Below are positions 1 through 64,000 of a stretch of DNA of 64,000 nt, one piece after another (the first letter of the stretch is position 1; the number at the start of each line of letters is the position of its first letter). Below the pieces are notes generated by a model. That model was not told the origin of the DNA. It worked only from the letters and a program-made list of their open reading frames with translations, and did no database searches. Origin of the DNA: a virus. The stretch covers positions 9,805 to 73,804 of IMG/VR virus record IMGVR_UViG_3300005439_000019. One strand, 5' to 3'. Made by a program: the position numbers and the translations under genes.

Positions 1-59
1 CGGCGGCGTCACTCTCCCCGCGAGGGGAGACAAGGGTTCCTCGGGGCTCCCGGGCACAT

Positions 60-144
60 GGGCTTGTGGCGGAATGGCAGACGCGCCAGTTTCAGGAACT
101 GGTGTCCCGCAAGGGACGTGAGGGTTCGAGTCCCTCGGGGCTCA
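60..144 (+). tRNA. tRNA-like, class II Leu(CAG)-like; acceptor stem does not pair (possible pseudo-tRNA)
   Basis: TGGCGGAATGGCAGACGCG D-arm as in tRNA-Leu. Anticodon loop ttCAGga, long variable arm, T-arm GAGGGTTCGAGTCCCTC. The 5' GGGCTTG and 3' GGGGCTC do not form an acceptor helix. Flanked by a CCTCGGGGCTCnCGGG direct repeat. Confidence 0.35.
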
Positions 145-194
145 CGGGGATGCGCAGGTGGCCCGGCTTGCAAGAGCCCGGCGGTCCCTAACCT

Positions 195-281
195 GGAGAG
201 CGAACCGGACAGGCGCGCCGGGCTTCGCCGCTAACGAATGCGCGGGGGTGACCCCGTGGGTTTCGAGTACTCCGCTCTCCG
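195..281 (+). tRNA. tRNA-Ser(GCT)-like, class II, degenerate T-stem
   Basis: Perfect 7-bp acceptor GGAGAGC/GCTCTCC, anticodon loop cCGCTAa, long variable arm, TTCGAGT T-loop with a poor T-stem. Confidence 0.35.
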
Positions 282-400
282 CACCTGGGCCGCAGCACTG
301 GAGTGCAGCCGGATGGACGGGTTCGATTTCCCGTGCGGTCCACCGGGTCCCGGCAGGCCATGCCGGATTTTCCGGACACACCGGAAGCCGGGACCGGCAT

Positions 401-483
401 GGAGAGGTCGCCTAGCGGTCTATGGCGCTTGCCCGGAAAGCAAGTTGGGGTAACCCTCGCGAGTTCGAATCTCGCTCTCTCCG
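401..483 (+). tRNA. tRNA-Ser(GGA)
   Basis: Acceptor GGAGAGG/TCTCTCC (one G-U pair), anticodon stem CTTGC/GCAAG with loop ccGGAaa, long variable arm, T-arm GCGAGTTCGAATCTCGC. Confidence 0.55.
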
Positions 484-505
484 CGCGGATGGTAGATTAG
501 CTGTT

Positions 506-979
506 ATGCCATCCGAAATATCCTGCGCCTGGGCAGCCGGGATTCTCGACGCCGACGGATGCGTAACCATGAGACCGCCATCGGGCGGTCGGTTCCGGTC
601 CCCCTACCTTGTAGTCGACTCCACCGACAGGGAGATCCTGGAAGAGTTGGTTGCCAGCTTCGGCGGTCGCATCCACGAGAAGAGCGTCCGGCATGAGCAC
701 TGGCGTCGCCAGTGGTCCTGGCGGATGTACGGGACCGTTGGCATCCTTGAGTTCCTGCGGCTGGTCATCCCGTACATGCGATGCCCCGCCAAGGTAGCTC
801 GGGCGAGGATGCTAATCGACGAGTACCCGGCGCTGACTCAGCGAAACGGCTGGTACACCCCAGAACAGCGGGCAGCAAAGCTCGACATGGAGGAGCGGTT
901 CATGGCTATCGGTTACGGCCGAGGAGCCAGCCTGCGAGCCCTCCCAAGACCCGGAAGCGTAAGCCGAGCTTCGGCCTAA
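506..979 (+). CDS. LAGLIDADG homing endonuclease (single-motif family) embedded in the tRNA array
   Basis: ORF-track frame 422..979 with an internal ATG at 506 (MPSEIS...) downstream of tRNA-Ser. Motif WAAGILDADGCV matches LAGLIDADG. Local GC is lower than the flanks. The 3' end overlaps the next tRNA by ~25 nt. Confidence 0.55.
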   Translation: MPSEISCAWAAGILDADGCVTMRPPSGGRFRSPYLVVDSTDREILEELVASFGGRIHEKSVRHEHWRRQWSWRMYGTVGILEFLRLVIPYMRCPAKVARARMLIDEYPALTQRNGWYTPEQRAAKLDMEERFMAIGYGRGASLRALPRPGSVSRASA

Positions 980-1042
980 CGGCGGCTGTCTCGAAAACAG
1001 CTAGGGGTAACTCCCGTGTGGGTTCGAGACCCACCGCTTCCT
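953..1042 (+). tRNA. tRNA-Ser(CGA)
   Basis: Perfect acceptor GGAAGCG/CGCTTCC, anticodon stem GCTGT/ACAGC with loop cTCGAaa, long variable arm TAGGGGTAACTCCC, T-arm GTGGGTTCGAGACCCAC. Confidence 0.6.
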
Positions 1043-1046
1043 CTGC

Positions 1047-1238
1047 TTACGGCACGCGCCGCCTGGCGTTCCAGTTTCCGGCTCCCCAGCCGGAGCCGAA
1101 CCCCGCCTCGGCGAGGGCCAGGAAAGTCAGCCCGATGGCGATGATCCCGATGATGACGGTCAGGGAGATGCCGTGGACGCCGAGGATCGCGATGATCGCG
1201 GCGATGAGGAAAGCGAGGACCGCAAGTCCGTAAGTCAT
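1047..1238 (-). CDS. small hydrophobic membrane peptide (63 aa)
   Basis: ORF track. Very high GC3, two predicted TM helices (AVLAFLIAAIIAILG.. / VIIGIIAIGLTFLAL). Sits between tRNA genes. Confidence 0.45.
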   Translation of the reverse strand: MTYGLAVLAFLIAAIIAILGVHGISLTVIIGIIAIGLTFLALAEAGFGSGWGAGNWNARRRVP

Positions 1239-1294
1239 GACAGGGCTCCTTCTGAGGAGCTACCTGCCCCTCAGTTCTTCCGGGGGGCGGTCGA

Positions 1295-1368
1295 GGGCGT
1301 GTAGCTCAGTCGGTTAGAGCACTTCCCTGATAAGGAAGGGGTCAGAGGTTCAATTCCTCTTTCGCCCA
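1295..1368 (+). tRNA. tRNA-Ile(GAT)
   Basis: GTAGCTCAGTCGGTTAGAGC D-arm, anticodon arm CTTCC-ctGATaa-GGAAG, T-arm AGAGGTTCAATTCCTCT. One acceptor mismatch. Confidence 0.65.
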
Positions 1369-1372
1369 CCTC

Positions 1373-1444
1373 GGCGGTGTAGCTCAGTGGCAGAGCACCC
1401 GGCTCATAACCGGGAGGCCGGCGGGTCGTTCCCGCCCTCCGCTA
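1373..1444 (+). tRNA. tRNA-Met(CAT), elongator-like
   Basis: Anticodon arm CCCGG-ctCATaa-CCGGG, D-arm TAGCTCAGTGGCAGAGCA, T-stem GGCGG/CCGCC with a non-canonical T-loop. Confidence 0.5.
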
Positions 1445-1613
1445 CCTGGACCTGCGGGCAGGTTCCGGGCTCGTGCGCCAGCAGCAGCGCGGTGCCGGCC
1501 CAGAGATGGAATGCTGACTCTCCCGGCAGCACCGGGCGAGGGCACAGGAGGCACCGCCAGGGAAACGGCCCCCGGTAGGTGAAGACCTGCCCGATACGCA
1601 CGACCAGATACTA

Positions 1614-1686
1614 GGGCCGTTAACTCAGTGGTAAGAGTGTCACCCTTATAAGGTGAGAGTCGTGCGTTCAATCCGTACACGGCCCA
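1614..1686 (+). tRNA. tRNA-Ile(TAT) (AUA decoder)
   Basis: Perfect acceptor GGGCCGT/ACGGCCC, anticodon loop ctTATaa, T-arm GTGCGTTCAATCCGTAC. Confidence 0.55.
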
Positions 1687-1737
1687 CCAGGACGGAGAGC
1701 ACGTGAACGTCAAACAGGCCCGGCGAATACCTTTCGC

Positions 1738-1809
1738 GGGCTGGTAGCTCAACGGCAGAGCAGCGGTCTTTTAAACCGTGGGTTTAGGGTTCGAATCCCT
1801 GGCAGCCCA
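1738..1809 (+). tRNA. tRNA-Lys(TTT)
   Basis: D-arm TAGCTCAACGGCAGAGCA, anticodon arm GCGGT-ctTTTaa-ACCGT, T-arm TAGGGTTCGAATCCCTG. Confidence 0.65.
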
Positions 1810-1813
1810 CCCT

Positions 1814-1886
1814 GCGCCATTAGCTCAGAGGAAAGAGCGGCCGGCCTCTACCCGGCTCGCCGGGGGTTCGAGTCCTCCATGGCGCA
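1814..1886 (+). tRNA. tRNA-Arg(TCT)
   Basis: Perfect acceptor GCGCCAT/ATGGCGC, anticodon arm GCCGG-ccTCTac-CCGGC, T-arm GGGGGTTCGAGTCCTCC. Confidence 0.6.
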
Positions 1887-1974
1887 CGAGACTGGCCCAC
1901 TTAAGACGGGCTCCGTGGACGCGGGTGCTAGCCCCTCGTCCTCCCCCGGCGGTCGGTCAAGCCGCGCGGAACAC

Positions 1975-2048
1975 GGTCCGTTGGAGGAATCGGCGAACTC
2001 ACCTGGCCCTCAACCAGGAGATTGCGGGTTCAAGCCCCGCACGGATCA
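1975..2048 (+). tRNA. tRNA, anticodon uncertain (possibly Glu-CTC)
   Basis: Acceptor GGTCCGT/ACGGATC, anticodon stem CCTGG/CCAGG, T-arm GCGGGTTCAAGCCCCGC. Confidence 0.4.
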
Positions 2049-2235
2049 CGCAAGCCGGGTACCCAGCCAGCGGGTGACAAGCCCGGCGTGCAAGGACGCT
2101 GGCCTCTGCGAGCGGGAGCGCATGCCTCCCGCGCTTACTCGGGGACCCGTTACGCGGGAGGACGGCCATCCAATACGGCGTCCCCGTAATACGATCCGGA
2201 CCGCAGGTGGCTGAAATCCGCTGGACCGGACATCT

Positions 2236-2307
2236 GCCCCCATCGGCCAATGGCTAGGCCGTCTGCCTTTCAAGCAGGAGAAGACGGGTCGGAACCGTCT
2301 GGGGGAG
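2236..2307 (+). tRNA. tRNA-Glu(TTC)
   Basis: D-stem GGCC/GGCC, anticodon arm TCTGC-ctTTCaa-GCAGG, T-stem GACGG/CCGTC with an unusual T-loop GTCGGAA. Mismatch at pair 1-72. Confidence 0.45.
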
Positions 2308-2338
2308 CGAGGCCGGGACATGTATCCTGGCCACACGA

Positions 2339-2413
2339 CGCGGAGTGGGGGAGTTCGGTGTCCCCGCTGGGCTCATAACCCTGAGATCGCGGGTTCAAAT
2401 CCCGCCTCCGCAA
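2339..2413 (+). tRNA. tRNA-Met(CAT), initiator-like
   Basis: C1xA72 mismatch (CGCGGAG...CTCCGCA-A). Three G-C pairs close the anticodon stem (GGG-ctCATaa-CCC), as in bacterial tRNA-fMet. T-arm GCGGGTTCAAATCCCGC. Confidence 0.5.
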
Positions 2414-2559
2414 CGAGGAAGTGCTGGGCTGGTACTTGGCAACGTGTAGCGCCGCAGGGTCCGCCCTGCGGTGCTGTGACCGTAAGTCCCTTAAACCTCC
2501 CCCCTAGTCACGTCTGGAGCGCCGGCCAGCGCCAGTAAACGGGAAGAGCACTGAATCAT

Positions 2560-2633
2560 TCCGGTGTAGCTCAATTCGGCAGAGCAGGCGGCCGTTAACC
2601 GCAAGGTTCCAGGTTCGATTCCTGGTACCGGAG
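2560..2633 (+). tRNA. tRNA, probably Asn(GTT)
   Basis: Acceptor TCCGGTG/TACCGGA, D-arm TAGCTCAATTCGGCAGAGCA, loop ccGTTaa, T-arm CCAGGTTCGATTCCTGG. Confidence 0.45.
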
Positions 2634-2693
2634 CATCACGGTTGGCGCGGCGGGTAAAATCCCAGCCTTAACCGCGCCGTCATGGTCTTGCAG

Positions 2694-2768
2694 GGCAGCC
2701 AGGAGTGCCCACCTCCCTGTCAAGGAGGAGATCGCCGGTTCGAATCCGGTCAGGACCGCCGGGAAGGT
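2694..2768 (+). tRNA. tRNA-Asp(GTC)
   Basis: Acceptor GGTCTTG/CAGGACC, D-stem GGGC/GCCC, anticodon arm CCTCC-ctGTCaa-GGAGG, T-arm GCCGGTTCGAATCCGGT. Confidence 0.65.
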
Positions 2769-2827
2769 CATCGGCAGAAGTGAAAGAGCGCGCCTTGTCG
2801 AGGGCGGCTCGCCTTCCCTACAGCCCG

Positions 2828-2969
2828 GTTATCCGCCGCCGGTTGTGCAGCTCGGCCTCGCCGAGCCGCTCCAGCCCGTGCACCGCGCCGCTGCGCCGGC
2901 CGCAGGCGAAGCCGACGATGAAGGCGACGACGATGATCACGGCAAGTGCAAGTCCCATGTAACAAACGA
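2828..2969 (-). CDS. possible small membrane peptide (46 aa)
   Basis: Own translation MGLALAVIIVVAFIVGFACGRRSG..; high GC3. Below the ORF-track length cutoff. Lies between tRNAs. Confidence 0.3.
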
Positions 2970-3007
2970 TACGTTTCCCTGGCTTACCTGGCCACCGGGG
3001 ACGAAAC

Positions 3008-3079
3008 GGGCGCTTAGCTCAGCGGAAGAGCGCTTCTCTGACACAGAAGAGGCCGGAGGGTCAGCACCTCCAGTGCCCA
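3008..3079 (+). tRNA. tRNA-Val(GAC)
   Basis: Acceptor GGGCGCT/AGTGCCC, TAGCTCAGCGGAAGAGC D-arm, anticodon arm CTTCT-ctGACac-AGAAG, T-stem GGAGG/CCTCC. Confidence 0.5.
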
Positions 3080-3086
3080 CGGTAAG

Positions 3087-3164
3087 AGGACAGTGGTGAA
3101 ATCGGTAGACATTGGCGAGGAAGGGTGCCACCCCCTCATGCAGGTTCGAGTCCTGCCTGTCCTC
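3087..3164 (+). tRNA. tRNA, class II-like (Leu/Tyr type), anticodon not resolved
   Basis: Perfect acceptor AGGACAG/CTGTCCT, D-region GTGGTGAAATCGGTAGAC (Leu-like), T-arm GCAGGTTCGAGTCCTGC. Confidence 0.4.
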
Positions 3165-3207
3165 TCGCTAAAGGCGGCCCTGGTTGCAACCGGGGCCGCC
3201 TCAACTC

Positions 3208-3280
3208 GCGGACGTAGCTCAACGGATAGAGCGTCAGCCTACGGAGCTGAGCGTTGGGGGTTCGAGTCCCTCCGCCCGCA
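3208..3280 (+). tRNA. tRNA-Arg(ACG)
   Basis: TAGCTCAACGGATAGAGC D-arm, anticodon arm TCAGC-ctACGga-GCTGA, T-arm GGGGGTTCGAGTCCCTC. Confidence 0.6.
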
Positions 3281-3425
3281 CGGTCCCCAGGGACTGGTCC
3301 ATGGCTCCCCTGCACGGCTCCTCATGTGGGAGACATGCCGTGCGCCGCCGCACTTGCCCCACCCTGGGAGCGGCGGAGTTCCTGGGCGACTGCTCAATGA
3401 GTGGTTGAAGCAGTCATCACATCAC

Positions 3426-3497
3426 GGGCGACTAGCTCAAAGGAAGAGCGCTGGTCTCACACACCAGGGGTTGAAGGTTCGAGCCCTTCGCCGCCCA
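3426..3497 (+). tRNA. tRNA-Val(CAC)
   Basis: TAGCTCAAAGGAAGAGC D-arm, anticodon arm CTGGT-ctCACac-ACCAG, T-arm GAAGGTTCGAGCCCTTC. Confidence 0.55.
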
Positions 3498-3499
3498 CC

Positions 3500-3572
3500 G
3501 GGTCGTAACCCAAACGGTTGCGGGGCCTGCCTGTGGAGCAGGTATTAGCGGGTTCGACCCCCGCACGACCCT
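3500..3572 (+). tRNA. tRNA-His(GTG)
   Basis: Perfect acceptor GGGTCGT/ACGACCC, anticodon arm CCTGC-ctGTGga-GCAGG, T-arm GCGGGTTCGACCCCCGC. Confidence 0.55.
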
Positions 3573-3576
3573 CCGT

Positions 3577-3673
3577 GGTGAACATGGTGCAACGGAAGCA
3601 CGCCGGCCTAGCTGGATTTACTGCTCTCGTGGAGCCGGAGACCGCCGGGGTTCGACTCCTGGCGTGTTCATCA
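3577..3673 (+). ncRNA. atypical 97-nt tRNA-like element (8-bp acceptor helix, selC-like T-arm, no recognisable anticodon arm)
   Basis: GGTGAACA...TGTTCATC pair over 8 bp with discriminator A. D-arm GTGC-aacggaa-GCAC. T-region GGGGTTCGACTCCTGG resembles the tRNA-Sec T-arm. The ~45-nt central region gives no 5-bp stem plus 7-nt loop. Confidence 0.3.
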
Positions 3674-3678
3674 CCCCT

Positions 3679-3759
3679 GGCGGAGTGACCCGAGATGGCA
3701 TGGGGGCGGTCTGTAAAACCGCTGCTTCGGCACGGCTGGTTCGAGCCCAGCGTCCGTCA
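3679..3759 (+). tRNA. tRNA-Tyr(GTA)
   Basis: CCCGAG D-loop, anticodon arm GCGGT-ctGTAaa-ACCGC, long variable arm TGCTTCGGCACG, T-arm GCTGGTTCGAGCCCAGC. Confidence 0.55.
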
Positions 3760-3770
3760 CGTAGTTCTTT

Positions 3771-3843
3771 GCGCCCGTAGCTCAGCGGATAGAGCACCGC
3801 CCTCCGGAGGCGGGGGCCGGGGGTTCGAGTCCCTCCGAGCGCA
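3771..3843 (+). tRNA. tRNA-Arg(CCG)
   Basis: TAGCTCAGCGGATAGAGC D-arm, anticodon arm CCGCC-ctCCGga-GGCGG, T-arm GGGGGTTCGAGTCCCTC. Confidence 0.6.
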
Positions 3844-4013
3844 CTGGGAAGTGGTGTAAGAGGGCGATCCGGCCAAGCTCGTGGCCACGGGCGAAGGCAG
3901 GGGAAGCCCCTCGACAGCGCTGCCCGCCGAGACCATGGCAGCCGGCGGGCGGACAGCATCCCCGGGTTCCACCCCGGGGCGGTCCTGGCGAGAACCCAGG
4001 CTTCCCAGCCAAC

Positions 4014-4084
4014 CGCAGGGTGTCCGAGAGGCGAGGTCCTGGTCTGCAAAACCAGGTACGCGGGTTCGAATCCCGTCTCTGCGT
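4014..4084 (+). tRNA. tRNA-Cys(GCA)
   Basis: Acceptor CGCAGGG/CTCTGCG (one G-U pair), anticodon arm CTGGT-ctGCAaa-ACCAG, T-arm GCGGGTTCGAATCCCGT. Confidence 0.55.
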
Positions 4085-4119
4085 CGGGAACCGGGTGCGG
4101 TGCATCCATTCCGGTTCTA

Positions 4120-4192
4120 AGCCCGGTAGCTCAGGGGATAGAGCTATCGCCTCCTAAGCGAGTGGTCGGGGGTTCGAGTCCCTCCCGGGCTG
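4120..4192 (+). tRNA. tRNA-Arg(CCT)
   Basis: Perfect acceptor AGCCCGG/CCGGGCT, TAGCTCAGGGGATAGAGC D-arm, loop ctCCTaa, T-arm GGGGGTTCGAGTCCCTC. Confidence 0.6.
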
Positions 4193-4249
4193 CCCCGCGT
4201 GTTCCGCTGCTGAGTCCCTCCGCCCTGGAAGCAGGGAGGAGGCCAACAC

Positions 4250-4579
4250 ATGCCAACGATCCCGCCGGATACCGTCGCCGCAGGGCAGACCGGGCACCTG
4301 GACGCCCACAACAACATCAGCGACGTGCTGACCGCTTTCCAGGCCCAGCTCAGCGGAATCCCTGCCCTCAAGGCCGGCACCGCCGCGCTGGTCGCCGGGA
4401 CCGTCAGCGTCTCCCTGTCCTCGGTGAGCACCGGCACCATCGTGCTGGTGTCCCGGCTGGTACCCGGCGGCACCGTGGGGCACCTGTCGGTGCCGACCGT
4501 CAGCAACGGCACCGGCTTCACTATCGCCTCCACCTCGGTCTCCGAGACCTCCACCGTCGCCTGGCTCGCTATCGGGTAG
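4250..4579 (+). CDS. hypothetical protein, first gene of the tail-like module
   Basis: ORF track; high GC3; Ser/Thr/Gly/Val-rich beta-type composition. Confidence 0.45.
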   Translation: MPTIPPDTVAAGQTGHLDAHNNISDVLTAFQAQLSGIPALKAGTAALVAGTVSVSLSSVSTGTIVLVSRLVPGGTVGHLSVPTVSNGTGFTIASTSVSETSTVAWLAIG

Positions 4580-4608
4580 CGGCCACGGAAGGGGCAGGAG
4601 GAAACCAC

Positions 4609-5163
4609 ATGTCAGTCATGGAAACGTCCCTGCCGGGACCAGGCGACGCGCTCGCCGTCATGTGCCAGAACCAGATGTCCGGCCCCACCGTGATCGCGGC
4701 CGACGCGAAGCGGAACTACGAGGTCGTCTTCCAGGGCAAGGGCCACCCCGACGGCGAGGACGTCCAGCCGATCCCGGAGGCGCTGCTCAACACGATCCAG
4801 TTCCGCCGGGCGCTCAGCCGGGGCGTCATCGTCGCCATCGAGGGGGCTGACCACCCGATCGTCCAGCAGGCCCTCGCCCGCCAGTCTGACGCCTTCGCCA
4901 AGCGGATGGCCACGCAGCAGATGTCCGACCGCGAGGTGCTCGACTCCCCGGCCGCCGCCGACATCATCGTCGTCAACTGCATCGGCCCCGGCTCCCGGCC
5001 CGGCGCGGTCTGCGGCGAGCAGGTCCCGGTGAAGTCCGGCGACACCGGCAAGCCGCCGCTGTGCGACCGCCACCAGGGCCTGAAGGACCGCTGCCTCAAG
5101 CGCGGAGACGGCCCCTGGGTCCTGGAGGACGACGCCTCGATGTACGAGGGGACGAACTTCTAA
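4609..5163 (+). CDS. hypothetical protein (184 aa)
   Basis: Internal ATG of track ORF 4162..5163 preceded by a GGAGGAAAC Shine-Dalgarno; high GC3 from MSVMETSL. Confidence 0.5.
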   Translation: MSVMETSLPGPGDALAVMCQNQMSGPTVIAADAKRNYEVVFQGKGHPDGEDVQPIPEALLNTIQFRRALSRGVIVAIEGADHPIVQQALARQSDAFAKRMATQQMSDREVLDSPAAADIIVVNCIGPGSRPGAVCGEQVPVKSGDTGKPPLCDRHQGLKDRCLKRGDGPWVLEDDASMYEGTNF

Positions 5164-5588
5164 TGCCGTGGGGGCGTAACCCGGACCACGCCGCGATGAC
5201 CGGGACCTATGACACCAGCGACACCGCCGGCCCGGACGCGCCCCACACCGAGCTGCGCGGGGTGACGGCCGCGTTCGACCTGGCCCGCGCCAGCGACCTG
5301 GCGTGGGCGCTGCGGGGGATGGACCCCTCCGACGAGGCCGTCTCCTCGAACATCGTCCAGACCAGCCCGGGGCTGACCGTCAACCGGGGCGACCCGGACG
5401 GCGACAGGGCGCGGGTAACCGCCGCCGCCGCCCGTGCCCGCCAGGCCCTGGAAGAGGCAGGGATGGAGCTTGACCCGGTGTCCGGGGCGATCCGCTGGCG
5501 CGACCACACCGCGCCGTGGCAGAACCACGCCGCCGCGATCGGCCCCATGACCGTCGTCGATGACAACACGGACCGGAGCGCCGGATGA
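5163..5588 (+). CDS. hypothetical protein (141 aa)
   Basis: ATG overlaps the upstream TAA (TAATG); frame of track ORF 5061..5588. Confidence 0.45.
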   Translation: MPWGRNPDHAAMTGTYDTSDTAGPDAPHTELRGVTAAFDLARASDLAWALRGMDPSDEAVSSNIVQTSPGLTVNRGDPDGDRARVTAAAARARQALEEAGMELDPVSGAIRWRDHTAPWQNHAAAIGPMTVVDDNTDRSAG

Positions 5589-7888
5589 CAACCCCCGCCG
5601 ACTTCTACGGCGTCCCCCTGATCAGCGTCACGACCCAGGTGGACACGATCACCATCAGCCACACCGTCCCGGCTGCCCTCTCCAAGAAGGGCATCGTCTC
5701 CTACCCGTCGCTGGAGACCGCCGGGGCGACGCCGACCTCCGACGTGATCACCGTCTTCGACGTCACCACGGCCACCGCCCTGGTCCTGAACACCGACTAC
5801 ACGCTGACCGCCTCCGGCAGCTCGCCGGAGACCCAGACCTACTCGGTCACCCGGGTCAACAGCTCCTCGGCCTCCGCCGACGGCAACACCTGCCGCGTCA
5901 CCTACCGCTGGGGCACCGTCCCGGACAGCGCCCGTGACTTCGGCGACTTCCAGGGCGAGGCGGGCGCAGCCCCGGCGGGCACCGCCTTCCAGGCGTCCAA
6001 CCAGCCGACCAGCGGGTCGACGGTCGCTGGCATCGGCGAGCAGGCGGCCGGAGGGTCCCTCACCGACCCGGCCAACACCGTCAAGGGCGGCCCGGAGACC
6101 GGCTCCCCCGGCTCGGAGTACGGGGTCACCCCGACCCACCCGAGCACCTTCGGGTACAACGCCCTGGGCTCCCCCGATACCGAGGCGGTCTACGGCGGCG
6201 CGCTGCCGGAGAACTTCGTCCCGACCGACACCAGCTTCACCACGACGGTCGACACCACCGTGGCGGGCGGCTCCAACCTGGTGCCCGCGATGTTCCCGAG
6301 CCCGCCCGGGTACCGTGCCCCGTCGGCCGGGGTGGCGGGCGGGACGAAGGACACGACCCTGACGGACATCCTGGGCAACCAGGTGAACGCCACCGCGTCG
6401 CAGCCTCCCTCCGGGTACGCCGCGACGCTGGTCGACACCAGCTACATCGGGTCCCCGGCCGCTCCCACCGCGCTGGTGTCGCAGACCGACGCCTTCGCCG
6501 CCGACCAGGCAGGCTCCCCTGACTACCTGTCGCAGTCCGGGATCATCCCCTCGTCGATCGTCGTCACCAACACCACCACCTCGACGCTGATGGTGCTGAC
6601 GACCGACTACACGGTGACCACCGCAGGGAACGGCCCGACCCTCAACGCCTACGTCACGCCGGTCGCGGGCACCAACTTCGCCAACGGGAACAGCGTCTCG
6701 GTCACCTACAACTGGGGCGACGCGACCTACTGGGACTCCAACCCGCCAACCTCGGTCCCCGGCGCGCCGACGATGAACTCGGTCACCGCCGTCAACCGGG
6801 GCGTCAACGTCAACTGGAGCGCCCCGGCGACCGACGTCTACGTCCAGTACTACCTGCTCCAGTCCTCTGACCTGGGCACCATGTACGTCCCCTACACCGG
6901 GCAGCCGGTCAACTACGGGCAGACCTCCCCCTCGGGCGGCGCGAGCATCGGCCAGCCGACCTACCAGTCGGACGTCCTCAACCTGGTGACGGCGGCGCTG
7001 GCCGCCCCGGCGACCCCGACCTCCGCTACCGCCACCTCAGGCGGCACCGTGCTGGCCGGCACCTACACGATGGTCACCACCTACACGAACGCCAACGGGG
7101 AGACCCTGGCCTCGGCGACCCACACCCAGGTGACCACCGGGTCGACGTCCACCCTGACGGTCAACTCCCCCGGCGCGCTGTCCGGGGCCACCCACTGGTA
7201 CGCCTACGTCTCCCAGGTCGGCGGGACCACCCTGACCAGGCAGCAGGCAGCCGGGTCCCCCACCCTGATCGGCACCAACCTGACGCTGACCGCCCCGCCG
7301 ACCAGCACCGGGGCGAACCCGCCGACCCTGAACACGACGATCCCGACCACCTCGAAGACGGGCGTCCTCACCCCGCCCGCCCAGGTCATCGTCAAGGACC
7401 TCACCACCGCCGGGGCCGAGGGCGACCCGATGCAGCCCGACGGCTTCGTGCTGGAGTACGGCTATGACTACACCATCACGGTGGTCGGGGCCGGCCCGTG
7501 GACGCAGTACCAGGTCGCCCTGGTCGCCAGCTCGGTGAACGCGGCGGCGGGCGACCAGATCGAGATCGACTACTGGTACGGGGCGGACCCCAGCTCGGTC
7601 AGCGCGGTGTTCACCCAGGGCCTGGTGCAGAACACCAACGTGATCTACCGGCCGGACGGCACCACCCCCTACAACCAGGGGTACAGGTTCCAGGTGGCGG
7701 CCGGCAACCAGCTCGGGGTCGGCCCGTGGTCCGCCTGGTCCTCCTACGCGGTCCCGCTGAACTACAACGAGCCGCAGGCCAACGCCAGCATCACCGTCGG
7801 CACCGGCTCCCTCGACCCGGCCAACACGATCAACCCGATCTACAAGCCGGACGGCACCGTCAAGGCGGGCACAGGGCTCGGAGGCTAG
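5585..7888 (+). CDS. minor tail / tail-fibre-like protein with fibronectin type III domains (767 aa)
   Basis: ATGA overlap with the upstream gene. Thr/Ser/Gly-rich. FN3-like segments (VNWSAPATDVYVQYYLL..., YRFQVAAGNQLGVGPWSAWSSYAVPLN). Confidence 0.55.
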   Translation: MTTPADFYGVPLISVTTQVDTITISHTVPAALSKKGIVSYPSLETAGATPTSDVITVFDVTTATALVLNTDYTLTASGSSPETQTYSVTRVNSSSASADGNTCRVTYRWGTVPDSARDFGDFQGEAGAAPAGTAFQASNQPTSGSTVAGIGEQAAGGSLTDPANTVKGGPETGSPGSEYGVTPTHPSTFGYNALGSPDTEAVYGGALPENFVPTDTSFTTTVDTTVAGGSNLVPAMFPSPPGYRAPSAGVAGGTKDTTLTDILGNQVNATASQPPSGYAATLVDTSYIGSPAAPTALVSQTDAFAADQAGSPDYLSQSGIIPSSIVVTNTTTSTLMVLTTDYTVTTAGNGPTLNAYVTPVAGTNFANGNSVSVTYNWGDATYWDSNPPTSVPGAPTMNSVTAVNRGVNVNWSAPATDVYVQYYLLQSSDLGTMYVPYTGQPVNYGQTSPSGGASIGQPTYQSDVLNLVTAALAAPATPTSATATSGGTVLAGTYTMVTTYTNANGETLASATHTQVTTGSTSTLTVNSPGALSGATHWYAYVSQVGGTTLTRQQAAGSPTLIGTNLTLTAPPTSTGANPPTLNTTIPTTSKTGVLTPPAQVIVKDLTTAGAEGDPMQPDGFVLEYGYDYTITVVGAGPWTQYQVALVASSVNAAAGDQIEIDYWYGADPSSVSAVFTQGLVQNTNVIYRPDGTTPYNQGYRFQVAAGNQLGVGPWSAWSSYAVPLNYNEPQANASITVGTGSLDPANTINPIYKPDGTVKAGTGLGG

Positions 7889-8548
7889 GTGGCAACCTTC
7901 AGCACGGTCCTCGGGCTCAAGCTCAACGACCCGACTGACCCGTTCCAGCTCAGCGACTTCATCGCGAACTGGCAGGTCCTCGACGCCTCGCCGGGGATCT
8001 TCATCTGCACGTCCACCTCCCGGCCCTCCTGGGGGACCGCCCAGGCGGGCCGGCTGATCTTCATGAAGGACCTGAAGCAGACCAGCTACTGGGACGGGGC
8101 GACCTGGAACGACCTGCGCGACGCCGCGCCGATGTTCGCCGGCGGCTTCTTCCTGAACGCCGCGTGCAACCCGGGCTCCACCGGCACGTTCAACCTGCTG
8201 ACCCTCACCACGCCCAGGCCGTCGTCGCTAGCCATCTGGGCGACGGCGACCTACACCTGCGACAACGACGACTTCCAGAGCGCCCAGCAGGCGATCACCT
8301 TCGACGGAACCCCGTCGCTGATGGGGTCGTTCCAGGAGGCGGTGCGGCCGTCAGGCGACAACAACGGGGGCGGCACCCAGATCCCGGACAGCGCCACCTC
8401 GATCACGATGATCCCGGCGGTTACCGCCGGCCAGCACCAGATCGGGCTCCGGGTCCAGGTCAGCCACCATTACTGGGACACGGTTACCCTCGTCGGGGTG
8501 AAGGTGCTCGCGCTGGTCTCCGTCTACGCCACCGGAAACAGCCTGTAA
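7889..8548 (+). CDS. hypothetical tail-associated protein (219 aa)
   Basis: ORF track; GTG start immediately after the upstream stop. Confidence 0.45.
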   Translation: MATFSTVLGLKLNDPTDPFQLSDFIANWQVLDASPGIFICTSTSRPSWGTAQAGRLIFMKDLKQTSYWDGATWNDLRDAAPMFAGGFFLNAACNPGSTGTFNLLTLTTPRPSSLAIWATATYTCDNDDFQSAQQAITFDGTPSLMGSFQEAVRPSGDNNGGGTQIPDSATSITMIPAVTAGQHQIGLRVQVSHHYWDTVTLVGVKVLALVSVYATGNSL

Positions 8549-8757
8549 CGGACACTGGAGCCTAAGGATGTGGAAGAGGGCGTAATGCCCCCGGTAGCCG
8601 TCCGACGTCCAGAACTTCTTCCCGCACTCGCAGATATTGCGGCCGAAGAACCCGTAGAAGGGAAGCGGGATGGACGGGACCCAGGCTCCTTCGGCGTTCA
8701 TCTGTAGATCCACGCCTGCACCATAGCCCCCGGAAGAATCGGAGGAGGTTCGCTCTC

Positions 8758-9654
8758 ATGACCGTCGACCCCGGCTTGATCGACTGGCGCGAGCGCACCT
8801 ACCTGTCCCAGTACGCGCAGCCCCCGCTCACCTTCGCCATCTACGTCGGCGGGGTCCTGGCCGACCCGGACCACTCCTCGGTGACCGGCCGGCTGGTGAT
8901 GCAGAACCCGGACGGCACCGAGGCGCTGGTCAACACCTACACCGCCGCCCGGGAGGGCACCGGGACGTACGTGATCACCCCGTCCTCGGCCGACACGCAG
9001 ACCCCCGGCTACGCCGAGCTGGACTGGGCTTACTCGATCTCCGGGACGCCGCAGCAGTACGCCTCCTGGCTGACGATCGGCATCGCCAACCCGACCTGGG
9101 ACTCCCTCCCCCAGGACATGCAGGACTTCCTGGAGCAGCAGGTCTGGGTGCGGTTCGCCGACCTCTTCGACTCCCCCGGCGGCGGCCCCAACCTCCAGAG
9201 CTACTTCCAGGCGCACTGGTCGCGGGGCCGGGCGGCGCAGATGATGAGCATCGCGCTGATGAAGATCAACGCGGTCGCCCAGCCGTGGTCGAACTACACG
9301 CTCGACGGAAACGGCGGCCCGAAGTACGCCATCCAGTTCTGGGGCGGGCTCCTGGCGAGCTACACCTACATCGAGTGCGTCAAGCAGCTCATCCGCTCCT
9401 ACACCGAGCAGCCGGCCCTCTCCGGCCCGCCGGTCGCCCGGCTGGACCGTCGCGACTACGTGGACAGGTGGCGCTCCGCGCTCGCCGACGAGCAGGCGGA
9501 GCTGAAGTCGCTGCTGGACGTGTTCAAGATCCGGCACATCATGAACGGGTCCCCCAGGGTCCTGGTCTCGGGCGGCACCTACGGGCGGTACGCTCCCACC
9601 CGCATCGCCGGCTCCGTCGCCGCCCGCCCGCGCATGTGGGCACGCTGGTACTGA
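8758..9654 (+). CDS. hypothetical structural protein (298 aa)
   Basis: ORF track; GGAGGAGG-like SD upstream; high GC3. Confidence 0.5.
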   Translation: MTVDPGLIDWRERTYLSQYAQPPLTFAIYVGGVLADPDHSSVTGRLVMQNPDGTEALVNTYTAAREGTGTYVITPSSADTQTPGYAELDWAYSISGTPQQYASWLTIGIANPTWDSLPQDMQDFLEQQVWVRFADLFDSPGGGPNLQSYFQAHWSRGRAAQMMSIALMKINAVAQPWSNYTLDGNGGPKYAIQFWGGLLASYTYIECVKQLIRSYTEQPALSGPPVARLDRRDYVDRWRSALADEQAELKSLLDVFKIRHIMNGSPRVLVSGGTYGRYAPTRIAGSVAARPRMWARWY

Positions 9655-9681
9655 TACAGGGTTCCTCGGTATCCTCCTGGC

Positions 9682-9903
9682 ATGACCGCGACGGCCACCT
9701 GCCAGTGCGGCAAGGTCCCGGACCGGCCCTGCTCCGCCGCGATCACCCAGGAGGACCTGCTGTGCGACCAGTGCAGGGCATCCCTCCTGGAAGGCATGAC
9801 TCACATCGTCTTCTCCTGGCTGACCTTGAGCGGGCCGGTCCCCCAGCACTACGCCGTCCCGGTGAAAGGCGTAGACGGGTTCTTCTCCATGGAAGCGTCA
9901 TGA
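9682..9903 (+). CDS. small Cys-rich protein (CxC...CxxC)
   Basis: ORF track; CQCGKVPDRPC...CDQC. Confidence 0.4.
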   Translation: MTATATCQCGKVPDRPCSAAITQEDLLCDQCRASLLEGMTHIVFSWLTLSGPVPQHYAVPVKGVDGFFSMEAS

Positions 9904-10148
9904 GCGACGACAAGCGCCCGGCCTATGACTACCCGATCGCCGACCCCCGGCACCGCTGCGTCCAGGGGCTGTGCGACAGCCACGCGGGCAAGGCGGGGGC
10001 TGACGCGGAGAACCTCCTGATGCTGGAGCGGTTCTTCCTCCCGCTCGACCCGCAGGAGGCGGCCGAGCGGGAGCGGGCCGTCACCGGGTCCGGGGTCCTC
10101 ACCCGCGACATGATCGTCCGGGCGCTCGGCGGGGAGCCCGGTGGCTGA
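9901..10148 (+). CDS. hypothetical protein (82 aa)
   Basis: ATGA overlap with upstream; frame of track ORF 9285..10148 from MSDDKRPAYD. Confidence 0.4.
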
Positions 10149-10392
10149 CCCCTGGGAGCCGTACGAGCCGTGGCGGTCCTGGCAGGGCAACCTTGCCCCG
10201 GACGAGCTAGAGCGGTTCCGCCGTGACCTCGAACACTCCCTGAAGAGCCCTGTGCGGTACCGGCTCCCGAACGGGAAGCTCACCAGGCGGGTGCCGCTGC
10301 CGCTGCGCGCCCGCCTCAGGCTTAGCGCCCGGGGGATGGTGACCCGCTGGCTCTTGCGGCGGTACCGCCCCCGGAAGGTTCATGACCGCTAA
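10141..10392 (+). CDS. hypothetical protein
   Basis: ORF track; overlaps neighbouring genes by a few nt. Confidence 0.4.
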   Translation: MADPWEPYEPWRSWQGNLAPDELERFRRDLEHSLKSPVRYRLPNGKLTRRVPLPLRARLRLSARGMVTRWLLRRYRPRKVHDR

Positions 10393-10642
10393 GCGCGAGG
10401 CCGAGCTGGAGACCGAGAACCGCATGCTCCGTGAGCAGGTGGCCAGCCTTGAGAAGATCATCGAGCGGATGCAGCCGGTTATCTGCCTGGACAGCAGCCG
10501 CCTCGTCGGGGCCGCCGCGCCGCAGCCGCCGGTCTGGTACTGGTGGCCGAACAACACCTGGACCACCGACTTCACGGTGACCTGCGGCTCCGGCACGATC
10601 ACGGGGCCGACGCCTGAGGGCTCCACAGTCAGCCCGCTCTGA
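10382..10642 (+). CDS. hypothetical protein with N-terminal coiled coil
   Basis: ORF track; MTAKREAELETENRMLREQVASLEKIIERM. Confidence 0.4.
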   Translation: MTAKREAELETENRMLREQVASLEKIIERMQPVICLDSSRLVGAAAPQPPVWYWWPNNTWTTDFTVTCGSGTITGPTPEGSTVSPL

Positions 10643-10801
10643 GTTACCCTGGGGTTGTCGAGGGTGCCCCCGTCCCACGGCACGGGCCGACTTCCCCCAA
10701 GCGGCCCCTCGCGAGCCCGCCTGCCGCTCCCGCCCCAATGGAAAGTCACCAGGCGGGCTCGCCCCTTTCCCCGGAAGACATGAGCCGGGGAGGAGGCCGG
10801 G

Positions 10802-11056
10802 GTGCCGCACTGGTGGAGCGCTTACTGGGCCTGGGTGGGGTCGAACATCGGGGCGATGCCGGCCGAGTTCGTTATCACGGTCGTGGCGACCCTCGTCTTC
10901 CAGAAGCCGATCGCGAGGCTCCTGGCGCTGCTGCGCAGGGACGTCCACGCGGCGGTAGACAAGGCGCAGGAGGACGCGAAGGCAGCCAGGGAGATAGTCG
11001 GTGACCTGTACCGGCACATGACCGGCGAGGACCACCCGGTCCAGAACGGGAAGTAG
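10802..11056 (+). CDS. hypothetical small protein with one TM segment (holin-like?)
   Basis: ORF track; hydrophobic segment AEFVITVVATLVF followed by a charged tail. Confidence 0.35.
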   Translation: MPHWWSAYWAWVGSNIGAMPAEFVITVVATLVFQKPIARLLALLRRDVHAAVDKAQEDAKAAREIVGDLYRHMTGEDHPVQNGK

Positions 11057-11059
11057 CTC

Positions 11060-13162
11060 GTGGCCAACCACCCAGGAGCGGCAGCGCTCACCGGCAGCGG
11101 GACTATCACGCCGCACGGCACGGCCACCCGCCGTAAGTCCGCCGCCCTGTCCGGCTCGGGCACCTTCACCGCCCACGAGAAGAACGCATACCCGGTGGCG
11201 GCCCTGTCGGGATCGGGGAGCTTCACCGCGAACGGGCGGCGTCAGATCCCGGTGACGTTCCAGGCGGGCGCTTCGCTGTCGGTGAGCGCCCGGGTCATCA
11301 AGAACGCCACCGCCGCGCTGGCGGCTGCCCCGGTGCTCACCGCCACCGGGTTCGTGCCGATGATGGCCGCGCGCCCCGTGCTGGCCGCCACGGCGAAGGT
11401 GACCGAGGTGGCCGCCGCCGCCTTCACTGCGCCGGGCACCCTGACGGCGGCCACGTCGCAGTCGGCCGCGCACCTGTCGGCCGCGCCCGCGCTGCTGGCC
11501 CCCGGGCGGATGGCCGCCGCCCGCCTGCTGGCGGGCACCTCGATGTCGGTGTCCGGCACGTACTTCATGCCGGGCGCTGCGGCGCTGTTCGCCGGCCCTG
11601 TCCTGTCGGCTGCGGCGAGGGTCACCGAGCTTCCCTCCGTTCACCTGAGCGCGCCCGCCTCGATGTCCGTCCCGTCGTCCCTGCGGGTGCAGGCGTCGGC
11701 TGCCTTCCACGGCGGGGCGGCCCTGTCGGCGGCCCCGTTCACCGCCTCCGCCCACCTGTCGGCCGCGCCCGCGCTGAGCGCGGCTGGCACCGGGACCGAC
11801 TTCGCGCACGCGGCGCTGAGCGCACCGGGTTCCGTCACCTTCCACGGACAGGTCACGCGCAAGCCCAGGGCGGCCCTCAGCGGCTCCGGGACGATCCACT
11901 CGCGTGGTACGACCGTCAAGTTCGCCAGCGCCGCCCTGAGGGCTTCTGCGGCCCTCCGGGCGGCAGGGGTGCGCGGCGTCGCGGCGCACTCCGCGCTGAC
12001 GGCGGCGGCGCACCTCTCAGCGGGCGCGCTCCGCTCGGCGGCGGGCCGGGCGGCGCTGTCCGCCCAGGTAAGCGCCTTCGTCTCGGCCCAGGTGACACCT
12101 GGCGTGCGCCTGAGCGCCGCCGCCGTGCTGTCCGGCTCGGCGGTCCTCAGCCGGACGGTGCGGTCCACGCTGTCCAGCGGGGCGAGGCTCACCGCGACCG
12201 CGCACGGCACGGCGTTCCCGCGCGCCGCCTTCACCGCCCCCGGTGCCCTTGCCGCCGTGCCGCTCGGGGTGGTCAAGGGCGGCGAGGCGATGGCCGCCAG
12301 CCCGTCGCTGCGGGCGGCGGCCAGCACCAGGCCGAGGCTGCCGTTCCCGCAGCCGCCGGGCAGGCAGCAGGCCGCCTGGGAGCGGGACGTCCAGCGCTTC
12401 GCGATCGTCCAGGAGCGACAGCGGCACGCCCAGGCGCTTTGGCAGTACGGCGAGCTGGTGATGTTCGCCCTGATGTGGAAGCCCGAGGACATCACCTCTG
12501 GGCTGGCGCGACGGTGCACCCGCTGCTACGTCCCCGCCCAGGTGATCAGCGACCTGCCCCCGGAGACGCCGCCGCCGCTGGGATGGCCGACGGCATCCAC
12601 GGAAGCTCAGATCAGCGCCGCCTACGGGCAGGGCACCCAGTTCCGCTGCCCGCTGTGCTTCGGCACCCAGGTGATCGCGGCCGGGACGGTGAAGGTACCC
12701 GGCGTACGGGCGCTGCTGGTGCGCCCGGCGATCCTCACCGACACCGACCAGAACCAGCAGCGCACCGCGCGGGGCGTCGTCAACACCGGGAGCGTGCAGG
12801 TGCAGTCGACGCCTGACTTCCGGGTGCACACCCTGGACTACCTGTTCCGGTCAGACGGGCGGCGCTACCAGCTCTCGGTGCCGTCCCGGACGACGCTGCG
12901 CACCGGGTTCGGCTCCCCGTGGCAGGACGCGGCCGGGATCAGCTACAACGTCTCGAACGCCAGCCTGGAGGACCCGGACGCCTCGGTGGCGTACGCCATC
13001 GCCCCGCTGGCCGCCGAGCTGGCGCAGGTGCTCGGCACCTACACCAGGGTCCCGGCTGACTACGCCTGGGTCGAGCAGGTGAACGGGCCGCTGATCCCCG
13101 GCGAGGACCCGCCGCCCGCCGCGTACGGGCTGTATCAGCCGCCGGCCTCAGCGGGCGTCTGA
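11060..13162 (+). CDS. fibre-like protein with degenerate 17-aa 'A-LSGSGT-TA-G' repeats (700 aa)
   Basis: ORF track. N-terminal ~400 aa are Ala/Ser/Gly repeats homologous to the repeats in 34949..38521. C-terminal globular part contains CxxC pairs. Confidence 0.5.
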   Translation: MANHPGAAALTGSGTITPHGTATRRKSAALSGSGTFTAHEKNAYPVAALSGSGSFTANGRRQIPVTFQAGASLSVSARVIKNATAALAAAPVLTATGFVPMMAARPVLAATAKVTEVAAAAFTAPGTLTAATSQSAAHLSAAPALLAPGRMAAARLLAGTSMSVSGTYFMPGAAALFAGPVLSAAARVTELPSVHLSAPASMSVPSSLRVQASAAFHGGAALSAAPFTASAHLSAAPALSAAGTGTDFAHAALSAPGSVTFHGQVTRKPRAALSGSGTIHSRGTTVKFASAALRASAALRAAGVRGVAAHSALTAAAHLSAGALRSAAGRAALSAQVSAFVSAQVTPGVRLSAAAVLSGSAVLSRTVRSTLSSGARLTATAHGTAFPRAAFTAPGALAAVPLGVVKGGEAMAASPSLRAAASTRPRLPFPQPPGRQQAAWERDVQRFAIVQERQRHAQALWQYGELVMFALMWKPEDITSGLARRCTRCYVPAQVISDLPPETPPPLGWPTASTEAQISAAYGQGTQFRCPLCFGTQVIAAGTVKVPGVRALLVRPAILTDTDQNQQRTARGVVNTGSVQVQSTPDFRVHTLDYLFRSDGRRYQLSVPSRTTLRTGFGSPWQDAAGISYNVSNASLEDPDASVAYAIAPLAAELAQVLGTYTRVPADYAWVEQVNGPLIPGEDPPPAAYGLYQPPASAGV

Positions 13163-13368
13163 CCGAAGTCGTCGAACTCGCCGTTCATCACGCCGCCCAG
13201 GAAGTCGCGCCACTCGCCCGGGGTGTAGGTGAGGACGCCCTGGGCGTGGTCCTGGCCGTTGCGGACCTGGGCGCTCCCGTCGGAGAGAAGCTGGACCTCG
13301 ACGGAGTTGCCGGCGGCGGAGAGGCTCGACTTGAACCATGGCTTACTGACAGTAACGTCATGTGACAT
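13135..13368 (-). CDS. DUF397-like small protein (Streptomyces-type)
   Basis: Frame of track ORF 13135..13398 from MSHDVTVSKPWFKSS. GNSVEV...VRNGQD...LTYTPGEWRDFLGGVMNGEFD resembles the DUF397 consensus. Confidence 0.45.
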   Translation of the reverse strand: MSHDVTVSKPWFKSSLSAAGNSVEVQLLSDGSAQVRNGQDHAQGVLTYTPGEWRDFLGGVMNGEFDDFGQTPAEAGG

Positions 13369-13547
13369 ATCAGTGATTCTATGCAATAATCCTCGCAAGC
13401 ACCCGGATTTGGCGGCCCATTCCGGGTGCTTTTCTAATCCCTGTGCACCTCAATCGCATCGCCTGGTACGTTATGTCCCGAGCACAAGCTGAGGTTCAGG
13501 CTGAGGCTGACACGCTCCCACATTGACCGGAAGGCCCTGGTTCGACT

Positions 13548-13700
13548 CCAGGTCCCGGCACCCGCGCCGGGATAGCTCAGGGAGAGCACCCGGAGGGAGC
13601 CTCAGGATCAGGATGTGACGCTCGAAGCTGAAGCTCGCGCCAGCACGTGCAGATCCACCTGGTGGCCGCAGACGACAAGAAGCTGCGGGTTCGAGTCCCG
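13548..13700 (+). other. tRNA-like element with a ~95-nt insertion in place of the anticodon arm (possible attP or tRNA remnant)
   Basis: 5' GCGCCGG-GA-TAGCTCAGGGAGAGCACC resembles the D-arm of tRNA-Arg(CCG). 3' GCGGGTTCGAGTCCCGC-CCGGGGC is a T-arm plus acceptor strand. They are separated by ~95 nt. Confidence 0.3.
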
Positions 13701-13889
13701 CCCGGGGCGCTCCGTGCCCCGGTGGTCCAAGGGCAAGACGTCTTCCGTTCAGGATGACGGCCACCCGACAGCCGCTGCACGCGGACCTGGTGCCAGGAGC
13801 GAACCTGATAAGTCCGTAATCCTGATTACGTCGCCCCGGCGTACACGGCAAAGGTGCGCCGGGGCACCAAAGCACCCACGGGGAGAGGC

Positions 13890-14648
13890 ATGACGCAGAC
13901 GCTCGGGCAGGTAGTGGCGGCGGAGGCAGCGGCGCGGGCCGATGCCAACAAGCGCGGCGGGACGCTGCACAAGCAGGGCCAGAAGACCGACCTCTTCGAG
14001 GGGTTCGACACCACGTACTCGCCGTTCGCCGAGGCGGACGACGGGAGCGACTCCCGGGCGCTCCAGCGCCCCCCGGAGGGCAAGCGCGTCCAGCTCGTCG
14101 CCGAGGACCTGCTGCGCGAGTTCATGAACGAGATGCGCAGCGCCATCGACCTGGCCGCCGTCAAGGACGAGGCCAACTGCCGGGCGAGGGCCGACGTGAT
14201 CACGCCCGGCGGCCTGGTCCTGCTGACCGCCGTCCCGGCCACCCACCTGCTGCACATGGAGAAGGTGCTGGAAGACTTCGCGACCTTCATCGCCAAGCTC
14301 CCGGTCCGCGACCCGGCCATCGACTGGACCTACAGCCCCGACGACCGGATGGCCCACTCCCCGGCGACCTTCACCAACAGCGAGGAGGTCCGGACGAAGG
14401 CGCTGGTTATCGTCGCGCCGACGCAGTACCAGGCCGGCCAGGGGACCACCTACCAGGAGCGCGTCGCCGTCGGCCGCCGCACCACCGTCCGGCACACCGG
14501 GGCGCTGTCGGTGCAGCGCAAGCGCGACCTGGAGCGGCGCGTCGCCGAGCTGAAGGTCGCCTTCAAGCAGGCCCGGGAGGCGGCGAACCGCGTGGAGGCC
14601 GCCGACGTCCGGGAGGCCGACGAGCTGTTCGGCTATATCCTGGGATAG
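13890..14648 (+). CDS. hypothetical protein (252 aa)
   Basis: Track ORF 13854..14648; ATG at 13890 preceded by GGGGAGAGG; high GC3. Confidence 0.5.
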   Translation: MTQTLGQVVAAEAAARADANKRGGTLHKQGQKTDLFEGFDTTYSPFAEADDGSDSRALQRPPEGKRVQLVAEDLLREFMNEMRSAIDLAAVKDEANCRARADVITPGGLVLLTAVPATHLLHMEKVLEDFATFIAKLPVRDPAIDWTYSPDDRMAHSPATFTNSEEVRTKALVIVAPTQYQAGQGTTYQERVAVGRRTTVRHTGALSVQRKRDLERRVAELKVAFKQAREAANRVEAADVREADELFGYILG

Positions 14649-14704
14649 CCCGGAGACGGGAAAGAGCCCCGGCGACGTAACCGCCGGGGCTCTTTGCCTG
14701 CCTG

Positions 14705-14983
14705 CTACCGCTGGCCGTCCGGGTGGACTTCCATCACCACCGCGCCCATGGGGTCCTCGCACCGGCCCCGTTCGGCGTGCAGGTGCTGCACCACGTACTG
14801 GGTCTCGCCGAGGTCATGGAGCGCGCATACCAGCCCGACCGCGCTGAGGGCCATCACCGAGGTGCTGACGGTGACGCGGGGAACCCCCGCCTCGGCGGCG
14901 ATCAGCTTCGCGCTGACCTTGCCGGGGCCGAGGTCCCGCAGGACGGCCAGCACCCTGGCGTCGGCTTCCTCAGGAGTCATCAT
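14705..14983 (-). CDS. winged-helix (MarR-like) transcriptional regulator (92 aa)
   Basis: C-terminal part of track ORF 14705..15283 from MMTPEEADARVLAVLRDLG. HTH-like segment VSAKLIAAEAGVPRVTVSTSVMAL. GGGGAGGAAG SD. Confidence 0.45.
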   Translation of the reverse strand: MMTPEEADARVLAVLRDLGPGKVSAKLIAAEAGVPRVTVSTSVMALSAVGLVCALHDLGETQYVVQHLHAERGRCEDPMGAVVMEVHPDGQR

Positions 14984-15024
14984 GTGGCTTCCTCCCCTGC
15001 TTCCAGGCTGGCACGACGGGGAGG

Positions 15025-16137
15025 CTACCGGAAGACAAGAAGCCGCGTTCCCGGGAACAGGTTCCGGTTGTGGGAGGTGGACTGGACGAACACGGTCATC
15101 CCCGGCTTCGGGGTCGGCGCGACCGTGACCTCGTAGCCGTCGGGGAGCCCGACGAGCCCGCGCACCTGGTCGAGCGACCCAGAGTAGACGCGCCGTTCGT
15201 CCTGGGGACGCTCGGGGGCCACCTCGATGGCCACGCTCTTGTACGACTGGATCTTGGCCCGGTCGGTGAACTGGTAGTAGCACTTGCCCTTCGGGTAGGC
15301 GCGCCCCTGGTCAGCGAAGACCTTCTCGATGCCGATCTTGCCGCGCGGGCCGCCGCACATGGCATCGGTGATGTCGATGAAGTAGTAGCTGCCCGGAGTC
15401 ATCGGGACGAGGACGCTCTTCACGTCGGCTGCGGAGAAGTCGCGCATCTCGAACAGGCCGCCGCCGGACCGGACGCTGTAGCCCCGGACTCCCTGGGCGC
15501 GGGCCGCCATGTAGGACTCGGCGACGTCGCCCATGAGGGTGGCCGCCTCCTCGATCCCCTGCTCGGAGGTCGAGTCCCAGACGCTGATGTTAGAGGCCGG
15601 GAAGCCGAACTGCTGAGCCTGCACCTTGCCCATCTGGTCCGGGACGAACAGGCCGTAGGTCTCGTTGTCCGGGGCGGAGGCCAGTGCCCTGGACCACTCG
15701 GAGATCACCCGGGACTGGTTCTCGCGGGTGCGGGGGAAGTAGCTGTCGTTCTCTTCCCCGTCGGTCCAGCCGAAGACGACGAAGGAGTGGTTGCCGTACT
15801 TGACCGGGATCTCCCGCAGGTCGCTCATGGCGAGCTGGAAGGTCTGGAGGAGCGCGGTGTTCCCGTGCGGGTGGTAGAGCCCCTCCAGTGAGGGCACCCT
15901 CAGGACGTCCATGTCGTAGATGACGCACTTTTGGGTCCCGTAGGAGTTGAAGAAGTACACCGTGATCCGGGTCTCCTGGCCGGCCGTCTTCGAGGTGACG
16001 GCCAGGCGGGCGATGAAAGCGTCGAAGACGCGGACCACGGCCGCCCGGAGGCCCCGCATGGACAGTGACTCGTCCACGATCAGGATGAAGTGGTTGATGT
16101 AGTTGGCCGGCTCACTGGCCGTCGCGCCTACGGGCAT
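15025..16137 (-). CDS. von Willebrand factor A (vWA) domain protein (370 aa)
   Basis: ORF track; MIDAS motif HFILIVDESLSM (DxSxS); alpha/beta composition. Confidence 0.55.
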   Translation of the reverse strand: MPVGATASEPANYINHFILIVDESLSMRGLRAAVVRVFDAFIARLAVTSKTAGQETRITVYFFNSYGTQKCVIYDMDVLRVPSLEGLYHPHGNTALLQTFQLAMSDLREIPVKYGNHSFVVFGWTDGEENDSYFPRTRENQSRVISEWSRALASAPDNETYGLFVPDQMGKVQAQQFGFPASNISVWDSTSEQGIEEAATLMGDVAESYMAARAQGVRGYSVRSGGGLFEMRDFSAADVKSVLVPMTPGSYYFIDITDAMCGGPRGKIGIEKVFADQGRAYPKGKCYYQFTDRAKIQSYKSVAIEVAPERPQDERRVYSGSLDQVRGLVGLPDGYEVTVAPTPKPGMTVFVQSTSHNRNLFPGTRLLVFR

Positions 16138-16168
16138 TTTCTCCTCCGGTTATCTTGTTTTCCTGTAT

Positions 16169-16465
16169 TTAGTTTAGCGGAGGGGTCTGACATTCGGGAG
16201 CGGGACCTGGCCTCCGGCTCGTCCAGTCGCGACAGTTCCCGCAGTATCCCTCGCGGATGTCGTCGGGGCTGTAGCTGGTCATCAGGCAGCGCGGGCAGGT
16301 AATGCAGGGCTGCCCGAGGACGGGCGACCAGCAGACCGCGATCCCGTTGGCGTCGCGAACCGACGCCACGTTCCGCTCGAAGGAGACGATGAAGTGGAGG
16401 TTGCGCTGCATCTCGCCGATGACCTCACGGGACAGCCAGCGCCTCAGCCGGGGGAAAAGTGGCAC
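16169..16465 (-). CDS. Cys-rich putative zinc-binding protein
   Basis: ORF track; CITCPRC ... CGNC. Confidence 0.4.
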   Translation of the reverse strand: MPLFPRLRRWLSREVIGEMQRNLHFIVSFERNVASVRDANGIAVCWSPVLGQPCITCPRCLMTSYSPDDIREGYCGNCRDWTSRRPGPAPECQTPPLN

Positions 16466-16474
16466 GCGGGCATG

Positions 16475-16789
16475 CTAGCCCGGTTCCTCGTCGATGACGG
16501 TGCAGTCGTCGTGGATGATGACGTCGCCCTCGCCCCCGGCGACGAACTCGCAGCGGTCGTGCTTAACGAACCTCCACTGGCCGGGAGCATAGTCCGAGAC
16601 GGTGATCACCGCGATGCCCAGCAGCGACACCACGGAGCCTCCCCAGGTGACCATGAACTCGGGGGGCTTCTCCCGCGTCCTGGCGGCCAGCTCGCCGCTG
16701 ACGTCCCTGGCGCAGGTGATCACCTTCCAGCCGGGCTGCCCGTGGACCAGGGCGATATCGGCCATCAGCCGGTCGATGTGGTCGGCCAC
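16475..16789 (-). CDS. hypothetical protein
   Basis: ORF track; high GC3. Confidence 0.4.
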   Translation of the reverse strand: MADHIDRLMADIALVHGQPGWKVITCARDVSGELAARTREKPPEFMVTWGGSVVSLLGIAVITVSDYAPGQWRFVKHDRCEFVAGGEGDVIIHDDCTVIDEEPG

Positions 16790-16793
16790 GCGG

Positions 16794-17138
16794 TCAGGCT
16801 ATCCCGGCGCTGCGGCGGGCCAGCACCGCATGGGTAGCCCCCGACTTGATCCAGTTCTCGATCAGCATCGACGCCGAGGCCCCGCCGGGGCAGAGGCGGA
16901 AGGCGTCCAGGTCGTCGCGGTCCAGGACGATGAAGTGCTCCTGCTGGGCGCGCAGCGCGGCGATCTCCACCTGGCGGGCGGCCGGCTCCGGGATGATCAC
17001 CACGAAGGTCCCCATCCCGGCGGGCAGGTAGAAGTCGGCCGCCTGCATCCCGGCGTCCTCCTGGTCCCACGCGGTGATCCCGTGGAATGAGCACAGCCCG
17101 TAGAACAGGGCGCGCAGCCCCTTGCCGTTATCGTCCAC
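16794..17138 (-). CDS. hypothetical protein
   Basis: ORF track. Confidence 0.4.
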   Translation of the reverse strand: MDDNGKGLRALFYGLCSFHGITAWDQEDAGMQAADFYLPAGMGTFVVIIPEPAARQVEIAALRAQQEHFIVLDRDDLDAFRLCPGGASASMLIENWIKSGATHAVLARRSAGIA

Positions 17139-17352
17139 GGGACAGCACCCGGTCTACGTCCTGCGCGCTGTACGCGCCGGCCGCCTCGCACACGTCCTTC
17201 GCCAGCTCGAACAGGGCGCGGACGGTGCCGAGGGTGAGGGGCGGGTAGCTCCAGGCGCTCAGGAGGGTGACGTCCAGCTCGTCCTGCGATTCTTCCAGCA
17301 GGGCAAGCCACGGGGCCACCTCGGCGACGGCCTGGCTCAGCGGGACGCTCAT
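17128..17352 (-). CDS. hypothetical protein (74 aa)
   Basis: Frame of track ORF 17128..17634 from MSVPLSQ; ATGA overlap with the upstream gene. Confidence 0.4.
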   Translation of the reverse strand: MSVPLSQAVAEVAPWLALLEESQDELDVTLLSAWSYPPLTLGTVRALFELAKDVCEAAGAYSAQDVDRVLSRGR

Positions 17353-17687
17353 GGTGCTTCCCGGCGCGGCTGGCTCCTCCTGCCCGGGAAGCACCCCGGG
17401 CAGCCCTCGACCGTGCCGTCGTCGTCGTGGGTGTGAATGAAGGCCGGGGCAGCCTCGGCCACCTGCTCGTCGAGGAACCCGGCCATCTCCTTGTGCCGGT
17501 CGGGGAGCCTGGTCCACGCCTCCCACAGGATCTCCCGGATGGCCGCCACGCCCGCGCGGTCCCCCATCTCGTCGAGGTCGTAGATGATCCGGTCGACGAT
17601 CAGCCACTTGGTCTCGGCGTCGGTGAACTTGCACGCCTGGAGCCCGGCGCGGATCTGGAGCGCCCTCGCGGCGCTGTTGCTCAGCAT
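17349..17687 (-). CDS. hypothetical protein (112 aa)
   Basis: Frame of track ORF 17349..17759 from MLSNSAARALQ; TGATG overlap with the upstream gene. Confidence 0.4.
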   Translation of the reverse strand: MLSNSAARALQIRAGLQACKFTDAETKWLIVDRIIYDLDEMGDRAGVAAIREILWEAWTRLPDRHKEMAGFLDEQVAEAAPAFIHTHDDDGTVEGCPGCFPGRRSQPRREAP

Positions 17688-17989
17688 CACGGCCTCGCGA
17701 AGGTGAAGTACGGCCGGTAGGTCTCGTTGAAGCCGGGCTTGTCGTAGGTGACTCCCCACCCGGCGGCCCGGTAGACGGACTCGACGTCGAGCAGGTGACG
17801 ATCGTAGATCTCCTGGTGGGAGATCCCGAGGCGCTCGGAGATGGCCTCGGCCGCGTCGTCCTGCATGACGATCGCGGAGCGGCCGTCCCAGGCCTCGGCG
17901 ATCAGCTCGTTGAACACGTCGGTTACTTCATCGGGAAGAGCGGCGGCCTTGGCGGCGGTTACGTCCTCGGGCCGGATCGGATTTGCCAT
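17687..17989 (-). CDS. hypothetical protein, first gene after the promoter motif (apparently leaderless)
   Basis: ORF track. ATG lies 6 nt after the TAAGCT -10 element of the motif at 17996-18017. Confidence 0.5.
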   Translation of the reverse strand: MANPIRPEDVTAAKAAALPDEVTDVFNELIAEAWDGRSAIVMQDDAAEAISERLGISHQEIYDRHLLDVESVYRAAGWGVTYDKPGFNETYRPYFTFARP

Positions 17990-17995
17990 GAATGC

Positions 17996-18017
17996 AGCTT
18001 ATCAAGGAAGGCTGTAT
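17996..18017 (-). promoter_or_regulatory. conserved promoter/operator motif (copy 1)
   Basis: Minus strand reads ATACAGCCTTCCTTGATAAGCTG-cattc-ATG. Extended -10 element TGATAAGCT sits 6 nt before the start codon. Confidence 0.5.
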
Positions 18018-18024
18018 TTGCCTA

Positions 18025-18387
18025 CTACCCGGTGAGCAGGACGTCTTCCGTCACGATGACCAGCCGCCAGGTGCCCTCCGGGACGTCCATGGTGACCTTC
18101 GCGGGCACCTGGAAATGGTCGATCGGGTCGCCGGTTATCCCGGACGCCCCCCACAGGTCGCGGCAGAGCATCATGGCGCGGCGGACCGACGGGTGCATCT
18201 CCAGCCGGAGCCCCTCCGGGAAGATCATCTGCGGGCCGTAGTGCTCGGCCAGGTACCCGCTCGACTTCGTGAACAAGTCGCGGGTCACCTGGTCGGCCTT
18301 GTCCCAGCCGGGGCACCCCCCGCCGTGCGGCTCGCGGTGCGGCTCGTGCAGGTCGTAGTTCCCGCAGCGGGACCAGGGGAGGGGCAT
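18025..18387 (-). CDS. hypothetical protein
   Basis: ORF track. Confidence 0.45.
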   Translation of the reverse strand: MPLPWSRCGNYDLHEPHREPHGGGCPGWDKADQVTRDLFTKSSGYLAEHYGPQMIFPEGLRLEMHPSVRRAMMLCRDLWGASGITGDPIDHFQVPAKVTMDVPEGTWRLVIVTEDVLLTG

Positions 18388-18394
18388 GAAGGGC

Positions 18395-18613
18395 CTACCT
18401 CTCGGCCGCTAGCCCGTTGTTGTGCCTCATGCACGCCTCCTCGGCCAGCTCCGGGGTAACGAAGTGCCCGATCGGGTGATCGTCGTGATAATCCGGGGTG
18501 CCCATGTCGGCGTAGACGTTGCAAGGGTTCTGGTGCCCTGTGCGCCAGTGGCGGCCGACCATGGAGGCGGCAGCCTGGCGGTAGGAGCCGTAAGCCTCGG
18601 TGATGCTGCTCAT
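18395..18613 (-). CDS. hypothetical protein
   Basis: ORF track. Confidence 0.4.
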   Translation of the reverse strand: MSSITEAYGSYRQAAASMVGRHWRTGHQNPCNVYADMGTPDYHDDHPIGHFVTPELAEEACMRHNNGLAAER

Positions 18614-18622
18614 GACGGCAGG

Positions 18623-18892
18623 CTAGCGGTCGCGGAGCCTCTCGAAGGCCAGGACGAGCAGGAGCACCCGGCAGTCGATGTCCCGGGTGTCGATGCTGTA
18701 GCCGTGCGGCACCCCGGCCCGGTCGAGCAGGTGGTGGGCGTTGCGGATCTCGGCGAACATCTCCCCGGCGTAATGGGTGTCCGGGTCGGGCGCGGTCCAG
18801 TTGTTGTTCACCAGGGGATGCGGCTTGAACGCCAGGTCCTCCAGGACAGACCAGTCCACCTCGCCCCGGCCCGGGAACAGCTCCTCGCTCAC
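18623..18892 (-). CDS. hypothetical protein (GTG start)
   Basis: ORF track; high GC3. Confidence 0.45.
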   Translation of the reverse strand: MSEELFPGRGEVDWSVLEDLAFKPHPLVNNNWTAPDPDTHYAGEMFAEIRNAHHLLDRAGVPHGYSIDTRDIDCRVLLLVLAFERLRDR

Positions 18893-19093
18893 ATCCTGGT
18901 AAGACGGCGCACCGGAGGCGGTTGTCCGGGAACACCAGGCAGTCTCTCGCGTGCTCGATGACGTAGGGGGAGGTCTTCCCGTCCCCGGTGATCACCTCGG
19001 CGTCGCATTCCCCACAGGCGAGAGTGCCTGATTTGGTCCAGTAGAGGGTCTGCTGCACCCTTATGTCCTCTCCGGCCCCGCCAGGAAGAAACA
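18893..19093 (-). CDS. possible Cys-containing small protein with no in-frame stop (frameshift or sequencing error?)
   Basis: From ATG near 19091, frame MFLPGGAGEDIRVQQTLYWTKSGTLACGECDAEV... has high GC3. It runs stop-free into the next gene in the +1 frame. The alternative track frame 18889..19104 is Arg-rich with low GC3. Confidence 0.25.
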
Positions 19094-19225
19094 TATACCA
19101 CCATGACGGGACGGGAAATACCTGAAGCCGGCGGTCACCGGGACGTAAGGAAGCCCGCCGCTGATCAATGAGGGAAGAACCATCAACCCTGTCCGGGATC
19201 TCCCCCGGCTCTACTGCGGCAGGCC

Positions 19226-19447
19226 TCACTTCTTCAGGGGCGGCGGCTGTAACTCGTCGTCGCCCAGGCCCTCGGCCATCTCGGTCGTGGGGTCGTTGCT
19301 GTCGTCCCCGAAGATCCACTGGAGAACCCCGTAGACGGCCTCGGCCGCGTCGTCGAACTCGCCGTTGTCCTGGGCGGCGAACGCCGCCTTCTGGGCGCGG
19401 TACCTGGCGGCGTCGATCTCCTCGGTGGTCCGCATGATCCTTGGCAT
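19226..19447 (-). CDS. small acidic protein
   Basis: ORF track; the promoter motif lies ~100 nt upstream. Confidence 0.4.
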   Translation of the reverse strand: MPRIMRTTEEIDAARYRAQKAAFAAQDNGEFDDAAEAVYGVLQWIFGDDSNDPTTEMAEGLGDDELQPPPLKK

Positions 19448-19550
19448 TGACTGCTCCTCGCTGGTGATGTCCGGCGGGGTGCTGCGTGCCGTGGCGTTCC
19501 GCTCCCGTAGGGCGGTGATCCGTGGGATCAGTCACTTCCCTGATGCCACG

Positions 19551-19571
19551 AGTATATCAAGGAAAGCTGTA
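19551..19571 (-). promoter_or_regulatory. conserved promoter/operator motif (copy 2)
   Basis: Minus strand reads ATACAGCTTTCCTTGATATAC; -10-like TGATATACT. Confidence 0.45.
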
Positions 19572-19579
19572 TTTTCCTA

Positions 19580-19867
19580 CTAGGGCCGGGGACGACCCTC
19601 GGCCCAGGCCCTCAGGAGCCCGAGGCTCGGGAACGCTCGACCCCCGGTCCCCCGGTGGCTGTTGCACCACTTGTGGGCCAGCCTCATGTTCTCGGTGGTG
19701 TTCGGGCCGCCGAGGGACCGGGGGATGAAGTGGTCGCGGGACCAGTGCCAGTCGTCGTCGTCGTCCTCGATGCCGAAGTCGATCGGCTCGCGGCACAGCC
19801 AGCAGTCATCGCCGTCGCGCCTGCGGAGCCGGGCCACCTGGCGTGCGACGGCGCGGGAGTGTCCCAT
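19580..19867 (-). CDS. HNH endonuclease (95 aa)
   Basis: Frame of track ORF 19580..19996 from MGHSRAV. Motifs CWLCREP...DHFIPRSLGGPNTTENMRLAHKWCNSHRG. TGATG coupling to the upstream gene. Confidence 0.55.
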   Translation of the reverse strand: MGHSRAVARQVARLRRRDGDDCWLCREPIDFGIEDDDDDWHWSRDHFIPRSLGGPNTTENMRLAHKWCNSHRGTGGRAFPSLGLLRAWAEGRPRP

Positions 19868-20058
19868 TACTCGAAGAACCCGCTCACGTGGAGGGCCAGG
19901 TGCCGGTCCTTGGCCTCCTGGGCTGCCTTCCGGGTGTAGTACCCGTAGGAGTTCCCGAGGCCCGCGACGTTCTCTTCCACCACCGCTTCCCCGCACACCT
20001 CGCAGTCCACGAGGAACACCGGGGTGATGCTGACCTTCGACCGGGGGATCTTCGCCAT
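19867..20058 (-). CDS. small Cys-containing protein
   Basis: ORF track; CEVCGE. Confidence 0.4.
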   Translation of the reverse strand: MAKIPRSKVSITPVFLVDCEVCGEAVVEENVAGLGNSYGYYTRKAAQEAKDRHLALHVSGFFE

Positions 20059-20060
20059 GG

Positions 20061-20402
20061 CTAGCAGCGCTCCCTCAGGGTGATGTCCGCCGCGCCGAGG
20101 TGCACCAGGATCGCCCTGACGTCCTCCAGCGTCCGGGGGCGCAGCTCGGCCATGGCCGCGAAGAACTCGGGTGCCTGGGCGCGGGCCGCGTCCAGGTCTT
20201 CGGGGTCGCAGTAACGGTCGAGGCGGACTTCCCCGCTGCCGTCGTCCTCGATCAGCAGCCCCCAGTAGCAGCCGTCGCCAGGGACGCGGGCTGCGACCAG
20301 GATGTCCGGCACCTTGCCGGGGTCACTGGCGAGCACGGCCGGCCAGTACCAGGCCTCCGACTCGAAGGAGTAGGAGAAGACAGCGCCTTCCGGGAGGTTC
20401 AC
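20061..20402 (-). CDS. hypothetical protein (GTG start), apparently leaderless
   Basis: ORF track; GTG sits 6 nt after the TAAGCT of the motif at 20406-20430. Confidence 0.45.
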   Translation of the reverse strand: MNLPEGAVFSYSFESEAWYWPAVLASDPGKVPDILVAARVPGDGCYWGLLIEDDGSGEVRLDRYCDPEDLDAARAQAPEFFAAMAELRPRTLEDVRAILVHLGAADITLRERC

Positions 20403-20405
20403 TGC

Positions 20406-20430
20406 TACAGCTTATCAAGGAAAGCTGTAT
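20406..20430 (-). promoter_or_regulatory. conserved promoter/operator motif (copy 3, perfect inverted repeat)
   Basis: Minus strand reads ATACAGCTTTCCTTGATAAGCTGTA-gca-GTG. Palindromic arms TACAGCTT/AAGCTGTA. Confidence 0.5.
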
Positions 20431-20745
20431 TAGAACTAGCCCTCTTCCTGGGCCAGGCAGGAGGCTCGCCGGAGTTCGTCCTCGCGGAGTTCGTCCTCGC
20501 GGATTTCCGCGTCCCTCTGCCCGGTGAGATCGAACTTGCGGGGTCCCTGTTCCTGGTTGCCGGCGTCGAGCAGCTCGCGGTCCGGGTGCGGGCGTCCGGG
20601 AACCCGGGTGCGGGTTCTCTCGTGACCTGGCTGGGCCAGGGCCTCTTCGTCATCTGCCATGCCCGTGATCATAGCCCCGGAAATGGCGGAGGCCCTCGTC
20701 GCTTCGCAGCTCGGAGGACCTCCGGTCGCTCTTAACGAGTGATCA

Positions 20746-21771
20746 CTAGCTCTTGGTGATGCTCGCCAGGCCGCGCGGGTTGAGGATCGACATGGCGATC
20801 ATCTCGTCGAACACCCAGCCCTTCCAGAACGCCTCGACGTTGTGGTTCTCCTCAACGTCGAGGCTGTACAGGATAGGGAAAACTCCCAGGAAGTTCGGCT
20901 CGGGCGCGAGGAAGATCTTCGCCTGCGGGACGATGATGCTCCGCTGGATCTGGAACTCGCCGAAGCTGGTGATCGTCTCACCTGCGACAACGCGGTCCTT
21001 GAAGGCCCAGCCGGTCTGGTTGATGTCCCACCTGAACATGTCCCTGTAGTCGAAGGGGTTGATCAGGATGCGGGCCGACGGAAGCTCGTGCAGGTCGGTC
21101 ATCGCCACGGCGGAGTAGAGGCTGCCCGGCGTGAGGTAGCCGCTCGCCTCGGTGATGTTGTGGTTGGGGGTGACCACGTGGTCCGGCCGGGTGGCGTAGT
21201 CGGTGATCGCCGCCTGGAGGAGCACCAGCAGCCGGGCGTCCTCCTGCTTGAGGATGGCCTGCTTGGTCTCGTCCTGCGCCTGCTCGACCGCGTTGATGCG
21301 CAGGTAGAACAGGTCCTCCTTGCGGATCGCGGGACGCGAGGCGATGCGGAAGAACCGAACGGGGATTCGCTTGCCCTCGAACGGGGTAACCCGGACTTCG
21401 CCCTCTGTTCCAGAAAGGATGTAGGCCTGGCCAAGGTCATCCCAGACGTCGTACTCCACCGGGGTACCGGGAGTAACCGGGTCCTCGACCAGGACGTTCC
21501 GGACGATGCCCTGGTAGCGCAGCTTGAGCTGGATGGGGCCGACCATCCCGACGCCCAGCCGGCGGAAGCCGTGCATCTCGTCGCTCAGGATGAGCGCCAT
21601 CTTCCGCACCTTGGCCTCGCGGGTCAGCGAGACCCCGTTGGTCCGGGCGCGGCGCGCCTCGATCTGCGCAACGTAGTCGTCAGACTTGCGCGATGCCACG
21701 CGGGGCCGCAGGCCGCCGCCGGGAGCCAGCGCCAGTTGCCCGCCGGCCGTAGTGGTCGCCAGCTCGGTCAT
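20746..21771 (-). CDS. major capsid protein (HK97-fold-like, 341 aa)
   Basis: ORF track. Size, position downstream of the protease-scaffold gene and composition fit a capsid protein. Assigned by family resemblance only. Confidence 0.5.
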   Translation of the reverse strand: MTELATTTAGGQLALAPGGGLRPRVASRKSDDYVAQIEARRARTNGVSLTREAKVRKMALILSDEMHGFRRLGVGMVGPIQLKLRYQGIVRNVLVEDPVTPGTPVEYDVWDDLGQAYILSGTEGEVRVTPFEGKRIPVRFFRIASRPAIRKEDLFYLRINAVEQAQDETKQAILKQEDARLLVLLQAAITDYATRPDHVVTPNHNITEASGYLTPGSLYSAVAMTDLHELPSARILINPFDYRDMFRWDINQTGWAFKDRVVAGETITSFGEFQIQRSIIVPQAKIFLAPEPNFLGVFPILYSLDVEENHNVEAFWKGWVFDEMIAMSILNPRGLASITKS

Positions 21772-21804
21772 GGTTTTCCTTCCCTGCTTTCCGCGTGTCC
21801 GCGC

Positions 21805-22422
21805 TTAGTCCCTGACCGCCGTCAGCATGGCCGCGTCGTAAGGAGACAGGCCGCCGATGACGAGCTTGGTGGAGGAGCACACCTTCAGCAGCCGGGCCAC
21901 CGGGGCGGAGATGGTGGTGCTCGACGACCAGGGGACGAGCATCCCCTGGTTGGAGGTCGCCGTGCTGACCCCGACGAGGTTCGCGCCGGAGCCGTCAGTC
22001 GGGTCGGTCCAGGTGGCGGTGGCGTCGAAGGCAGGCGCGAGGATCTCGAACTCCGCGTCGGGGCCGAGCACCCACACCGCGAAGGCGTTGATGCCGGCGT
22101 AGAGCAGCTCGTCGATCCCGTCGCCGCCGACGTACAGCGCGCCCAGGCCGTAGACCGGGACCGCTGCGGCGGTGACGTCGGAGCCCGCGTTGCCCGAGTG
22201 GGCAGAGCCGGCCATCGTCTTGCCGCCCATCTGGGTGCTGTTCGCGCCCGCGAGGGTCACCAGGTCGCCGCCCGTGCGGACGAAGCCCATGCCGGGCCAG
22301 ATCGGGATGGCCCGCGTCCAGGCCGGGTCCAGGAAGCAGCTCTTCGGAGTTGCCTGCGTCCACGTGTAGAGCGGCCTGATCGTCCGCTTCACGTAGTCGT
22401 TCGAGAGGTACGTGCGAATCAT
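21805..22422 (-). CDS. head-associated structural protein (decoration-like?)
   Basis: ORF track; Gly/Ala/Thr-rich. Confidence 0.4.
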   Translation of the reverse strand: MIRTYLSNDYVKRTIRPLYTWTQATPKSCFLDPAWTRAIPIWPGMGFVRTGGDLVTLAGANSTQMGGKTMAGSAHSGNAGSDVTAAAVPVYGLGALYVGGDGIDELLYAGINAFAVWVLGPDAEFEILAPAFDATATWTDPTDGSGANLVGVSTATSNQGMLVPWSSSTTISAPVARLLKVCSSTKLVIGGLSPYDAAMLTAVRD

Positions 22423-22504
22423 CGGGCTCTACTCCGTGTCTGGTCGGCCGGGCCGTGTGGCCCTCCTGCTATTCCTTCTGGGGCTGCGGGCGGAAAAGGG
22501 CTCA

Positions 22505-23074
22505 TCAGGCCGCCGCGTACATGAAGAAGGTCGGCCCCGGTGCGGTCGGCGCGATGTACGTCGTGGTGCCGTCGGTGCCCGGCGTCGTCAGGCCGGTCGT
22601 CGATGTCCCGCCGAGCAGCGGCACCGGGACGCCCGTCCCGGTGATGAACTGCGCGGCCGGGTTGAACGTCGGGGCCAGGATGTTCGGGATGGTGGTCGTC
22701 GCGGTGAAGCACAGGCCGAGGTAGTGCTGGCCGGTGTAAGCCGCCGTGTACGGCGCGGTCATCGCCAGGCTCTGCCAGGTGGAGGCGGGCTGGGCGGTGC
22801 TCCCCTGGTCGGCCGAGTGCGCCCGCTGCACGTAGGAGCTGTCCAGGACGGCGGCCCACCAGTGGGTTGGCGCGACCCCGGCGTTAGCCCCGGTGCAGAA
22901 GCCGAGGTGGCCGACGACCTGCCCGATGGTGAGCGTGGTGCTCATGATGTAGAGGGTTCCGCCGTTCGGCGTGCTGGCGCTCGACGCCGTGTACCTGTGG
23001 CACGTCTCGGCGATCGAGCCCGGTATGACGGCGGTCTCGTACGGGTGGGCCGGCGACGGGGCGAACAGGGGCAC
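22505..23074 (-). CDS. hypothetical structural protein
   Basis: ORF track; Thr/Gly/Ala-rich. Confidence 0.4.
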   Translation of the reverse strand: MPLFAPSPAHPYETAVIPGSIAETCHRYTASSASTPNGGTLYIMSTTLTIGQVVGHLGFCTGANAGVAPTHWWAAVLDSSYVQRAHSADQGSTAQPASTWQSLAMTAPYTAAYTGQHYLGLCFTATTTIPNILAPTFNPAAQFITGTGVPVPLLGGTSTTGLTTPGTDGTTTYIAPTAPGPTFFMYAAA

Positions 23075-23078
23075 CGGG

Positions 23079-23516
23079 TCACCAGCTCGTCAGGCGGGCG
23101 TTGCCGTTCGCGGACGCCCAGATCCCGTCGACCCGGCCGCCGTAGACCGGGGCCGGGAACTCGAAGAAGCCCCCGGCCGGGACCTGCACGGTGTAGCTGG
23201 TGGCGCTGGCGGTCGTGCCGAACTTGACGTACAGCACGGCGGTCGAGTCGTTGAAGATCGTCCGGCCGCCGACCGCCCCGGTCGCCGCGCTGAACAGGGT
23301 GACGCTGCTCGCCGACGAGGCGACGGTGGCCTCCGTTGCCGTCGCCACGCTGGTCGGGTCGGCTGCCACCGAGCTGAACAGCGTCGATACCGCGTTCGCG
23401 GACAGGACGCTGTACTGCTCGTCTGACAGCACGGCGGTGCCGCCGGCCGTGTAGCGCAGCCCGTTGGGCAGCACCACGTTGCTCAGGCCGGAGTTGACGG
23501 TCACCTGGTAGGGCAC
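23079..23516 (-). CDS. hypothetical structural protein
   Basis: ORF track; Ser/Thr/Ala-rich. Confidence 0.4.
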   Translation of the reverse strand: MPYQVTVNSGLSNVVLPNGLRYTAGGTAVLSDEQYSVLSANAVSTLFSSVAADPTSVATATEATVASSASSVTLFSAATGAVGGRTIFNDSTAVLYVKFGTTASATSYTVQVPAGGFFEFPAPVYGGRVDGIWASANGNARLTSW

Positions 23517-23522
23517 TGTCGC

Positions 23523-26500
23523 CTACAGGAAGAGGTCCGAGCCGTCCAGGTCGTCCATGACGGCCGGGGCGTACTGGGCGGAGGCTCCTACCGGGGCGAG
23601 CGACGGGACCGACCGGGCGGCGGTGCGCTGCTGCGGGGGGCGCGCGGCCTGGCGCTGCGGGGCGACGGCCGACAGGACCCCGATCTCGTGCTCGATCAGC
23701 GCCGTGGACAGAGCCGCGTCGCGCTCGATGTGCTCGGCGACCGCCAGCTCCTCTCCGTGGGCGATCCCGGCGGTGACCCGCAGGCGCGCCAGGCGGATGG
23801 AGGCGAAGGTGCGCCGCGAGGCCTCGGCCTCGCTCAGCGAGGCGTTGACGCTGCCGCCCGCGCCCTGCTGCTGGCCCGGCTGCCGGGCGTCCAGCAGCCA
23901 CGGGAACGCCGCGCCGTTGTCGCCCTGGCCGCCGATGCCGGGGCCGTGCGCCTTCAGCGGGTCGGGGTCGATGCGGACGTCGGTCTCGATGCGCCGCTGC
24001 TCCAGGGGGACGCCGCCGTCCTGGCTGGGGTTGGTCCCCTGCACGGGCTGGGTGACGTCGACCAGGTTGGTCGCCGGGGGCGTCTGCACCTCGACGCCCG
24101 GGGTGATCGGGGTGGTGGTCTGCATGGCCGGGACCCGCGAGTTGGCACCGGGCGTGGTGCCGGGACGGCCCGCGTTGTCCATCGCCTCGGGGGCGAGCGC
24201 CTGCTCGGTGGTCTCCGACGGCGGACCCTGCGGCGGGTCGGGGACCGGGCTGGCCGGGTTGAGGAGGTCCGCCTGCCTGCGCATCTCCCGGCGGCCGATC
24301 TCGGCCAGCTCCCTGCCTACCCCCGCAGCGGAGGCGAGGAAGCTGAGCTGGGCCTCCAGGACCGCGTTACGGGCGCTCAGCTCGGCAATCCGGCGCGTCT
24401 GGGCCTGCGCGAGCGCGGCGGCCGTCTTACGGTCTGCTGGCATGTCCTTGTCCTCGTCTTCCTCGTCTTCCTCGTCCTCGGGCTGCTCGCCCTCGGCAGA
24501 CGGGTCTTCTGACTCTTCCGGGGGCACCGCGCCCTCGCCGCCTTCCCCGTCCTCGTCGGCGGGGTGCAGCGCGGCCATCCCGCACGCCGGGCAGGGGACC
24601 CCCGGCTGGGCGGCGGCGTCCGCCTCGAAGGTGGTGCCGCACGCTGGGCAGATCAGCTCCTCGGCGTAGGCCTGGTCCCCGCCTTCCTCGTCTTCCGGCG
24701 GGACGGCACCCTCCGGGGCTTCCTCGTCCTCTTCGGCTGCTGCCTCTTCTTCTTCCGCCACGGCATCCGGCGGGAGCCCGTCGGTGTCCCCGGCGGGCAC
24801 GGGGCCGCCCTCCCCCTGGACCGTCGGCACCCCGTCAGGGGCGATCTGGTCGGGGTGCACGAGCTGCTCGTCGGCGTCATCTCCGCTGCCGATCTCCGCC
24901 TGCGCCGGGGCACCGGGCTGCCCGGCACCCGGCTGGTCCGGTGGGATCTCGACGTCCCCCGAGCTGTCGAGCTGGTCACGTACCTCGCTGGCCTTGCTGG
25001 TGTCCGGGTCCCTGAAAACCGACGGAGGGACGACGAAGCCGCAGACCGGGCACCGCGATCCCGACCAGACGTTGTGCTCTCCGCAGACCGGGCACTCGTC
25101 CATCCGCAGCGCGTCCACCTGCGGCGGGACCCTGGTCTCCCCGTACGCCTGCCTGGTCAGCGAGTTGTAGGACTGGCGCAGCGCGTAGTCCATCGGCCGG
25201 GATGTCCTCCCGAGGATGGTGTCCTGCTGGTGGGCCTGGTTCCAGTGCCCCGGCATGGCGGTGTCTTCCTTCCAGCCGATCTTCCCGAGGCAGTGCTGGC
25301 ACAGCATCGGCATCATCCGGCTGGGCGGGGACCCGACCTCGTTGAAGTCAGCCCCGCAGCCGGCGCAGTGGGTGCCGCCCTCCGCCAGCGCCCCGTGGTA
25401 GTGCATGTTCTCCTCGGGGATGTCCGGGTGGTGCTGCCTGCGCCGCTCCTGCCAGCGGGTCCGGGAGTTCTCCCCGAGCTGGTTACGGCCCTTCCCGCCG
25501 CCGCCCTTGCTGCCGGATGCGTCCTCGGCGGCGTTCTTGCGGATCTGCACCAGCCAGGTGGCCGCCTGCACCTGGTGCGGGGCGATCTTCCTGCCGTAGT
25601 GCGCCGACAGCTCCCTGGACGCCTGCCGGTAGGCGTGCGCGACGTGCTCGTAGTGCTGGTGCTGGCCGATCGGCATGCCGTCCTTCTCGGTGTCGGTCAG
25701 CCGGTGCCCGACGGCGACGGACATGGCGTGCCGGTCGACGACCACCTTCTCCGTGCCGTTCCTCACGTCCTCGTCGGTGTCGCCGCCGTGCTCTATCAGG
25801 TGGGCGAACGCCGCCGTCTTGGGGGCCTTCAGCACCTTGGAGTGGTGCTCCCCGCCGAGGATGCGGACGGCGGCCTTCTGGTGCACGCCCATCGCCCCGG
25901 TGCCTGGGCCGGGCGGGTCGCCGTGGAAGGCGCGGCTGGCGTTGAACAGGTTGACCGGCCACAGGGTGCGGACCGAGTAGGCGGACAGCACGCCGGCCCC
26001 CATGGCGGCGTCCCCCTTGCCCATCACCTTGGCGACGTGGTGGGCGTCGGAGTACCACCTGTCGCCCAGCGCCCGCTCGTCGTCGCTGGCCTCGTGGTAG
26101 GCGGCGACGATGTGGTGGCTGGAGACCGGGTGGCGCTTGAACCACTCGTGCTCACCGCCCTCGGCCTTCTTCGCCGCCGACGTCCGCATCTCGGCGATGT
26201 CGGAGTCCGGGATGTCGTCGACCGTGGGGTAGGAGTCGCTCCTCGACCTGTGGGTCCGGGAGTGGACGTAGAACCCGTTGCGGTCCTTCTTCAGGCCAAC
26301 CCCGTCGAACCGGGCGTCGCGGCCGTAACCGCGCACCGGCCTGCCCTGAGGCCGCTTCCGGGCGCTCTGCGACTGCATCGGGGCGTCCTCCGGGTTCCAC
26401 TGGCGGGCGGGCGCGAAGGGCTCGGTGCCCTCGTCCCGGTACCCTCTCTCGACTTCCAGGGGGTGCTGCTCGGTGCCGCCGGCGCTGTTGTAGCGGACGG

Positions 26501-27707
26501 AGCCCGGCTTGCCCTCGGCGGTGCCTGTCCCGTAGTGCCCGATCGCGCAGTCGTTGCAGAGGAACGGCATGCCCTGGTTCTGCCAGTCGCCGGCTGCGCT
26601 GCTCTCGTACGGGCTGGTGAACGGGTGGCCGCAGTTGACGCAGCGGCCCGCGTCGGACGGCCACGGGAGCGCGGCGGACCTGCGCGACGCGGTGAACGGG
26701 TCCGGCGGCATCTGCCCCTCGTCCCCCCGGGGGCGGCGCGGCAGCTCGTGCCCTGACAGCTCCTCGAACCGGGCGTGCATGTACTCCCGCATCGCCTGCT
26801 GCGCCTGGTCGCGCCGTGCCTCGATGCCGGGGATCGACGCGAAGACGCCCTCGGGGTCGGCGGGGGTGGCGGGGTGGTCGCGCTTCATCCCGTCGTGGTG
26901 GTGCCAGCCGCCGTTGGCCTCCGGCTTGCGCATGTTGACCCGGACCTGCTCGCCGCAGACCAGGCAGTGCGTGCCCCCGTAGGTCTGGTCCCGGTTCACG
27001 GCCGTCCTCGCGGCGGCCTTCGCCATGCCCCGGGCGTCGGGCTTGCCGAGCAGGTACGCGGTCGGGTCGGCCGGGTCCTCGACCAGGAGCGAGTTCTCGA
27101 AGAACGACAGGCCGGCGCAGACCTCGTGGATCAGCTTCTCCTCGACCTTGCCGGTCACCTTGTTGCGCTGGCGGATCTTCTTGCCCTTCATAGCGGGCAG
27201 GTGCTTGCAGTACTCGGCGGGGCTGGTCGCCTTGTTGCCGCAGGCGGAGCAGCGCGACCACTCGACGTCCACGCCCATCGAGGTGCGGTTCACCCGCCCG
27301 GCGAGGATGGCCTTGGCCAGGCGCGGGAACCGCACGGCGTCGACCTCCATGAGGCCCTCGACCCAGGTGTCCGGCGTCCCGTCGGGGTTGCGGTCGCGGT
27401 GCAGGGCGATGGCGACGATGACGCCCCGTGCCCGGCGGTGGTTGGCGTTGTGGTGGTTGACGAAGACCGGCTTGCCGAGGAAGCTCTTGTACCCCTTCTC
27501 GATCTCATCGGCCGGGAACGTGTCGTGGTTGTCGTTGGTCCGGCTGGAGATCATCCGGGAGCGGACGTACAGGTAGCCCTGGCGCGGCTGGTAGTCGAAC
27601 GCGACGCGGTGGGCGGTCTTGAAGATCCGGCGCTCAGCGCCCGCGAGGCTGCCCGGGGCAGCGTGACGCCACGCCTCCAGTACCTCCAGCGTCGCGTACT
27701 TCCGCAC
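23523..27707 (-). CDS. giant prohead protease (HK97/S78-like N-terminus) fused to a zinc-ribbon-rich, acidic, scaffold-like protein (~1394 aa)
   Basis: Track ORF 23523..27893; probable GTG start at 27707 after GGGAGGA. KPVFVNHHNANHRRARG and NRTSMGVDVEW resemble the PLLWNHD and Ser motifs of HK97-family prohead proteases. Six or more CxxC pairs. Glu/Asp blocks. C-terminal coiled coil. Confidence 0.5.
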   Translation of the reverse strand: MRKYATLEVLEAWRHAAPGSLAGAERRIFKTAHRVAFDYQPRQGYLYVRSRMISSRTNDNHDTFPADEIEKGYKSFLGKPVFVNHHNANHRRARGVIVAIALHRDRNPDGTPDTWVEGLMEVDAVRFPRLAKAILAGRVNRTSMGVDVEWSRCSACGNKATSPAEYCKHLPAMKGKKIRQRNKVTGKVEEKLIHEVCAGLSFFENSLLVEDPADPTAYLLGKPDARGMAKAAARTAVNRDQTYGGTHCLVCGEQVRVNMRKPEANGGWHHHDGMKRDHPATPADPEGVFASIPGIEARRDQAQQAMREYMHARFEELSGHELPRRPRGDEGQMPPDPFTASRRSAALPWPSDAGRCVNCGHPFTSPYESSAAGDWQNQGMPFLCNDCAIGHYGTGTAEGKPGSVRYNSAGGTEQHPLEVERGYRDEGTEPFAPARQWNPEDAPMQSQSARKRPQGRPVRGYGRDARFDGVGLKKDRNGFYVHSRTHRSRSDSYPTVDDIPDSDIAEMRTSAAKKAEGGEHEWFKRHPVSSHHIVAAYHEASDDERALGDRWYSDAHHVAKVMGKGDAAMGAGVLSAYSVRTLWPVNLFNASRAFHGDPPGPGTGAMGVHQKAAVRILGGEHHSKVLKAPKTAAFAHLIEHGGDTDEDVRNGTEKVVVDRHAMSVAVGHRLTDTEKDGMPIGQHQHYEHVAHAYRQASRELSAHYGRKIAPHQVQAATWLVQIRKNAAEDASGSKGGGGKGRNQLGENSRTRWQERRRQHHPDIPEENMHYHGALAEGGTHCAGCGADFNEVGSPPSRMMPMLCQHCLGKIGWKEDTAMPGHWNQAHQQDTILGRTSRPMDYALRQSYNSLTRQAYGETRVPPQVDALRMDECPVCGEHNVWSGSRCPVCGFVVPPSVFRDPDTSKASEVRDQLDSSGDVEIPPDQPGAGQPGAPAQAEIGSGDDADEQLVHPDQIAPDGVPTVQGEGGPVPAGDTDGLPPDAVAEEEEAAAEEDEEAPEGAVPPEDEEGGDQAYAEELICPACGTTFEADAAAQPGVPCPACGMAALHPADEDGEGGEGAVPPEESEDPSAEGEQPEDEEDEEDEDKDMPADRKTAAALAQAQTRRIAELSARNAVLEAQLSFLASAAGVGRELAEIGRREMRRQADLLNPASPVPDPPQGPPSETTEQALAPEAMDNAGRPGTTPGANSRVPAMQTTTPITPGVEVQTPPATNLVDVTQPVQGTNPSQDGGVPLEQRRIETDVRIDPDPLKAHGPGIGGQGDNGAAFPWLLDARQPGQQQGAGGSVNASLSEAEASRRTFASIRLARLRVTAGIAHGEELAVAEHIERDAALSTALIEHEIGVLSAVAPQRQAARPPQQRTAARSVPSLAPVGASAQYAPAVMDDLDGSDLFL

Positions 27708-27762
27708 AGGGTCCTCCCGGTCTGCTCTCCTCTTCCGGGGCAGCCCGGGAACCCGTTGCTCA

Positions 27763-27783
27763 ATACAGCTTTTCTTGATATTC
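27763..27783 (+). promoter_or_regulatory. conserved promoter/operator motif (copy 4) in a divergent intergenic region
   Basis: ATACAGCTTTTCTTGATATTC between the minus gene start (27707) and the plus gene start (27835). Confidence 0.45.
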
Positions 27784-27834
27784 TCGTGCCAGCGAACGCA
27801 GAGCAGGGACGAAGCAGGGACACTGGAGGAGAAG

Positions 27835-28395
27835 ATGACCGAGATGACACTGGCCCAGCAGGTCGCCCAGGAGGCAGCCGGACGGGTCCACAAGCTCGCC
27901 CCCTACCTGACCGACGGCCGGCACCCGCTCACCCCCGGGCAGGCCGAGGGGATCATGCGGCACCTGGGCACGTGCCCGGTACGGCCAGCTCCGGAGGAGA
28001 ACGTGGCGCGTCACGACGCTCACAGGGCGGAAACGGATCACGAGCGTCACGCGGCAGGCCCCGTCATCGCCGACATCACGGCCGGGTTCTACGCCACGCC
28101 GAGCAGGACCGGCACCAACGACCTGGACTTCTGGAAGGTCACCGAGGGCCGCAGGCCCGGCATCCGGTTCGTCAAGCGGGTGGTCGGCGGCGGCGACGAC
28201 AAGTACCCCAGGCTGATCGAGATCTCCAACCAGGAGCAGCTCCAGGCGCTGCGGGCTATCCTGCGGGCAGGGATATCAGAGGCTGCCGACGTCTACGCCG
28301 TCAACCAGGAGCGCTGCAAGAAGTGCGGCAGCCAGCTTACTGACGAGGCGTCGCGGGCGGCCAGGATGGGGCCTGTATGCCGAGGAGAACGGTGA
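27835..28395 (+). CDS. hypothetical protein (186 aa)
   Basis: Frame of track ORF 27775..28395; ATG after GGAGGAG; C-terminal CKKCGSQ...C. Confidence 0.45.
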   Translation: MTEMTLAQQVAQEAAGRVHKLAPYLTDGRHPLTPGQAEGIMRHLGTCPVRPAPEENVARHDAHRAETDHERHAAGPVIADITAGFYATPSRTGTNDLDFWKVTEGRRPGIRFVKRVVGGGDDKYPRLIEISNQEQLQALRAILRAGISEAADVYAVNQERCKKCGSQLTDEASRAARMGPVCRGER

Positions 28396-28844
28396 GCAAC
28401 TGGATTACGGCCGAGGTCGCGATCCTCGCGATGGTCCTCCTCGCGGCACTGATGCCGGGCGAGGAGGACCTCCTCATTCCCGAGCGCCGCGACTGGCGCG
28501 GCACCGTGCGGCGCATCCTCAGCCCGGCCGCCCGGCGGCTCCGCGAGGTCCAGGGCGCACGGGAGGCTGACGCCTACGTGCAGGTCCTCACCCAGGCTGA
28601 CCTGCCCAGCACCACCGCCCGGTTCAGGACGGCGCTGCTGACCGCGCCGGCGGAGGGGCACGAGAAGGACAAGCCGCCGTGGGCGACCGCGCCGTTCGCG
28701 GCGTCTCCCGCAGGCCCGCCGATGGACCGGCCACGACAGGCCGAGCGGCAGCCGCCCACCCTCGTCCGGGAGGCGGTACTCCCGGTGATCAGGAGTGACC
28801 TGGGGAGCTATCTGTCGCGGATTCCCGGGTACCCCGAGGACTAG
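28377..28844 (+). CDS. hypothetical protein with N-terminal TM segment
   Basis: ORF track; very high GC3. Confidence 0.45.
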   Translation: MPRRTVSNWITAEVAILAMVLLAALMPGEEDLLIPERRDWRGTVRRILSPAARRLREVQGAREADAYVQVLTQADLPSTTARFRTALLTAPAEGHEKDKPPWATAPFAASPAGPPMDRPRQAERQPPTLVREAVLPVIRSDLGSYLSRIPGYPED

Positions 28845-29157
28845 CCTCGCCGTCCAGGGCACCGGCCCGCTGGGACCTGTAGATCATCACGGCCCGCCAC
28901 ACCACGTTGACGAACACCAGGGCCAGCGAGATGACCTGGAGCAGCTCCAGGGTCTGGCTGGAGACCCGGAAGTCGATGAACAGCCAGGACGGAAGGATCG
29001 CCCCCGCGATCCCGATCTCCAGCATGACGATGTTCCAGCCCCAGGAACTCTCGTGCCACGGCCAGTAGAGCCGGGTGACGACCGGGAACAGCACCGACGC
29101 GATGAAGCAGGCGTTGACTTCCCACTCGGTGACCTCGCGCAGCAGGGAGAACATCAC
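28789..29157 (-). CDS. integral membrane protein (3-4 TM)
   Basis: ORF track; hydrophobic segments. Confidence 0.45.
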   Translation of the reverse strand: MMFSLLREVTEWEVNACFIASVLFPVVTRLYWPWHESSWGWNIVMLEIGIAGAILPSWLFIDFRVSSQTLELLQVISLALVFVNVVWRAVMIYRSQRAGALDGEASPRGTRESATDSSPGHS

Positions 29158-29357
29158 GCCCCCGCCTGGTCCGCGCGCCGCTGTATCAGCATGGTGATCG
29201 CCTCCGAGACGTGATTACGTTCCCGCAGCTCCCGCAGCGGGATGATCACGGTCTCGCGCGCTTCCGCCAGGCGCTGCTCTGCCTCTTCCCGGGCCTCACG
29301 CGCCTCGCTCAGCACGGGAGAGCCCGGGAAGTACTTCGTGCGCCACCAGAACCGCAT
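29154..29357 (-). CDS. hypothetical protein (67 aa)
   Basis: Frame of track ORF 29154..29498 from MRFWWRTKYF; charged and helical. Confidence 0.35.
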   Translation of the reverse strand: MRFWWRTKYFPGSPVLSEAREAREEAEQRLAEARETVIIPLRELRERNHVSEAITMLIQRRADQAGA

Positions 29358-29358
29358 G

Positions 29359-29673
29359 TCACCCAAGCTCCTTGACGTCCCGGCCTGCTCCCGGGAACTC
29401 GTCGTGCAGGGCGCGGAGGACGTCCCTGGCCGTCTGCCCGGCCAGGACGCCGGCCTCGGCACGAGCGCCGTTGAGTTCTGCCGTCCGCTTCCAGTCATCT
29501 CGCTCTGCCTTCACCTCGTCAAGCCTTCCCTTGGGAACGAGCTGCTCGGTCACCAGCAGGACGATGAAGACGATGATCGCCCCGCCGTTCTCCAGCAGCG
29601 TGATGAGGTCGCCTGTCGTCACTCGCCTTTCCCCCGTCCCATCGCTCCCGGATAAGGCCGGCGTCTGTCTCAC
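29359..29673 (-). CDS. small membrane protein (GTG start)
   Basis: ORF track; TM segment AIIVFIVLLV. GC3 is high only from about residue 18 onward. Confidence 0.35.
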   Translation of the reverse strand: MRQTPALSGSDGTGERRVTTGDLITLLENGGAIIVFIVLLVTEQLVPKGRLDEVKAERDDWKRTAELNGARAEAGVLAGQTARDVLRALHDEFPGAGRDVKELG

Positions 29674-29866
29674 TGCTTCCGGGGTCGACCCAGACGCCTA
29701 TGCCGCTCCAGGTAACGGCGGGCATCACCTTCCCCATCAGGAGGGCGAGGGTCCTGAGGATCTCGTCCCCTGGAACCCCGTGAGCCTCAAGGAACACCCC
29801 CCGCCCCTGGAACGGGTCCTCGGCGGCCATCTCCTCCCGGGAGCGCTCCGTCCACCACGCGGTCAT
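29519..29866 (-). CDS. hypothetical protein (ATGA-coupled to the giant acidic gene), 3' part doubtful
   Basis: ORF track. ATGA overlap with the stop of 29863..33600. GC3 decays after about 70 codons, where the other frame becomes coding. Confidence 0.3.
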   Translation of the reverse strand: MTAWWTERSREEMAAEDPFQGRGVFLEAHGVPGDEILRTLALLMGKVMPAVTWSGIGVWVDPGSSETDAGLIRERWDGGKASDDRRPHHAAGERRGDHRLHRPAGDRAARSQGKA

Positions 29867-32800
29867 GCGAACATCACGTCGTCGTCGTAGTCGTCCAGGC
29901 TGATGCCCCGCTTGCCCAGGTCCTCGTCGGCGTCCTCGTAGTGGGTGCCCTCCAGGCGCAGCAGGTCCAGGTTCCGGGCGCGGCTGCCCGCGCCCTCCCG
30001 GATCAGCTCCTCTGCCTCGGCCTGGGGCAGCACGTCAGCGGTCTTGGACAGGTGCGCCCGCGCCGCCGCCGCGATGTCCCCGTCGGCTACCGCAGGCCGG
30101 GAGTCCCCGGCGTAGCCCCTCGCCGCCGCCGACCGCTGGAAGGCGGCCACGATGTCGTCGATCTGCCCCTGCGGCTGGCCTGCCGGGACGGCCGTCTCGT
30201 CAGAGTCGGCCCCGCCGCCGGACCACTGCTGGTTGCCGACCGTCTGGATCGAGGGGTCACCCGGGCTCAGGTACTCGTCCCCCGACCCCATGCCCGGCTC
30301 CTGCCCGACCGGGGACGGCTGCTGCGCCTGCGGCCACGTCTCCCGCGCCAGGTCGCCCATCGGGGTGCCCGCCAGGTGGTGCAGGTACATCCGGCGCGCC
30401 GCGCCGAACTCGCCGAGTGCGGCGATGTCCTCCGCCGCCCCCTGGCCCTGCCCGGTCGCGGCGCTCCCGCCGCCGATCGTCCCGTCGGCCGCCGCCGTCG
30501 CCTCGATCTCCTCGTCCCCGGTCGTCGAGGGGAGGGCGGGCTCCGGCTCGTCGCGCAGCTCGGCGAGCGCGCCGTCAAGCTGCGGCACGGTGTCCCGGAA
30601 CGGGTACGGGGTGCCCGAGGCCAGGGCCTCCTCCATCCGGATGCCCTCCGGGTCACGGGGGGTGATAGAGGTCGACGGGCCGGACGTGTTCGCCCGGTCG
30701 GTGTAGCCGAACGAGCCCTGGTCCTCCGGCTGCCATCCCTCCACGGCAGGCCAGTGCAGGTCCCCGGGCACCGGCCTGGGCGCGCCCGGCACCAGCACCT
30801 GGTGGGCGGCTGTGTTGGTCAGCGGCATCTGCATGGCGCTGTCGTCCTGGATGCCGCCCCAGTTGTCCGGGTCCGGCCCGGACAGGAAGCCGTAAGAGCC
30901 TGGGTCCATGTCCCAGTTGCGGGGGGACGTCGCCCCGTACGGCTTCTGGGTGGGGTGCTCTGACACGTTCTGGCTGCCCCAGGAGGAGTTCGCCTGGTCG
31001 GCGGTGGCGCGCAGCCCGGCCATCACCCGGAGCGCGCCGACCGCGCCAGGGTCCGCGCCGGCGCGCAGCAGCGCCACGGTGGCGCGGTCGGCCGGCGCGA
31101 GGCTGCTCCAGTGCGGCGGCAGCGGCTCAAGCGACACGCTGCGCTCCGCGCCAGGGAAGTCCCGGTGCGGCGTGCCTCCGTACGGGTCGACGGAGAACCC
31201 CTGCTCCGGGCGGAAGGCGGCGGGCCAGCGTGTCTCCCCTGCCAGCCCGGACGGCGCGTCGTGCTGGTGGTTGAAGGCGTGCTCCGTCTTGTTGCGGTGC
31301 TCCGCGTCGTGCCAGGCCCGCGCCCAGATGTCTCCCTTGGCCGGGTCGCCCATCCGGGTCAGGGCACGCGCCACCGATCCGGCGTCCAGCCCGTGATGGC
31401 CGATGATGTGCTGCGCCAGGTCCCGTGGCGCGACCGGCGGCACGTACGGCCACCCCTCGCGGTGCGCCAGGTGCGCCAGCGGGGCGCGCCACTGCTCGCG
31501 CCACTGGCCCGCGTGCGGGTCCCCCTCGTACGGCGGGTAGGACTTCACCACCACGGTCTGCGGCGACCAGGCCGGGGCCTCGGCGTCCGCGCCGAAGGAG
31601 CGGCCGAACATGCCCCGGCTCTGCGCCTCGAACTGGAGGGCCATCACGTGGGAGCACGGCCGGCCGGCGTACCGGGCCGCCGCCGCCTTGTCCTGGTGGA
31701 AGCTCGCCCAGGGGCAGCCGCAGGCCCAGTACTGGATCGTCATCCTCTTGCCGACCGGGCGCTGGATGCCGCTCTCGTAGGTGTCGTGGTCGCCCCGCAC
31801 CTCGCCGATCACCATCCCCGCCGAGGCATGGGTGATCCGGACGTGGCCCTCGGCCCTGATCCGCTTCGCCTTCGCCACCACGTCGTGCCAGGCGGCGGTG
31901 AACTCGAACCGGAAGGCGGGGCTCCCGGCGGCGGCGGTGAACATCGCCAGCGCGGCGTCCTTGGAGAACGGGGTGTCGTCGTCGTCCGGCTGGTCCCCGT
32001 CGTCCGGGTCGTCCCCCTGGTCCCCGCCCCCGCCGCTGTCCCCGTCGCCGGGAGAGAACGGGCCGGGTGCGGGAGCGCCGCGCTTCACCTTGCCGTCGTC
32101 CGACCCCTGGGTGTAGGCGCGGCCCGTCTCGCTGACGTCGGCCCCGGCCTGCGGCCAGTTGTCCGGGTGTCCGGGATCGTCCGGGGACAGTCCGGGATCG
32201 TCCGGATTCTTCCGGCCGTCCGGCGGAGTGACCGGCGGAGTGACCGGCAGCCCGCCCCCGCTGGCCTGGCCAGACGTGATTTCCGGGCCGTTCTTGTCCG
32301 CCGGGTTGTCCGGCGCGTTGTCCGGAGTTGTCCGGGAATTGTCCAGCGAGTTGTCCGGGTCATCGTGCTCGTGCTGCTGCGGCTGCGGGTCCGGGCCGTC
32401 GTCGTCGTGGTCGTGCTTCAGCTCCTGGCCGTCGATCCGCACGTGCACGTTGAGCGCGGCGTCCCGGTGCACGCGCGGGAAGCCGTCATCGCCCTCGACC
32501 CCGCCCTGGTCGATCTCGCTGTCGTCGTCGTCATGCGGGTGAGGCAGGTCGAGCGCGGCCTCCGCCTCCCCCAGGCGCTCGCCCGGTTCCTCGTGGACGA
32601 CGTGCTCTCCCGGCCCGAGCAGCGGGAAGTCGGCGGAGTTCACGAAGTCACCCCAGGTGCTGCTCGGCGGGCTCTCCTGCCAGGTGTGGAGGGTGCCGCG
32701 CTCCTTGTCGGTCCACGGCACCCGGGCTTCGTGGCGGGAGGCGATAAAGTCGTGATAGCCACCGTTACCCCCGTGGTCTTCCCAGTCGGGGTCAAACTCG

Positions 32801-33600
32801 TAGTCCTCCGGGTGATAGTGGTCGGCGCTGCCCTCGAAGTGCTCTTGCGAGTGCCGGTGGGGCAGCGAGATGCGCCAGAAGTCATTAGGAACGGAAGATC
32901 CGCTATACCCGTGCTCCTCCGCCATGTGATGGTGCAGCTCGGCGTAGTCCTCATCGCTTATCGCAGCAGTGAACGCCCCGATCGGCAGTCCCGGCCCGTT
33001 GCCGCTGGAGATCCCCTCGGGGTACATCCCGACGGTGGCGGCGTTCTCGTTCTCCTTGTCGCCGCCCTGGTCCTTCGGGAGGGCCTGGTTCCACCTGTCG
33101 TCGCCCTGGCCCTCCTGCGACTCGTCATCGTAGGCGTTCGGGTCCTCGGCTCGGGGGACGGTGCCGTGCTCGGGGGCGTCGCCGGCGTCGTCCACGTGCG
33201 TGCCGTTGATGTCGGTGGCGTGGTGGAGCATGCCGAAGAAGCCCTGCGCCTCCTCGATGGCCGCCAGGCGGGCCAGGACGGGGCTCTGGCCCATCAGCGG
33301 GGGCGGTGCCTCCTCCTGGGGGCCGAGGTTGTCGCGTGCCCACTGCTGCTCTCCCGGCTCCGCCCAGTACATGCCGGTGTCGCCCTCGCCGCCGTTGTAG
33401 TCCCCGTTGCGGGCGTCGTGCTCCGCGTCGTACGCCTCGGCGGCCCGCCGCATCCCGATGACCGTGATCTGGCTGCCGGGGTCAGGCCGGTCGGTCAGGA
33501 TGTCGCCCAGCTCGGGGTAGTCGGCGGAGGCAGTGCGGTGCTGCTCCTCCGGGTCCTCGTCGTGCTCCTGGGACAGCCGGGTTGAGTGCCTCGGGGTCAT
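29863..33600 (-). CDS. giant, extremely acidic (D/E/H-rich) protein with a central SWIM-type zinc finger (1245 aa)
   Basis: ORF track. CxCx(n)CxH motif: WACGCPWASF...GRPCSHVMA. Long low-complexity HDHDDDGPDPQP tracts. Confidence 0.5.
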   Translation of the reverse strand: MTPRHSTRLSQEHDEDPEEQHRTASADYPELGDILTDRPDPGSQITVIGMRRAAEAYDAEHDARNGDYNGGEGDTGMYWAEPGEQQWARDNLGPQEEAPPPLMGQSPVLARLAAIEEAQGFFGMLHHATDINGTHVDDAGDAPEHGTVPRAEDPNAYDDESQEGQGDDRWNQALPKDQGGDKENENAATVGMYPEGISSGNGPGLPIGAFTAAISDEDYAELHHHMAEEHGYSGSSVPNDFWRISLPHRHSQEHFEGSADHYHPEDYEFDPDWEDHGGNGGYHDFIASRHEARVPWTDKERGTLHTWQESPPSSTWGDFVNSADFPLLGPGEHVVHEEPGERLGEAEAALDLPHPHDDDDSEIDQGGVEGDDGFPRVHRDAALNVHVRIDGQELKHDHDDDGPDPQPQQHEHDDPDNSLDNSRTTPDNAPDNPADKNGPEITSGQASGGGLPVTPPVTPPDGRKNPDDPGLSPDDPGHPDNWPQAGADVSETGRAYTQGSDDGKVKRGAPAPGPFSPGDGDSGGGGDQGDDPDDGDQPDDDDTPFSKDAALAMFTAAAGSPAFRFEFTAAWHDVVAKAKRIRAEGHVRITHASAGMVIGEVRGDHDTYESGIQRPVGKRMTIQYWACGCPWASFHQDKAAAARYAGRPCSHVMALQFEAQSRGMFGRSFGADAEAPAWSPQTVVVKSYPPYEGDPHAGQWREQWRAPLAHLAHREGWPYVPPVAPRDLAQHIIGHHGLDAGSVARALTRMGDPAKGDIWARAWHDAEHRNKTEHAFNHQHDAPSGLAGETRWPAAFRPEQGFSVDPYGGTPHRDFPGAERSVSLEPLPPHWSSLAPADRATVALLRAGADPGAVGALRVMAGLRATADQANSSWGSQNVSEHPTQKPYGATSPRNWDMDPGSYGFLSGPDPDNWGGIQDDSAMQMPLTNTAAHQVLVPGAPRPVPGDLHWPAVEGWQPEDQGSFGYTDRANTSGPSTSITPRDPEGIRMEEALASGTPYPFRDTVPQLDGALAELRDEPEPALPSTTGDEEIEATAAADGTIGGGSAATGQGQGAAEDIAALGEFGAARRMYLHHLAGTPMGDLARETWPQAQQPSPVGQEPGMGSGDEYLSPGDPSIQTVGNQQWSGGGADSDETAVPAGQPQGQIDDIVAAFQRSAAARGYAGDSRPAVADGDIAAAARAHLSKTADVLPQAEAEELIREGAGSRARNLDLLRLEGTHYEDADEDLGKRGISLDDYDDDVMFA

Positions 33601-33646
33601 GACGCCTCCTCAACCCTTCCCCGGTTCCCCAGGAAAGCATTGCTTA

Positions 33647-33668
33647 AATACAGGATTTCTTGATATTG
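33647..33668 (+). promoter_or_regulatory. conserved promoter/operator motif (copy 5, degenerate)
   Basis: AATACAGGATTTCTTGATATTG upstream of 33721. Confidence 0.4.
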
Positions 33669-33720
33669 TCTTGGCACGAAGACTTGCCTGTAACCCCGAG
33701 CCAGACGAGGAGCAGTGATC

Positions 33721-33975
33721 ATGCCGCACCTGATGGGCCAGGTCCTGCCGCGCGACCTGAAGCCGGGCGACGAGATCATCCGCCCCTACGGCTCCAGCCC
33801 GGAGCGCGTGAGGCTGGTGGTCAAGCGCACCCAGAGGACGCACGGCGTTATCCGGGCCGGCCACGTCACCCGGTACAAGGTGATCACCGACCGCGCCGAG
33901 CACAACCGCTTCTGGGTCGCCCCGCACGTAAGGATCGATATCTGCCTCACCCACAAGAGGCCGGAGGAGTCATGA
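33721..33975 (+). CDS. hypothetical protein
   Basis: Track ORF 33715..33975; ATG 7 nt after a GAGGAG SD. Confidence 0.4.
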   Translation: MPHLMGQVLPRDLKPGDEIIRPYGSSPERVRLVVKRTQRTHGVIRAGHVTRYKVITDRAEHNRFWVAPHVRIDICLTHKRPEES

Positions 33976-34301
33976 GCGAGCCGCTGAAGCTAAGGATCTA
34001 CATCAGGTTGATCGGCACCGATGAGCACCGGCTGCTCCGGGATGCCATCGCCGAGGCCCCCGCCGGCCACGTCACCTACGTTGACTCGCCAGAGGGCCAG
34101 GCAGCGATCGTCCCCGTGCAGGCCGCCCAGTGGTGGGAGGCATACCTCGCGGGGCTGTGCGCCATGTGCGGCCAGGGATCGCACGCTCACTGCTCCCGGT
34201 ATTCCGGCACCGAGTGCAACTGCCTGAACACCGACGTCCACCATGAGATCGAGATGGAGCGGGCGGCCCGTGCCGGGCTGCTGAGCAGGAGGCATCGGTG
34301 A
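33972..34301 (+). CDS. hypothetical Cys-rich protein
   Basis: ATGA overlap with the upstream gene; frame of track ORF 33660..34301; CAMCGQGSHAHC...CNC. Confidence 0.4.
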   Translation: MSEPLKLRIYIRLIGTDEHRLLRDAIAEAPAGHVTYVDSPEGQAAIVPVQAAQWWEAYLAGLCAMCGQGSHAHCSRYSGTECNCLNTDVHHEIEMERAARAGLLSRRHR

Positions 34302-34531
34302 CCCGGCAGTTTGAGTGGCCGCCTCTCACGGAGGAGGGCGACCGGGTGCGCAAGCACCTGATCACCGAGCACGGCGAGCTTGAGGCGGACGAGCTGAGCG
34401 ATGTCCTGGCCTTCGCCGAGCACTACTCCCAGCATTTCTCCCCGGACGGGGGGATCACCCCGGCGAAGGGGACGCAGGAGCACTCATTCGCCGACCTGTC
34501 CTACAACGCGGACCTGGACGAGGAGGCGTAG
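34298..34531 (+). CDS. hypothetical acidic protein
   Basis: ORF track; GTGA overlap with the upstream gene. Confidence 0.4.
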   Translation: MTRQFEWPPLTEEGDRVRKHLITEHGELEADELSDVLAFAEHYSQHFSPDGGITPAKGTQEHSFADLSYNADLDEEA

Positions 34532-34535
34532 GCCG

Positions 34536-34952
34536 GTGCCTTACGCGATTGCCGGCGTGGTCGTCTTCGTCCTGCTCGTGGCCGGGGGCGTCGAGCTTGA
34601 CGACCTTATGCACGAGTACCCCGGCCAGTTCTACATGGGCGTCTTCGCCACACTGTTCATCGCCGTGGGCTGCGGCACCGCGCTGCTGCGCAGGGCCGCC
34701 AGGGGCGGGCACCAGGTGCCGCTCGTACGGGAGCTGCCTCCCCTGCCGAAGGCGATCCAGGCGGTGCCGGTCATGACCGCCGCCGCCGTGACGGCGGGGC
34801 CGCAGGAAGAGGTGGAGTGCGAGCGCCAGGACTGCGACCACAGGGTGGTCCCCAAGGCAGCCTGGGGCGTCCGGCTGGAGGGCGAGGCGAGGGAGCACCT
34901 GTTCTGCTCGGAGTGGTGCGCCCAGGCGTGGGACTCCGCCAGGGTGTCCTAG
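34536..34952 (+). CDS. membrane protein with C-terminal Cys/His cluster
   Basis: Frame of track ORF 34401..34952 from the GTG after GAGGAGG; two TM helices. Confidence 0.4.
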   Translation: MPYAIAGVVVFVLLVAGGVELDDLMHEYPGQFYMGVFATLFIAVGCGTALLRRAARGGHQVPLVRELPPLPKAIQAVPVMTAAAVTAGPQEEVECERQDCDHRVVPKAAWGVRLEGEAREHLFCSEWCAQAWDSARVS

Positions 34953-37900
34953 CCGGGCGCTCCCGCGTAGACGCGGCGCTGTGCCTCCTGGAAGGCGGTG
35001 TAGGCGAGGTCGGCGTCGCGCTCGGCGTCGTAGGCCTGGGCGTAGAGGAAGCCCGCCGACCCGTCGGTGCCGCCGGCCTGCCGCATCATCTTGTAGTTCG
35101 ACAGCTTCTGGTCGGCGATGATCTTCAGTGCCAGGTAGGAGGACCAGAGAGCCTCAAGGTCCGGGCCGGCCGTCGCCGACGCGGCGAGCAGCGGCGTGCC
35201 GGACAGCGCGGCCTGGCCGAACCGGGTGAACGCGGTGGCGTACAGCACCGGGAGCGCGTGCAGGGAGGCCGCCCCCTGGATGGGGATTTCCCCGGCGGCC
35301 GTCATCGTGCCCGGCGCGGCCAGGTGAGCTGTCCCGTTCTTCCCACGGGTCCCCTGGGCGTGCAGGATCGCGGCGGCAAGCAGCCCGGCAGTGAAGTGGA
35401 GGACACGGTGGCCGGCGGGGTGAAGCGCCCCCGAGCCGGACAGCGCGGCCGTGCCGGGCACCGTCCGGACGTGCCCGGCGAAGATCGTCCCGGACCCGGA
35501 GAGCGGCGCGACGGGGTTCTTGGCGACGGAGGGGGTGCCGCCGAAGGTCCCGATCCCCGACAGGGAGGCACCGGACGGGATGTTCTTCCGGGAGACGGCG
35601 GCCAGGGTGCCCGACCCTGACAGCGGGGCGTGGCCCTCGTGCCCGATGACGGCGGCGGAAGCAAGGGAGCCGGGTGCCGACATGGCGGCGGACGCGGCGT
35701 GCCCGTGGACCGGCGGGGCGGTCAGGGTCCCGGACCCGGAGAAGGCGACGACGCCCGGGACGAACTTCCTGCCGGCGGCGGTGAAGGTGCCGGACCCCGA
35801 CAGCGGGGCGAACCCCGCGAAGGTCATGATGAAGACGGCCGTGAGGGAGCCCGAGCCCGACAGCGCCGCTGCACCGGGCGAGATGACCAGCGCAGCGCCC
35901 CCGATGGACCCCGAGCCCGACATCGCTGCGGTACCCGGGACCAGCTTCTGGCCGGTGCCGGAGGCGGTGCCCGAGCCGGACAGGGAGACGGCGGCCTGGA
36001 CCAGCACCAGGGCCTGGCCGCTGAGGGTCCCTGAGCCGTCCAGGGCGATGACGCGCGAGAAGGCGACCAGGGCGGCTGCGGTGATGGTGCCCTGGCCGTC
36101 GAGGGGAGCGGCCCCGGGGACCAGCTTCTGGCCCGCTGCGGTGAACGTGCCGGAGCCGTTAAGTGCCGCCGCGCCTGATATGAACCCGCCCTCGACTGCC
36201 GTGATGCTGCCGGAGCCGTCCAGGGCTGCGGCACCGGGAACCGTCTTCTGCCCTGTGGCGGTGAAGCTCCCGGACCCCGACAGGACGGCGGTGCCGCCCG
36301 GGATGATGATCGTCGGCGGTGCCGTCAGGGTGCCCGAGCCGGACATCGCCGACGCGCCCGGGACCTGCTTCTGCCCGGTCGCGGTGACCGTCCCCTGGCC
36401 GTCGAGGGCCGCCGCGCCGGGGACGCTCTTCTGGCCCGTTGAGGTGATGACGCCCGAGCCCGACATGGAGGACGCGCCGGGCACCTGCTTCTGCCCGGTC
36501 GCGGTGAAAGTGCCCGAGCCGGACATCGAGGACGCAGCCGGGACGATGACCGTCGGGGGTGCCGTGACGGTTCCGGAGCCGGAGAGGGCGGCTGCTCCGG
36601 GAACCTGCTTCTGGGCGGTGGCCGCGATGGTCCCCGAGCCCGACAGGGAGGCGGCCCCGGCGAGCACCCCGGCGGCGGTGAGCGTCCCCGAGCCCGACAT
36701 CGCTGCGGTACCCGGGACCAGCTTCTGGCCGGTCGCGGTGAACGTCCCCGAGCCGGACAGGGCGGCCGAGCCGAAGGCGAAGATGGCGAAGGACCCGGTG
36801 AATGTCCCGATACCCGACAGGGAGGACGAGCCGGGAACCTGCTTCTGGGCGGTGGCAGTGATCGTGCCGGAGCCCGTGAGGGCTGCCGATCCCGCCAGGA
36901 CCCCGGCAGCGGTGAAAGTGCCCGAGCCGGACATCGCCGACGCGCCGGGGACAGTCTTCTGGCCCGTAGCCGTGAAGGTGCCGGACCCTGCCAGGGCGGC
37001 GCTGCCCGCGAAGACCCCGGCCGCCGTGATAGTCCCTGACCCGGTGAGGGCGGCAGCACCGGGCACCGTCTTCTGGCCGGCGGCGGTGATAGCACCCGAG
37101 CCTGACAGGGAGGCCGTGCCGGCGTGCGTGACGGTTGCCTTGAACGTCGCGGCGACGGCAGTGTAGTCGGCGGCCGTCGTCTGCGTCCCGGAGTAGGTGA
37201 CAGCCCCCGTGCTGGTCAGCACCTGGTAGCCGGCGACCAGGCCCATGACCCCGCCGGGCGAGTTCTGCTGCGCCAGGTTGAACCACGGGCTCGACGGCCC
37301 GCTGATCGTGCCGATGGACGGGCTGGCGAAGGCCCCCACCGCCCCGATGGCGACCTCGGAGGCCTGGGTGGTCGCCGCCGTCGCCCCGGAGGACCAGGAG
37401 GTAACCGTGGTGTCGCTGATCCCGCTGGAGGTCTTGTCGGGGGTAGCGGTGTTGGCCAAGCCGAACCACTCCATGACCGTGACCATGAGGGCGGCCCCGG
37501 TGCCCGAGGACGTGAAGGTAATGGAGAGCGCCGTCTGGCCGCCGGCGCAGTTGGGGTCAGCCCAGATCGCCGTCGTCATGAAATCAGAGGAGACGTTCCC
37601 GGCGGTGAGCGACTGCGCGAAGTTGTCGGCGCTGCCGCCGAGGGTGATCCCGGTGACGCTCGGGTTGTTGGTGCCCGCGTCCCCGGTGACGCACACGATC
37701 AGGCAGTTGCCGGAGGTCGTCGTCCAGGGCAGGGTTATGGATACCGGCGATGCAGCGCCGTTGCCCGTCACCGACTGGACGAGCGACGGCTTCCCCTGGA
37801 TGCCCCCGGTCGCCCTGATCGTGCCGGAGCCCGACAGGGAGGCGGTACCGCTGTGAGTGGTGCCCACGGCTTTGAACGTGGCGATGAGGGCCGCACCGTC

Positions 37901-38521
37901 AGATGACGAGGCGAACGTTCCCGCGTAGGACGGCGTGCCCGTCGCGGAAAGCACGTTGTAGCCGACGAGCAGGCCCACGTGCGTGCTGGCGCTGGTGACC
38001 TGGGTGAGGTTGGTCCACGGGGACGACGGCCCGGTGATGGTCCCGACGCCGCTGCCGTTGAAGGTGCCGACCGCGCCGATCGCGACCTCGGACGCCTGGG
38101 TGGTCGTTGCCGTGGTACCCGACGACCAGGAGGTGATAGCCGATGCGACGTTCCCGGCTGTCTTATCCACGGGCGTCGTGGTGGCGATCCCCGACCATTC
38201 CATGACGATCACGTCGACCGACCCGGAGGCGGCGCTGACCGTGACCACGACGGAGGTCTGCCCGCCGGCGCAGTTCGGGTCGGACCAGAGGTACACCGAC
38301 TCGCTGTCAACGGACGGGTTCCCGGCCGTGGCCGACTGCGCGAAGTTGCCGGCCGAGCCGCCGAGGGTGATCCCGCTGACCGTGGGGTTCGTCGGAGACG
38401 ACGAGGTGACGACGGCAACGACCAGGCAGTTACCTGCCGTCGTGCTCGACGTCAGGGTAACGGTCACCGTTGTCACGGAGGCCGCTGTCGCTGACTTCGA
38501 CTGGACAAGCGACGGGGCCAC
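34949..38521 (-). CDS. fibre-like protein (1190 aa): duplicated ~230-aa N-terminal domain plus ~36 tandem 17-aa repeats
   Basis: ORF track. Two N-terminal copies of a domain (..NCLVVAVVTSSSPTNPTVSGITLGGSAGNFAQS..DPNCAGGQT..), then 17-aa repeats of consensus A-A-L-S-G-S-G-T-I-T-A-x-G-Q-K-x-V-P-G. Homologous repeats occur in 11060..13162. Confidence 0.55.
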   Translation of the reverse strand: MAPSLVQSKSATAASVTTVTVTLTSSTTAGNCLVVAVVTSSSPTNPTVSGITLGGSAGNFAQSATAGNPSVDSESVYLWSDPNCAGGQTSVVVTVSAASGSVDVIVMEWSGIATTTPVDKTAGNVASAITSWSSGTTATTTQASEVAIGAVGTFNGSGVGTITGPSSPWTNLTQVTSASTHVGLLVGYNVLSATGTPSYAGTFASSSDGAALIATFKAVGTTHSGTASLSGSGTIRATGGIQGKPSLVQSVTGNGAASPVSITLPWTTTSGNCLIVCVTGDAGTNNPSVTGITLGGSADNFAQSLTAGNVSSDFMTTAIWADPNCAGGQTALSITFTSSGTGAALMVTVMEWFGLANTATPDKTSSGISDTTVTSWSSGATAATTQASEVAIGAVGAFASPSIGTISGPSSPWFNLAQQNSPGGVMGLVAGYQVLTSTGAVTYSGTQTTAADYTAVAATFKATVTHAGTASLSGSGAITAAGQKTVPGAAALTGSGTITAAGVFAGSAALAGSGTFTATGQKTVPGASAMSGSGTFTAAGVLAGSAALTGSGTITATAQKQVPGSSSLSGIGTFTGSFAIFAFGSAALSGSGTFTATGQKLVPGTAAMSGSGTLTAAGVLAGAASLSGSGTIAATAQKQVPGAAALSGSGTVTAPPTVIVPAASSMSGSGTFTATGQKQVPGASSMSGSGVITSTGQKSVPGAAALDGQGTVTATGQKQVPGASAMSGSGTLTAPPTIIIPGGTAVLSGSGSFTATGQKTVPGAAALDGSGSITAVEGGFISGAAALNGSGTFTAAGQKLVPGAAPLDGQGTITAAALVAFSRVIALDGSGTLSGQALVLVQAAVSLSGSGTASGTGQKLVPGTAAMSGSGSIGGAALVISPGAAALSGSGSLTAVFIMTFAGFAPLSGSGTFTAAGRKFVPGVVAFSGSGTLTAPPVHGHAASAAMSAPGSLASAAVIGHEGHAPLSGSGTLAAVSRKNIPSGASLSGIGTFGGTPSVAKNPVAPLSGSGTIFAGHVRTVPGTAALSGSGALHPAGHRVLHFTAGLLAAAILHAQGTRGKNGTAHLAAPGTMTAAGEIPIQGAASLHALPVLYATAFTRFGQAALSGTPLLAASATAGPDLEALWSSYLALKIIADQKLSNYKMMRQAGGTDGSAGFLYAQAYDAERDADLAYTAFQEAQRRVYAGAPG
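35250..37100 (-). repeat. ~36 tandem copies of a 51-bp coding repeat (17-aa SGSGT repeat)
   Basis: Repeated SLSGSGTITA-GQK-VPGAAA units across aa ~475-1090 of the ORF 34949..38521 translation. Confidence 0.55.
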
Positions 38522-38597
38522 GGGCGCGCCTCCCTCCTATGAGGCCCGCGTGCGGCCGGGCGGTCCTAGCGCCGCGCCGCGTTCCTGGGCGACGCGG

Positions 38598-39011
38598 TTA
38601 CCAGACGCTTGCGTCGCAGGTCACGGCCCCGGAGGCGAACTGAACCGTGTCACCGTTCGCGACCCCGGTGATATTGGCGGTCAGAGCGCCCTGGAACCAG
38701 CGGAGCGGGGTGCCTGCGGTGTCCCAGATCTCGACTGAGGTGATGGTCGTCCAGGAGCCGGTCGCCGTCCACGACGGGGTGTTAGACGAGGTGGACACGC
38801 CGGAGGAGTTCGCGCCAAAGGTGATCGCTACGCCGCCGGCGGTGTAGCCGGGGCAGTTACCTGAGGTGGCCTCGGTGCCGTTGGAGGTGTTGGACCCCTG
38901 GGCGGTCATCAGCCGCAGGTGCAGGGCGGTCGGGTAGGTCGGGGCGGACCCGCCGTGCAGGATCGCGTCCATGATGGACGCGGCGCGGGTCCGGTCGGTC
39001 ATCGATGCCAT
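38598..39011 (-). CDS. hypothetical structural (tail-fibre-associated?) protein
   Basis: ORF track; Thr/Ser/Gly-rich. Confidence 0.4.
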   Translation of the reverse strand: MASMTDRTRAASIMDAILHGGSAPTYPTALHLRLMTAQGSNTSNGTEATSGNCPGYTAGGVAITFGANSSGVSTSSNTPSWTATGSWTTITSVEIWDTAGTPLRWFQGALTANITGVANGDTVQFASGAVTCDASVW

Positions 39012-39012
39012 G

Positions 39013-39219
39013 TCAGGAAACCTCCGCGCTGAAGCCGGCCAGGATGATGGTCACGGGGCGGCAGGGGATTCCGGTTTCCCTGTTCGCCTGCCCGTGGTTG
39101 TGGGGCTGCGTGCAGCACTTGCAGCCCGCCGCGTCCAGCGCGTCGTGGATGTCCACGTCATCGGAGGTGACGGCGGCGACCGCCGTGCACTCCTTGTTCA
39201 CGCACTGCACCAGGTGCAT
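39013..39219 (-). CDS. small Cys-rich protein (68 aa)
   Basis: Own translation MHLVQCVNKECTAVAAV...CKCCTQPH (tail of track ORF 39013..40065); high GC3. Confidence 0.4.
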   Translation of the reverse strand: MHLVQCVNKECTAVAAVTSDDVDIHDALDAAGCKCCTQPHNHGQANRETGIPCRPVTIILAGFSAEVS

Positions 39220-39230
39220 GCCGGTCCTCC

Positions 39231-41507
39231 TCACCCCCGCGCGGGGGCGTAGCTCTCGTAATCCACCAGGTCGCCGTCGTCCTCGGTCACGCCGAGGCGC
39301 GAGCGGATTCCGACGTGCGGCGGGTCCTGGTAGCCCCGGATCGACGGGCCGGAGAACCAGGTGCCCTGTCCCTTCTGGGCCTGCGCCTCGCTTTCTGCCT
39401 GGTGCGCCGCGAGGACGGGCAGGCCGTCGCTCCCGGAGGCGGCGATATCCCCCTCCAGGGCGGCCTCGTTGACGGCACGGGCCAGGGCTGCCATGCGGCG
39501 CACCCGGTCGGAGCGGCGCATCAGCGCCCCCTGCTTCGGCATGCCGCGCTTGCCGGCCTTCGGCATCGGGCCGCGCTGCTCGGAGGACTCCGGCGGTACC
39601 TGCGGCATGCCGCCCGCGTCCTCTCCGGCGATCTCGCCCTCGCTCGGGGCGTTGACCGGGCCGCCCGCCTGGGCCTCCATCTCCTCGGCCATCTGCTGGT
39701 CCTCGGGGGTGGGCGCGAGGTCCGGCAGGGGCAGCGGCTGGACGCCCATCCGGTCGATCATCATCTGCTGGGCGGCCAGGGCCGGGGGAACGCCCTCCAC
39801 CTGGGCGACGGGGGAGAAGTCGGCCATGAGGTCCGGCGGGACGGGCAGGCCCTGGTTGCGCAGCTCGACGAACGCCTGGCGGCGGGTGCGGGCCTGGGCG
39901 ATGATGTCGGCGACCGCCTCGTCCTGGCTCTGCTCGCGCTCCTCGTCCAGGTCGACCCCGAGCCCCCGCGTGCGCGTGCGAGCGGAGATCGGGATGCCGG
40001 AGGCGCGCAGCGCCTCGGTGAACTGGCGGGTGATGTCCTCGTCCCGGAAGTTGAGGACCTGGCACTTGAGGTCGGGCACCAGGAGCTTGGGCTGCTCGGT
40101 GATCCGCTTCTCGCCGGTCTCCTCGTCGGTCTCCAGGACCTCCTCCATGATCACGAAGCGGCGGCCGGAGCGCTCCTCGTAGTCATAGTGTTCCTGCGCT
40201 TCAGCAACAATGAGCATCCGCTTGCGCATGTGCCTCATGAGCATCTGCTGGTAGGTGGTCATGAGCTGCTCGACGAGCTGCTTGTTGAGCGCGTCGGCGG
40301 CGTACGTCTGCCCCTCGCCCGCCCCGGTGAGGAACGTCCTGGACAGGCCGAACACCTGGAGAACCCGGTCCTCGATCCGCTCGAAGTCCATGCTCAGGTC
40401 AGGCATGTTCTCCCGGCCGAACACCGGCTCGATCTCCACCGCGAAGTTGTGGATCAGCGCCCGGAAGTCGCCCGCGAGGGCGGCGTCCAGCGCCATCTCG
40501 AAGTTCTCCAGGTCATCGTCGGTGGGAATCCACGGGACGCTGGTGCCGAGGTCGGTGGCGGACGCGCCGAGCTTGCACAGGATCAGCGGGGTGTAGAGCC
40601 GGTCGGCGATCGAGTCGAGCGCGGTGTTGAGCATCTCCTGCTGGAGCATGGAGCGCATCGCCCGGGTGAGCAGCGGCAGGCCCCGCAGGCTGAAGGTGTC
40701 GCCCTTGAACCGGAGCTGGCGCAGCAGGATGTTGCTGACCGGCATGAATGCGTTCTCGGCGGTGTAGGCGGCCAGCTCCGGGTACTCCTGGACCAGCCGG
40801 TTGTACTCCCAGGCCGGCTGGCGGGTGGTGAGGATCTGCCGGATCGTCCACGGCAGCCGGGTGAAGTACCGGGGCTCCTTCAGGAACGGGCTGCGCTCCA
40901 CCTTGATGTCGTCGGCGTTGAGCAGCTCCTCGTCGTCCCAGATGCCCAGGTCCTCGTTGAACGTGGCGAACGGCCACGCCTCCCCGGTGATGTAGTACTC
41001 GCGGCCGATGTCGACGAGGAACTCGCCGTAGTCAAGGCCGTCGTCGCCGAAGAACAGGTCCTGGTAGAAGTCGGTGAGCCGCTGGTCCTTGCACTCCAGG
41101 TGCGCCCCGACGACAGGGAACTTGCTGAAGATGTCGACGCAGGAGCCGACGATCGGGTCGGTCTGGTAGAGCAGCCGGCAGAACGCCCGGACCTTCGCCA
41201 GCTCCTCGTTCTGGGAGAAGTCGTAGGGGAGGTTGTTCTGCCGCCAGTAGAACAGCGGGTCCCTGGGCCGTCCGGTGGCGAACTGGATGTCGGAGAAGCC
41301 AGACCCCCCGGCTCCCCCGGCCGTGTAGGCGGTGCGGCGGCCGACGGACGCCTGCCGGGCGTTGATCCGCCGGTTCTTGCGGGCCTCGGCGACCTCGGGG
41401 CTCATCTGCTCGGAGCTGAGCGCACCGACGCCCATCGTCCGGCCGAGCTGCCTGGCTACTGACGCCTGCCGGGCGGTGCCCGACCCCGGCCTGTACGCGA
41501 CTCGCAT
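39231..41507 (-). CDS. portal (head-tail connector)-like protein, 758 aa
   Basis: ORF track. Size, head-module context and an acidic C-terminal tail. No recognisable ATPase motifs. Family resemblance only. Confidence 0.45.
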   Translation of the reverse strand: MRVAYRPGSGTARQASVARQLGRTMGVGALSSEQMSPEVAEARKNRRINARQASVGRRTAYTAGGAGGSGFSDIQFATGRPRDPLFYWRQNNLPYDFSQNEELAKVRAFCRLLYQTDPIVGSCVDIFSKFPVVGAHLECKDQRLTDFYQDLFFGDDGLDYGEFLVDIGREYYITGEAWPFATFNEDLGIWDDEELLNADDIKVERSPFLKEPRYFTRLPWTIRQILTTRQPAWEYNRLVQEYPELAAYTAENAFMPVSNILLRQLRFKGDTFSLRGLPLLTRAMRSMLQQEMLNTALDSIADRLYTPLILCKLGASATDLGTSVPWIPTDDDLENFEMALDAALAGDFRALIHNFAVEIEPVFGRENMPDLSMDFERIEDRVLQVFGLSRTFLTGAGEGQTYAADALNKQLVEQLMTTYQQMLMRHMRKRMLIVAEAQEHYDYEERSGRRFVIMEEVLETDEETGEKRITEQPKLLVPDLKCQVLNFRDEDITRQFTEALRASGIPISARTRTRGLGVDLDEEREQSQDEAVADIIAQARTRRQAFVELRNQGLPVPPDLMADFSPVAQVEGVPPALAAQQMMIDRMGVQPLPLPDLAPTPEDQQMAEEMEAQAGGPVNAPSEGEIAGEDAGGMPQVPPESSEQRGPMPKAGKRGMPKQGALMRRSDRVRRMAALARAVNEAALEGDIAASGSDGLPVLAAHQAESEAQAQKGQGTWFSGPSIRGYQDPPHVGIRSRLGVTEDDGDLVDYESYAPARG

Positions 41508-41559
41508 CTGACCTCCTACCCCTTCCGGGGAGGAGGTCAGGAGGTCAGGTCAACTGCCT

Positions 41560-42021
41560 CTACTCGTAGTGGCTGAAGCGGGCGTCGTACGGGTTGTCCG
41601 CGATCCACCGCTTCGCCGTCCCTGCGGTGCCCTCCGGGTCGCCCGCCGCAGCCGCGCGCTGCCACTGCTCGCCCATCGCCCGCACCACGTGCGGGTGCCG
41701 CAGCTCCCTGAAGGCGTTAGCGGCGACGCTGTGGTCATGGGGGCCGAGGTCGGACCAGACAGCCCCGCCCGTCGGGTCACCGGGGTGGAGGGCCATCATG
41801 TGCCACCTGTTGCTCTCGGCGTCCAGGTGGAAGCCGATCTTGTGCCCGGTTTCCAGGCGCAGGTTGTCATCGGGCCAGTACTCCCTGCCCGGGTGCAGGC
41901 CGTGCGCCTGGAGCTGCTCCTCCACCCGGTTGGTGCGCTCCTGCAACTCGCCGAACGGGATAGCCCACGTCCCCCGGTGCCCCCGGTAGTGGTACGGGTA
42001 AGCGTTCTCGCCGTAAATCAT
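41560..42021 (-). CDS. His-rich paralogue family member 1 (153 aa)
   Basis: Frame of track ORF 41560..42168 from MIYGEN after a GGAGGA SD. Motifs LETGHKIGFH, LHPGDP, HPHVVRAMGEQWQRA shared with the three upstream paralogues. Confidence 0.45.
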   Translation of the reverse strand: MIYGENAYPYHYRGHRGTWAIPFGELQERTNRVEEQLQAHGLHPGREYWPDDNLRLETGHKIGFHLDAESNRWHMMALHPGDPTGGAVWSDLGPHDHSVAANAFRELRHPHVVRAMGEQWQRAAAAGDPEGTAGTAKRWIADNPYDARFSHYE

Positions 42022-42194
42022 CAGGGTCCTCCGCGTCGAGGATCGCCTGCGCCAGCTCGCGCCACCCGGCCCAGGTGCGAGCGGGGTGGAGGATGATCCA
42101 CTGGCCGTCGCAGTGGCTGGTGAACTCGGGGATGCCGTCAGCGCCGAGGAGGCGGCGGCCGGAATCACCGGATGGCTGGAGGCTGCTCACGCTG

Positions 42195-42647
42195 TCATCC
42201 TTCCGGTTCCTGCTCGGGGTAGTGGGCGAAGACGTGGGAGGTGACCTGCGGGTAGGGCCGCCTCTGGTCACTGATCCCGTGCGGGGTGCCGTTGGCGTAG
42301 GCGCGCTGCATCTGCTCGCCCATCGCCCGCACCACATCCCGGTGGTGCAGCTCCTGAATCGCCCGGTGCTGGACCAGGTGATCGGTCATGCCCAGGTCCG
42401 ACTCGATCATCGTGTTGTCCGGGTCACCGTGGTGGTGGACCTCCATCCTCCAGCGGCCCGTTTGCGGGCTCAACTGGAAGTGGGCGAAGTGCCCGGTCTC
42501 CATCGGCATGACGAAGGGCCAGTCCTTGTCGGTCATCCCGGAGTCCTGCATGCCGCCGAGCACTGTCCCGTTGCGCCGCTTCAGCTCCCCGTGGGAGAGG
42601 TTCTCGCCTGGGCGCACGTAGTCGTCGGGGGGTTCCTGCCAGGGCAT
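42195..42647 (-). CDS. His-rich paralogue family member 2
   Basis: Frame of track ORF 42195..43019 from MPWQEPP; METGHFAHF, HHHGDP, HRDVVRAMGEQMQRA; TGATG overlap with the upstream gene. Confidence 0.45.
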   Translation of the reverse strand: MPWQEPPDDYVRPGENLSHGELKRRNGTVLGGMQDSGMTDKDWPFVMPMETGHFAHFQLSPQTGRWRMEVHHHGDPDNTMIESDLGMTDHLVQHRAIQELHHRDVVRAMGEQMQRAYANGTPHGISDQRRPYPQVTSHVFAHYPEQEPEG

Positions 42648-43057
42648 CAGACCTCGAACTTCCTGTACCAGCGGGGCTCCGGCTGGCCACGGTGCTGCAT
42701 CATCTCGCGCATCGAGGCCATGACCCCCGGGTGGCGCAGCATGGCGTGGACGGACTCGCCGAGCCGGGAGTGGTCGCCGCCGAGGTCGCCGTGCTCGACC
42801 TGGAGGATGCGCGAGAGGGCGGGCCGGTCGTCCTCGTGGGTGACGTACGACGTCCACTGGCCGTCCTCGCCGCCGAGCAGCGTCTCGACGTGGTGGCCGG
42901 TGTCGTAGGTGGCCCCGGGCTGCTCGTTCTCGGGGTGGCTGCGGGGGAGCAGGCCGTGCGCCTTCATTGAGCGCACGCCCTCGGCGATGCCCTGCACGTG
43001 CTCGTCCTCGCCCATCCACCGGCCGGCAGCGCGCCGTACCGCCTCGAAGGCTCCCAT
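42647..43057 (-). CDS. His-rich paralogue family member 3
   Basis: ORF track; YDTGHHVETL, HGDLGGDH, HPGVMASMREMMQHR. Confidence 0.45.
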   Translation of the reverse strand: MGAFEAVRRAAGRWMGEDEHVQGIAEGVRSMKAHGLLPRSHPENEQPGATYDTGHHVETLLGGEDGQWTSYVTHEDDRPALSRILQVEHGDLGGDHSRLGESVHAMLRHPGVMASMREMMQHRGQPEPRWYRKFEV

Positions 43058-43707
43058 CAGCGCCCCCGCGTCATGTCGAGGAGCAGCCGGTTCCCCGTCT
43101 GGGCCGGGCCGCGCCCCTGCGCCCGGTCCATCTGGTCGCGCATGTGGCCCAGGACGTCCGGCCGCCTGAACATGCCGTGCAGCAGCGGGCCGACGTGCTC
43201 AGGAACCTCGCCGAGGTGCGCCTCCACGACGTGGCCCTGGTCCCCTTGCGGGTGCCAAACCTGGACGTGGAAGCCAGGCCGGGGGTCCGCGCCGAACAGC
43301 CCCTCGTTCTCCTCGCGGCCTCGTGGCCCCACGTGGTACAGCCACATCTTGTGCCCGGTGTCGAGTCGCATCTGGGAGTCGGGGAAGCCGTGCTCGGCGA
43401 GCGAGTCCTTCATCCGGTCCCAGTCCCCACCGTCGCCGAAGACGTCCCTCGGGTCGTCTATGTTCCTCACTGCGGTGAACCTGGGGCTGCGGGAAGCGTC
43501 TGGCGAACCGCGCCATTCTGGCTCATGGTCACGGTGGTCCTCCTCGTGCATGTGCATCAGCACGTGCAGCGGGAGCATCCCCGCCACCCCGAGCTGGTGG
43601 GTGCCGTCCATGTGGGCGCGCAGCTCCGCCAGGTCCCGCAGGGGCTCGTGCCCCTCGGGGACCGCCGTGCGGATGAACGCCTCCGCCAGGCGAAGGCTAG
43701 TAGTCAT
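43057..43707 (-). CDS. His-rich paralogue family member 4 (216 aa)
   Basis: ORF track; LDTGHKMWLYH, WHPQGDQGH, RPDVLGHMRDQMDRA. Confidence 0.45.
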   Translation of the reverse strand: MTTSLRLAEAFIRTAVPEGHEPLRDLAELRAHMDGTHQLGVAGMLPLHVLMHMHEEDHRDHEPEWRGSPDASRSPRFTAVRNIDDPRDVFGDGGDWDRMKDSLAEHGFPDSQMRLDTGHKMWLYHVGPRGREENEGLFGADPRPGFHVQVWHPQGDQGHVVEAHLGEVPEHVGPLLHGMFRRPDVLGHMRDQMDRAQGRGPAQTGNRLLLDMTRGR

Positions 43708-44872
43708 CGCCGATCCCGTGCTGGCGCAGCCAGTCCTGGTCGCCGAGGTGGATGTCCTCGCCGTACTCGCCCTCCAGGTCGGGGTGCACGTGCTCCAGGC
43801 GGGCGTCGGCGTGCTCGTTGCGGTGCGTGTCGTCGATCACCCAGTCCGGGTCGTCAGGCGTATCGACGAACCCGTGCCGGTCCCTCATGTGCCGCCGCAG
43901 CTCGCCCTCGCTCATTTCATCGTGGCTGGGATCTACGCGCACGGCGGCCCTACCGAAAGGGCGGCGGCCCCTGGAAGCCTGGCGGGACGGGGTGCCCTGA
44001 AGGCGCTGCGGGGCAGCGTTCCACCACTCGCCGGGAGCATCCTGGGGCATGCCCGGCTGGCCGCCCGCGTGGCCCGGGGTGGTGGAGTCGATGAACGACC
44101 TGGCGAGGCCGGTGCCGAGCTGGCGCTCCGCCTCGGCGTGCGGGTCGCTGCCCTGGCCGAGGTGCATGTAGTGGACCTGCTGGTAGGCAGGGTGGCGGAT
44201 GACGCCGTACCAGTCGCCGCCCATGCGCCCGACCGACACCTGGTGCCCGGTGGGCAGGGTGCGGTAAACGGCCTCCCCGGTCGCCGCAGCGCGCCGGGTG
44301 CCCCCCTCGGCGCGCAGCCGGGCCATGACCCGGGGGTCAGCGCCGGACAGCCGGACGGCCAGGTGGCGGACAAGCTGCGCTTCGGTGAGAGACTGCCCCT
44401 CAAGGCCACGGAAACGAGCAGATTCCTTCTTGTTCTTCCCCTTACCGGACTTCTCGTCCTTCTTCGGGGGAAACGGCGTATCGTCGTCACCGCCATCATC
44501 GCCAGGCGGAAGTTCCTCACCGTCCGGCGGGATACCCTCAGGCCCGCCTTCCGCTGCGGCATCACCGGGAGGCGGGCCTTCCCCGTCTGCGGGCATGCCG
44601 TCAGGCCCGACCATGGCGGGGTCGAGCAGCCCGCCGTCCGGGCCGGTGTCGGAGGGGGCTCCGGGACCCATCGGCATCTGGGGCATCCCGGGGAACGCCG
44701 GCTGGACGCGGACGATGTAGTTCTGCCCGCAGAAGTCGCAGCCGATCGTGCCGTCGGAGCGGCCGACCACCTGGCCAGAGCCGCAGAACGGGCAGTGGCT
44801 GGTGACCAGCGGGTCGCCGGGGTCATGGGCTGTCCTGCGGCCGACGCCGCGCGGCCGGGTGCTCGTGTTCAT
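43697..44872 (-). CDS. zinc-ribbon protein with long Pro/Gly/Asp-rich linker (391 aa)
   Basis: ORF track; N-terminal CPFCGSGQ...CDFCG; low-complexity middle; conserved-looking C-terminus. Confidence 0.45.
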   Translation of the reverse strand: MNTSTRPRGVGRRTAHDPGDPLVTSHCPFCGSGQVVGRSDGTIGCDFCGQNYIVRVQPAFPGMPQMPMGPGAPSDTGPDGGLLDPAMVGPDGMPADGEGPPPGDAAAEGGPEGIPPDGEELPPGDDGGDDDTPFPPKKDEKSGKGKNKKESARFRGLEGQSLTEAQLVRHLAVRLSGADPRVMARLRAEGGTRRAAATGEAVYRTLPTGHQVSVGRMGGDWYGVIRHPAYQQVHYMHLGQGSDPHAEAERQLGTGLARSFIDSTTPGHAGGQPGMPQDAPGEWWNAAPQRLQGTPSRQASRGRRPFGRAAVRVDPSHDEMSEGELRRHMRDRHGFVDTPDDPDWVIDDTHRNEHADARLEHVHPDLEGEYGEDIHLGDQDWLRQHGIGDDY

Positions 44873-44896
44873 GGGGCCTCCTGCCCCTTCCGAGCG

Positions 44897-45112
44897 TCAC
44901 AGCGCGACCTCCCCGCCGGCCATGTCCGAAAGGCGGAGCCCCTTGGCGTTGCGGTACCCCTCGGCCCACGTCATCGCCTCCTGGCCGAGGTGGTCAGCGA
45001 GCGCCTTCCTCGCCCCGGCGAACGTGCCGAAGACGCGCTCGCCGTCTACCGGGTCCTCGGTTTCCGCGATCCCGCCCGTGGCATTCGACCCGGACCACCA
45101 CCTGTAGTTCAT
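44897..45112 (-). CDS. hypothetical small protein
   Basis: ORF track. Confidence 0.35.
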   Translation of the reverse strand: MNYRWWSGSNATGGIAETEDPVDGERVFGTFAGARKALADHLGQEAMTWAEGYRNAKGLRLSDMAGGEVAL

Positions 45113-45140
45113 GCCCCGATTCTATGCTGCTCTCTTGGAA

Positions 45141-45164
45141 ATATACAGCTTTTCTTGATAAGCT
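45141..45164 (+). promoter_or_regulatory. conserved promoter/operator motif (copy 6); leaderless start of the long plus-strand operon
   Basis: TATACAGCTTTTCTTGATAAGCTG-cgggaATG. The TAAGCT -10 element lies 6 nt before the ATG. Confidence 0.5.
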
Positions 45165-45169
45165 GCGGG

Positions 45170-45554
45170 AATGAGCGTGAAGAGCAGGAACGGCTCATGG
45201 AAGGGGCCTACGAGCATGAGTGAGACTAGCCAGGAGCCGGGCGGGTTCAGCGTCGCGGTGGTCACCGGCTTCAGCCCGGTCGAGATCTCGATCCAGCACC
45301 TCGTCCTGGACATCGACCCGGACGACTTCTTCACCACCGACAACATGCCGCGCGGACGGGACTACGGGTTCGACGCGGTAGACGTCGGCTACGCCATCGA
45401 GGACGCCGGGTACGAGCCGACCTCCGACCTCCAGTGGACAGGCACCCACTGGGCCTACGTCGTGCAGCCGAAGACAGACCCGGCCGGTGACCCGCGCTAC
45501 CACCCCGGGAAGCTCCCGCCGCTCAGGGCGTGGGAGCAGGGCGGCTACGAGTGA
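45170..45554 (+). CDS. hypothetical protein
   Basis: ORF track. Confidence 0.45.
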
Positions 45555-45838
45555 CTAGCCGGCAGCCGGAGCGCACGCTCGTCTTCAGGTACGACGGTGA
45601 CGGGCGCTGCTGGTTCTCCGCCCCTCAGGCGGACGTGACGGGCATGCGGTACCCGGCCCGCTGCACCCGGTGCGGGCACGTCTACGACCTGGCCGCGCTG
45701 CGGAACGTCCTGCGGTACGCCGAGTGCGACGTCTGGAGCTGCCCAGGCTGCCGGGTCACCGTCAGCGACCGCACCGGGTCGCCCGATCATCACTACACCG
45801 AACTCGGTGCCGACGGTTACGAGAAGAGGCCATCATGA
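45551..45838 (+). CDS. Cys-rich zinc-binding protein (95 aa)
   Basis: GTGA overlap; frame of track ORF 45530..45838; CTRCGHVYD...CPGC. Confidence 0.4.
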   Translation: MTSRQPERTLVFRYDGDGRCWFSAPQADVTGMRYPARCTRCGHVYDLAALRNVLRYAECDVWSCPGCRVTVSDRTGSPDHHYTELGADGYEKRPS

Positions 45839-46461
45839 AGCCCAGGACCGTGCAGGAGAGGCTGGACGCGGCGGGCGGCCTGCCGGCGCTCGAAGAGGCC
45901 GTCGGCATCCCGGCGGCGCAGTGGGGCGGCAACTGCCACGGGATCTCCCTGGCGGTGCTGAAGAGCGGTCTGCTCGGCTCGGGGCGGGTAGCGCGCGGCA
46001 CAGCGCGCGGGGTGACCAGCCAGCACTCGTGGATCATCCTCGGGGACGAGCCGCTGCCCAGCGTTTACAGCGAGGAGTCGGTGATCGCCGACCCGACGAT
46101 CTTCAGCTACGAGCGACGGGACCCGTACGTCCTGGTCAAGCAGAACCTGATGCACACCCACTGGCCGCACGGGGCCGGGGACATCTGGACGCAGGGCGGC
46201 CCGCCTCCCGAGCCGACGGGGAAGCTGATCGAGCTGGAAGGCTACGAGGGCCTGTCCGAGCTGGCCAGGTCCTTCCTGGAGCTGTGCGGCTACCCGCTGG
46301 ACTACCGGGGCTGGGCGCACCTCGTGCACGGCCCGGCCGAGGGGTGGCCCTGCGGGGAGATCGTCACCGCCATGTGCGCCACGAAGGAGCTGGCCGTCGT
46401 CACGCCGATCGACGTCATCGGCATGACCACCGAACTCAACCCGAAGGGGCTGTACTGGTGA
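45835..46461 (+). CDS. hypothetical protein (208 aa)
   Basis: ATGA overlap; frame of track ORF 45670..46461 from MKPRTVQERL. Confidence 0.45.
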   Translation: MKPRTVQERLDAAGGLPALEEAVGIPAAQWGGNCHGISLAVLKSGLLGSGRVARGTARGVTSQHSWIILGDEPLPSVYSEESVIADPTIFSYERRDPYVLVKQNLMHTHWPHGAGDIWTQGGPPPEPTGKLIELEGYEGLSELARSFLELCGYPLDYRGWAHLVHGPAEGWPCGEIVTAMCATKELAVVTPIDVIGMTTELNPKGLYW

Positions 46462-46601
46462 CCCGGTGGGACTCGGCGGTCAGCGCCGAGGCGTGGAACG
46501 ACCTGGTGAAGCGCTACCGGGAAGCCGGGGGAGCGAACGCCAGCGACTTCGACCTGGCGGAGATAGTGCGGCAGAAGGTGGAGGAGGTGGAAGGCGAGTG
46601 A
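46459..46601 (+). CDS. hypothetical small protein (47 aa)
   Basis: GTGA overlap; frame of track ORF 45807..46601. Confidence 0.3.
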
Positions 46602-46984
46602 GCGGGACCGAGGACGAGCTGAAGGGCCTCGTCGAGGAGGCCATGCACCTGTGCGTCAACGGGGAGCGCGCCCCCGGGGGGAACGAGACCTGGGCGGCAT
46701 GGCACCTGAAGGCCGAGCGGCTCCTGCGCAGCCTCCAGCCGCTGGCGCGCGAGGAGCAGCGGCTGCTGACTGTCGACGAGCGCCTGATGGCCCGGCACTA
46801 CCTCCAGGAGCTGAAGGAAGGCGTGCCCGGGGTACGCGACGCCATGGAGCCGTACACCGGGGTCGTGAGGATCACCGACGAGGCCTGGTACGGCCAGTGG
46901 GCGGCCCTGACCAGGAACCTCGACTACTTCACTGAGGAGGTCGTCCGGAAGAGGCGGCCCGCAACCCCCTACGGGAGGATCTGA
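46598..46984 (+). CDS. hypothetical protein
   Basis: GTGA overlap; frame of track ORF 46466..46984. Confidence 0.4.
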   Translation: MSGTEDELKGLVEEAMHLCVNGERAPGGNETWAAWHLKAERLLRSLQPLAREEQRLLTVDERLMARHYLQELKEGVPGVRDAMEPYTGVVRITDEAWYGQWAALTRNLDYFTEEVVRKRRPATPYGRI

Positions 46985-47283
46985 TGCCCAAGGTAATTCC
47001 CCCGTGCCCGGCGGCCGAGGACGCCCTGTGCCAGGCGATGGTCCGGGCGGTGGAGACGCTGGGCGAGCCCGGGGTACTCACCGGGGCCTCGTTCGGCCGG
47101 TTCACCGACCCGGCCGAGGGCTGGCACTGGGAGCTGGAGGTCAGCCGCCGGATCACCTCCGACCACCCGCACCTGAGGCGCGACAGCGACAACCTGGACC
47201 GCCGCACCAGGATGATCATCACGGCGTGGCAGCGTGACGTGGCCCGGTACCGGCAGGACTTCACGCCGGCCGAGGCAGGGTAA
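46984..47283 (+). CDS. hypothetical protein
   Basis: ORF track; TGATG overlap. Confidence 0.4.
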   Translation: MPKVIPPCPAAEDALCQAMVRAVETLGEPGVLTGASFGRFTDPAEGWHWELEVSRRITSDHPHLRRDSDNLDRRTRMIITAWQRDVARYRQDFTPAEAG

Positions 47284-48096
47284 ATGACCCGCAGGAGGAT
47301 TATCGCCGGGTGCGAGTGCTCCGGGATGGTGGCGAACGCCTTCGCCGAGCTGCTCGGCTGGGAGGCATACTCCTGGGACACCGAGCCGGGCGAGATGCCG
47401 GACCGGGACTACCCGAATGGCGGAACCTACCGGCATGTCCAGGGCAACATCCTCGACGACCCGGAGGCGGGCACGCTCGGGGCGTTCAACTGGTATCACC
47501 CGGTGAACCGCCAGCGGGCGCAGGAGGCTGACGAGGCCGAGAGCGCACGCGGCGAGAGCATCCCGCTGTGGGACTTCGGGGCATTCTTCCCGCCGTGCAC
47601 CCACCTGAGCCAGGCGGGCGCGGTGTGGTGGAAGCACAAGGACGCCACCCGGGGCGGCGACGGCCGGATGCAGGAGGGCGCGGCGTTCTTCATGCAGATG
47701 GTGAAGCTGGGCCGCGCCACGTGCACGTACTCCGCCGTGGAGAACCCGGTCGGGGTGATGGGCCTGCCCAGCCAGTCGTGCTACTACCGGCGGCCCGACC
47801 AGGTGGTGCAGCCGCACATGTTCGGCGACCCGCTGATCAAGGCGACGTGCTTCTGGCTGGAAGGGCTGCCCCTCCTGACCGCCGACAGGCCGGTCGAGCC
47901 GACCGGACGGGTGGCGACCGGCGGCGGGAGCTGGCGCACCGACCAGCGTCACGGGCGCGGGGCGAACAACGGCCACGAGGACGCCAAGGGCCGCAGGTTC
48001 CGGCAGCGCGAGCGCAACCGGACCCTGCCCGGCCTGGCCAGGGTGATGGCCGAGCAGTGGGGCACGTGGATCGAGTCGCAGGAGCGCGCCGCGTGA
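47284..48096 (+). CDS. DNA (cytosine-5) methyltransferase-like (orphan, compact)
   Basis: ORF track; motif IV-like FPPCTHLSQAG and ENV-like AVENPVGVMG. Confidence 0.5.
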   Translation: MTRRRIIAGCECSGMVANAFAELLGWEAYSWDTEPGEMPDRDYPNGGTYRHVQGNILDDPEAGTLGAFNWYHPVNRQRAQEADEAESARGESIPLWDFGAFFPPCTHLSQAGAVWWKHKDATRGGDGRMQEGAAFFMQMVKLGRATCTYSAVENPVGVMGLPSQSCYYRRPDQVVQPHMFGDPLIKATCFWLEGLPLLTADRPVEPTGRVATGGGSWRTDQRHGRGANNGHEDAKGRRFRQRERNRTLPGLARVMAEQWGTWIESQERAA

Positions 48097-48332
48097 GCGC
48101 CGGGGTGTTCAAGGACTGCCATCTCACCTGCGACAGGTGCGGCCGGAGGGTATTCGGCTCTCAGGTCGGGCTCGGCGACGGGATGACCGTGACCGACCTG
48201 CGCAAGGTCCTGAAGCGGTCAGGGTGGCTGACCGGGGTGGAGAACGCCGAGCCTCAGGAGGACGGGTCGGTGCTGCGCGGCCCGCGCCTCGACTACTGCG
48301 GCCCGTGCAAGCAAGAGGAGGCAAGGACGTGA
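48093..48332 (+). CDS. zinc-ribbon protein
   Basis: GTGA overlap; CHLTCDRCG...CGPC. Confidence 0.35.
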   Translation: MSAGVFKDCHLTCDRCGRRVFGSQVGLGDGMTVTDLRKVLKRSGWLTGVENAEPQEDGSVLRGPRLDYCGPCKQEEART

Positions 48333-48868
48333 CGATGCAGGACAACCCACGGAAGCCGAGCCGGCTGCTGATGCTGGCGGGGCACTACACCCCGGTGGCG
48401 TTCATCGCGCTGGCTGCGATGGCGCTCGCGGACGAGGCGACGGGCAGGCACCCCGGGCTGCTGCGCGACATCACCTACGTGGCGGGGGCCGCGTGGCTGC
48501 TCTCGTTCTACGCAGACGAGGGGTACCACTCGCGCGGGCTGTGCTGGCGGTGCGCGAGGCACGCCCCCGCTAACCCGGATGCGTCGGTGGCCAGGTGGCG
48601 GCGTGCCCTGTGGCTGCACCACAAGCCGGGGCTGGTTCTCCTGGCCGGGGCGCTCCCGGTGGCCGTCCTCCTGCTGGGCAGTCACTTCCCCCGGTGGCTG
48701 AGCGTAGCGTCCGACGTCTGCATCCTCGTCGTGGCGGGCTCGGCGTTCTGGTCGGGCATCATGCACCGCCGGCTGCGGCCGTGGTGCCCGTGGTGCAAGC
48801 CGTGGGACGAGGGCGGCGACAGCGAGGCCGTGCCGGACCCGGAGCCTGACCCGGCGGTGGCGCGGTGA
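48329..48868 (+). CDS. membrane protein with Cys cluster
   Basis: Frame of track ORF 48137..48868; four TM helices; CWRCARH...CPWC. Confidence 0.4.
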   Translation: MTMQDNPRKPSRLLMLAGHYTPVAFIALAAMALADEATGRHPGLLRDITYVAGAAWLLSFYADEGYHSRGLCWRCARHAPANPDASVARWRRALWLHHKPGLVLLAGALPVAVLLLGSHFPRWLSVASDVCILVVAGSAFWSGIMHRRLRPWCPWCKPWDEGGDSEAVPDPEPDPAVAR

Positions 48869-49173
48869 GGGCCTGGGCGCTGCTGCGCTACGACAGGACC
48901 CAGGCGCAGATGGACCTCTCCGGGACGTACCTGGGTCCCGGCGAGGCGGCCGACGCGGCGGACGGGTTCGGCGCGAAGGCGAAGTGGGGCTCCTGGCGCG
49001 AGCGCGAGGAGACCGACCTGGTGACAGCCGACTGGGTACTGGACCGCGAGGGCGTCACCTGGTACATCGTCCCCACCGAGGTGCACCCCGCTCGCGGCTG
49101 GTGGGCGGTGCAGCGCGCCATGAACCTGGCACGGGACTGCCTGCGGGCCATCGTGAAGGGCGGTACGCGGTGA
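48865..49173 (+). CDS. hypothetical protein
   Basis: ORF track. Confidence 0.4.
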   Translation: MRAWALLRYDRTQAQMDLSGTYLGPGEAADAADGFGAKAKWGSWREREETDLVTADWVLDREGVTWYIVPTEVHPARGWWAVQRAMNLARDCLRAIVKGGTR

Positions 49174-49511
49174 GGAGGAGGGACCTGAAGGGCGAGCGCG
49201 GGAAGCGCGACCCGGCCGTGGAGACGGCGGTGGGGCTCCTCGGCCACGTGGCCGACCTTCCGGCAGGCGAGCAGCTCAGGGCCGCAGTCGAGCTGCTCCA
49301 GATGATGGGGTTCGTCCCGACGCCGGAGGCGGAGGCCAGGAAGCGGGTGCCCGCTCCCCAGGTGGTGCCGGGCAAGCGGACGACCATGCTCCGGGGGCTC
49401 AGGGAGCCGGTGTCGGCCTGCTGCGGCGCGGAGATGGAGACGGCGGGGACCGTGACCCGGTACTACGTGTGCACCCGGTGCGACATGCCCTGTGACGCAA
49501 AGGCTTCCTAA
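49170..49511 (+). CDS. hypothetical protein (C-terminal CxxC)
   Basis: GTGA overlap; frame of track ORF 48984..49511. Confidence 0.35.
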   Translation: MRRRDLKGERGKRDPAVETAVGLLGHVADLPAGEQLRAAVELLQMMGFVPTPEAEARKRVPAPQVVPGKRTTMLRGLREPVSACCGAEMETAGTVTRYYVCTRCDMPCDAKAS

Positions 49512-49512
49512 A

Positions 49513-49538
49513 ATACAGCTTTCCTTGATAAGCTGTAT
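49513..49538 (+). promoter_or_regulatory. conserved promoter/operator motif (copy 7, full palindrome)
   Basis: ATACAGCTTTCCTTGATAAGCTGTAT followed by a GGGAGGG SD and the GTG at 49565. Confidence 0.5.
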
Positions 49539-49564
49539 TCAGCAACCCCAGGGAGGGCCAGGAC

Positions 49565-49897
49565 GTGAACGCGAAGATGCGGGAGCTGGTGCACCGGGCG
49601 GTGGTCGACGCGCTCATCGCGGGCGGCTCCCCGGTCGACCAGGGCAGGCACTCCTACGGCTGGATCGACGGCCGGTACGCGGAGCTGCGCATCCACATGG
49701 CCCACTGCCCCCCGGTCTACGAGGCGTGCACCTGGTACGACTCCTCGTGGAGCGAGTTCCAGGGCACCTTCGACCCGCCCGCCGACATGAAGGGCATCGA
49801 CCTGAAGCTGGCCTGCCGGTGCGGGCTGCTGACCGGGCGGACATGGCGGTACTCCGGCGGCTACGCGGACCTGATCCGCGCGATCACGGGAGAGTGA
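49565..49897 (+). CDS. hypothetical protein
   Basis: ORF track. Confidence 0.45.
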   Translation: MNAKMRELVHRAVVDALIAGGSPVDQGRHSYGWIDGRYAELRIHMAHCPPVYEACTWYDSSWSEFQGTFDPPADMKGIDLKLACRCGLLTGRTWRYSGGYADLIRAITGE

Positions 49898-49898
49898 C

Positions 49899-50153
49899 GT
49901 GCCTGGCTCCCGGGCGGACCGCGAGGTCCCGTGGCACCGCTGGTCCTACGAGGAGGAGCCGCGCCGGGCGACTGAGCGGTACTGCCTGTTCTGCGGTATC
50001 GAGTGCCGCCGGGGGTCAGCCGCCGCTTCGTGGAAGAAGGACGTCGAGGTGAGGCCGCGCGGCGGGGAGTGGACCCAGGTCCCGTCCCTGCCGCCGTGCA
50101 CGTCGCAGGGGGAGTCCATCCGGTACTACCGATGGGAGGAGAGGGCACAGTGA
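49899..50153 (+). CDS. Cys-containing hypothetical protein
   Basis: ORF track. Confidence 0.4.
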   Translation: MPGSRADREVPWHRWSYEEEPRRATERYCLFCGIECRRGSAAASWKKDVEVRPRGGEWTQVPSLPPCTSQGESIRYYRWEERAQ

Positions 50154-50347
50154 ACGACCGGCTGGCGAGGGTGATCGAGGAGAACGCGGAGCGGGTCCGC
50201 AGGCTGGTGCCACCGCCTTACCGGGCGGGGCGCACGCGCGTCGTCTACGACACCGCCCGGTACATGCACGAGCAGGACAGCGGCCTGACCGACGAGCAGA
50301 TCGTGCTCGTCTTCACGGCGCTGGCCTGGGCGTCAGAGCAGCAGTAA
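50150..50347 (+). CDS. hypothetical protein (65 aa)
   Basis: GTGA overlap; frame of track ORF 50003..50347. Confidence 0.35.
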   Translation: MNDRLARVIEENAERVRRLVPPPYRAGRTRVVYDTARYMHEQDSGLTDEQIVLVFTALAWASEQQ

Positions 50348-50388
50348 GCCGCCCGTCCGGGCGGGACGATCAATCACAGGAGGACGCA

Positions 50389-50685
50389 GTGAGCAGGTTC
50401 TACGGGACGATGACGAACAGCCGGGGCCGTGACGTGACGGCCATGAGCCCGGACTTCGCCCATCTCTGCGGGTGGAACGCCGGGGTCAAGGTCATGCCGT
50501 TCGAGGCGGGCGACAAGAAGCACCCGGTCGACGGGTTCCAGGTCTGGATGACCTACGGCAGCAACGGCAACGGGTCAGCGAAGCTGCTCGGCGTCGTCTA
50601 CGACACCGCCGACGGGCCGCAGTTCGTGGCCGCCGGCGACGAGATGACGGAGGACGCCTACGACAGCGCCGAGGTGCCCGGGTGA
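50389..50685 (+). CDS. hypothetical protein
   Basis: ORF track. Confidence 0.4.
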   Translation: MSRFYGTMTNSRGRDVTAMSPDFAHLCGWNAGVKVMPFEAGDKKHPVDGFQVWMTYGSNGNGSAKLLGVVYDTADGPQFVAAGDEMTEDAYDSAEVPG

Positions 50686-51005
50686 CCAGGCTGGTCCGGG
50701 CTGTCGACGACTCCGACGAGTCCGAGACCGTGATGGTCCTCGGCGGGGAGCACGGCGTGGTCACCCTGCACGTCTCGCTGTGCGGGATACCGCAGGCCAT
50801 GGTGCTGCACTCGCCCCGGGAGTTCCGGGGGTGGACGAAGGCGGTGCGGTGCCTGCGCATGGAGGTGCCCTGCTGGTCGCTGTCCAGCGTCACGGGCGGG
50901 GAGATGACCGAGCTGCTGGCGCAGTACTCGATCTCAGGCGAGGAGGCGCTGTGGCGGCTGATGGAGAACGACTACAGCCTCTACCTGAGGGGTGGGCAGC
51001 GGTGA
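50682..51005 (+). CDS. hypothetical protein
   Basis: GTGA overlap; frame of track ORF 50472..51005. Confidence 0.4.
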   Translation: MTRLVRAVDDSDESETVMVLGGEHGVVTLHVSLCGIPQAMVLHSPREFRGWTKAVRCLRMEVPCWSLSSVTGGEMTELLAQYSISGEEALWRLMENDYSLYLRGGQR

Positions 51006-51214
51006 GCGGAGACATCGGCCAGGAGGACCCGCAGGGCCTGTACGACGCCGGCTGGGCGGAAGACGGCCAGGTGACGCACGTCTGGATCGAGGAGGAGCAC
51101 GAGGCGATCGTCATCGACCTCAAGTCCGAAGAAGGACAGGCGCTCCTGGCGGAGCAGCGCAGGGCGATGCTGGAGCGGGTGCGGCAGATCCTGATCGGCG
51201 GGCGCTATGGGTAG
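51002..51214 (+). CDS. hypothetical protein
   Basis: GTGA overlap; frame of track ORF 50780..51214. Confidence 0.35.
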   Translation: MSGDIGQEDPQGLYDAGWAEDGQVTHVWIEEEHEAIVIDLKSEEGQALLAEQRRAMLERVRQILIGGRYG

Positions 51215-51476
51215 GACCTTCCGGGGACGGCCGCCGGGGGAGCCGGGTTCGGGAGACGGGACGAGGGCCGCCTGGCGGGACGCCTCCTGGTACAGGAAGC
51301 CCGGGACGGCATCGAAGTACCACGTGGTGGGCGATGACAGCGGGTCGGCGTGCTCGGGGATGCCGCTGGTCCTGGAGAGCGTGAGCATCCCCGTCCGGGA
51401 CCAGACGGTCTCAGCGGGGTCGGTGGAGGAGCGCCTGCGGTGCAGGCGGCCCGGGTGCAGGGAGAGGTGGCCGTGA
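51207..51476 (+). CDS. hypothetical protein
   Basis: ORF track. Confidence 0.35.
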   Translation: MGRTFRGRPPGEPGSGDGTRAAWRDASWYRKPGTASKYHVVGDDSGSACSGMPLVLESVSIPVRDQTVSAGSVEERLRCRRPGCRERWP

Positions 51477-51823
51477 GCAGGCTGGTCCGGGGCGAGATGC
51501 GCGATGGCGAGGGCCGGGGCTTTGTCGTCGCCGGGGAGCGCGGGGCGGTCGAGATGCGGGAGTACCCGGGGTACTACTGGCGCTTCTACGTGCACTCGCC
51601 GGTCAACCGGCCTGAGGTGGCACTACGGTGCGTGCAGGCCACCTGGCGGGGCGGCAGGGAACTGCCGGGGCTGTCCCCGCACCGCTGCCGCATCCTGGAG
51701 GGCGACTGCTGGACCGGGCTGACCTACTGCGGGACCTACGACTTCGAGCGGCCCGACGTGGAGGAGGTCGTCCAGTGGGAAGCGCTGGAGGACCTCTACC
51801 GGAAGAGGCTGGAGGCCCGGTGA
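51473..51823 (+). CDS. hypothetical protein
   Basis: GTGA overlap; frame of track ORF 51350..51823. Confidence 0.4.
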   Translation: MSRLVRGEMRDGEGRGFVVAGERGAVEMREYPGYYWRFYVHSPVNRPEVALRCVQATWRGGRELPGLSPHRCRILEGDCWTGLTYCGTYDFERPDVEEVVQWEALEDLYRKRLEAR

Positions 51824-52212
51824 GCAGCGACCCGGCGGTGCTGCTGGACGTGGACGGGGTGTTCAACCTTGCCCGGTTCCGGTCGTCGAGGAACAGGGAC
51901 CGGCTGATCCGGGAGGGCTGGTTCCACCGCAGGCCCTCCGACCCGTTCGCGGGCGACCGGCTGCTGATGAACCTGCCCCGGGCGCGGGCGGCGGCGCGGG
52001 CCCTCGTGGAGACGGGAGCGGAGCTGATCTGGGGGACCACCTGGGGCGCTGCGGCCAACGACTACTTCGTGCCGCTGCTCGGGCTGCCTAAGGTGCTGCG
52101 GGTGGCCCCGGTGAACTTCGAGCTGAGCCGCAAGGCGTACACGGTGATCCCGTGGCTGGAGGGCAGGCCCTGGGCATGGCTGGAGACCAGGAGGGCGAGC
52201 TGGCGGCGGCGC
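51820..52212 (+). CDS. HAD-like hydrolase (motif I DVDGV)
   Basis: GTGA overlap; frame of track ORF 51628..52221; LLDVDGVFNLA. Confidence 0.35.
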
Positions 52213-52321
52213 ACGCGATGACGGGGCACGGGGTGCCGCACTGCCCTGTCCTGGTCAGCCCGGAGACCGGGGCGGGCGAGGAGCACGTCGCGGTGGTGGC
52301 GCAGTGGCTGGGGAGCCTGTG

Positions 52322-52504
52322 ATGCAGAGGGTGCTGCTGGCGGTCGAGGCGTTCGCGCCTGACGGCATGAGCGAGGGCGAGGCCTCGCAGGACGTGTACC
52401 TGGCGCTGCGGGCGGCGTTCGCTTCCAGGGACATGCTGGTCGAGGTCAGTCACGTCAAGACAATGATGATTGCTTCCGATTTATCAAGAAAAGCTGTATC
52501 CTGA
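52322..52504 (+). CDS. hypothetical small protein; C-terminus reads through the motif
   Basis: Track ORF 52304..52504. Confidence 0.25.
   Translation: MQRVLLAVEAFAPDGMSEGEASQDVYLALRAAFASRDMLVEVSHVKTMMIASDLSRKAVS
52481..52499 (-). promoter_or_regulatory. conserved motif (copy 8, half-site in reverse orientation)
   Basis: TTATCAAGAAAAGCTGTAT. On the plus strand, TGTATCCT plus a 7-nt spacer precedes the ATG at 52510. Confidence 0.35.
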
Positions 52505-52509
52505 CTGAC

Positions 52510-52770
52510 ATGAATACCGAAGAGGCGCAGGCGGTCCTCGACGCGAGGGCCGACGCCGAGAAGCACTTGCTGGAGCACGACGAGACACCGGAGATGTACC
52601 TCTCTAGCTCCCGTCTGGCGAGCATGGCGTCTTACGCGCGCAAGCAGACCGGGACCCCCGAGCCGGCAAAGCCGCAGAACGAGCGGGAGGCCGTGGACGA
52701 CATCCTGGAGGCCATGTTCCCGCAGACCGGCGAGGCCCTTGAGGTCCTTGCTCGGGCGGAGCTGGGATGA
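52510..52770 (+). CDS. hypothetical protein
   Basis: ORF track. Confidence 0.4.
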   Translation: MNTEEAQAVLDARADAEKHLLEHDETPEMYLSSSRLASMASYARKQTGTPEPAKPQNEREAVDDILEAMFPQTGEALEVLARAELG

Positions 52771-53114
52771 CCTCCGTCAGGTTCGGGAAGAACGGCACCT
52801 CCGTGCCCGCCATGCTCGACTGCTGGGACAACGTGATCATCGCCCAGGTGGTCACCTGCGACACCGGGGCCGAGCTAATGGCCCTCGCCGAGAGCCGCGT
52901 GGGCGGGAAGATCTGGCTGCTGACCGGGGACGAGCGCGACGCCGAGGCCATCCTGGTCAAGGTCGACGCCGGCCTCTGGGAGCTGACCTGCGTGCTGCCC
53001 GACGGGAACTGCCCCTGGTGCGGCACCCCGCTTAACGCCGACGACCAGCACGAGAACGCCGTCATCGGCTCAGCGTGCGACAGGAACCACCCGAAGCCGC
53101 AGGAGGACGAGTGA
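52767..53114 (+). CDS. hypothetical protein with CPWCG zinc ribbon
   Basis: ORF track. Confidence 0.4.
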   Translation: MTSVRFGKNGTSVPAMLDCWDNVIIAQVVTCDTGAELMALAESRVGGKIWLLTGDERDAEAILVKVDAGLWELTCVLPDGNCPWCGTPLNADDQHENAVIGSACDRNHPKPQEDE

Positions 53115-53344
53115 AGCTCGCAGTCAGCTCCGCCGAGGCGGCGGTCGCCGTCATCGACTGGGAAGGCCCGCTCCCCCGCAAGGGCGATTACATCGAGGTG
53201 CCGGGGTCCGACGGGCACGACCCGCTGGTCCCCGGTCACCTGCGCGCCGTGCTGTACGTCGTGTGGCACTTCCTGGGCGAGAAGCCGGAGGGCGGGCTCT
53301 ACGGCCCGGCCCAGGAGCCGTACGCCGAGGTGATGATCTCGTGA
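53111..53344 (+). CDS. small protein, tandem paralogue A
   Basis: GTGA overlap; AVIDWEGPLPRKGDYIEVPG...EPYAEVMIS. Confidence 0.35.
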   Translation: MKLAVSSAEAAVAVIDWEGPLPRKGDYIEVPGSDGHDPLVPGHLRAVLYVVWHFLGEKPEGGLYGPAQEPYAEVMIS

Positions 53345-53589
53345 GGCTGATCATCAGCACAGGCAACGGGGAGCACCCCGTCGCGGTGGTCGACGACTAC
53401 CAGGGGCCGGTGCCCCGCGCCGGCGACTCGATCCACTACCCGCAGGACGGCGAACCCTCTCCGGGCGTGTGCCTCGACGGCTTCATGACGGTGCGCGCCG
53501 TGATGTGGGGAATCGTCGCGCGGGACCCGTGCAGGGTGCGGGGCTGGATGGTCGGGGCCGAGGAGCCGTTCGTCGAGGTGATCGTGTGA
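53341..53589 (+). CDS. small protein, tandem paralogue B
   Basis: GTGA overlap; AVVDDYQGPVPRAGDSIHYPQ...EPFVEVIV. Confidence 0.35.
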   Translation: MRLIISTGNGEHPVAVVDDYQGPVPRAGDSIHYPQDGEPSPGVCLDGFMTVRAVMWGIVARDPCRVRGWMVGAEEPFVEVIV

Positions 53590-53828
53590 GCAAGTGGCAC
53601 GAGGGCCAGAAGGTCCGGGTGGTCGAGTGCGTGGACGCCACCAGGAAGCCGAAGGAAGGCGGGGAAGCGTACCCGGCCGAGGTGCTGCGGGTCGTCGGCC
53701 CGTACGTGATCGCCGACATCCCCGCCCTCGGCGAGGTCGCCTCGTTCTGGGTGCAGTCCGGGTGGACCGCCTGGGACGCGATGTTCAGGTGGCGGCTCAT
53801 GCCGCTTGAGGAGAAGGGGCAGGGATAA
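53586..53828 (+). CDS. hypothetical protein
   Basis: GTGA overlap; frame of track ORF 53469..53828. Confidence 0.35.
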   Translation: MSKWHEGQKVRVVECVDATRKPKEGGEAYPAEVLRVVGPYVIADIPALGEVASFWVQSGWTAWDAMFRWRLMPLEEKGQG

Positions 53829-54076
53829 TGGGCATCTTCAGGCAGGAGTACCCGGCGGGTCACCCCAACGGGAAGGTCTACTCGCTGGTCTACGAGGACG
53901 GCGAGCCTTACACCTTCCGGCAGGCAGGCCAGGACCCGATCCGGGAGTGGAACCTGGCCTCGGCCGTCATGTGGGCCAACCACGTGACGAGCGACGGCGG
54001 GGGAACGCTCAGCGTCGTCGACCCCGACACCCGGGCAGTGCTGTGGGTCGGCGAGATGAGCACGAGGTCCCGATGA
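53828..54076 (+). CDS. hypothetical protein
   Basis: ORF track. Confidence 0.4.
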   Translation: MGIFRQEYPAGHPNGKVYSLVYEDGEPYTFRQAGQDPIREWNLASAVMWANHVTSDGGGTLSVVDPDTRAVLWVGEMSTRSR

Positions 54077-54402
54077 CCCTCCCGGCGATGGCAGGCGACA
54101 GGTGCCTGGTGGTGCAGACGGACCCTGGCAGCGGCGAGCCCGTGGAGGGCGGCCACGTGATCGAGGCGACGTGCGCCCGGTTCCTACTCAACGGCGACGT
54201 CGAGGTCACCCACGGCCACATGGACGAGGCGCTGCGAGGCACCTGGATTCCGATGCGCTTCGACGGGTCGGACGGCTACAACACGGCCGGCTGGGAGCGC
54301 TCCTGGCGGCTGATGATCCCCGGGGACCCCGGGGCATGGCGGCCGGGCGACCCGGTGCCGGACGCGCCGGGGCACGGCTACTGGGAGAAGGGGGACTACT
54401 GA
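54073..54402 (+). CDS. hypothetical protein
   Basis: ATGA overlap; frame of track ORF 53806..54402. Confidence 0.4.
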   Translation: MTLPAMAGDRCLVVQTDPGSGEPVEGGHVIEATCARFLLNGDVEVTHGHMDEALRGTWIPMRFDGSDGYNTAGWERSWRLMIPGDPGAWRPGDPVPDAPGHGYWEKGDY

Positions 54403-54740
54403 TGATGACGCTGCTCGTCATCGCGGCTTCGTGGATCGCCGCAGACCTCGTTCACAGCGTGGCCACCCTCGGGAAGACCGTGAGGATCACCCGGAGGTAC
54501 GCGGTCGTCAGCGTGACGGAGGACCTCGGCCTGGCCGCCGTCTACGCCGTCACGGCCCAAGCCGCGCACCAGTGGTGGCTGTACCTGGCCACCGGGCTCC
54601 TCGCGGTATCCGCCCCGGTCATGATCCTCGGTTACGGCAAGGCGTTCACGAGGACGCGCCTCCTGGTTGCAAGTCAGGTGGCCCTCGACGTCGTGCTGAT
54701 CGCCCTGCTGGCCGGCGCGGCTGACCACCTGGGGCACTAA
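54402..54740 (+). CDS. membrane protein (3 TM)
   Basis: Frame of track ORF 54102..54740 from MMTLLVIAASW. Confidence 0.4.
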   Translation: MMTLLVIAASWIAADLVHSVATLGKTVRITRRYAVVSVTEDLGLAAVYAVTAQAAHQWWLYLATGLLAVSAPVMILGYGKAFTRTRLLVASQVALDVVLIALLAGAADHLGH

Positions 54741-54994
54741 TGGACGCCACCGAGTTCAGCGCCCAGATGCGGCGGGGCTACTCCTCCAAGGCGGACGCCT
54801 GCCGGGACAAGACCCACCGCTCGTCGTGGGGCGTCATGGTCCGCCTCGGCAACTACAGCGCGTTCAACGGCTACCACTTCACCCCCAGCGATTACTCGCT
54901 GGTCAGGTGCGGGCACCCAGGATGCGGGCGGATGTGGCGGACGAAGGCGTCCTATGTGAGCGAGCTGCCGGACCTGACCAGGGAGAGAGGGTGA
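54740..54994 (+). CDS. hypothetical protein
   Basis: ORF track. Confidence 0.4.
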   Translation: MDATEFSAQMRRGYSSKADACRDKTHRSSWGVMVRLGNYSAFNGYHFTPSDYSLVRCGHPGCGRMWRTKASYVSELPDLTRERG

Positions 54995-54999
54995 GCGGC

Positions 55000-55368
55000 A
55001 TGACGGACACTGAGGCCCGGACCGTGCTGCGCGCCGTCGCCGGGTACGAGTGGCCGGTCACCGCAGCCGAGACCGCGCGGATGACCGGGCTGTCCCGGCA
55101 GACGACAGCCGGGATGATGGCCGAGCTGGCGCGCCAGGGGCTGCTGAGCAGGGCCAGGCAGGAGTCGCGCTCCTCCTACACCGTCACCGAGACGGGGCGG
55201 GCCGAGCTGGAGCAGAACAAGACGACGGTCCTGGCGGTGGAGGTGGACGACCGGCTGGCCGCTGAGGTCATGGCCTACCTCCAGTCCGTCAACGGGGTGG
55301 AGATGGTCTACGAGCACGGCAACGGCTGCTGCTGCAAGAACTGCCCCTGGCGGGGGAACCACGGGTGA
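55000..55368 (+). CDS. winged-helix transcriptional regulator-like protein with C-terminal Cys cluster
   Basis: Frame of track ORF 54826..55368; MTGLSRQTTAGMMAELARQGLL; CCCKNCPW. Confidence 0.4.
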   Translation: MTDTEARTVLRAVAGYEWPVTAAETARMTGLSRQTTAGMMAELARQGLLSRARQESRSSYTVTETGRAELEQNKTTVLAVEVDDRLAAEVMAYLQSVNGVEMVYEHGNGCCCKNCPWRGNHG

Positions 55369-55583
55369 GCACCGCCGACCTGGCCAGGGAGAAGGCCCTC
55401 AGCGCGCTCAGGCTCAACCGGGAGGCGGAAGACCTGATCGCCATGGCCCGCAGGCTGCCCTGGTGGCGGCCGGGCACCCGGCTGGCCCTTGTCAACGAGG
55501 CTGAGGACCTCCTCCTGGAGGCCGACTCGCTGACCGCCGAGAGCTTCCTGCTGACCGCCATCGCCCTGCGAGGCCAGCGGTAA
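55365..55583 (+). CDS. hypothetical protein
   Basis: ORF track. Confidence 0.35.
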   Translation: MSTADLAREKALSALRLNREAEDLIAMARRLPWWRPGTRLALVNEAEDLLLEADSLTAESFLLTAIALRGQR

Positions 55584-55804
55584 TGGCGGGCGGCGTGGCG
55601 AGGAACGTCACCCCCGGCGACGTGCGCGAGCAGGTGCGCCGGATCGGGGCGTACTCGGCGCACGCCGGGGCGACGGCGCACGCCATGGAGGACCAGCTCT
55701 ACCTGGCGGTGCTCGCCGCCATCGCCCAGGGAGCGCCGCAGGCGGCGGAGCTGGCCCAGGCGGCGCTGATGACCAGGGGCTACGAGTTCGAGAGGTACAC
55801 GTAA
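55583..55804 (+). CDS. hypothetical protein
   Basis: ORF track. Confidence 0.35.
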   Translation: MAGGVARNVTPGDVREQVRRIGAYSAHAGATAHAMEDQLYLAVLAAIAQGAPQAAELAQAALMTRGYEFERYT

Positions 55805-55806
55805 CG

Positions 55807-55989
55807 ATGGACAGGTGCCAGGGATGCGGGGCCGGGGACCCGGAGTTCTCGCTGGAGCCCGATGACGGCGCGGAGGTCCTATCATGCGCGGGGTGCCTCG
55901 CCGCGATCGTCACCAGGCTGTTCGACGACGGCTCCGTCATCGCTCCCGCCTGGGGGATGAAGGTCTACGACGTCAGGCCGCACACGTGA
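55807..55989 (+). CDS. hypothetical small Cys protein
   Basis: ORF track. Confidence 0.35.
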   Translation: MDRCQGCGAGDPEFSLEPDDGAEVLSCAGCLAAIVTRLFDDGSVIAPAWGMKVYDVRPHT

Positions 55990-56180
55990 TGACGGGCGAG
56001 GACGGCGCGCAGGAGACTGCGGAGGCGGACCCGGCCGCGAAGCGCCGCGAGATCAACCGGCGCTACAACACCAGCCGCAAGGGGCAGAAGCGCAACAAGC
56101 GCTACGAGGACAAGCACCCTGAGCGGGCGCTTCGGTGGGAGAAGGCGCGCAACGCAATGAGGCCGGGAGGAGCGCCGTGA
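55986..56180 (+). CDS. hypothetical basic protein
   Basis: GTGA overlap; frame of track ORF 55884..56180. Confidence 0.3.
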   Translation: MMTGEDGAQETAEADPAAKRREINRRYNTSRKGQKRNKRYEDKHPERALRWEKARNAMRPGGAP

Positions 56181-56386
56181 GCGCAGTAGAGTCAGCGACC
56201 GCCGGGGACGGCTACGAGGTCCGGGCGGGCACCGAGGTGGTGGCCGACGGCCCGGACCACTACGGGGTCGTCGCCGGCCTGGCGGAGGAGGACGGCCGCG
56301 TCGTGGCGGCGGTCATGTGCGAGGACGACGTGCTGCGCGGCTACGACGTGGAGGACCTGAGCGTCTTCACTGTGCAGCACGGCTGA
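56177..56386 (+). CDS. hypothetical acidic protein
   Basis: GTGA overlap; frame of track ORF 56135..56386. Confidence 0.3.
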   Translation: MSAVESATAGDGYEVRAGTEVVADGPDHYGVVAGLAEEDGRVVAAVMCEDDVLRGYDVEDLSVFTVQHG

Positions 56387-56561
56387 CGGGGTGCTCCGTT
56401 ACCTGGTTTCATTGGCAACGTGAAGCCGAGCGAGGACCTCCGGGAGTGCGGCCGGGCCGGGTGCGGCCACCAGCGCCGCGTCCATGACCACTACACGCAC
56501 TCGACCTATTGCAGCACGACCGGGTGCCTGTGCCGGAAATGGCACCGGCCCCGTAGAGGAA

Positions 56562-56582
56562 ATACAGGCTTTGTTGATATCC
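56562..56582 (+). promoter_or_regulatory. conserved promoter/operator motif (copy 9, degenerate)
   Basis: ATACAGGCTTTGTTGATATCC upstream of a GGAAGGGAG SD and the ATG at 56621. Confidence 0.4.
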
Positions 56583-56620
56583 TCTTGCTGATATCGGGGC
56601 ACGAGGAAGGGAGCCTGAGC

Positions 56621-56860
56621 ATGACGAGGAAGTGGCGGGTCATCATCGCGGGATGGGCCAGGGGGCCGGGAATCAACGCGATGTACGAGCTGTGGCTCGG
56701 CCTGACGTACGAGCCGTGGCGGCTGGTGCCGCACCTGCGGAGCCCGAGGAGGATTCCGGCAGGCGACGGGTACGAGTGCTCCTTCTGCGGGTCGCGCTCG
56801 GCGCGGGTCCAGGCCAAGGGACAGCGCAAGGCCGAGGCGATCCGGAGGCAGTTCGCATGA
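56621..56860 (+). CDS. hypothetical protein with CSFCG zinc ribbon
   Basis: Internal ATG of track ORF 56420..56860, after the SD. Confidence 0.4.
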   Translation: MTRKWRVIIAGWARGPGINAMYELWLGLTYEPWRLVPHLRSPRRIPAGDGYECSFCGSRSARVQAKGQRKAEAIRRQFA

Positions 56861-57789
56861 GCGAGGAACCAGGCAGGTACGCGGCACCCCAGGTGCAGGC
56901 GTCCCTGAGGGAAGACCCCGACCGGGGCGGCCTGGTCGTCGGGGTGCACACCGAGTACCCGAACAGCAAGGGCATGCCGTACGAGCGGCACGTGCCGAAC
57001 CTGGAGGCGGCCCTCGGCTACATCGGGACGTTCTGGCGCAACTCGGCCCCCGGCCGGGACGCGGCCGTGCCGCCCGCCGAGGGCATCGAGTGGGGCTACA
57101 GGTACAAGGCCCCCAGGACGCGCCAGGTCAGGGAGTACCAGTCGGACAACAGGGCCGAGGCCGAGCGCACCGTCCGCGAGTTCGCCGAGGACGGCGAGAA
57201 GAACCGCTGCGACTGGGAGGCCGGGGTCATCTGGCGAACGGCGGCGGTGAAGCCCGGCGAGTGGCACAGCCTGAAGCTGACGGTCACCGACACCCTGGAG
57301 AAGGTCGCGGAGGCCGGGGAGGACGGCGAGGCCGTCACCCCGCAGGTGCTGTCCGACCTGATGTCCCTGGCCGGCGGCACGGTCATCCCGCCGGAGGTGA
57401 TCGCCACCTGGACGGACGGGGAGCGCGAGCAGGCGGCCCAGTGGGCTGCGGCCGAGCACCTGAGCGCCTCCGACAACCCGGTGATCCGGGTGCCGCAGCC
57501 GGAGGTGGTGCGGCGCGCCGCCGAGATCTGCGCCAGCCCGGCCCTCGCCCAGCTCGCCGTCGAGTCGTGGCGCGATGCGGGACGGCGGCTGGAGGAGTCC
57601 GGGTTCACGTTCGACGACGAGAGCGCGCACGCCCTGGCGGTAGCCGGGCAGGACGCCATCACCGGGCTGCTGGTGCTGCTGAGGACCGCAGGGGGACCGG
57701 GGCAGTTCACCAGCGAGCAGATGGCGGCCACCTACCGCGCCGGGTACGTCAAGGCCCGCCAGGACGCGGTGACCGAGGAGCCGCTGTGA
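56857..57789 (+). CDS. hypothetical protein (310 aa)
   Basis: ATGA overlap; frame of track ORF 56632..57789. Confidence 0.45.
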   Translation: MSEEPGRYAAPQVQASLREDPDRGGLVVGVHTEYPNSKGMPYERHVPNLEAALGYIGTFWRNSAPGRDAAVPPAEGIEWGYRYKAPRTRQVREYQSDNRAEAERTVREFAEDGEKNRCDWEAGVIWRTAAVKPGEWHSLKLTVTDTLEKVAEAGEDGEAVTPQVLSDLMSLAGGTVIPPEVIATWTDGEREQAAQWAAAEHLSASDNPVIRVPQPEVVRRAAEICASPALAQLAVESWRDAGRRLEESGFTFDDESAHALAVAGQDAITGLLVLLRTAGGPGQFTSEQMAATYRAGYVKARQDAVTEEPL

Positions 57790-58148
57790 GCACGATGACC
57801 CTGGAGGAGATCCTCGACGTGATCGTCCTGATGGACGCGCACCTGGACAGCGCCGCCAGCCCGGACTATCAGGCGCAGCCGCTCGCCCAGGACTGGGCGC
57901 GGGTCACCAAGCCGTGCGAGGAGGCCGGGGAGGCGTGGCAGGCGTTCAGCCGGCTCACCGGGGAGAACCCCCGCAAGGGGAAGTGCGGCACCCTGGACGA
58001 GGTGCTCGGCGAGCTGGGCGACACGGCCGCGTCCGCGCTGATGGCGGTCCAGCACCTGGTGAAGGACCGGCAGCGGGTACTGGAGGTCCTGTCCGCCGCG
58101 ATGGAGAAGGCGCGTGCACGCGCCCTGGCCGGCGGGATAGCGCCGTGA
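57786..58148 (+). CDS. MazG-like nucleotide pyrophosphohydrolase
   Basis: GTGA overlap; frame of track ORF 57090..58148; EEAGEAWQA...LDEVLGELGDTAASALMAVQHL pattern. Confidence 0.4.
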   Translation: MSTMTLEEILDVIVLMDAHLDSAASPDYQAQPLAQDWARVTKPCEEAGEAWQAFSRLTGENPRKGKCGTLDEVLGELGDTAASALMAVQHLVKDRQRVLEVLSAAMEKARARALAGGIAP

Positions 58149-58360
58149 TCAGCCGGGCGGCGCTGTGGTACACCGCCCCCGTGCTGCTGACCGGCATGGC
58201 GGCGGCCCTGGCCTCGGAGCTGTTCGCAGGCTGGCTGGGGGACACGCTGCTGATCGCCGGGTGCGCCCTGCTGCTTCCCTGCTGCGCCGCGATGGCGGTG
58301 GCGTGCGGCCTGGACGCCGTGACCGGGTGGCGCAGGGAGCGCGAGAGGAGCAGGCAGTGA
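58145..58360 (+). CDS. small membrane protein
   Basis: GTGA overlap; frame of track ORF 57914..58360. Confidence 0.3.
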   Translation: MISRAALWYTAPVLLTGMAAALASELFAGWLGDTLLIAGCALLLPCCAAMAVACGLDAVTGWRRERERSRQ

Positions 58361-58563
58361 AGACAACAGCCACGCACAAGTGCCCCGGGCCGGGGTGCGA
58401 GGAGCAGATCGCCGTCGGCAAGCTGATGTGCGGGCCGCACTGGGACGAGGTGCCTGCCCCCTTGCAGGCGGAGGTGTACGCGGCCTGGGACCGGGGACGG
58501 GGCCGGGGCTCGCTGCGGCACCTGCAAGCTGTCCGGGCGGCGATCGAGGCGGTGCGTCCCTGA
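58357..58563 (+). CDS. small zinc-finger protein
   Basis: GTGA overlap; CPGPGCEEQ...CGPHW. Confidence 0.35.
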   Translation: MKTTATHKCPGPGCEEQIAVGKLMCGPHWDEVPAPLQAEVYAAWDRGRGRGSLRHLQAVRAAIEAVRP

Positions 58564-59351
58564 TGCGCGGCCGGGCGATGGTGAAGCCGGCCCTCAAAGG
58601 GCTCGCGGTGTCGGCGGCGACCATCCCGCCGCTGATGCTGCCCGAGCCAGGCTGGGCGATCTGGGCGCTGAACTTCATCGGGGCCGGGGCGTTCTACATG
58701 AGCGCCGTCACCCTGGCGGTGCTGTTCCTGTGGAACGTCCTGCACCCCGACACCGAGGAGCGCGACGCGCGGCTGGAGGCGGCGCGGGAGCACCAGCGGA
58801 TGATCATGGAGCACGCCAGTCCCCGGGCGGCCAGGACGCAGTGGGAGCGCGCGGTCCTGGAGGCGCGGCGGGCCGGGACGTTCAGCCTCAACGGGGTGCG
58901 GCAGCCGGGGACGACGCTGCGCTATCCCGGGCGCGACGTGACCTGGACCTACGATGAGATCGTCACGGCGGCGGGACGGGAGTGGGAGGCCAGGCACTAC
59001 GGGCCGCAGCCGCCGGGGTCGGTGCTGCGCTACCCCGGGCCGCCTCCCGTCTACACGCCGCCCGGCGGGTTCGAGGTGGTGATCCACGTCGAGCTGCGGG
59101 CCGAGCCGAAGATGATCCACGGCAGGGGCGGGCCGCTGAGCCCGGACCACGGCTGGACCTGCGAGGAGTGCGGCGAGCCGGTCACCGAGGGCCGTCGCTT
59201 CTGCCGGCCGTGTCTCACTCACGGGATGCCCGGGTACAACGCGCCCGAGCCGCACTCCGGGACCTGCGACCGCTGCGGGAAGCAGACCGGCATGTGCATG
59301 CGGGCCGGGGAGGGCCACCTGCACTACTGCTACGGCTGCGCGTACGGCTGA
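58563..59351 (+). CDS. membrane-anchored protein with C-terminal Cys-rich domain
   Basis: Frame of track ORF 58380..59351; TGATG overlap; four CxxC pairs at the C-terminus. Confidence 0.4.
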   Translation: MRGRAMVKPALKGLAVSAATIPPLMLPEPGWAIWALNFIGAGAFYMSAVTLAVLFLWNVLHPDTEERDARLEAAREHQRMIMEHASPRAARTQWERAVLEARRAGTFSLNGVRQPGTTLRYPGRDVTWTYDEIVTAAGREWEARHYGPQPPGSVLRYPGPPPVYTPPGGFEVVIHVELRAEPKMIHGRGGPLSPDHGWTCEECGEPVTEGRRFCRPCLTHGMPGYNAPEPHSGTCDRCGKQTGMCMRAGEGHLHYCYGCAYG

Positions 59352-59444
59352 CCGCAGGATCTTCACTTCACCTTCGAACCACCTCAACACTTCATCCTGC
59401 TCAATCCGCTTTAAACAGGAAAACCTTCACTGGAGGAGAGAGAA

Positions 59445-59711
59445 ATGACCGCAGTCGCCGACGAGATCACCGTCCCCGAGGGCCACGGGCTCATGCACGA
59501 GCTGGACAAGACCGGGGACACCCGCGTCATGTGGGACCGGGGCAACAGCGACGAGGTGGCCGCCGCCCGCAGGCAGTTCGACGACCTGACCGGCAAGGGG
59601 TACCTCGCTTACAAGGCCGAGGGCAAGGACGGCCACCAGGGGAGGCAGATCCGCAGGTTCGACCCCGAGGCCGAGCGGATCATCCTGGTCAAGCAGCTCG
59701 TCGGCGGCTGA
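59445..59711 (+). CDS. hypothetical protein with strong SD
   Basis: ORF track; GGAGGAGAGAGAAATG; preceded by a low-GC region with TTCAC repeats. Confidence 0.45.
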   Translation: MTAVADEITVPEGHGLMHELDKTGDTRVMWDRGNSDEVAAARRQFDDLTGKGYLAYKAEGKDGHQGRQIRRFDPEAERIILVKQLVGG

Positions 59712-59712
59712 C

Positions 59713-60504
59713 GTGCCAGCCGCGATGGCAGCGCTGACCAGTGACGAGGTGGTCAGCGCCATCGAGCGGGCCAGGACGCTGGCGCATGCACGGGAGCTGG
59801 CCCTAGCCGAGTCGCCCACGGCCGAGGAGATGGCGGCGCACCTCAGCATCCTGCCGTTCAAGGAGCAGGCGTTCCAAGCTTGGTCACCGGGCCAGACCTG
59901 GTTCGCCTGGTGCTCGACGACGAGCACCACCGTGACGATGAGCGACAGCACGTGGACGGCGTGGAACAACGGCGTTACCACCACCAGCGGCTCGCTGGCG
60001 CTCAACTACACCAGCGGCACCGCCTACGTCAGCACCGGCACGCAGTGGGTCTCGTGGAACACCAGCTACGCGGAGATGACCGAGGAGCAGCAGGCGGCCG
60101 TCGCCGAGGCGCACCGGGCCGCTGAGGAGCGCAGGGCCGCCCAGGAGGCCGAGTGGGCGGTCGAGCGGGCCGAGCGCGAGAAGGCGTCCGAGCGGGCCGC
60201 AGGGCTGCTCCTGAGCCTGCTGAGCCCCGGGCAGGCCGCGACGTACCGCGAGCACGGCTGGTTCGAGGTACGGGGCTCCTCGGGCCGCAGGTGGCGCATC
60301 AGGAACCGTGGCCAGTCCGGCAACGTCGACCTGATGCCGGAGATCGGCGAGGAGCGCGACGCCAGCTTCTGCGCGCACCCGCCGGGCCACCTGCCGGACG
60401 CCGACGCGCACGTGGCGCAGATGCTCGCCCTGGTCACCGACGACGAGGCGTTCGAGCGGACGGCGAACGTGCACTACCGCAGGCCCGCCTTGCGGGCGGC
60501 TTAG
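59713..60504 (+). CDS. hypothetical protein
   Basis: ORF track. Confidence 0.4.
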   Translation: MPAAMAALTSDEVVSAIERARTLAHARELALAESPTAEEMAAHLSILPFKEQAFQAWSPGQTWFAWCSTTSTTVTMSDSTWTAWNNGVTTTSGSLALNYTSGTAYVSTGTQWVSWNTSYAEMTEEQQAAVAEAHRAAEERRAAQEAEWAVERAEREKASERAAGLLLSLLSPGQAATYREHGWFEVRGSSGRRWRIRNRGQSGNVDLMPEIGEERDASFCAHPPGHLPDADAHVAQMLALVTDDEAFERTANVHYRRPALRAA

Positions 60505-60555
60505 CAAGAAAAGCTGTAAGGATCTTCCACCGATACAGCCTTTATTGATAAGCTC
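60501..60555 (+). promoter_or_regulatory. composite motif (copy 10: half-site plus full degenerate copy)
   Basis: AGCAAGAAAAGCTGTAA ... GATACAGCCTTTATTGATAAGCTC, then a GGAAGGGAGG SD and the ATG at 60587. Confidence 0.4.
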
Positions 60556-60586
60556 CGAGGAGCAGTAACTCGGAAGGGAGGCCGGG

Positions 60587-60814
60587 ATGGCATCGGACAT
60601 ACCGCTGCTGTTCGTCGCAGCTTTCATCGCCGCCGCCGGGATAGGAGCGCTGATCCTGATGGTCCCGGCCGCCCGCCGGAGGCAGGCCCTCCGCTCCGAG
60701 GCCAGGGACCGGCGGCTCATGAAGAGCCCCGCTGACCTGGAGGACTACCTCGCGCGGCTCGACCAGGCTGAGACCGACGCGGACATCGACAGCCTGGGAG
60801 GGGAAGGAAAGTAG
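60587..60814 (+). CDS. small membrane protein
   Basis: ORF track. Confidence 0.35.
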   Translation: MASDIPLLFVAAFIAAAGIGALILMVPAARRRQALRSEARDRRLMKSPADLEDYLARLDQAETDADIDSLGGEGK

Positions 60815-60820
60815 ACCTCA

Positions 60821-61750
60821 GTGACTCAGTTCATCTTCGCGGTCATCTTCTGGGTGATCATGATCATCTGCGGCTTCGTCGGCGTGTTCCTCGCGCAGAA
60901 CCGCAAGGACCGGGCGGGGGCCATCACGGCAGCCGTGCTCCTCGGGGCCATCGGCTTCGGGCTGTTCGCATGGGGCGGGGTCAAGAACATCCCGCTCAAG
61001 AACATCGGCGTCCCCACGGCCCTCGGCAACGTGAACGGCACCGTCTACCAGAGCGGCACCTACGAGACGTGGACGCCGTGGCAGAGCTTCACCAACATCG
61101 ACGAGACCGTCCAGTCCGTCACCTGGGAGGCCGGGCCGAAGAACAACGGCATCAACTGCGACGGCGGCCTCGCGATCCGCATCGGCGGCCAGCAGAGTGC
61201 CTGCGCGAACGTCACCATCCAGTTCCAGGTCCGGCCGTCGGCCGCGATCAGCCTCCTGGAGGACTACGCCAACCACGGGCCGCTGATCCCCGAGATCAAG
61301 CAGGCCGTGGTCATCCGCGAGTTCGAGACCGTCGTCAACCAGGTGCTGGGCGACTACGACCCGATCACCGACCAGCAGAACGTCAGCGACGCCAAGGTCA
61401 CCACCAGCCAGTTCACGAAGTTCGCGCCGACCATCCTGGCCGACATGCGCAGCGACATCGGCGACAAGATCATCGTCCAGGCGGTCTACCTGCCGAAGGT
61501 GATCTTCGACCCGACCATCGAGGGCGCGCTCAACGCGATCCAGAAGGCGCACGCCGACTTCGCGGTCCAGACCGAGAACGAGCTGGTCAACTCCGCCCAC
61601 AAGCAGGCGCTGACCAACCTCGGCAACCCGACCCTCAACCAGCTAATCGCCCAGTGCCTCGCCAACGCGGGCACCAGCAACCCGGGGTCCTGCATCCCGG
61701 GTGCCAGCACCAAGCTCCAGCTCAGCGGAAGTGCGAACGCTGCGGGCTAG
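60821..61750 (+). CDS. SPFH/band-7 (stomatin/prohibitin-like) domain membrane protein
   Basis: ORF track; N-terminal TM helices then SPFH-like domain. Family call from composition and architecture only. Confidence 0.45.
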   Translation: MTQFIFAVIFWVIMIICGFVGVFLAQNRKDRAGAITAAVLLGAIGFGLFAWGGVKNIPLKNIGVPTALGNVNGTVYQSGTYETWTPWQSFTNIDETVQSVTWEAGPKNNGINCDGGLAIRIGGQQSACANVTIQFQVRPSAAISLLEDYANHGPLIPEIKQAVVIREFETVVNQVLGDYDPITDQQNVSDAKVTTSQFTKFAPTILADMRSDIGDKIIVQAVYLPKVIFDPTIEGALNAIQKAHADFAVQTENELVNSAHKQALTNLGNPTLNQLIAQCLANAGTSNPGSCIPGASTKLQLSGSANAAG

Positions 61751-61823
61751 CCCAAGCCAGTCCCGGCCGGGTCGACTCCACATCCCCGGCCGGGGCTGCA
61801 CCGCAAGGAAAGGTACCCGGCAG

Positions 61824-62018
61824 ATGGCCCCCGTAGTCGCAGTCCACAGGTCAGCCTCGGCGATGGCCGTGGTGATGATCGCCCTGTGGACGCTCAGGGA
61901 GGACCCGGAGATGCTGGCCGTGCTCATGATGGTCTGCCAGGCCCCGGAGCTGATCGCCATGGCGCTGCTGATGATCGCGCTGGCCATGCCTGACCACACC
62001 GAGAGGACGACGACATGA
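61824..62018 (+). CDS. small membrane protein
   Basis: Frame of track ORF 61701..62018 from MAPVVAV. Confidence 0.3.
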   Translation: MAPVVAVHRSASAMAVVMIALWTLREDPEMLAVLMMVCQAPELIAMALLMIALAMPDHTERTTT

Positions 62019-62187
62019 GCTGCCTGAACTGCGGCACCCATACCCCCGGCACGTACTGCCCCAACTGCACCGCCTACGCGCGGCAGGAGGGCGTGCTGCC
62101 GGTGGTGGACGACCCGGAGAGCCCCGACGCCAGGGAGCCCGGCACCGGGCTGTGGATCTTCAACTGGCGGAGCCGGGCGCGTTAGAC
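62017..62187 (+). CDS. zinc-ribbon peptide (56 aa)
   Basis: Own translation MSCLNCGTHTPGTYCPNC; ATGA overlap. Confidence 0.3.
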
Positions 62188-62316
62188 GTCCCGCGTGACC
62201 TGGTTTCCCAGGGACAAACCGCGCTTCATGGGACGAACCTCAGGAAAGCACCACTCAAGGACATAAGAAGGCATAAGGGCGTTGCGCACGCGCAACGGGA
62301 GCGAGCGGGAGACAGG

Positions 62317-62748
62317 ATGGCTGACTACGTGGGGTTCATACCGGCCGTAGGCTGGCGGGCTGCGGTGACCATGAAGGACGGCAGGTACCAGGACACCCCC
62401 CTGGTCGCCTGGGCGTTCGGGCAGCACGACCTGGGGGTCGCGTTCATCCCCGACCCGGACGGCGGCGGCACCGCCGTGGAACTCTGCAAGGCGACCGCCC
62501 CCGGCCTCGGCATCGAGGAGTTCCGGGTGTACCACCCCGGCGCGAGGAAGACCAGGACCCGCAGGGAGCCGGCACCGGACGCCCCCGTCGTGCACCTGAT
62601 GCTGACCGACCCGGACGACCTGCCGTACAGCGACATCTTCACCGCCTGCTGCGGGATCAACTGGAGGTCGGTCTCCGGGGTCATCGCCAGGGACCGGACC
62701 CTGGCCACCTGCCCGGGACGGCCGAAGGGCACCGGGGACGCCCCGTGA
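62317..62748 (+). CDS. hypothetical protein
   Basis: Frame of track ORF 62152..62748; ATG after GGGAGACAGG. Confidence 0.4.
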   Translation: MADYVGFIPAVGWRAAVTMKDGRYQDTPLVAWAFGQHDLGVAFIPDPDGGGTAVELCKATAPGLGIEEFRVYHPGARKTRTRREPAPDAPVVHLMLTDPDDLPYSDIFTACCGINWRSVSGVIARDRTLATCPGRPKGTGDAP

Positions 62749-62972
62749 TCGCCATGAAGCCTCCCCGGGCAGGCAGGAAGATCCTCCTCGCCTGGGCAGC
62801 GGCGATCACCGCCTACGCCGGGCTCTGGGCCTACCACGCCGCCGCCTACGGGCTCTGGTACAGCGGCCCGGTGTCCCCCTGGCTCCGCATCGGGCTGTCA
62901 GCGAGCCTCGCGGCGGCCCTGGCGCTCACCGTCCCCTACTGGCTGCGCGCCAGGAAGAAGGCCAGGAGGTGA
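62745..62972 (+). CDS. small membrane protein
   Basis: ORF track. Confidence 0.35.
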   Translation: MIAMKPPRAGRKILLAWAAAITAYAGLWAYHAAAYGLWYSGPVSPWLRIGLSASLAAALALTVPYWLRARKKARR

Positions 62973-63190
62973 CCCTGTGGCCGTTCGACCCGCCGACCGA
63001 GCCCATCCGGGTACCGACGCTCCCCCTGGAGCCCGTCACCCGGGGCAGCGAGCCGCCGCACTGCCCCAGGTGCGGCCTGGCGACGGAGTTCCTGTCGGCC
63101 GGCCACTACCAGAACGGGTGCCTGCGCACCATGCAGGAGTCCGAGTACCACTTCTGCTGCCCTGGCCGGTGCGAGCTGGCCGCAGCGTGA
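62969..63190 (+). CDS. zinc-finger protein
   Basis: ORF track; CPRCG...CCPGRC. Confidence 0.35.
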   Translation: MTLWPFDPPTEPIRVPTLPLEPVTRGSEPPHCPRCGLATEFLSAGHYQNGCLRTMQESEYHFCCPGRCELAAA

Positions 63191-63193
63191 GAC

Positions 63194-63227
63194 AGGCGGG
63201 TGCCTGCCGAAAGGCACCCGCCCGGGA
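63194..63227 (+). terminator. GC-rich hairpin, candidate intrinsic terminator
   Basis: CGGGTGCC-tgccgaaag-GGCACCCG; 8-bp perfect stem immediately after the stop at 63190; no U-tract. Confidence 0.35.
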
Positions 63228-63257
63228 ATCCCAACCAACCAGAAGGAGGCGAGCGCG

Positions 63258-64000
63258 ATGCGCAGCCAGTGGGAAATTATCACAGTAGAGCAGGCGATGA
63301 CGGTCCTTGAGACCGCCGACTGCGGCCGGAACCTGACCAAGGTCAGGGTGGAGAGGTACAAGCGCGACATGCTCGCGGGGTGCTGGTTCGAGATCCCCCA
63401 GGGCCTCGTGTACGACACCCGCGACGTCCTGCGCGACGGGCAGCACCGCCTCGCCGCGATGATCGCCGCAGCCCAGGAGATGGAAGAGGCCGGGAAGATC
63501 GCCGACGCCTTCGAGTTCTCCATGCGGATGTGGGTCACCAGGGACTGGGAGGGCAGCCCCGAGGCGTTCCGGGTGATGGACACCGGGGACAGCCGCAGCT
63601 ACATCGACCTGCTGGTCATGGGCGGGTACGTCAACGCCGACCAGCTCCGCGCGGTGCTGCGGCGCATCGCCTCCTGGGAGGCGGGCAAGTCCTACACCCA
63701 CAAGATGTCCCCCACCCACACCGAGCTGGACAAGATCCTCACCGCCCACCCCGAGGCGGTGGAGGCGGCCCGGTTCGGCAAGGCGTGGCGCGCCCCCGTG
63801 GTGCCCAAGAGCATCGCCGGCTTCTGCTGGTGGCTGTTCTCCTCGATCGACGCCGACGCCGCCCAGTTCTTCATGGACGGGCTCCGCACCGACATGGGCT
63901 TCGAGAGCAGCCCGGAGAGCCCGCACCCCATCCACGTGCTGCGCGAGCGGCTGATCCGCGACCAGAAGGTCAACCAGGGGCGCGGCAGCTTCACCCGGCC
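63258..64000 (+). CDS. ParB-like nuclease / DGQHR-domain protein (partial at window end)
   Basis: ATG after GAAGGAGG SD; VLRDGQHRLAAM motif; continues beyond the window. Confidence 0.45.
   Translation, partial: MRSQWEIITVEQAMTVLETADCGRNLTKVRVERYKRDMLAGCWFEIPQGLVYDTRDVLRDGQHRLAAMIAAAQEMEEAGKIADAFEFSMRMWVTRDWEGSPEAFRVMDTGDSRSYIDLLVMGGYVNADQLRAVLRRIASWEAGKSYTHKMSPTHTELDKILTAHPEAVEAARFGKAWRAPVVPKSIAGFCWWLFSSIDADAAQFFMDGLRTDMGFESSPESPHPIHVLRERLIRDQKVNQGRGSFTR

Follow-up and report, generated by a model that had tools for sequence, protein, structure and literature searches.

Classical tail fibres are anchored to the virion by a conserved N-terminus and carry a variable receptor-binding end at the C-terminus; T4 Hoc exposes a variable series of binding modules on the surface and attaches through a conserved module at its C-terminus. 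Viral fibres of the triple beta-spiral type (adenovirus fibre, reovirus sigma1, PRD1 P5) have shafts of short beta-hairpin repeats of about 15-16 residues with a conserved Gly-containing turn. A longer repeat is found in gp72 of prophiFSQJ01-1 (BK061312.1), a Mycobacterium prophage 'minor tail protein' whose gene comes behind that for the tape measure in a tail module; it carries about 14 units and, at its C-terminal end, a Gly_rich_2 domain. The DUF2807/'GIN' proteins (PF10988), Toastrack-type single-chain beta-helices (3lyc, 3jx8), have a phi-x-G-S-G-x-phi motif at an 18-21-aa period; they are ~240-aa, bacterial lipoprotein-like proteins, unlike kilodalton-scale phage fibres. Finally, in podophage GP4 and the myophages Bas63 and Sf14, proteins of the Gp80 family form fibres or whiskers on the connector collar; members have been described as neck whiskers or fiber I (PMC12609058; PMC11445570), and structural homologues of the family are neck whiskers in Bas63 (PMC12609058).

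The locus described here lies in a 64-kb window (the whole stretch of DNA that was analysed, 64,000 nucleotides) from an uncultivated high-GC actinophage lineage with a genome of roughly 150-165 kb, distantly related to the cluster C mycobacteriophages. It encodes a 1190-aa protein of three parts: two beta-sandwich domains, a run of about 33 units, diverged and mostly 20 aa long, and a helical hairpin of 70 aa. A modular surface fibre is an ordinary kind of phage protein, here in a somewhat unusual arrangement. On balance we lean towards reading it as a modular virion-surface adhesion fibre that is anchored by its C-terminus. The features of the locus are collected in Table 1.

Table 1. Coordinates, within the window, of the fibre gene, its parts, its neighbours and the second repeat-bearing gene
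Feature	Position	Strand	Evidence or remark
Degenerate copy of the 20-aa repeat, N-terminal ~430 residues of the 700-aa protein	11060..12349	plus	Lag-20 self-identity, unit HMM
Unrelated C-terminal domain of the 700-aa protein, with Cys pairs	12350..13162	plus	No relation to the 1190-aa protein
Complete 1190-aa fibre ORF	34949..38521	minus	GTG start at 38521, stop codon 34949..34951; ORF list
Conserved C-terminal tail, helical hairpin with loop MMRQAGGTDGSAGFLY; putative anchor or oligomerisation module	34952..35167	minus	Residues 1119-1190; AF2
Repeat array, consensus AALSGSGT[IF]TATGQKxVPGA	35168..37114	minus	Residues 470-1118
N-terminal beta-sandwich domain 2	37115..37783	minus	Residues 247-469; 54% identical to domain 1
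Isolated single repeat unit ASLSGSGTIRATGGIQGKPS, between both N-terminal domains	37784..37843	minus	Residues 227-246
N-terminal beta-sandwich domain 1	37844..38521	minus	Residues 1-226
Shine-Dalgarno sequence AGGAGGGAGG	38529..38538	minus	7 nt upstream of the fibre GTG start; read from the sequence
137-aa Gp80-like protein (PF23140, podophage GP4 fiber I family)	38598..39011	minus	Pfam E = 2.3e-13, full length
68-aa Cys-rich ORF flanked by the portal and Gp80-like genes	39013..39219	minus	Conserved in L004, L005
Portal protein gene	39231..41507	minus	phrog_2833, E = 1e-143

The initial annotation had described the array as ~36 near-identical copies of a 17-aa, 51-bp unit. A long in-frame array is indeed present: at a lag of 20 residues the protein self-identity is 0.40, and no lag in 200 shuffles gave more than 0.167. 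The period, however, is 60 bp or 20 aa. The strongest DNA lags in the array are 60, 120 and 180, DNA repeats are spaced at 60, 54, 114, 120 and 123, and TRF gave only periods of 60, 114 and 234 (69-74% match, over 36330..37043), period 51 being absent from its output. Some units are 54 bp (18 aa) long and one has 63 bp (21 aa). Using a unit HMM, we found 28 clear units (score of at least 3 bits) at residues 470-1044 (35390..37114) plus about 5 degenerate ones, so that the array holds about 33 units, in addition to the isolated one, rather than 36. Nor are the units near-identical: pairwise protein identity averages 48% (range 20-85%), DNA identity to reference copies is 60-77%, and exact DNA repeats reach 48 nt at most, in two copies. 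G5 and G7 are invariant across the 18-, 20- and 21-aa units, and the second halves of the units are for the most part hydrophilic (TGQKxVPG) and hydrophobic by turns, which produces a super-period of 38-40 aa.

The duplication of the N-terminal domain, also noted in the initial annotation, was borne out, and DNA direct repeats at a spacing of 723 (families D6 and D10) match it. The unit isolated between the two domains has a DNA copy at 37807-37850 that is 82% identical to an array unit (family D2); a single unit after domains is also seen in P0002 and L015. AF2 modelled the N-terminal domain with a pLDDT of 94, and the fold matches minor tail proteins of Tweety, Hawkeye, Gaia, DroogsArmy and others (E = 1e-7 to 1e-5) as well as a CenC-like carbohydrate-binding protein. 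The two helices of the C-terminal tail were predicted with a pLDDT of about 72-92. For the shaft, the AF2 monomer gave 2-3 short strands per unit at low confidence (pLDDT about 50-65, mean 51), and Foldseek with this model returned nothing significant, the best matches being beta-helix autotransporters at E ≥ 3.

Searches for relatives of the repeat recovered a family of 1856 cluster representatives; the 20-aa G-S-G repeat has no Pfam or NCBIfam model. Members of this family match PHROG tail fibre, minor tail and virion structural families, they carry Laminin_G_3, DUF4082, GDPD, PhoD and CBM96 domains, and the repeat occurs in the fibre region of Methylophilales phage MEP402 and in gp72 of prophiFSQJ01-1. 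The latter shares the ~20-aa repeat xALSGxGxLxA (tblastn, 31.6% identity over ~190 aa, E = 3e-8) and, like the 1190-aa protein, is a phage structural or adhesion protein; unlike gp72, the protein described here is encoded after the portal, has its globular domains at the N-terminus and ends in a helical hairpin. The gp72 repeat and the N-domain fold both link the protein to annotated tail or minor tail proteins, and the earlier assignment to a fibre-type structural protein is upheld by the repeat in annotated minor tail, tail fibre and virion proteins together with the N-domain fold in mycobacteriophage minor tail proteins.

The accompanying prediction was of a beta-solenoid or fibre shaft. 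A beta-rich shaft is consistent with the low-confidence AF2 model, and a beta-solenoid with one profile match and with PF10988 matches in the repeat family. The latter was obtained with an array-region profile (A2), which matched 3lyc and 3jx8 (E = 1.9e-5 and 3.5e-5) in segments that correspond to PF10988. The array itself has the hydrophobic-x-G-S-G-x-hydrophobic motif at the 18-21-residue period of that family, and 7 of 64 repeat-family members match PF10988 (best E = 1.8e-7). The link to DUF2807 was not reproduced with a shorter, 60-position profile (A5), which found nothing, or with hhalign (probability 1.2%), and the 1190-aa protein has no PF10988 match above the gathering score of 24.2 bits, nor even one at E <= 10. 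Neither the protein nor the repeat profiles matched a fibre-shaft structure in the PDB by sequence, and a triple beta-spiral, which the predicted hairpin repeats resemble in their Gly-containing turn, was rejected on the period, 20 aa here. We regard a beta-solenoid shaft as no more than plausible.

A 700-aa plus-strand protein encoded elsewhere in the window (11060..13162) had been proposed as a diverged paralogue with a degenerate version of the repeat. The degenerate repeat is there: lag-20 self-identity is 0.212 versus 0.124 +/- 0.016 in shuffles, 0 of 1000 of which reach this value (z = 5.7), three canonical units stand at the N-terminus, and the unit HMM detects 11 units, 4 of them clear. 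The paralogy holds for the repeat only, the C-terminal ~270 aa being unrelated and without a match among isolated phages. The whole protein is 83-87% identical across relatives, and P0001 matches it at E = 5.6e-23.

The fibre gene stands between the portal gene and the DUF7178, cement and major head (capsid-maturation and major-capsid) genes, outside any recognisable tail or baseplate module, and no tail genes were identified within the 64-kb window. The portal is about 37% identical to cluster C mycobacteriophage portals and 88% identical to those of L004 and L005, in which, as in IMG/VR loci, the order portal-Gp80-fibre is conserved. A Gp80-family gene beside connector genes is also the arrangement of neck whisker/fiber I systems, and the PF23140 gene lies directly upstream of the fibre gene, which likens the locus to those of GP4, Bas63 and Sf14; no counterpart of the long repeat protein has been described in these phages, and its tie to the Gp80-like protein is one of gene order. 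On that basis the putative fibre may be associated with a collar-whisker assembly. Direct contact between the Gp80-like protein and the C-terminal tail is disfavoured because their identities do not co-vary (44% and 71%, respectively, in L015; 78% and 44% in L019).

The same neighbourhood bears on whether the protein could instead be a classical trimeric tail fibre at the baseplate or tail tip, encoded near the portal by chance, its repeats forming an intertwined trimeric beta shaft. Such a fibre would agree with the presence of the repeat, and likewise of the N-domain fold, in annotated minor tail proteins, and a lone unit between globular domains is easier to accommodate in a trimeric beads-on-a-string arrangement than in a single-chain solenoid. 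However, the gene lies between portal and head genes, beside a whisker-type gene, rather than in a tail module; the window offers no identifiable tail genes for comparison; and the polarity is the reverse of that of typical tail fibres, the C-terminus being the conserved end and the N-terminus the variable one. We therefore hold a classical tail fibre to be unlikely. That polarity resembles T4 Hoc, and the gene's position within the head gene block, with cement and major head protein genes, would also suit a Hoc-like decoration fibre, a monomer fixed to capsid hexamers by the C-terminal module, with a solenoid stalk to present the N-terminal binding domains; a single-chain beta-helix is weakly favoured by AF2 and Foldseek. 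Hoc, though, has Ig-like domains and no repeat shaft, the protein resembles it neither in sequence nor in fold and shows no similarity to any decoration family, and its direct neighbours are the portal and the whisker-type gene, not capsid genes. This makes capsid decoration decidedly improbable.

The C-terminal anchoring that we favour draws on what is kept and what varies among orthologues. The tail, as a C-terminal stretch of 70-90 aa, is conserved in all positional orthologues (40-82% identity) and its identity tracks that of the portal: 82% at a portal identity of 95%, 57-71% at 84-88% and 44-48% at 75-77%, with one outlier (L021, portal 77%) in which the tail match is only 40%, within a 150-aa ORF. 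In contrast, phages whose portals share 95-96% identity have different N-terminal architectures (X-array, X-N-array, N-array and N-N-array). As had been anticipated, related phages differ in repeat number (0 to 28 clear units) and in length (392 to 1570 aa). The initial annotation had further called the array recombination-prone and a likely site of assembly collapse. Were it a contingency-type VNTR, near-identical repeats would often slip or recombine, fibre length would switch within populations and the array might be mis-assembled; the differing unit numbers, the 48-nt exact duplicate and the 5 of 11 short related metagenomic contigs that end inside the array, which may be no more than chance, could be read in this way. 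The units, however, are too diverged for this (48% identical in protein, 60-77% in DNA), and an independent assembly, L011, which is the closest complete orthologue (95% portal identity), carries the corresponding units in an unchanged order. The two differ in length only by a 24-aa linker insertion, by three indels of 2 aa that make 18-aa units into 20-aa ones and by three indels of a single residue each. Because L011 is colinear unit by unit, the array can be read neither as a VNTR that slips fast nor as a collapse of the assembly, and no rapid recombinational change of copy number is seen at short evolutionary distance. The closest relatives, with near-identical backbones, differ by swapped N-terminal domains and not by unit count. 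A contingency array is thus very improbable, and collapse during assembly is unlikely, since no exact repeat exceeds 48 nt and L011, assembled independently, is colinear.

The 1190-aa minus-strand ORF is a real gene, as had been proposed: it runs without interruption over 3.57 kb behind a strong Shine-Dalgarno sequence, and its product has 93 homologues (best E = 7e-130) and the well-modelled N-terminal domain; no Pfam family was found for it at E <= 0.01, nor at E <= 10. That it is a by-product of high GC content, the true coding sequence being the plus-strand ORFs (35451..37166 and others), which have a GC3 of 0.83-0.94 and were favoured by a crude GC3-based gene caller, is scarcely credible, since GC3 cannot discriminate between strands that have the third codon position in common, the plus side is broken into three ORFs that are mere shadows, the homologues of the minus product occur in varied architectures, and the synteny of its gene is conserved.

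Based on these results we propose that the fibre is docked and/or oligomerised through its conserved C-terminal hairpin at a virion component that is itself conserved. The most likely site would be at the neck or collar, next to the Gp80-like whisker; the head is the alternative. A C-terminal anchor is an unusual assumption, because it is the N-terminus that anchors classical tail fibres. Each unit would form a short beta-hairpin round the invariant G-x-G turn (AALS, GSG, TFTA) plus a third strand (xVPG), and the units would stack into a rigid shaft, about 16 nm long as a single-chain beta-solenoid at 4.8 A per rung and several-fold longer as an intertwined trimer. The distal N-terminal domains may bind cell-envelope glycans, as their fold and domain company suggest, and make a reversible first contact. 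Specificity would then evolve mainly via exchange of N-terminal modules, and reach, more slowly, through gain or loss of whole units. A bolder and rather doubtful extension is that the protein represents an undescribed class of reverse-polarity phage fibre, with a single-chain DUF2807/Toastrack-like beta-solenoid stalk, a C-terminal hairpin docked at the neck or head, interchangeable lectin-like or enzymatic cassettes at the N-terminus, and the 20-aa G-S-G repeat as a general-purpose rigid spacer. If this were true, the G-S-G repeat, with its about 1,900 cluster representatives, would serve phage adhesins broadly in that role.

The long minus-strand open reading frame that carries the repeats runs for 1190 codons without interruption, as the initial annotation had it, and 7 nt upstream of its GTG start there is a strong Shine-Dalgarno sequence (AGGAGGGAGG). 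The minus-strand reading is supported by homologues of the encoded protein (93 in the database, best E = 7e-130), by the AF2 model of its first N-terminal domain (mean pLDDT 94.3) and by synteny, which is kept among relatives. A rival reading is that this ORF is not a gene and that the real coding lies on the plus strand; indeed, a crude GC3-based gene caller favoured three plus-strand ORFs within the locus. However, the third codon position of these ORFs is also that of the minus-strand ORF; GC3 therefore does not tell the strands apart, and for this reason the antisense ORFs were rejected as genes. One of them carries a 571-aa 'PEPD' repeat. Such shadow ORFs are a trap for composition-based gene callers. 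The minus-strand ORF is itself unusual in that GC2 exceeds GC1, because it is rich in Ala, Gly, Ser and Thr.

At its N-terminus the protein has two domains of ~225 aa (residues 1-226 and 247-469) that are 54% identical, confirming the duplication that had been proposed. One repeat unit (227-246) separates them, and the array starts at residue 470. The repeat is real and exceeds chance: self-identity of the protein was 0.40 at lag 20 and 0.35 at lag 40, as compared with a highest value over all lags of 0.167 in 200 shuffles. At the DNA level the best lags were 60, 120 and 180, with repeat spacings of 60, 54, 63, 114 and 120; units are mostly 20 aa long, some being 18 aa and one 21 aa. The initial annotation had described ~36 near-identical copies of a 17-aa (51-bp) unit, a period for which we found no signal. 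Tandem Repeats Finder, which had been suggested as a check, did report periodicity, at 60, 114 and 234 only (69-74% match, covering part of the array), and nothing at 51 bp. A unit HMM identified 28 clear units in the array and ~5 degenerate ones up to ~residue 1118, in addition to the isolated unit. The array units are not near-identical, with a mean pairwise protein identity of 48% and a DNA identity of 60-77%, and the longest exact DNA repeat is 48 nt, in two copies. The unit consensus is AALSGSGT[I/F]TATGQKxVPGA, in which G5 and G7 are invariant. Units of two types, whose second halves are hydrophilic (TGQKxVPG) and hydrophobic respectively, largely alternate, resulting in a super-period of 38-40 aa (114-120 nt).

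An array of this kind could be a VNTR-type contingency locus, and the initial annotation had stressed recombination and assembly collapse. However, from the second domain to the C-terminus the protein is 68% identical to its closest complete orthologue (L011) and colinear with it, the units matching one for one. Within the array, the two differ in length by a Pro-rich linker of 24 aa inserted once, by three 2-aa indels that make 20-aa units out of 18-aa ones, and by three indels of one residue. This unit-by-unit colinearity indicates that the units are old and positionally conserved and that the array is neither homogenised nor rapidly resized; it also corroborates the window assembly from an independent sample. 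Together with the divergence of the units, it leaves little room for either emphasis. Short related IMG/VR contigs end inside the orthologous array in 5 of 11 cases (L006-L009 and L013, with near-identical portals), which is compatible with short-read assembly fragmentation and not demonstrably above chance; since 5/11 is about the chance expectation, an enrichment of breaks in the array was dropped. A Pro-rich linker (e.g. AVPGLAVPGAAVPGTP) follows the first few units in several orthologues and is absent from the window protein; it may be a flexible hinge in the shaft.

We defined positional orthologues by their place after the Gp80-like gene and by a C-terminal tail, AGPDLEALW...MMRQAGGTDG(S/T)AGFLY...AQRRV. 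These proteins range from 392 to 1570 aa and contain 0-28 clear units (4-34 in total when degenerate matches are included), so that the expected variation in shaft length among related phages holds. Identity of the C-terminal tail tracks that of the portal: it is 82% where portals are 95% identical, 57-71% at 84-88% and 44-48% at 75-77%, with one outlier of 40% in a 150-aa ORF (locus L021). The N-terminal parts of different orthologues are made up of unrelated domains, including the beta-sandwich (N), one of ~190 aa (X) and one that resembles an esterase. Even where contigs share 95-96% portal identity with the window, four N-terminal architectures occur: X-array (L006, L007), X-N-array (L009, L011), N-array (L008) and, in the window, N-N-array. 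Thus, four domain combinations occur on the same shaft and anchor.

On the minus strand the gene order is portal, Cys-rich ORF, Gp80-like protein, repeat protein, 1245-aa ORF, 1456-aa ORF, cement and major head protein; the two very large ORFs separate the fibre gene from the capsid genes. P0001 and P0002, the best two homologues with the full architecture, lie on contigs that share the order portal-Gp80-repeat protein and have portals 88% identical to the window's. The window portal in turn is ~37% identical to its counterparts in Myrna and other cluster C mycobacteriophages. Screening IMG/VR by portal gave 80 loci on contigs of up to 166 kb. According to papers that cite the GP4 structure (J Mol Biol 2023), the Gp80/Fiber-1 homologues of GP4, Bas63 and Sf14 are fibres or whiskers that sit on a collar at the connector (PMC11445570, PMC12609058). 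Relatives whose portals resemble the window's to an equal degree (88%) have Gp80-like copies 87% and 53% identical to the window copy. There are at least two divergent types of this protein, which is therefore itself variable. Gp80 identity does not co-vary with that of the C-terminal tail across orthologues, making direct contact between the two doubtful. The Cys-rich ORF is conserved in related loci and may encode a small protein of the connector or collar that binds zinc. The convergent 183-aa ORF shares 4 nt with the fibre stop codon, and small opposite-strand genes also directly follow the fibre gene in L004 and L005.

Coordinates of the features discussed (window positions unless a related locus is named)
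Feature	Position	Strand	Remarks
Portal gene	39231..41507	-	phrog_2833, E = 1e-143
68-aa Cys-rich ORF	39013..39219	-	MHLVQCVNKEC...GCKCC...; between portal and Gp80-like genes
Same ORF in relatives	L004:8681-8893, L005:8247-8453		
137-aa Gp80-like protein	38598..39011	-	PF23140, 'podophage GP4 fiber I protein gp80', full length, E = 2.3e-13
Gp80-like copies compared	L004:8897-9337, L005:8455-8868		
1190-aa repeat protein	34949..38521	-	
Antisense shadow ORFs	35451..37166, 37245..37856, 37983..38738	+	Long, inside fibre gene, GC3 0.83-0.94
183-aa ORF, convergent	34401..34952	+	Predicted membrane segment; C-terminal Cys motif CERQDC...FCSEWC
1245-aa ORF	29863..33600	-	L004 orthologue carries Lipase_GDSL_2
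1456-aa ORF	23523..27893	-	DUF7178 and head-maturation-protease-like PHROG match
700-aa protein	11060..13162	+	Degenerate form of the repeat
DUF7873 protein	13854..14648	+	Conserved in actinophages, no assigned function
phrog_2791 protein	8758..9654	+	Conserved in actinophages, no assigned function
phrog_26613 protein	15025..16137	-	Conserved in actinophages, no assigned function
Orthologues with Pro-rich linker	L011:2932-6420, L012:12993-15815, L014:13001-15793, L015:7862-11281		

Gene order is what points to a neck or head location for the fibre. In a search for the tail genes of the window, meant to distinguish a neck from a baseplate position, PHROGs, Pfam and tblastn gave only families of 'unknown function' or nothing for the neighbouring ORFs. 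Three conserved proteins (DUF7873, phrog_2791 and phrog_26613), with homologues in cluster C mycobacteriophages, Gordonia phages and large Streptomyces phages, were of no help in locating the tail module.

For the repeat region, an AF2 monomer gave 2-3 short strands per unit, regularly placed around the G-S-G turn, at a low mean pLDDT of 51. A beta-solenoid shaft, as had been predicted, is no more than plausible. An intertwined trimer is possible, and the single units found between globular domains fit it rather better. The last 70 residues are modelled as a helical hairpin (pLDDT about 72-92). Compared with the PDB by Foldseek, the low-confidence repeat model had no match with E < 3, the weak top matches being autotransporter beta-helices, and no PDB sequence matched the protein in phmmer at E <= 1. 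A profile built from the array did match the solved DUF2807 proteins 3lyc (E = 1.9e-5) and 3jx8 (E = 3.5e-5), in which the matched segments are PF10988 and A-G-S-G motifs recur every 18-21 residues, like those of the window array. PF10988 was also reached by 7 of 64 sampled members of the wider repeat family (best E = 1.8e-7) and not by the window protein. Neither a cleaner 3-unit profile nor hhalign reproduced this link, and we do not claim DUF2807 membership.

The 1190-aa protein matched no family in Pfam, PHROGs or NCBIfam, and its repeat is recognised by no Pfam or NCBIfam model. Megablast against 50,697 isolated-phage records found no copy of the gene, the repeat alone giving weak matches there. 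Out of 1.84 billion cluster representatives, a 60-position profile retrieved 1856 at E <= 1e-3 and 765 at E <= 1e-10; the best 150 listed are 240-2365 aa long. In the sample of 64, the repeat co-occurs with the Pfam families Laminin_G_3, DUF4082, GDPD, PhoD and CBM96 and with PHROGs for tail fiber, minor tail, virion structural protein, baseplate wedge subunit, hydrolase and phosphodiesterase. It is a fairly widespread, unmodelled element that joins glycan-binding and hydrolytic modules in phage proteins. The 700-aa plus-strand protein is a further carrier: its first ~430 residues comprise three canonical units followed by increasingly degenerate ones (lag-20 self-identity 0.212 vs 0.124 +/- 0.016, reached by 0 of 1000 shuffles), and P0001, which is orthologous to the 1190-aa protein, matches it with E = 5.6e-23. 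Its C-terminal ~270 residues are unrelated to the 1190-aa protein and have no match in Pfam or, by tblastn, in isolated phages; relatives are 83-87% identical over its whole length, unlike the 1190-aa protein. The supposed diverged paralogue therefore shares the repeat module only.

The best-supported reading of the 1190-aa protein is a modular host-adhesion fibre, ahead of a conventional baseplate tail fibre and a Hoc-like capsid decoration. In such a fibre the C-terminal hairpin would be the backbone-linked end and act as an anchor and/or oligomerisation module; the repeats would make up a rigid beta shaft, with a length of ~16 nm if a solenoid (at 4.8 A per rung) and a greater one if a trimeric spiral, both by textbook geometry; and the N-terminal minor-tail-type beta-sandwich domains would be distal, exchangeable binding modules. 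The general idea of a fibre shaft put forward by the initial annotation, variable in length among relatives, thus holds. The gene is ordinary in kind, repeat shafts being commonplace in phages; its reversed polarity, its portal-adjacent position and its 20-aa G-S-G repeat make it moderately unusual. The locus is a hypervariable gene of a large uncultivated soil-actinophage clade and probably determines host range. If the C-terminal anchor and solenoid stalk are borne out, the fibre would lend itself, as a natural scaffold, to the exchange of receptor-binding modules.

Follow-up and report, generated by a model that had tools for sequence, protein, structure and literature searches.

What is encoded just upstream of this phage portal gene, where an earlier note had expected a large terminase and found instead four His-rich paralogues and a zinc-ribbon protein? 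The locus lies in a 64,000-nucleotide stretch of viral DNA, all of which was analysed and is called the window here. The phage appears to be an uncultured soil actinophage of ~160-165 kb, with portal and capsid genes related to those of the cluster C / E3 / Skog myoviruses. The array most likely encodes head cargo or accessory proteins.

Organization of the locus

All genes of the locus are on the minus strand, the 391-, 216-, 136-, 150- and 153-aa genes being followed by the portal, and each array reading frame is backed by GC3 frame plots. The same operon also holds the portal, a head-protein-like gene, the prohead protease and the major capsid protein. The features, in window coordinates, are as follows.

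44897..45112, minus strand: first gene of the operon, 71 aa; GC3 0.93; homologues in the same place in related loci L021 and L031
43697..44872, minus strand: zinc-ribbon protein, 391 aa; conserved portal partner gene
44729..44794, minus strand: Cys4 zinc ribbon, CPFCG...CDFCG; three short beta-strands, pLDDT 65-84
44063..44422, minus strand: aa 151-270 of the 391-aa protein, its folded core, made up of two helices and a divergent fifth His-domain
43057..43707, minus strand: paralogue 1, 216 aa; N-terminal His-rich helical module (HEEDH) fused to a His-domain
42647..43057, minus strand: paralogue 2, 136 aa; family HMM 3.5e-34
42195..42647, minus strand: paralogue 3, 150 aa; family HMM 1e-30; gene callers agree on 150 aa
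41867..42190, minus strand: small unrelated gene within the array; GC3 0.97 in its own frame over 42051-42140
41560..42021, minus strand: paralogue 4, 153 aa; family HMM 1.8e-36; AF2 model
41508..41540, minus strand: hairpin in the gap between paralogue 4 and the portal; its 3' arm holds the portal Shine-Dalgarno AGGAGG
39231..41507, minus strand: portal protein, 758 aa; phrog_2833 at 1e-143
23523..27893, minus strand: large prohead protease fusion, part of this leftward head module as well; phrog_18299 head maturation protease at 8e-21; DUF7178

The earlier note had described four consecutive genes of 153-216 aa coupled by TGATG overlaps. Four homologous genes are indeed present, with a size range of 136-216 aa, and their run is broken by the extra small gene that parts the 150-aa from the 153-aa gene. 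TGATG overlaps are found at the 216/136 and 136/150 junctions, paralogue 2 being so joined at both ends; the 391/216 junction is an 11-nt overlap, and the last junction has no TGATG coupling.

The small gene starts with GTG at 42190 in a frame other than that of its neighbours and has ~56 conserved residues (W..L.P..TW..WR.LAQAILD), its ORF continuing ~155 nt into paralogue 4 in a different frame. Since it has homologues of its own in the same interval of six related loci, it is not a decayed His-domain copy, and since the sequence is identical in three other, independent assemblies, it is not an assembly error. The 71-aa product of the first gene matched nothing in PHROGs or NCBIfam. The array itself sits at the extreme start of the operon, beside a divergent block of small genes.

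The His-domain family and its zinc-ribbon partner

Paralogy of the four proteins is upheld by alignment. The 150/153-aa pair is 44% identical (BLASTP E about 1e-21 to 7e-21), the remaining pairs give 5e-5 to 5e-3, and a family HMM matches all four at 1e-30 to 5e-40. For paralogue 1 the scores are 5e-40 for the E domain and 4e-46 for the H module; in locus L006 the N-terminal module stands alone as a 71-aa gene. The motifs that were said to be shared are so in part: TGH is present in all four proteins, while H..GDP and the exact third motif (H..V...M.EQ...A) occur in two and are looser in the others. Histidine makes up 8.1-8.6% of the array proteins versus a background of 2.2%. Over 135 domain instances, conservation is 100% for a Gly, 99% for the first His, 88% for the second His and 93-97% for an LG pair.

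Each window paralogue has its own orthologue, at 93% (paralogue 1, P0006), 88% (paralogue 2, P0007), 57% and 84% identity in array order, as against 25-44% identity to its array neighbours. Close orthologues of paralogue 4 are also found in L006 and L003, the two syntenic loci first examined (78% and 61% identical). The window paralogues thus appear to be old, retained subfamilies.

When the family HMM was run on the six-frame translation of the 64-kb window, no further His-domain copies were found outside the locus. The only match beyond the four paralogues was the 391-aa protein (E 0.0017, aa ~181-246), which carries a fifth copy that the earlier note had overlooked. The CPFC...CDFC ribbon and the Pro/Gly/Asp linker reported for this protein are both there. 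The Cys4 ribbon spans aa 27-48 and is followed by a Pro/Gly linker, acidic and disordered, at aa ~60-150; next come two conserved helices and the divergent His-domain at aa 151-270, and a His-rich helix pair at aa ~320-355. In the AF2 model, built from 118 sequences, the core (PTGH...IRHP...LG) has a pLDDT of 93-96, with its helices and strands ordered as in the model of the 153-aa protein.

The zinc-ribbon protein has at least 148 homologues and its N-terminus is >90% invariant; in some relatives, inteins are inserted directly ahead of the first Cys of the ribbon. Its only matches in Pfam, PHROGs and NCBIfam are sub-threshold ones to Lar and SH3. The Lar restriction-alleviation ribbon, PF14354, was rejected: where the Pfam gathering threshold is 28.6 bits, the window protein scores 15.5 and relatives 18.5-19.6; the likeness is generic zinc-ribbon similarity only. 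An alignment of the protein found no relative in 185,579 bacterial and archaeal species genomes, which therefore give no prophage or host clue.

The structure of the 153-aa protein was modelled by AF2 with pLDDT 84 and pTM 0.80. The His-domain is an alpha/beta unit of ~110 aa in which a helix is followed by three to four strands and two helices. In two independent models the two best-conserved histidines, H60/H79 in the 153-aa and H210/H227 in the 391-aa protein, flank the same beta-hairpin as cross-strand partners. The earlier suggestion that the motifs are metal-ligand patterns is structurally plausible on these models, and the domain may bind metal, as judged from sequence and strand register rather than from coordinates. 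The His-rich helical module, of ~50-60 aa, is a two-helix pair in the 391-aa copy.

The earlier note could place the family in no fold, and none of the searches made matches it to a known family or fold. The paralogues have no match in Pfam, PHROGs or NCBIfam, nor in Pfam at E up to 1, including PF12699, the phiKZ/SPN3US inner-head family; a tblastn search of 50,697 phage records with the 153- and 391-aa proteins gave none, and PDB sequence-profile searches gave only chance or low-complexity matches. No clear superposition was obtained on the alpha-beta-beta-beta-alpha-beta-beta-alpha order of the type III secretion chaperone/YbjN-like fold. Two more specific assignments were rejected. HEEDH in the 216-aa protein recalls the HExxH of zincin metallopeptidases, but relatives have HDxxH or HAxxH, and no peptidase profile matched; inspection of the His-domain showed the H-x-T/S-x pattern of 2H phosphoesterases to be absent. 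The His-domain is a ~110-aa domain without a confident fold relative, and the proteins that carry it appear to form a previously undescribed family found only in uncultured soil phages. As no Pfam, PHROGs or NCBIfam model matches, the family merits a name and a profile whichever reading of its function holds; if the proteins are head cargo, it would also add a new domain, without detectable relatives, with a confident model behind it.

Lineage and the terminase question

The portal is 36-38% identical to those of E3 and Skog and, among large actinophage myoviruses, is of the cluster C / E3 / Skog type. E3 and Skog have no terminase upstream of the portal, and Skog terL lies 60 kb off, beside the lysis genes. 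A large terminase was therefore not to be expected at this position in this lineage, and its absence is uninformative on the function of the array.

The genes could still belong to packaging, with the zinc-ribbon protein as a terS-like DNA-recognition subunit and the paralogues as packaging accessories. The slot directly upstream of the portal is the usual terS/terL place in many phages, and the zinc ribbon, a basic patch and the helical domain could bind DNA. However, gene position is the only likeness to terminase subunits. Walker A ([GA]xxxxGK[ST]) is missing from all six proteins, in line with the earlier note, which saw no Walker-A terminase, and there are no ATPase or nuclease motifs. 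The large-subunit combination of a Walker A/B ATPase and an RNase H-like nuclease in ~400-750 aa was not found, nor any Pfam or PHROGs match to one; the small-subunit combination of an adjacent terL, an N-terminal DNA-binding domain, an oligomerisation core and a terS profile or fold was likewise not found. A 90-aa acidic disordered linker is not characteristic of terS. Nor does the window yield a terL by tblastn with Skog terL, or a PHROGs terminase among its large ORFs, and Skog, an isolate of related portal, keeps terL far from its portal. A packaging role is highly improbable. Pattern-based IMG/VR scans for terL in this phage group, with Skog terL and a six-sequence terL alignment, matched only contigs distinct from the ones that bear the zinc-ribbon gene, and did not place terL.

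A variable module beside the portal

In 28 of 28 IMG/VR loci, the zinc-ribbon gene shares a strand with the portal and precedes it by 0.2-5 kb. The number of His-domains varies among the same loci: there are none in 19, and the others have 2, 3, 2, 4, 9, 9, 2, 7 and 3. Every copy falls in the interval from the zinc-ribbon gene to the portal, the exceptions being two, in L023, L024 and L033, that closely precede the zinc-ribbon gene. Thus the zinc-ribbon gene is a conserved portal partner and the His-rich array an optional insert of variable copy number. Gene adjacency suggests that the zinc-ribbon protein may have a structural role.

This strict linkage to the portal, and an acidic disordered linker resembling the ones in the operon's protease/scaffold fusion, would suit chaperone- or scaffold-like modules that assist portal-vertex or prohead assembly and are later removed. 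An essential factor would not be expected to range from 0 to 9 copies among close relatives and to be missing from 19 of 28 loci, and a role in assembly is quite unlikely.

The reading that we tentatively favor, which still falls short of probable, is that the locus is a hypervariable accessory module within the operon of head genes and that its products are packaged, ejected and act through the two-His site. The lineage would accumulate variable modules between the zinc-ribbon gene and the portal, namely the His-domain, the His-rich helix pair and some small additional modules. First, the modules would be produced along with the portal, from translationally coupled genes here and as a polyprotein in some relatives. 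Second, the partnership of zinc-ribbon protein and portal would bring them into the prohead. Third, they would exit with the DNA at infection and work in the new host, where the two cross-strand histidines and neighbouring acidic residues (E/D-T/S-G-H ... H-P-x-D) may form a site for a metal ion or for a host target. If so, an entire clade of large soil actinophages would have its cargo slot here, a fixed zinc-ribbon/portal pair with small His-rich modules expanding freely between, and the locus would give a testable handle on what these phages bring into the cell.

Against cargo, placement at the operon start would equally fit early accessory genes, and genes that are small, variable, coupled and of unknown function typify non-structural anti-defence loci as well. 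The proteins might be expressed from the operon start as inhibitors or sequesterers in the infected cell and never packaged. In favor of such anti-defence or host-takeover proteins, the genes are small and coupled, the family is an orphan, and copies range from 0 to 9 among close relatives, with none in L025 and L026 at 59-61% zinc-ribbon identity versus nine in L023 at 63%. The hairpin that parts the array from the portal might be a terminator and end a separate transcript. Its 81-nt fold has -40.2 kcal/mol (z -4.2); L006 has a similar hairpin (z -3.7), and L003 a shorter CCCUCC...GGGAGG pairing, with a fold that does not outdo shuffled sequences (z 0.28). A scan of 38500-46000 for sigma-70 promoters and U-tract terminators found none. 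In the phages with 7 and 9 copies, a 19-nt motif that elsewhere stands ahead of the divergent small genes also closely precedes most of the array. The array is, however, always inside the zinc-ribbon/portal pair on the same strand, and is repeatedly fused to the conserved zinc-ribbon protein. We regard the non-virion alternative as possible and somewhat unlikely; if true, it would make this a new anti-defence or host-takeover family.

The fusions are of several kinds. P0156 (1139 aa) joins the zinc-ribbon protein to five His-domains with the portal directly after, P0158, P0159 and P0160 resemble it, and in P0046 and P0135 the zinc-ribbon protein is joined to an H module and a His-domain. The portal-adjacent polyproteins of relatives, of 947-1185 aa, are mostly repeats of one uncharacterised domain. 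A boundary peptide (..I/V-R-R/K-A-A.. or EASLRRRAA) lies at the borders of polyprotein modules and at the N-termini of many free-standing copies, in 37 of 124 domain instances versus 4.4 expected. It is absent from the 150- and 153-aa types, and its regex matched none of the window's other head proteins, the sole match being the N-terminus of the 136-aa paralogue; processing by the protease at this peptide is therefore unsupported. The C-terminus of the protease fusion loosely resembles the motif by eye (EASRRTFASIRLARL), which was treated as chance. These natural fusion and fission variants could reveal how phage head cargo is targeted.

A stronger form of the cargo reading, in which the His-domain is a new fold and a capsid-delivered, metal-dependent effector, carried as separate genes or as a cleavable polyprotein on the portal's zinc-ribbon partner and possibly anti-defence, is unlikely; if true, it would be a previously unseen class of injected actinophage proteins.

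Known head cargo offers partial parallels. The head and ejection-protein paralogue families of giant phages, the phiKZ inner-body proteins and SPN3US families A and B, are large-myovirus head paralogues of strikingly variable copy number, with 2 to 7 and 2 to 20 members between phages; the prohead protease cleaves some members, which are ejected along with the DNA (PMC5694885). They differ in having no sequence or profile similarity to the array and in belonging to another host group and lineage; their virion presence was shown, whereas that of the array proteins is a prediction, and the array copies are small (~110-aa domains) and His-rich. T4 IPI, IPII and IPIII are also small and variable, with a short shared N-terminal peptide, the capsid targeting sequence, which is removed by the prohead protease on which they depend. 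On the array side are the protease in the operon and the boundary peptide in part of the family; there is, however, no homology, the peptide is missing from two of the four window paralogues, and cleavage is predicted at most.

Polyvalent proteins of phages and conjugative elements are long and multidomain, their genes lie among those for the virion or for transfer, and packaging and injection are predicted for them (Iyer et al. 2017, PMC5512222), and the 2H/LigT phosphoesterase domain is listed among the capsid-deployed phage effectors (PMC5512222). The polyproteins of the relatives resemble them in size and in adjoining the portal, and one family member, P0221, is a His-domain fused to a 2H/LigT phosphoesterase, above the Pfam cut-off. 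Polyvalent proteins combine different effector domains, whereas the relatives of the array mostly repeat one, which in the window is in separate genes. One weak GNAT match, below the Pfam cut-off, was also seen among the relatives.

The head-gene operon and the paralogue array

The window has a G+C content of ~70%, and its leftward (minus-strand) head-gene operon begins at a divergent junction near 45112-45171. Every reading frame of the layout is backed by GC3 frame plots.

Features of the head-gene operon, in operon order
44897-45112, minus: 71-aa gene, first in the operon
43697-44872, minus: zinc-ribbon protein, 391 aa, second
43057-43707, minus: paralogue of 216 aa, GC3-supported frame
42647-43057, minus: paralogue of 136 aa, GC3-supported frame
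42195-42647, minus: paralogue of 150 aa, GC3-supported frame
41867-42190, minus: extra small gene, ~56 aa conserved, GTG start at 42190, other frame, GC3 0.97
41560-42021, minus: paralogue of 153 aa, GC3-supported frame
39231-41507, minus: portal (phrog_2833, E 1e-143)
Downstream of the portal, minus, in order: head-protein-like gene, two very large proteins, 1456-aa prohead protease fusion, major capsid protein (20746-21771, phrog_2522)

The four paralogues are homologous, as the earlier note had claimed. Pairwise BLASTP E values run from 7e-21 (150 versus 153 aa) to 5e-3, and a profile built from the family matches all four at 1e-30 to 5e-40. Beyond these, the profile matched only the 391-aa protein in a six-frame translation of all 64 kb. 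The His-richness was also borne out (8.1-8.6% His versus 2.2% in 13 other window genes), as were the CPFC...CDFC zinc ribbon and long Pro/Gly/Asp linker of the 391-aa protein and the absence of a Walker A motif from the array and zinc-ribbon proteins. The sizes, put at 153-216 aa, are in fact 136-216 aa. The TGATG overlaps are found at the 216/136 and 136/150 junctions but not at the last, where the extra small gene lies; the 391/216 junction has an 11-nt overlap. The observation is thus confirmed and extended, and its interpretation is supported in part.

The gene callers left the stretch 41867-42190 empty. The conserved sequence of the small gene, W..L.P..TW..WR.LAQAILD, has homologues in six related loci and is identical across three independent assemblies. 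No stop codon occurs close to the conserved end, and the reading frame extends over ~155 nt of the 153-aa gene.

A large terminase had been expected at the array position, but the lineage of this phage gives no cause to look for one there. By type, the portal belongs with cluster C / Rhodococcus E3 / Gordonia Skog, and neither E3 nor Skog has an annotated terminase in the 8 kb upstream of its portal. The Skog terL (3539-5740) is found beside lysis genes, at a distance of 60 kb from the Skog portal (66444-69053). Skog terL used as a query had no match in the window, nor did the large window ORFs match terminase families. Pattern-based IMG/VR scans for terL retrieved none of the contigs that carry the zinc-ribbon gene. 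A window without terL is therefore what this lineage would normally show, and it gives no evidence on the role of the array genes. A packaging or terS role, for which gene position is the sole support, is highly improbable.

Among other window genes, a 1190-aa protein (34949-38521, minus) just downstream of the portal region consists of many ~20-aa (60-nt) units of the type SGSGT.TA.GQK.VPG, with no family match. A cluster of 21 tRNA genes at 60-4194 (plus) includes tRNA-His(GTG) and, at 3086-3166, an ARAGORN call whose anticodon has four bases.

The His-domain family and its predicted site

The paralogues and the 391-aa protein have no above-threshold match in Pfam, PHROGs or NCBIfam, sequence profiles of the PDB gave nothing meaningful, and tblastn of the 153-aa and 391-aa proteins found no match in isolated phages. 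A word-indexed search of 5.8 billion proteins yielded 5 relatives when the query was a single sequence and 35 when it was a profile; across 1.84 billion representatives, exhaustive HMMER searching yielded only 83 proteins at E ≤ 0.001. All traced contigs are metagenome assemblies. By these searches the family of the ~110-aa His-domain is new, without detectable relatives.

In 135 domain instances the motif (E/D)-(T/S)-G-H is conserved (G 100%, H 99%), as are a second His (88%), usually within H-P-x-D, and L-G (93-97%); the last helices show a hydrophobic/Met pattern. Each window paralogue is 93, 88, 57 or 84% identical to its orthologue, but only 25-44% to its array neighbours. The paralogues are therefore old, retained subfamilies and not recent duplicates.

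The AlphaFold2 model of the 153-aa protein (39 sequences; pLDDT 84, pTM 0.80) has a helix (23-39), three strands (61-67, 72-78, 87-93), two helices (96-108, 110-125) and a strand (147-150). That of the 391-aa protein (118 sequences) falls into four parts: a small ribbon at pLDDT 65-84, a stretch without order (aa 60-150), a segment at pLDDT 93-96 (aa 151-270) in which two helices precede the strand/helix sequence of the 153-aa model, and a His-rich helix pair (aa 322-355). This element order, together with a weak family HMM match (E 0.0017), indicates a fifth, divergent domain copy. In both models the conserved His pair flanks one hairpin, just before strand 1 and just after strand 2 (H60/H79 and H210/H227). 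Strand register, rather than coordinates, suggests that the two are cross-strand neighbours. They could plausibly form a metal site or a catalytic pair, E57 and D82 being close by.

The zinc-ribbon protein, the portal and copy number

The zinc-ribbon protein occurs much more widely than the His-domain, with at least 148 homologues, many on 160-167 kb contigs; none was found in 185,579 species genomes. The exact 391-aa protein occurs in several metagenome assemblies, some from JGI, the largest contig being 162,409 bp. Its N-terminus, AHDPGDP..TSHCPFCGSGQ..GRSDGTI.C.FCG.NYIVRVQPAFPG, is >90% invariant, and a second conserved block reads YR.L.G..LTE....RH.AV..SG..P.V.A.R. LAGLIDADG inteins interrupt the gene in several relatives (P0160, P0060, P0107), directly before the first ribbon Cys in several of them (in P0160, immediately before that of CPFCG). 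It is an unusual intein host gene, and such insertions are in keeping with a core gene under strong conservation.

The 28 IMG/VR loci recovered all have the zinc-ribbon gene on the portal strand, 0.2-5 kb upstream of the portal. His-domain counts vary: 19 loci have none and the other nine have 2, 3, 2, 4, 9, 9, 2, 7 and 3, the window having 4 and the weak fifth copy. At comparable relatedness (59-63% zinc-ribbon identity) the counts differ sharply, with 0 in L025 and L026 versus 9 in L023. An assembly-chaperone role is hard to square with 0-9 copies and appears unlikely.

Fusions are recurrent. P0156 (1139 aa) joins the zinc-ribbon protein to five His-domains, with the portal directly after; P0158, P0159 and P0160 are similar, and in P0046 and P0135 the zinc-ribbon protein is joined to a His-rich helical module as well as a His-domain. 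In the related locus L006, the N-terminal module of the 216-aa protein has a 71-aa gene of its own. At their module borders the polyproteins carry a short peptide (..I/V-R-R/K-A-A.. or EASLRRRAA), which is also the N-terminus of many free-standing copies (37 of 124 instances versus 4.4 expected); it is absent from the 150-aa and 153-aa types. In one relative, P0221, a His-domain is fused to a 2H/LigT phosphoesterase; another relative has a below-threshold GNAT match.

Proposed role and possible control signals

The His-domains are linked to the zinc-ribbon protein, and this protein in turn to the portal, by three kinds of evidence: a fixed neighbourhood, repeated fusion and translational coupling. 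There are precedents for a large-phage head module that carries a variable set of paralogues. Head/ejection-protein paralogue families of large myoviruses, such as those of SPN3US, likewise vary widely in membership, with 2-7 and 2-20 members (PMC5694885). Phage multidomain proteins among virion genes, 2H and GNAT domains included, are proposed to be packaged and injected, and GNAT domains are solo genes among late structural genes of certain mycobacteriophages (PMC5512222). The prohead protease is encoded in the same operon as the array. Because of the portal/zinc-ribbon linkage, this protease and these precedents, we tentatively favour a head cargo module delivered with the DNA, inferring each functional step from the genomic and structural facts. 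The modules would be produced together with the portal, enter the prohead via the zinc-ribbon partner, be delivered with the DNA and act via the conserved His-His/acidic site.

The main rival, a non-packaged anti-defence or host-takeover set, draws on the extreme copy-number turnover, the adjoining divergent small-gene block and a strong hairpin before the portal; set against the linkage to portal and zinc ribbon, it seems somewhat less likely than the cargo reading. The hairpin (41508-41540, minus) directly precedes the portal start codon; in it the portal Shine-Dalgarno is base-paired to a CCUCC tract further upstream (-40 kcal/mol over 81 nt, z -4.2). A comparable hairpin is present in L006; shuffled sequences fold as well as the equivalent in L003. 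Possible effects of the window hairpin are a limit on portal translation, coupling of the portal to the gene before it, or transcript termination.

The 19-nt motif AATACAGCTTTCCTTGATA occurs 10 times in the window versus 0 expected.

Copies of the 19-nt motif
Minus: 18000-18018, 19555-19573, 20413-20431, 52482-52500
Plus: 27762-27780, 33647-33665, 45142-45160, 49512-49530, 56561-56579, 60532-60550

Most of the copies checked precede a same-strand gene by 11-110 nt, which makes the motif a candidate promoter or regulator site specific to the phage. The divergent-region copy in relatives is always directed away from the zinc-ribbon operon, and phages with 7 or 9 His-domains carry one more, directed into the main part of the array. 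The divergent small-gene block also holds a DNA methyltransferase-like gene (47284-48096, plus; phrog_757, E 2e-41).

The prohead protease (23523-27893, minus) is part of a very large protein of up to 1456 aa, whose true start is probably near 27755. DUF7178 and several CxxC...CxxC ribbons are further parts of this protein, as are long acidic Pro/Gly linkers resembling that of the 391-aa protein. In L003 (19074-20462 and onward), an 84-kb related contig, an Arr-type ADP-ribosyltransferase domain (PF12120) is part of a 1516-aa protein that sits a few genes downstream of the portal and may be a packaged polyvalent effector.
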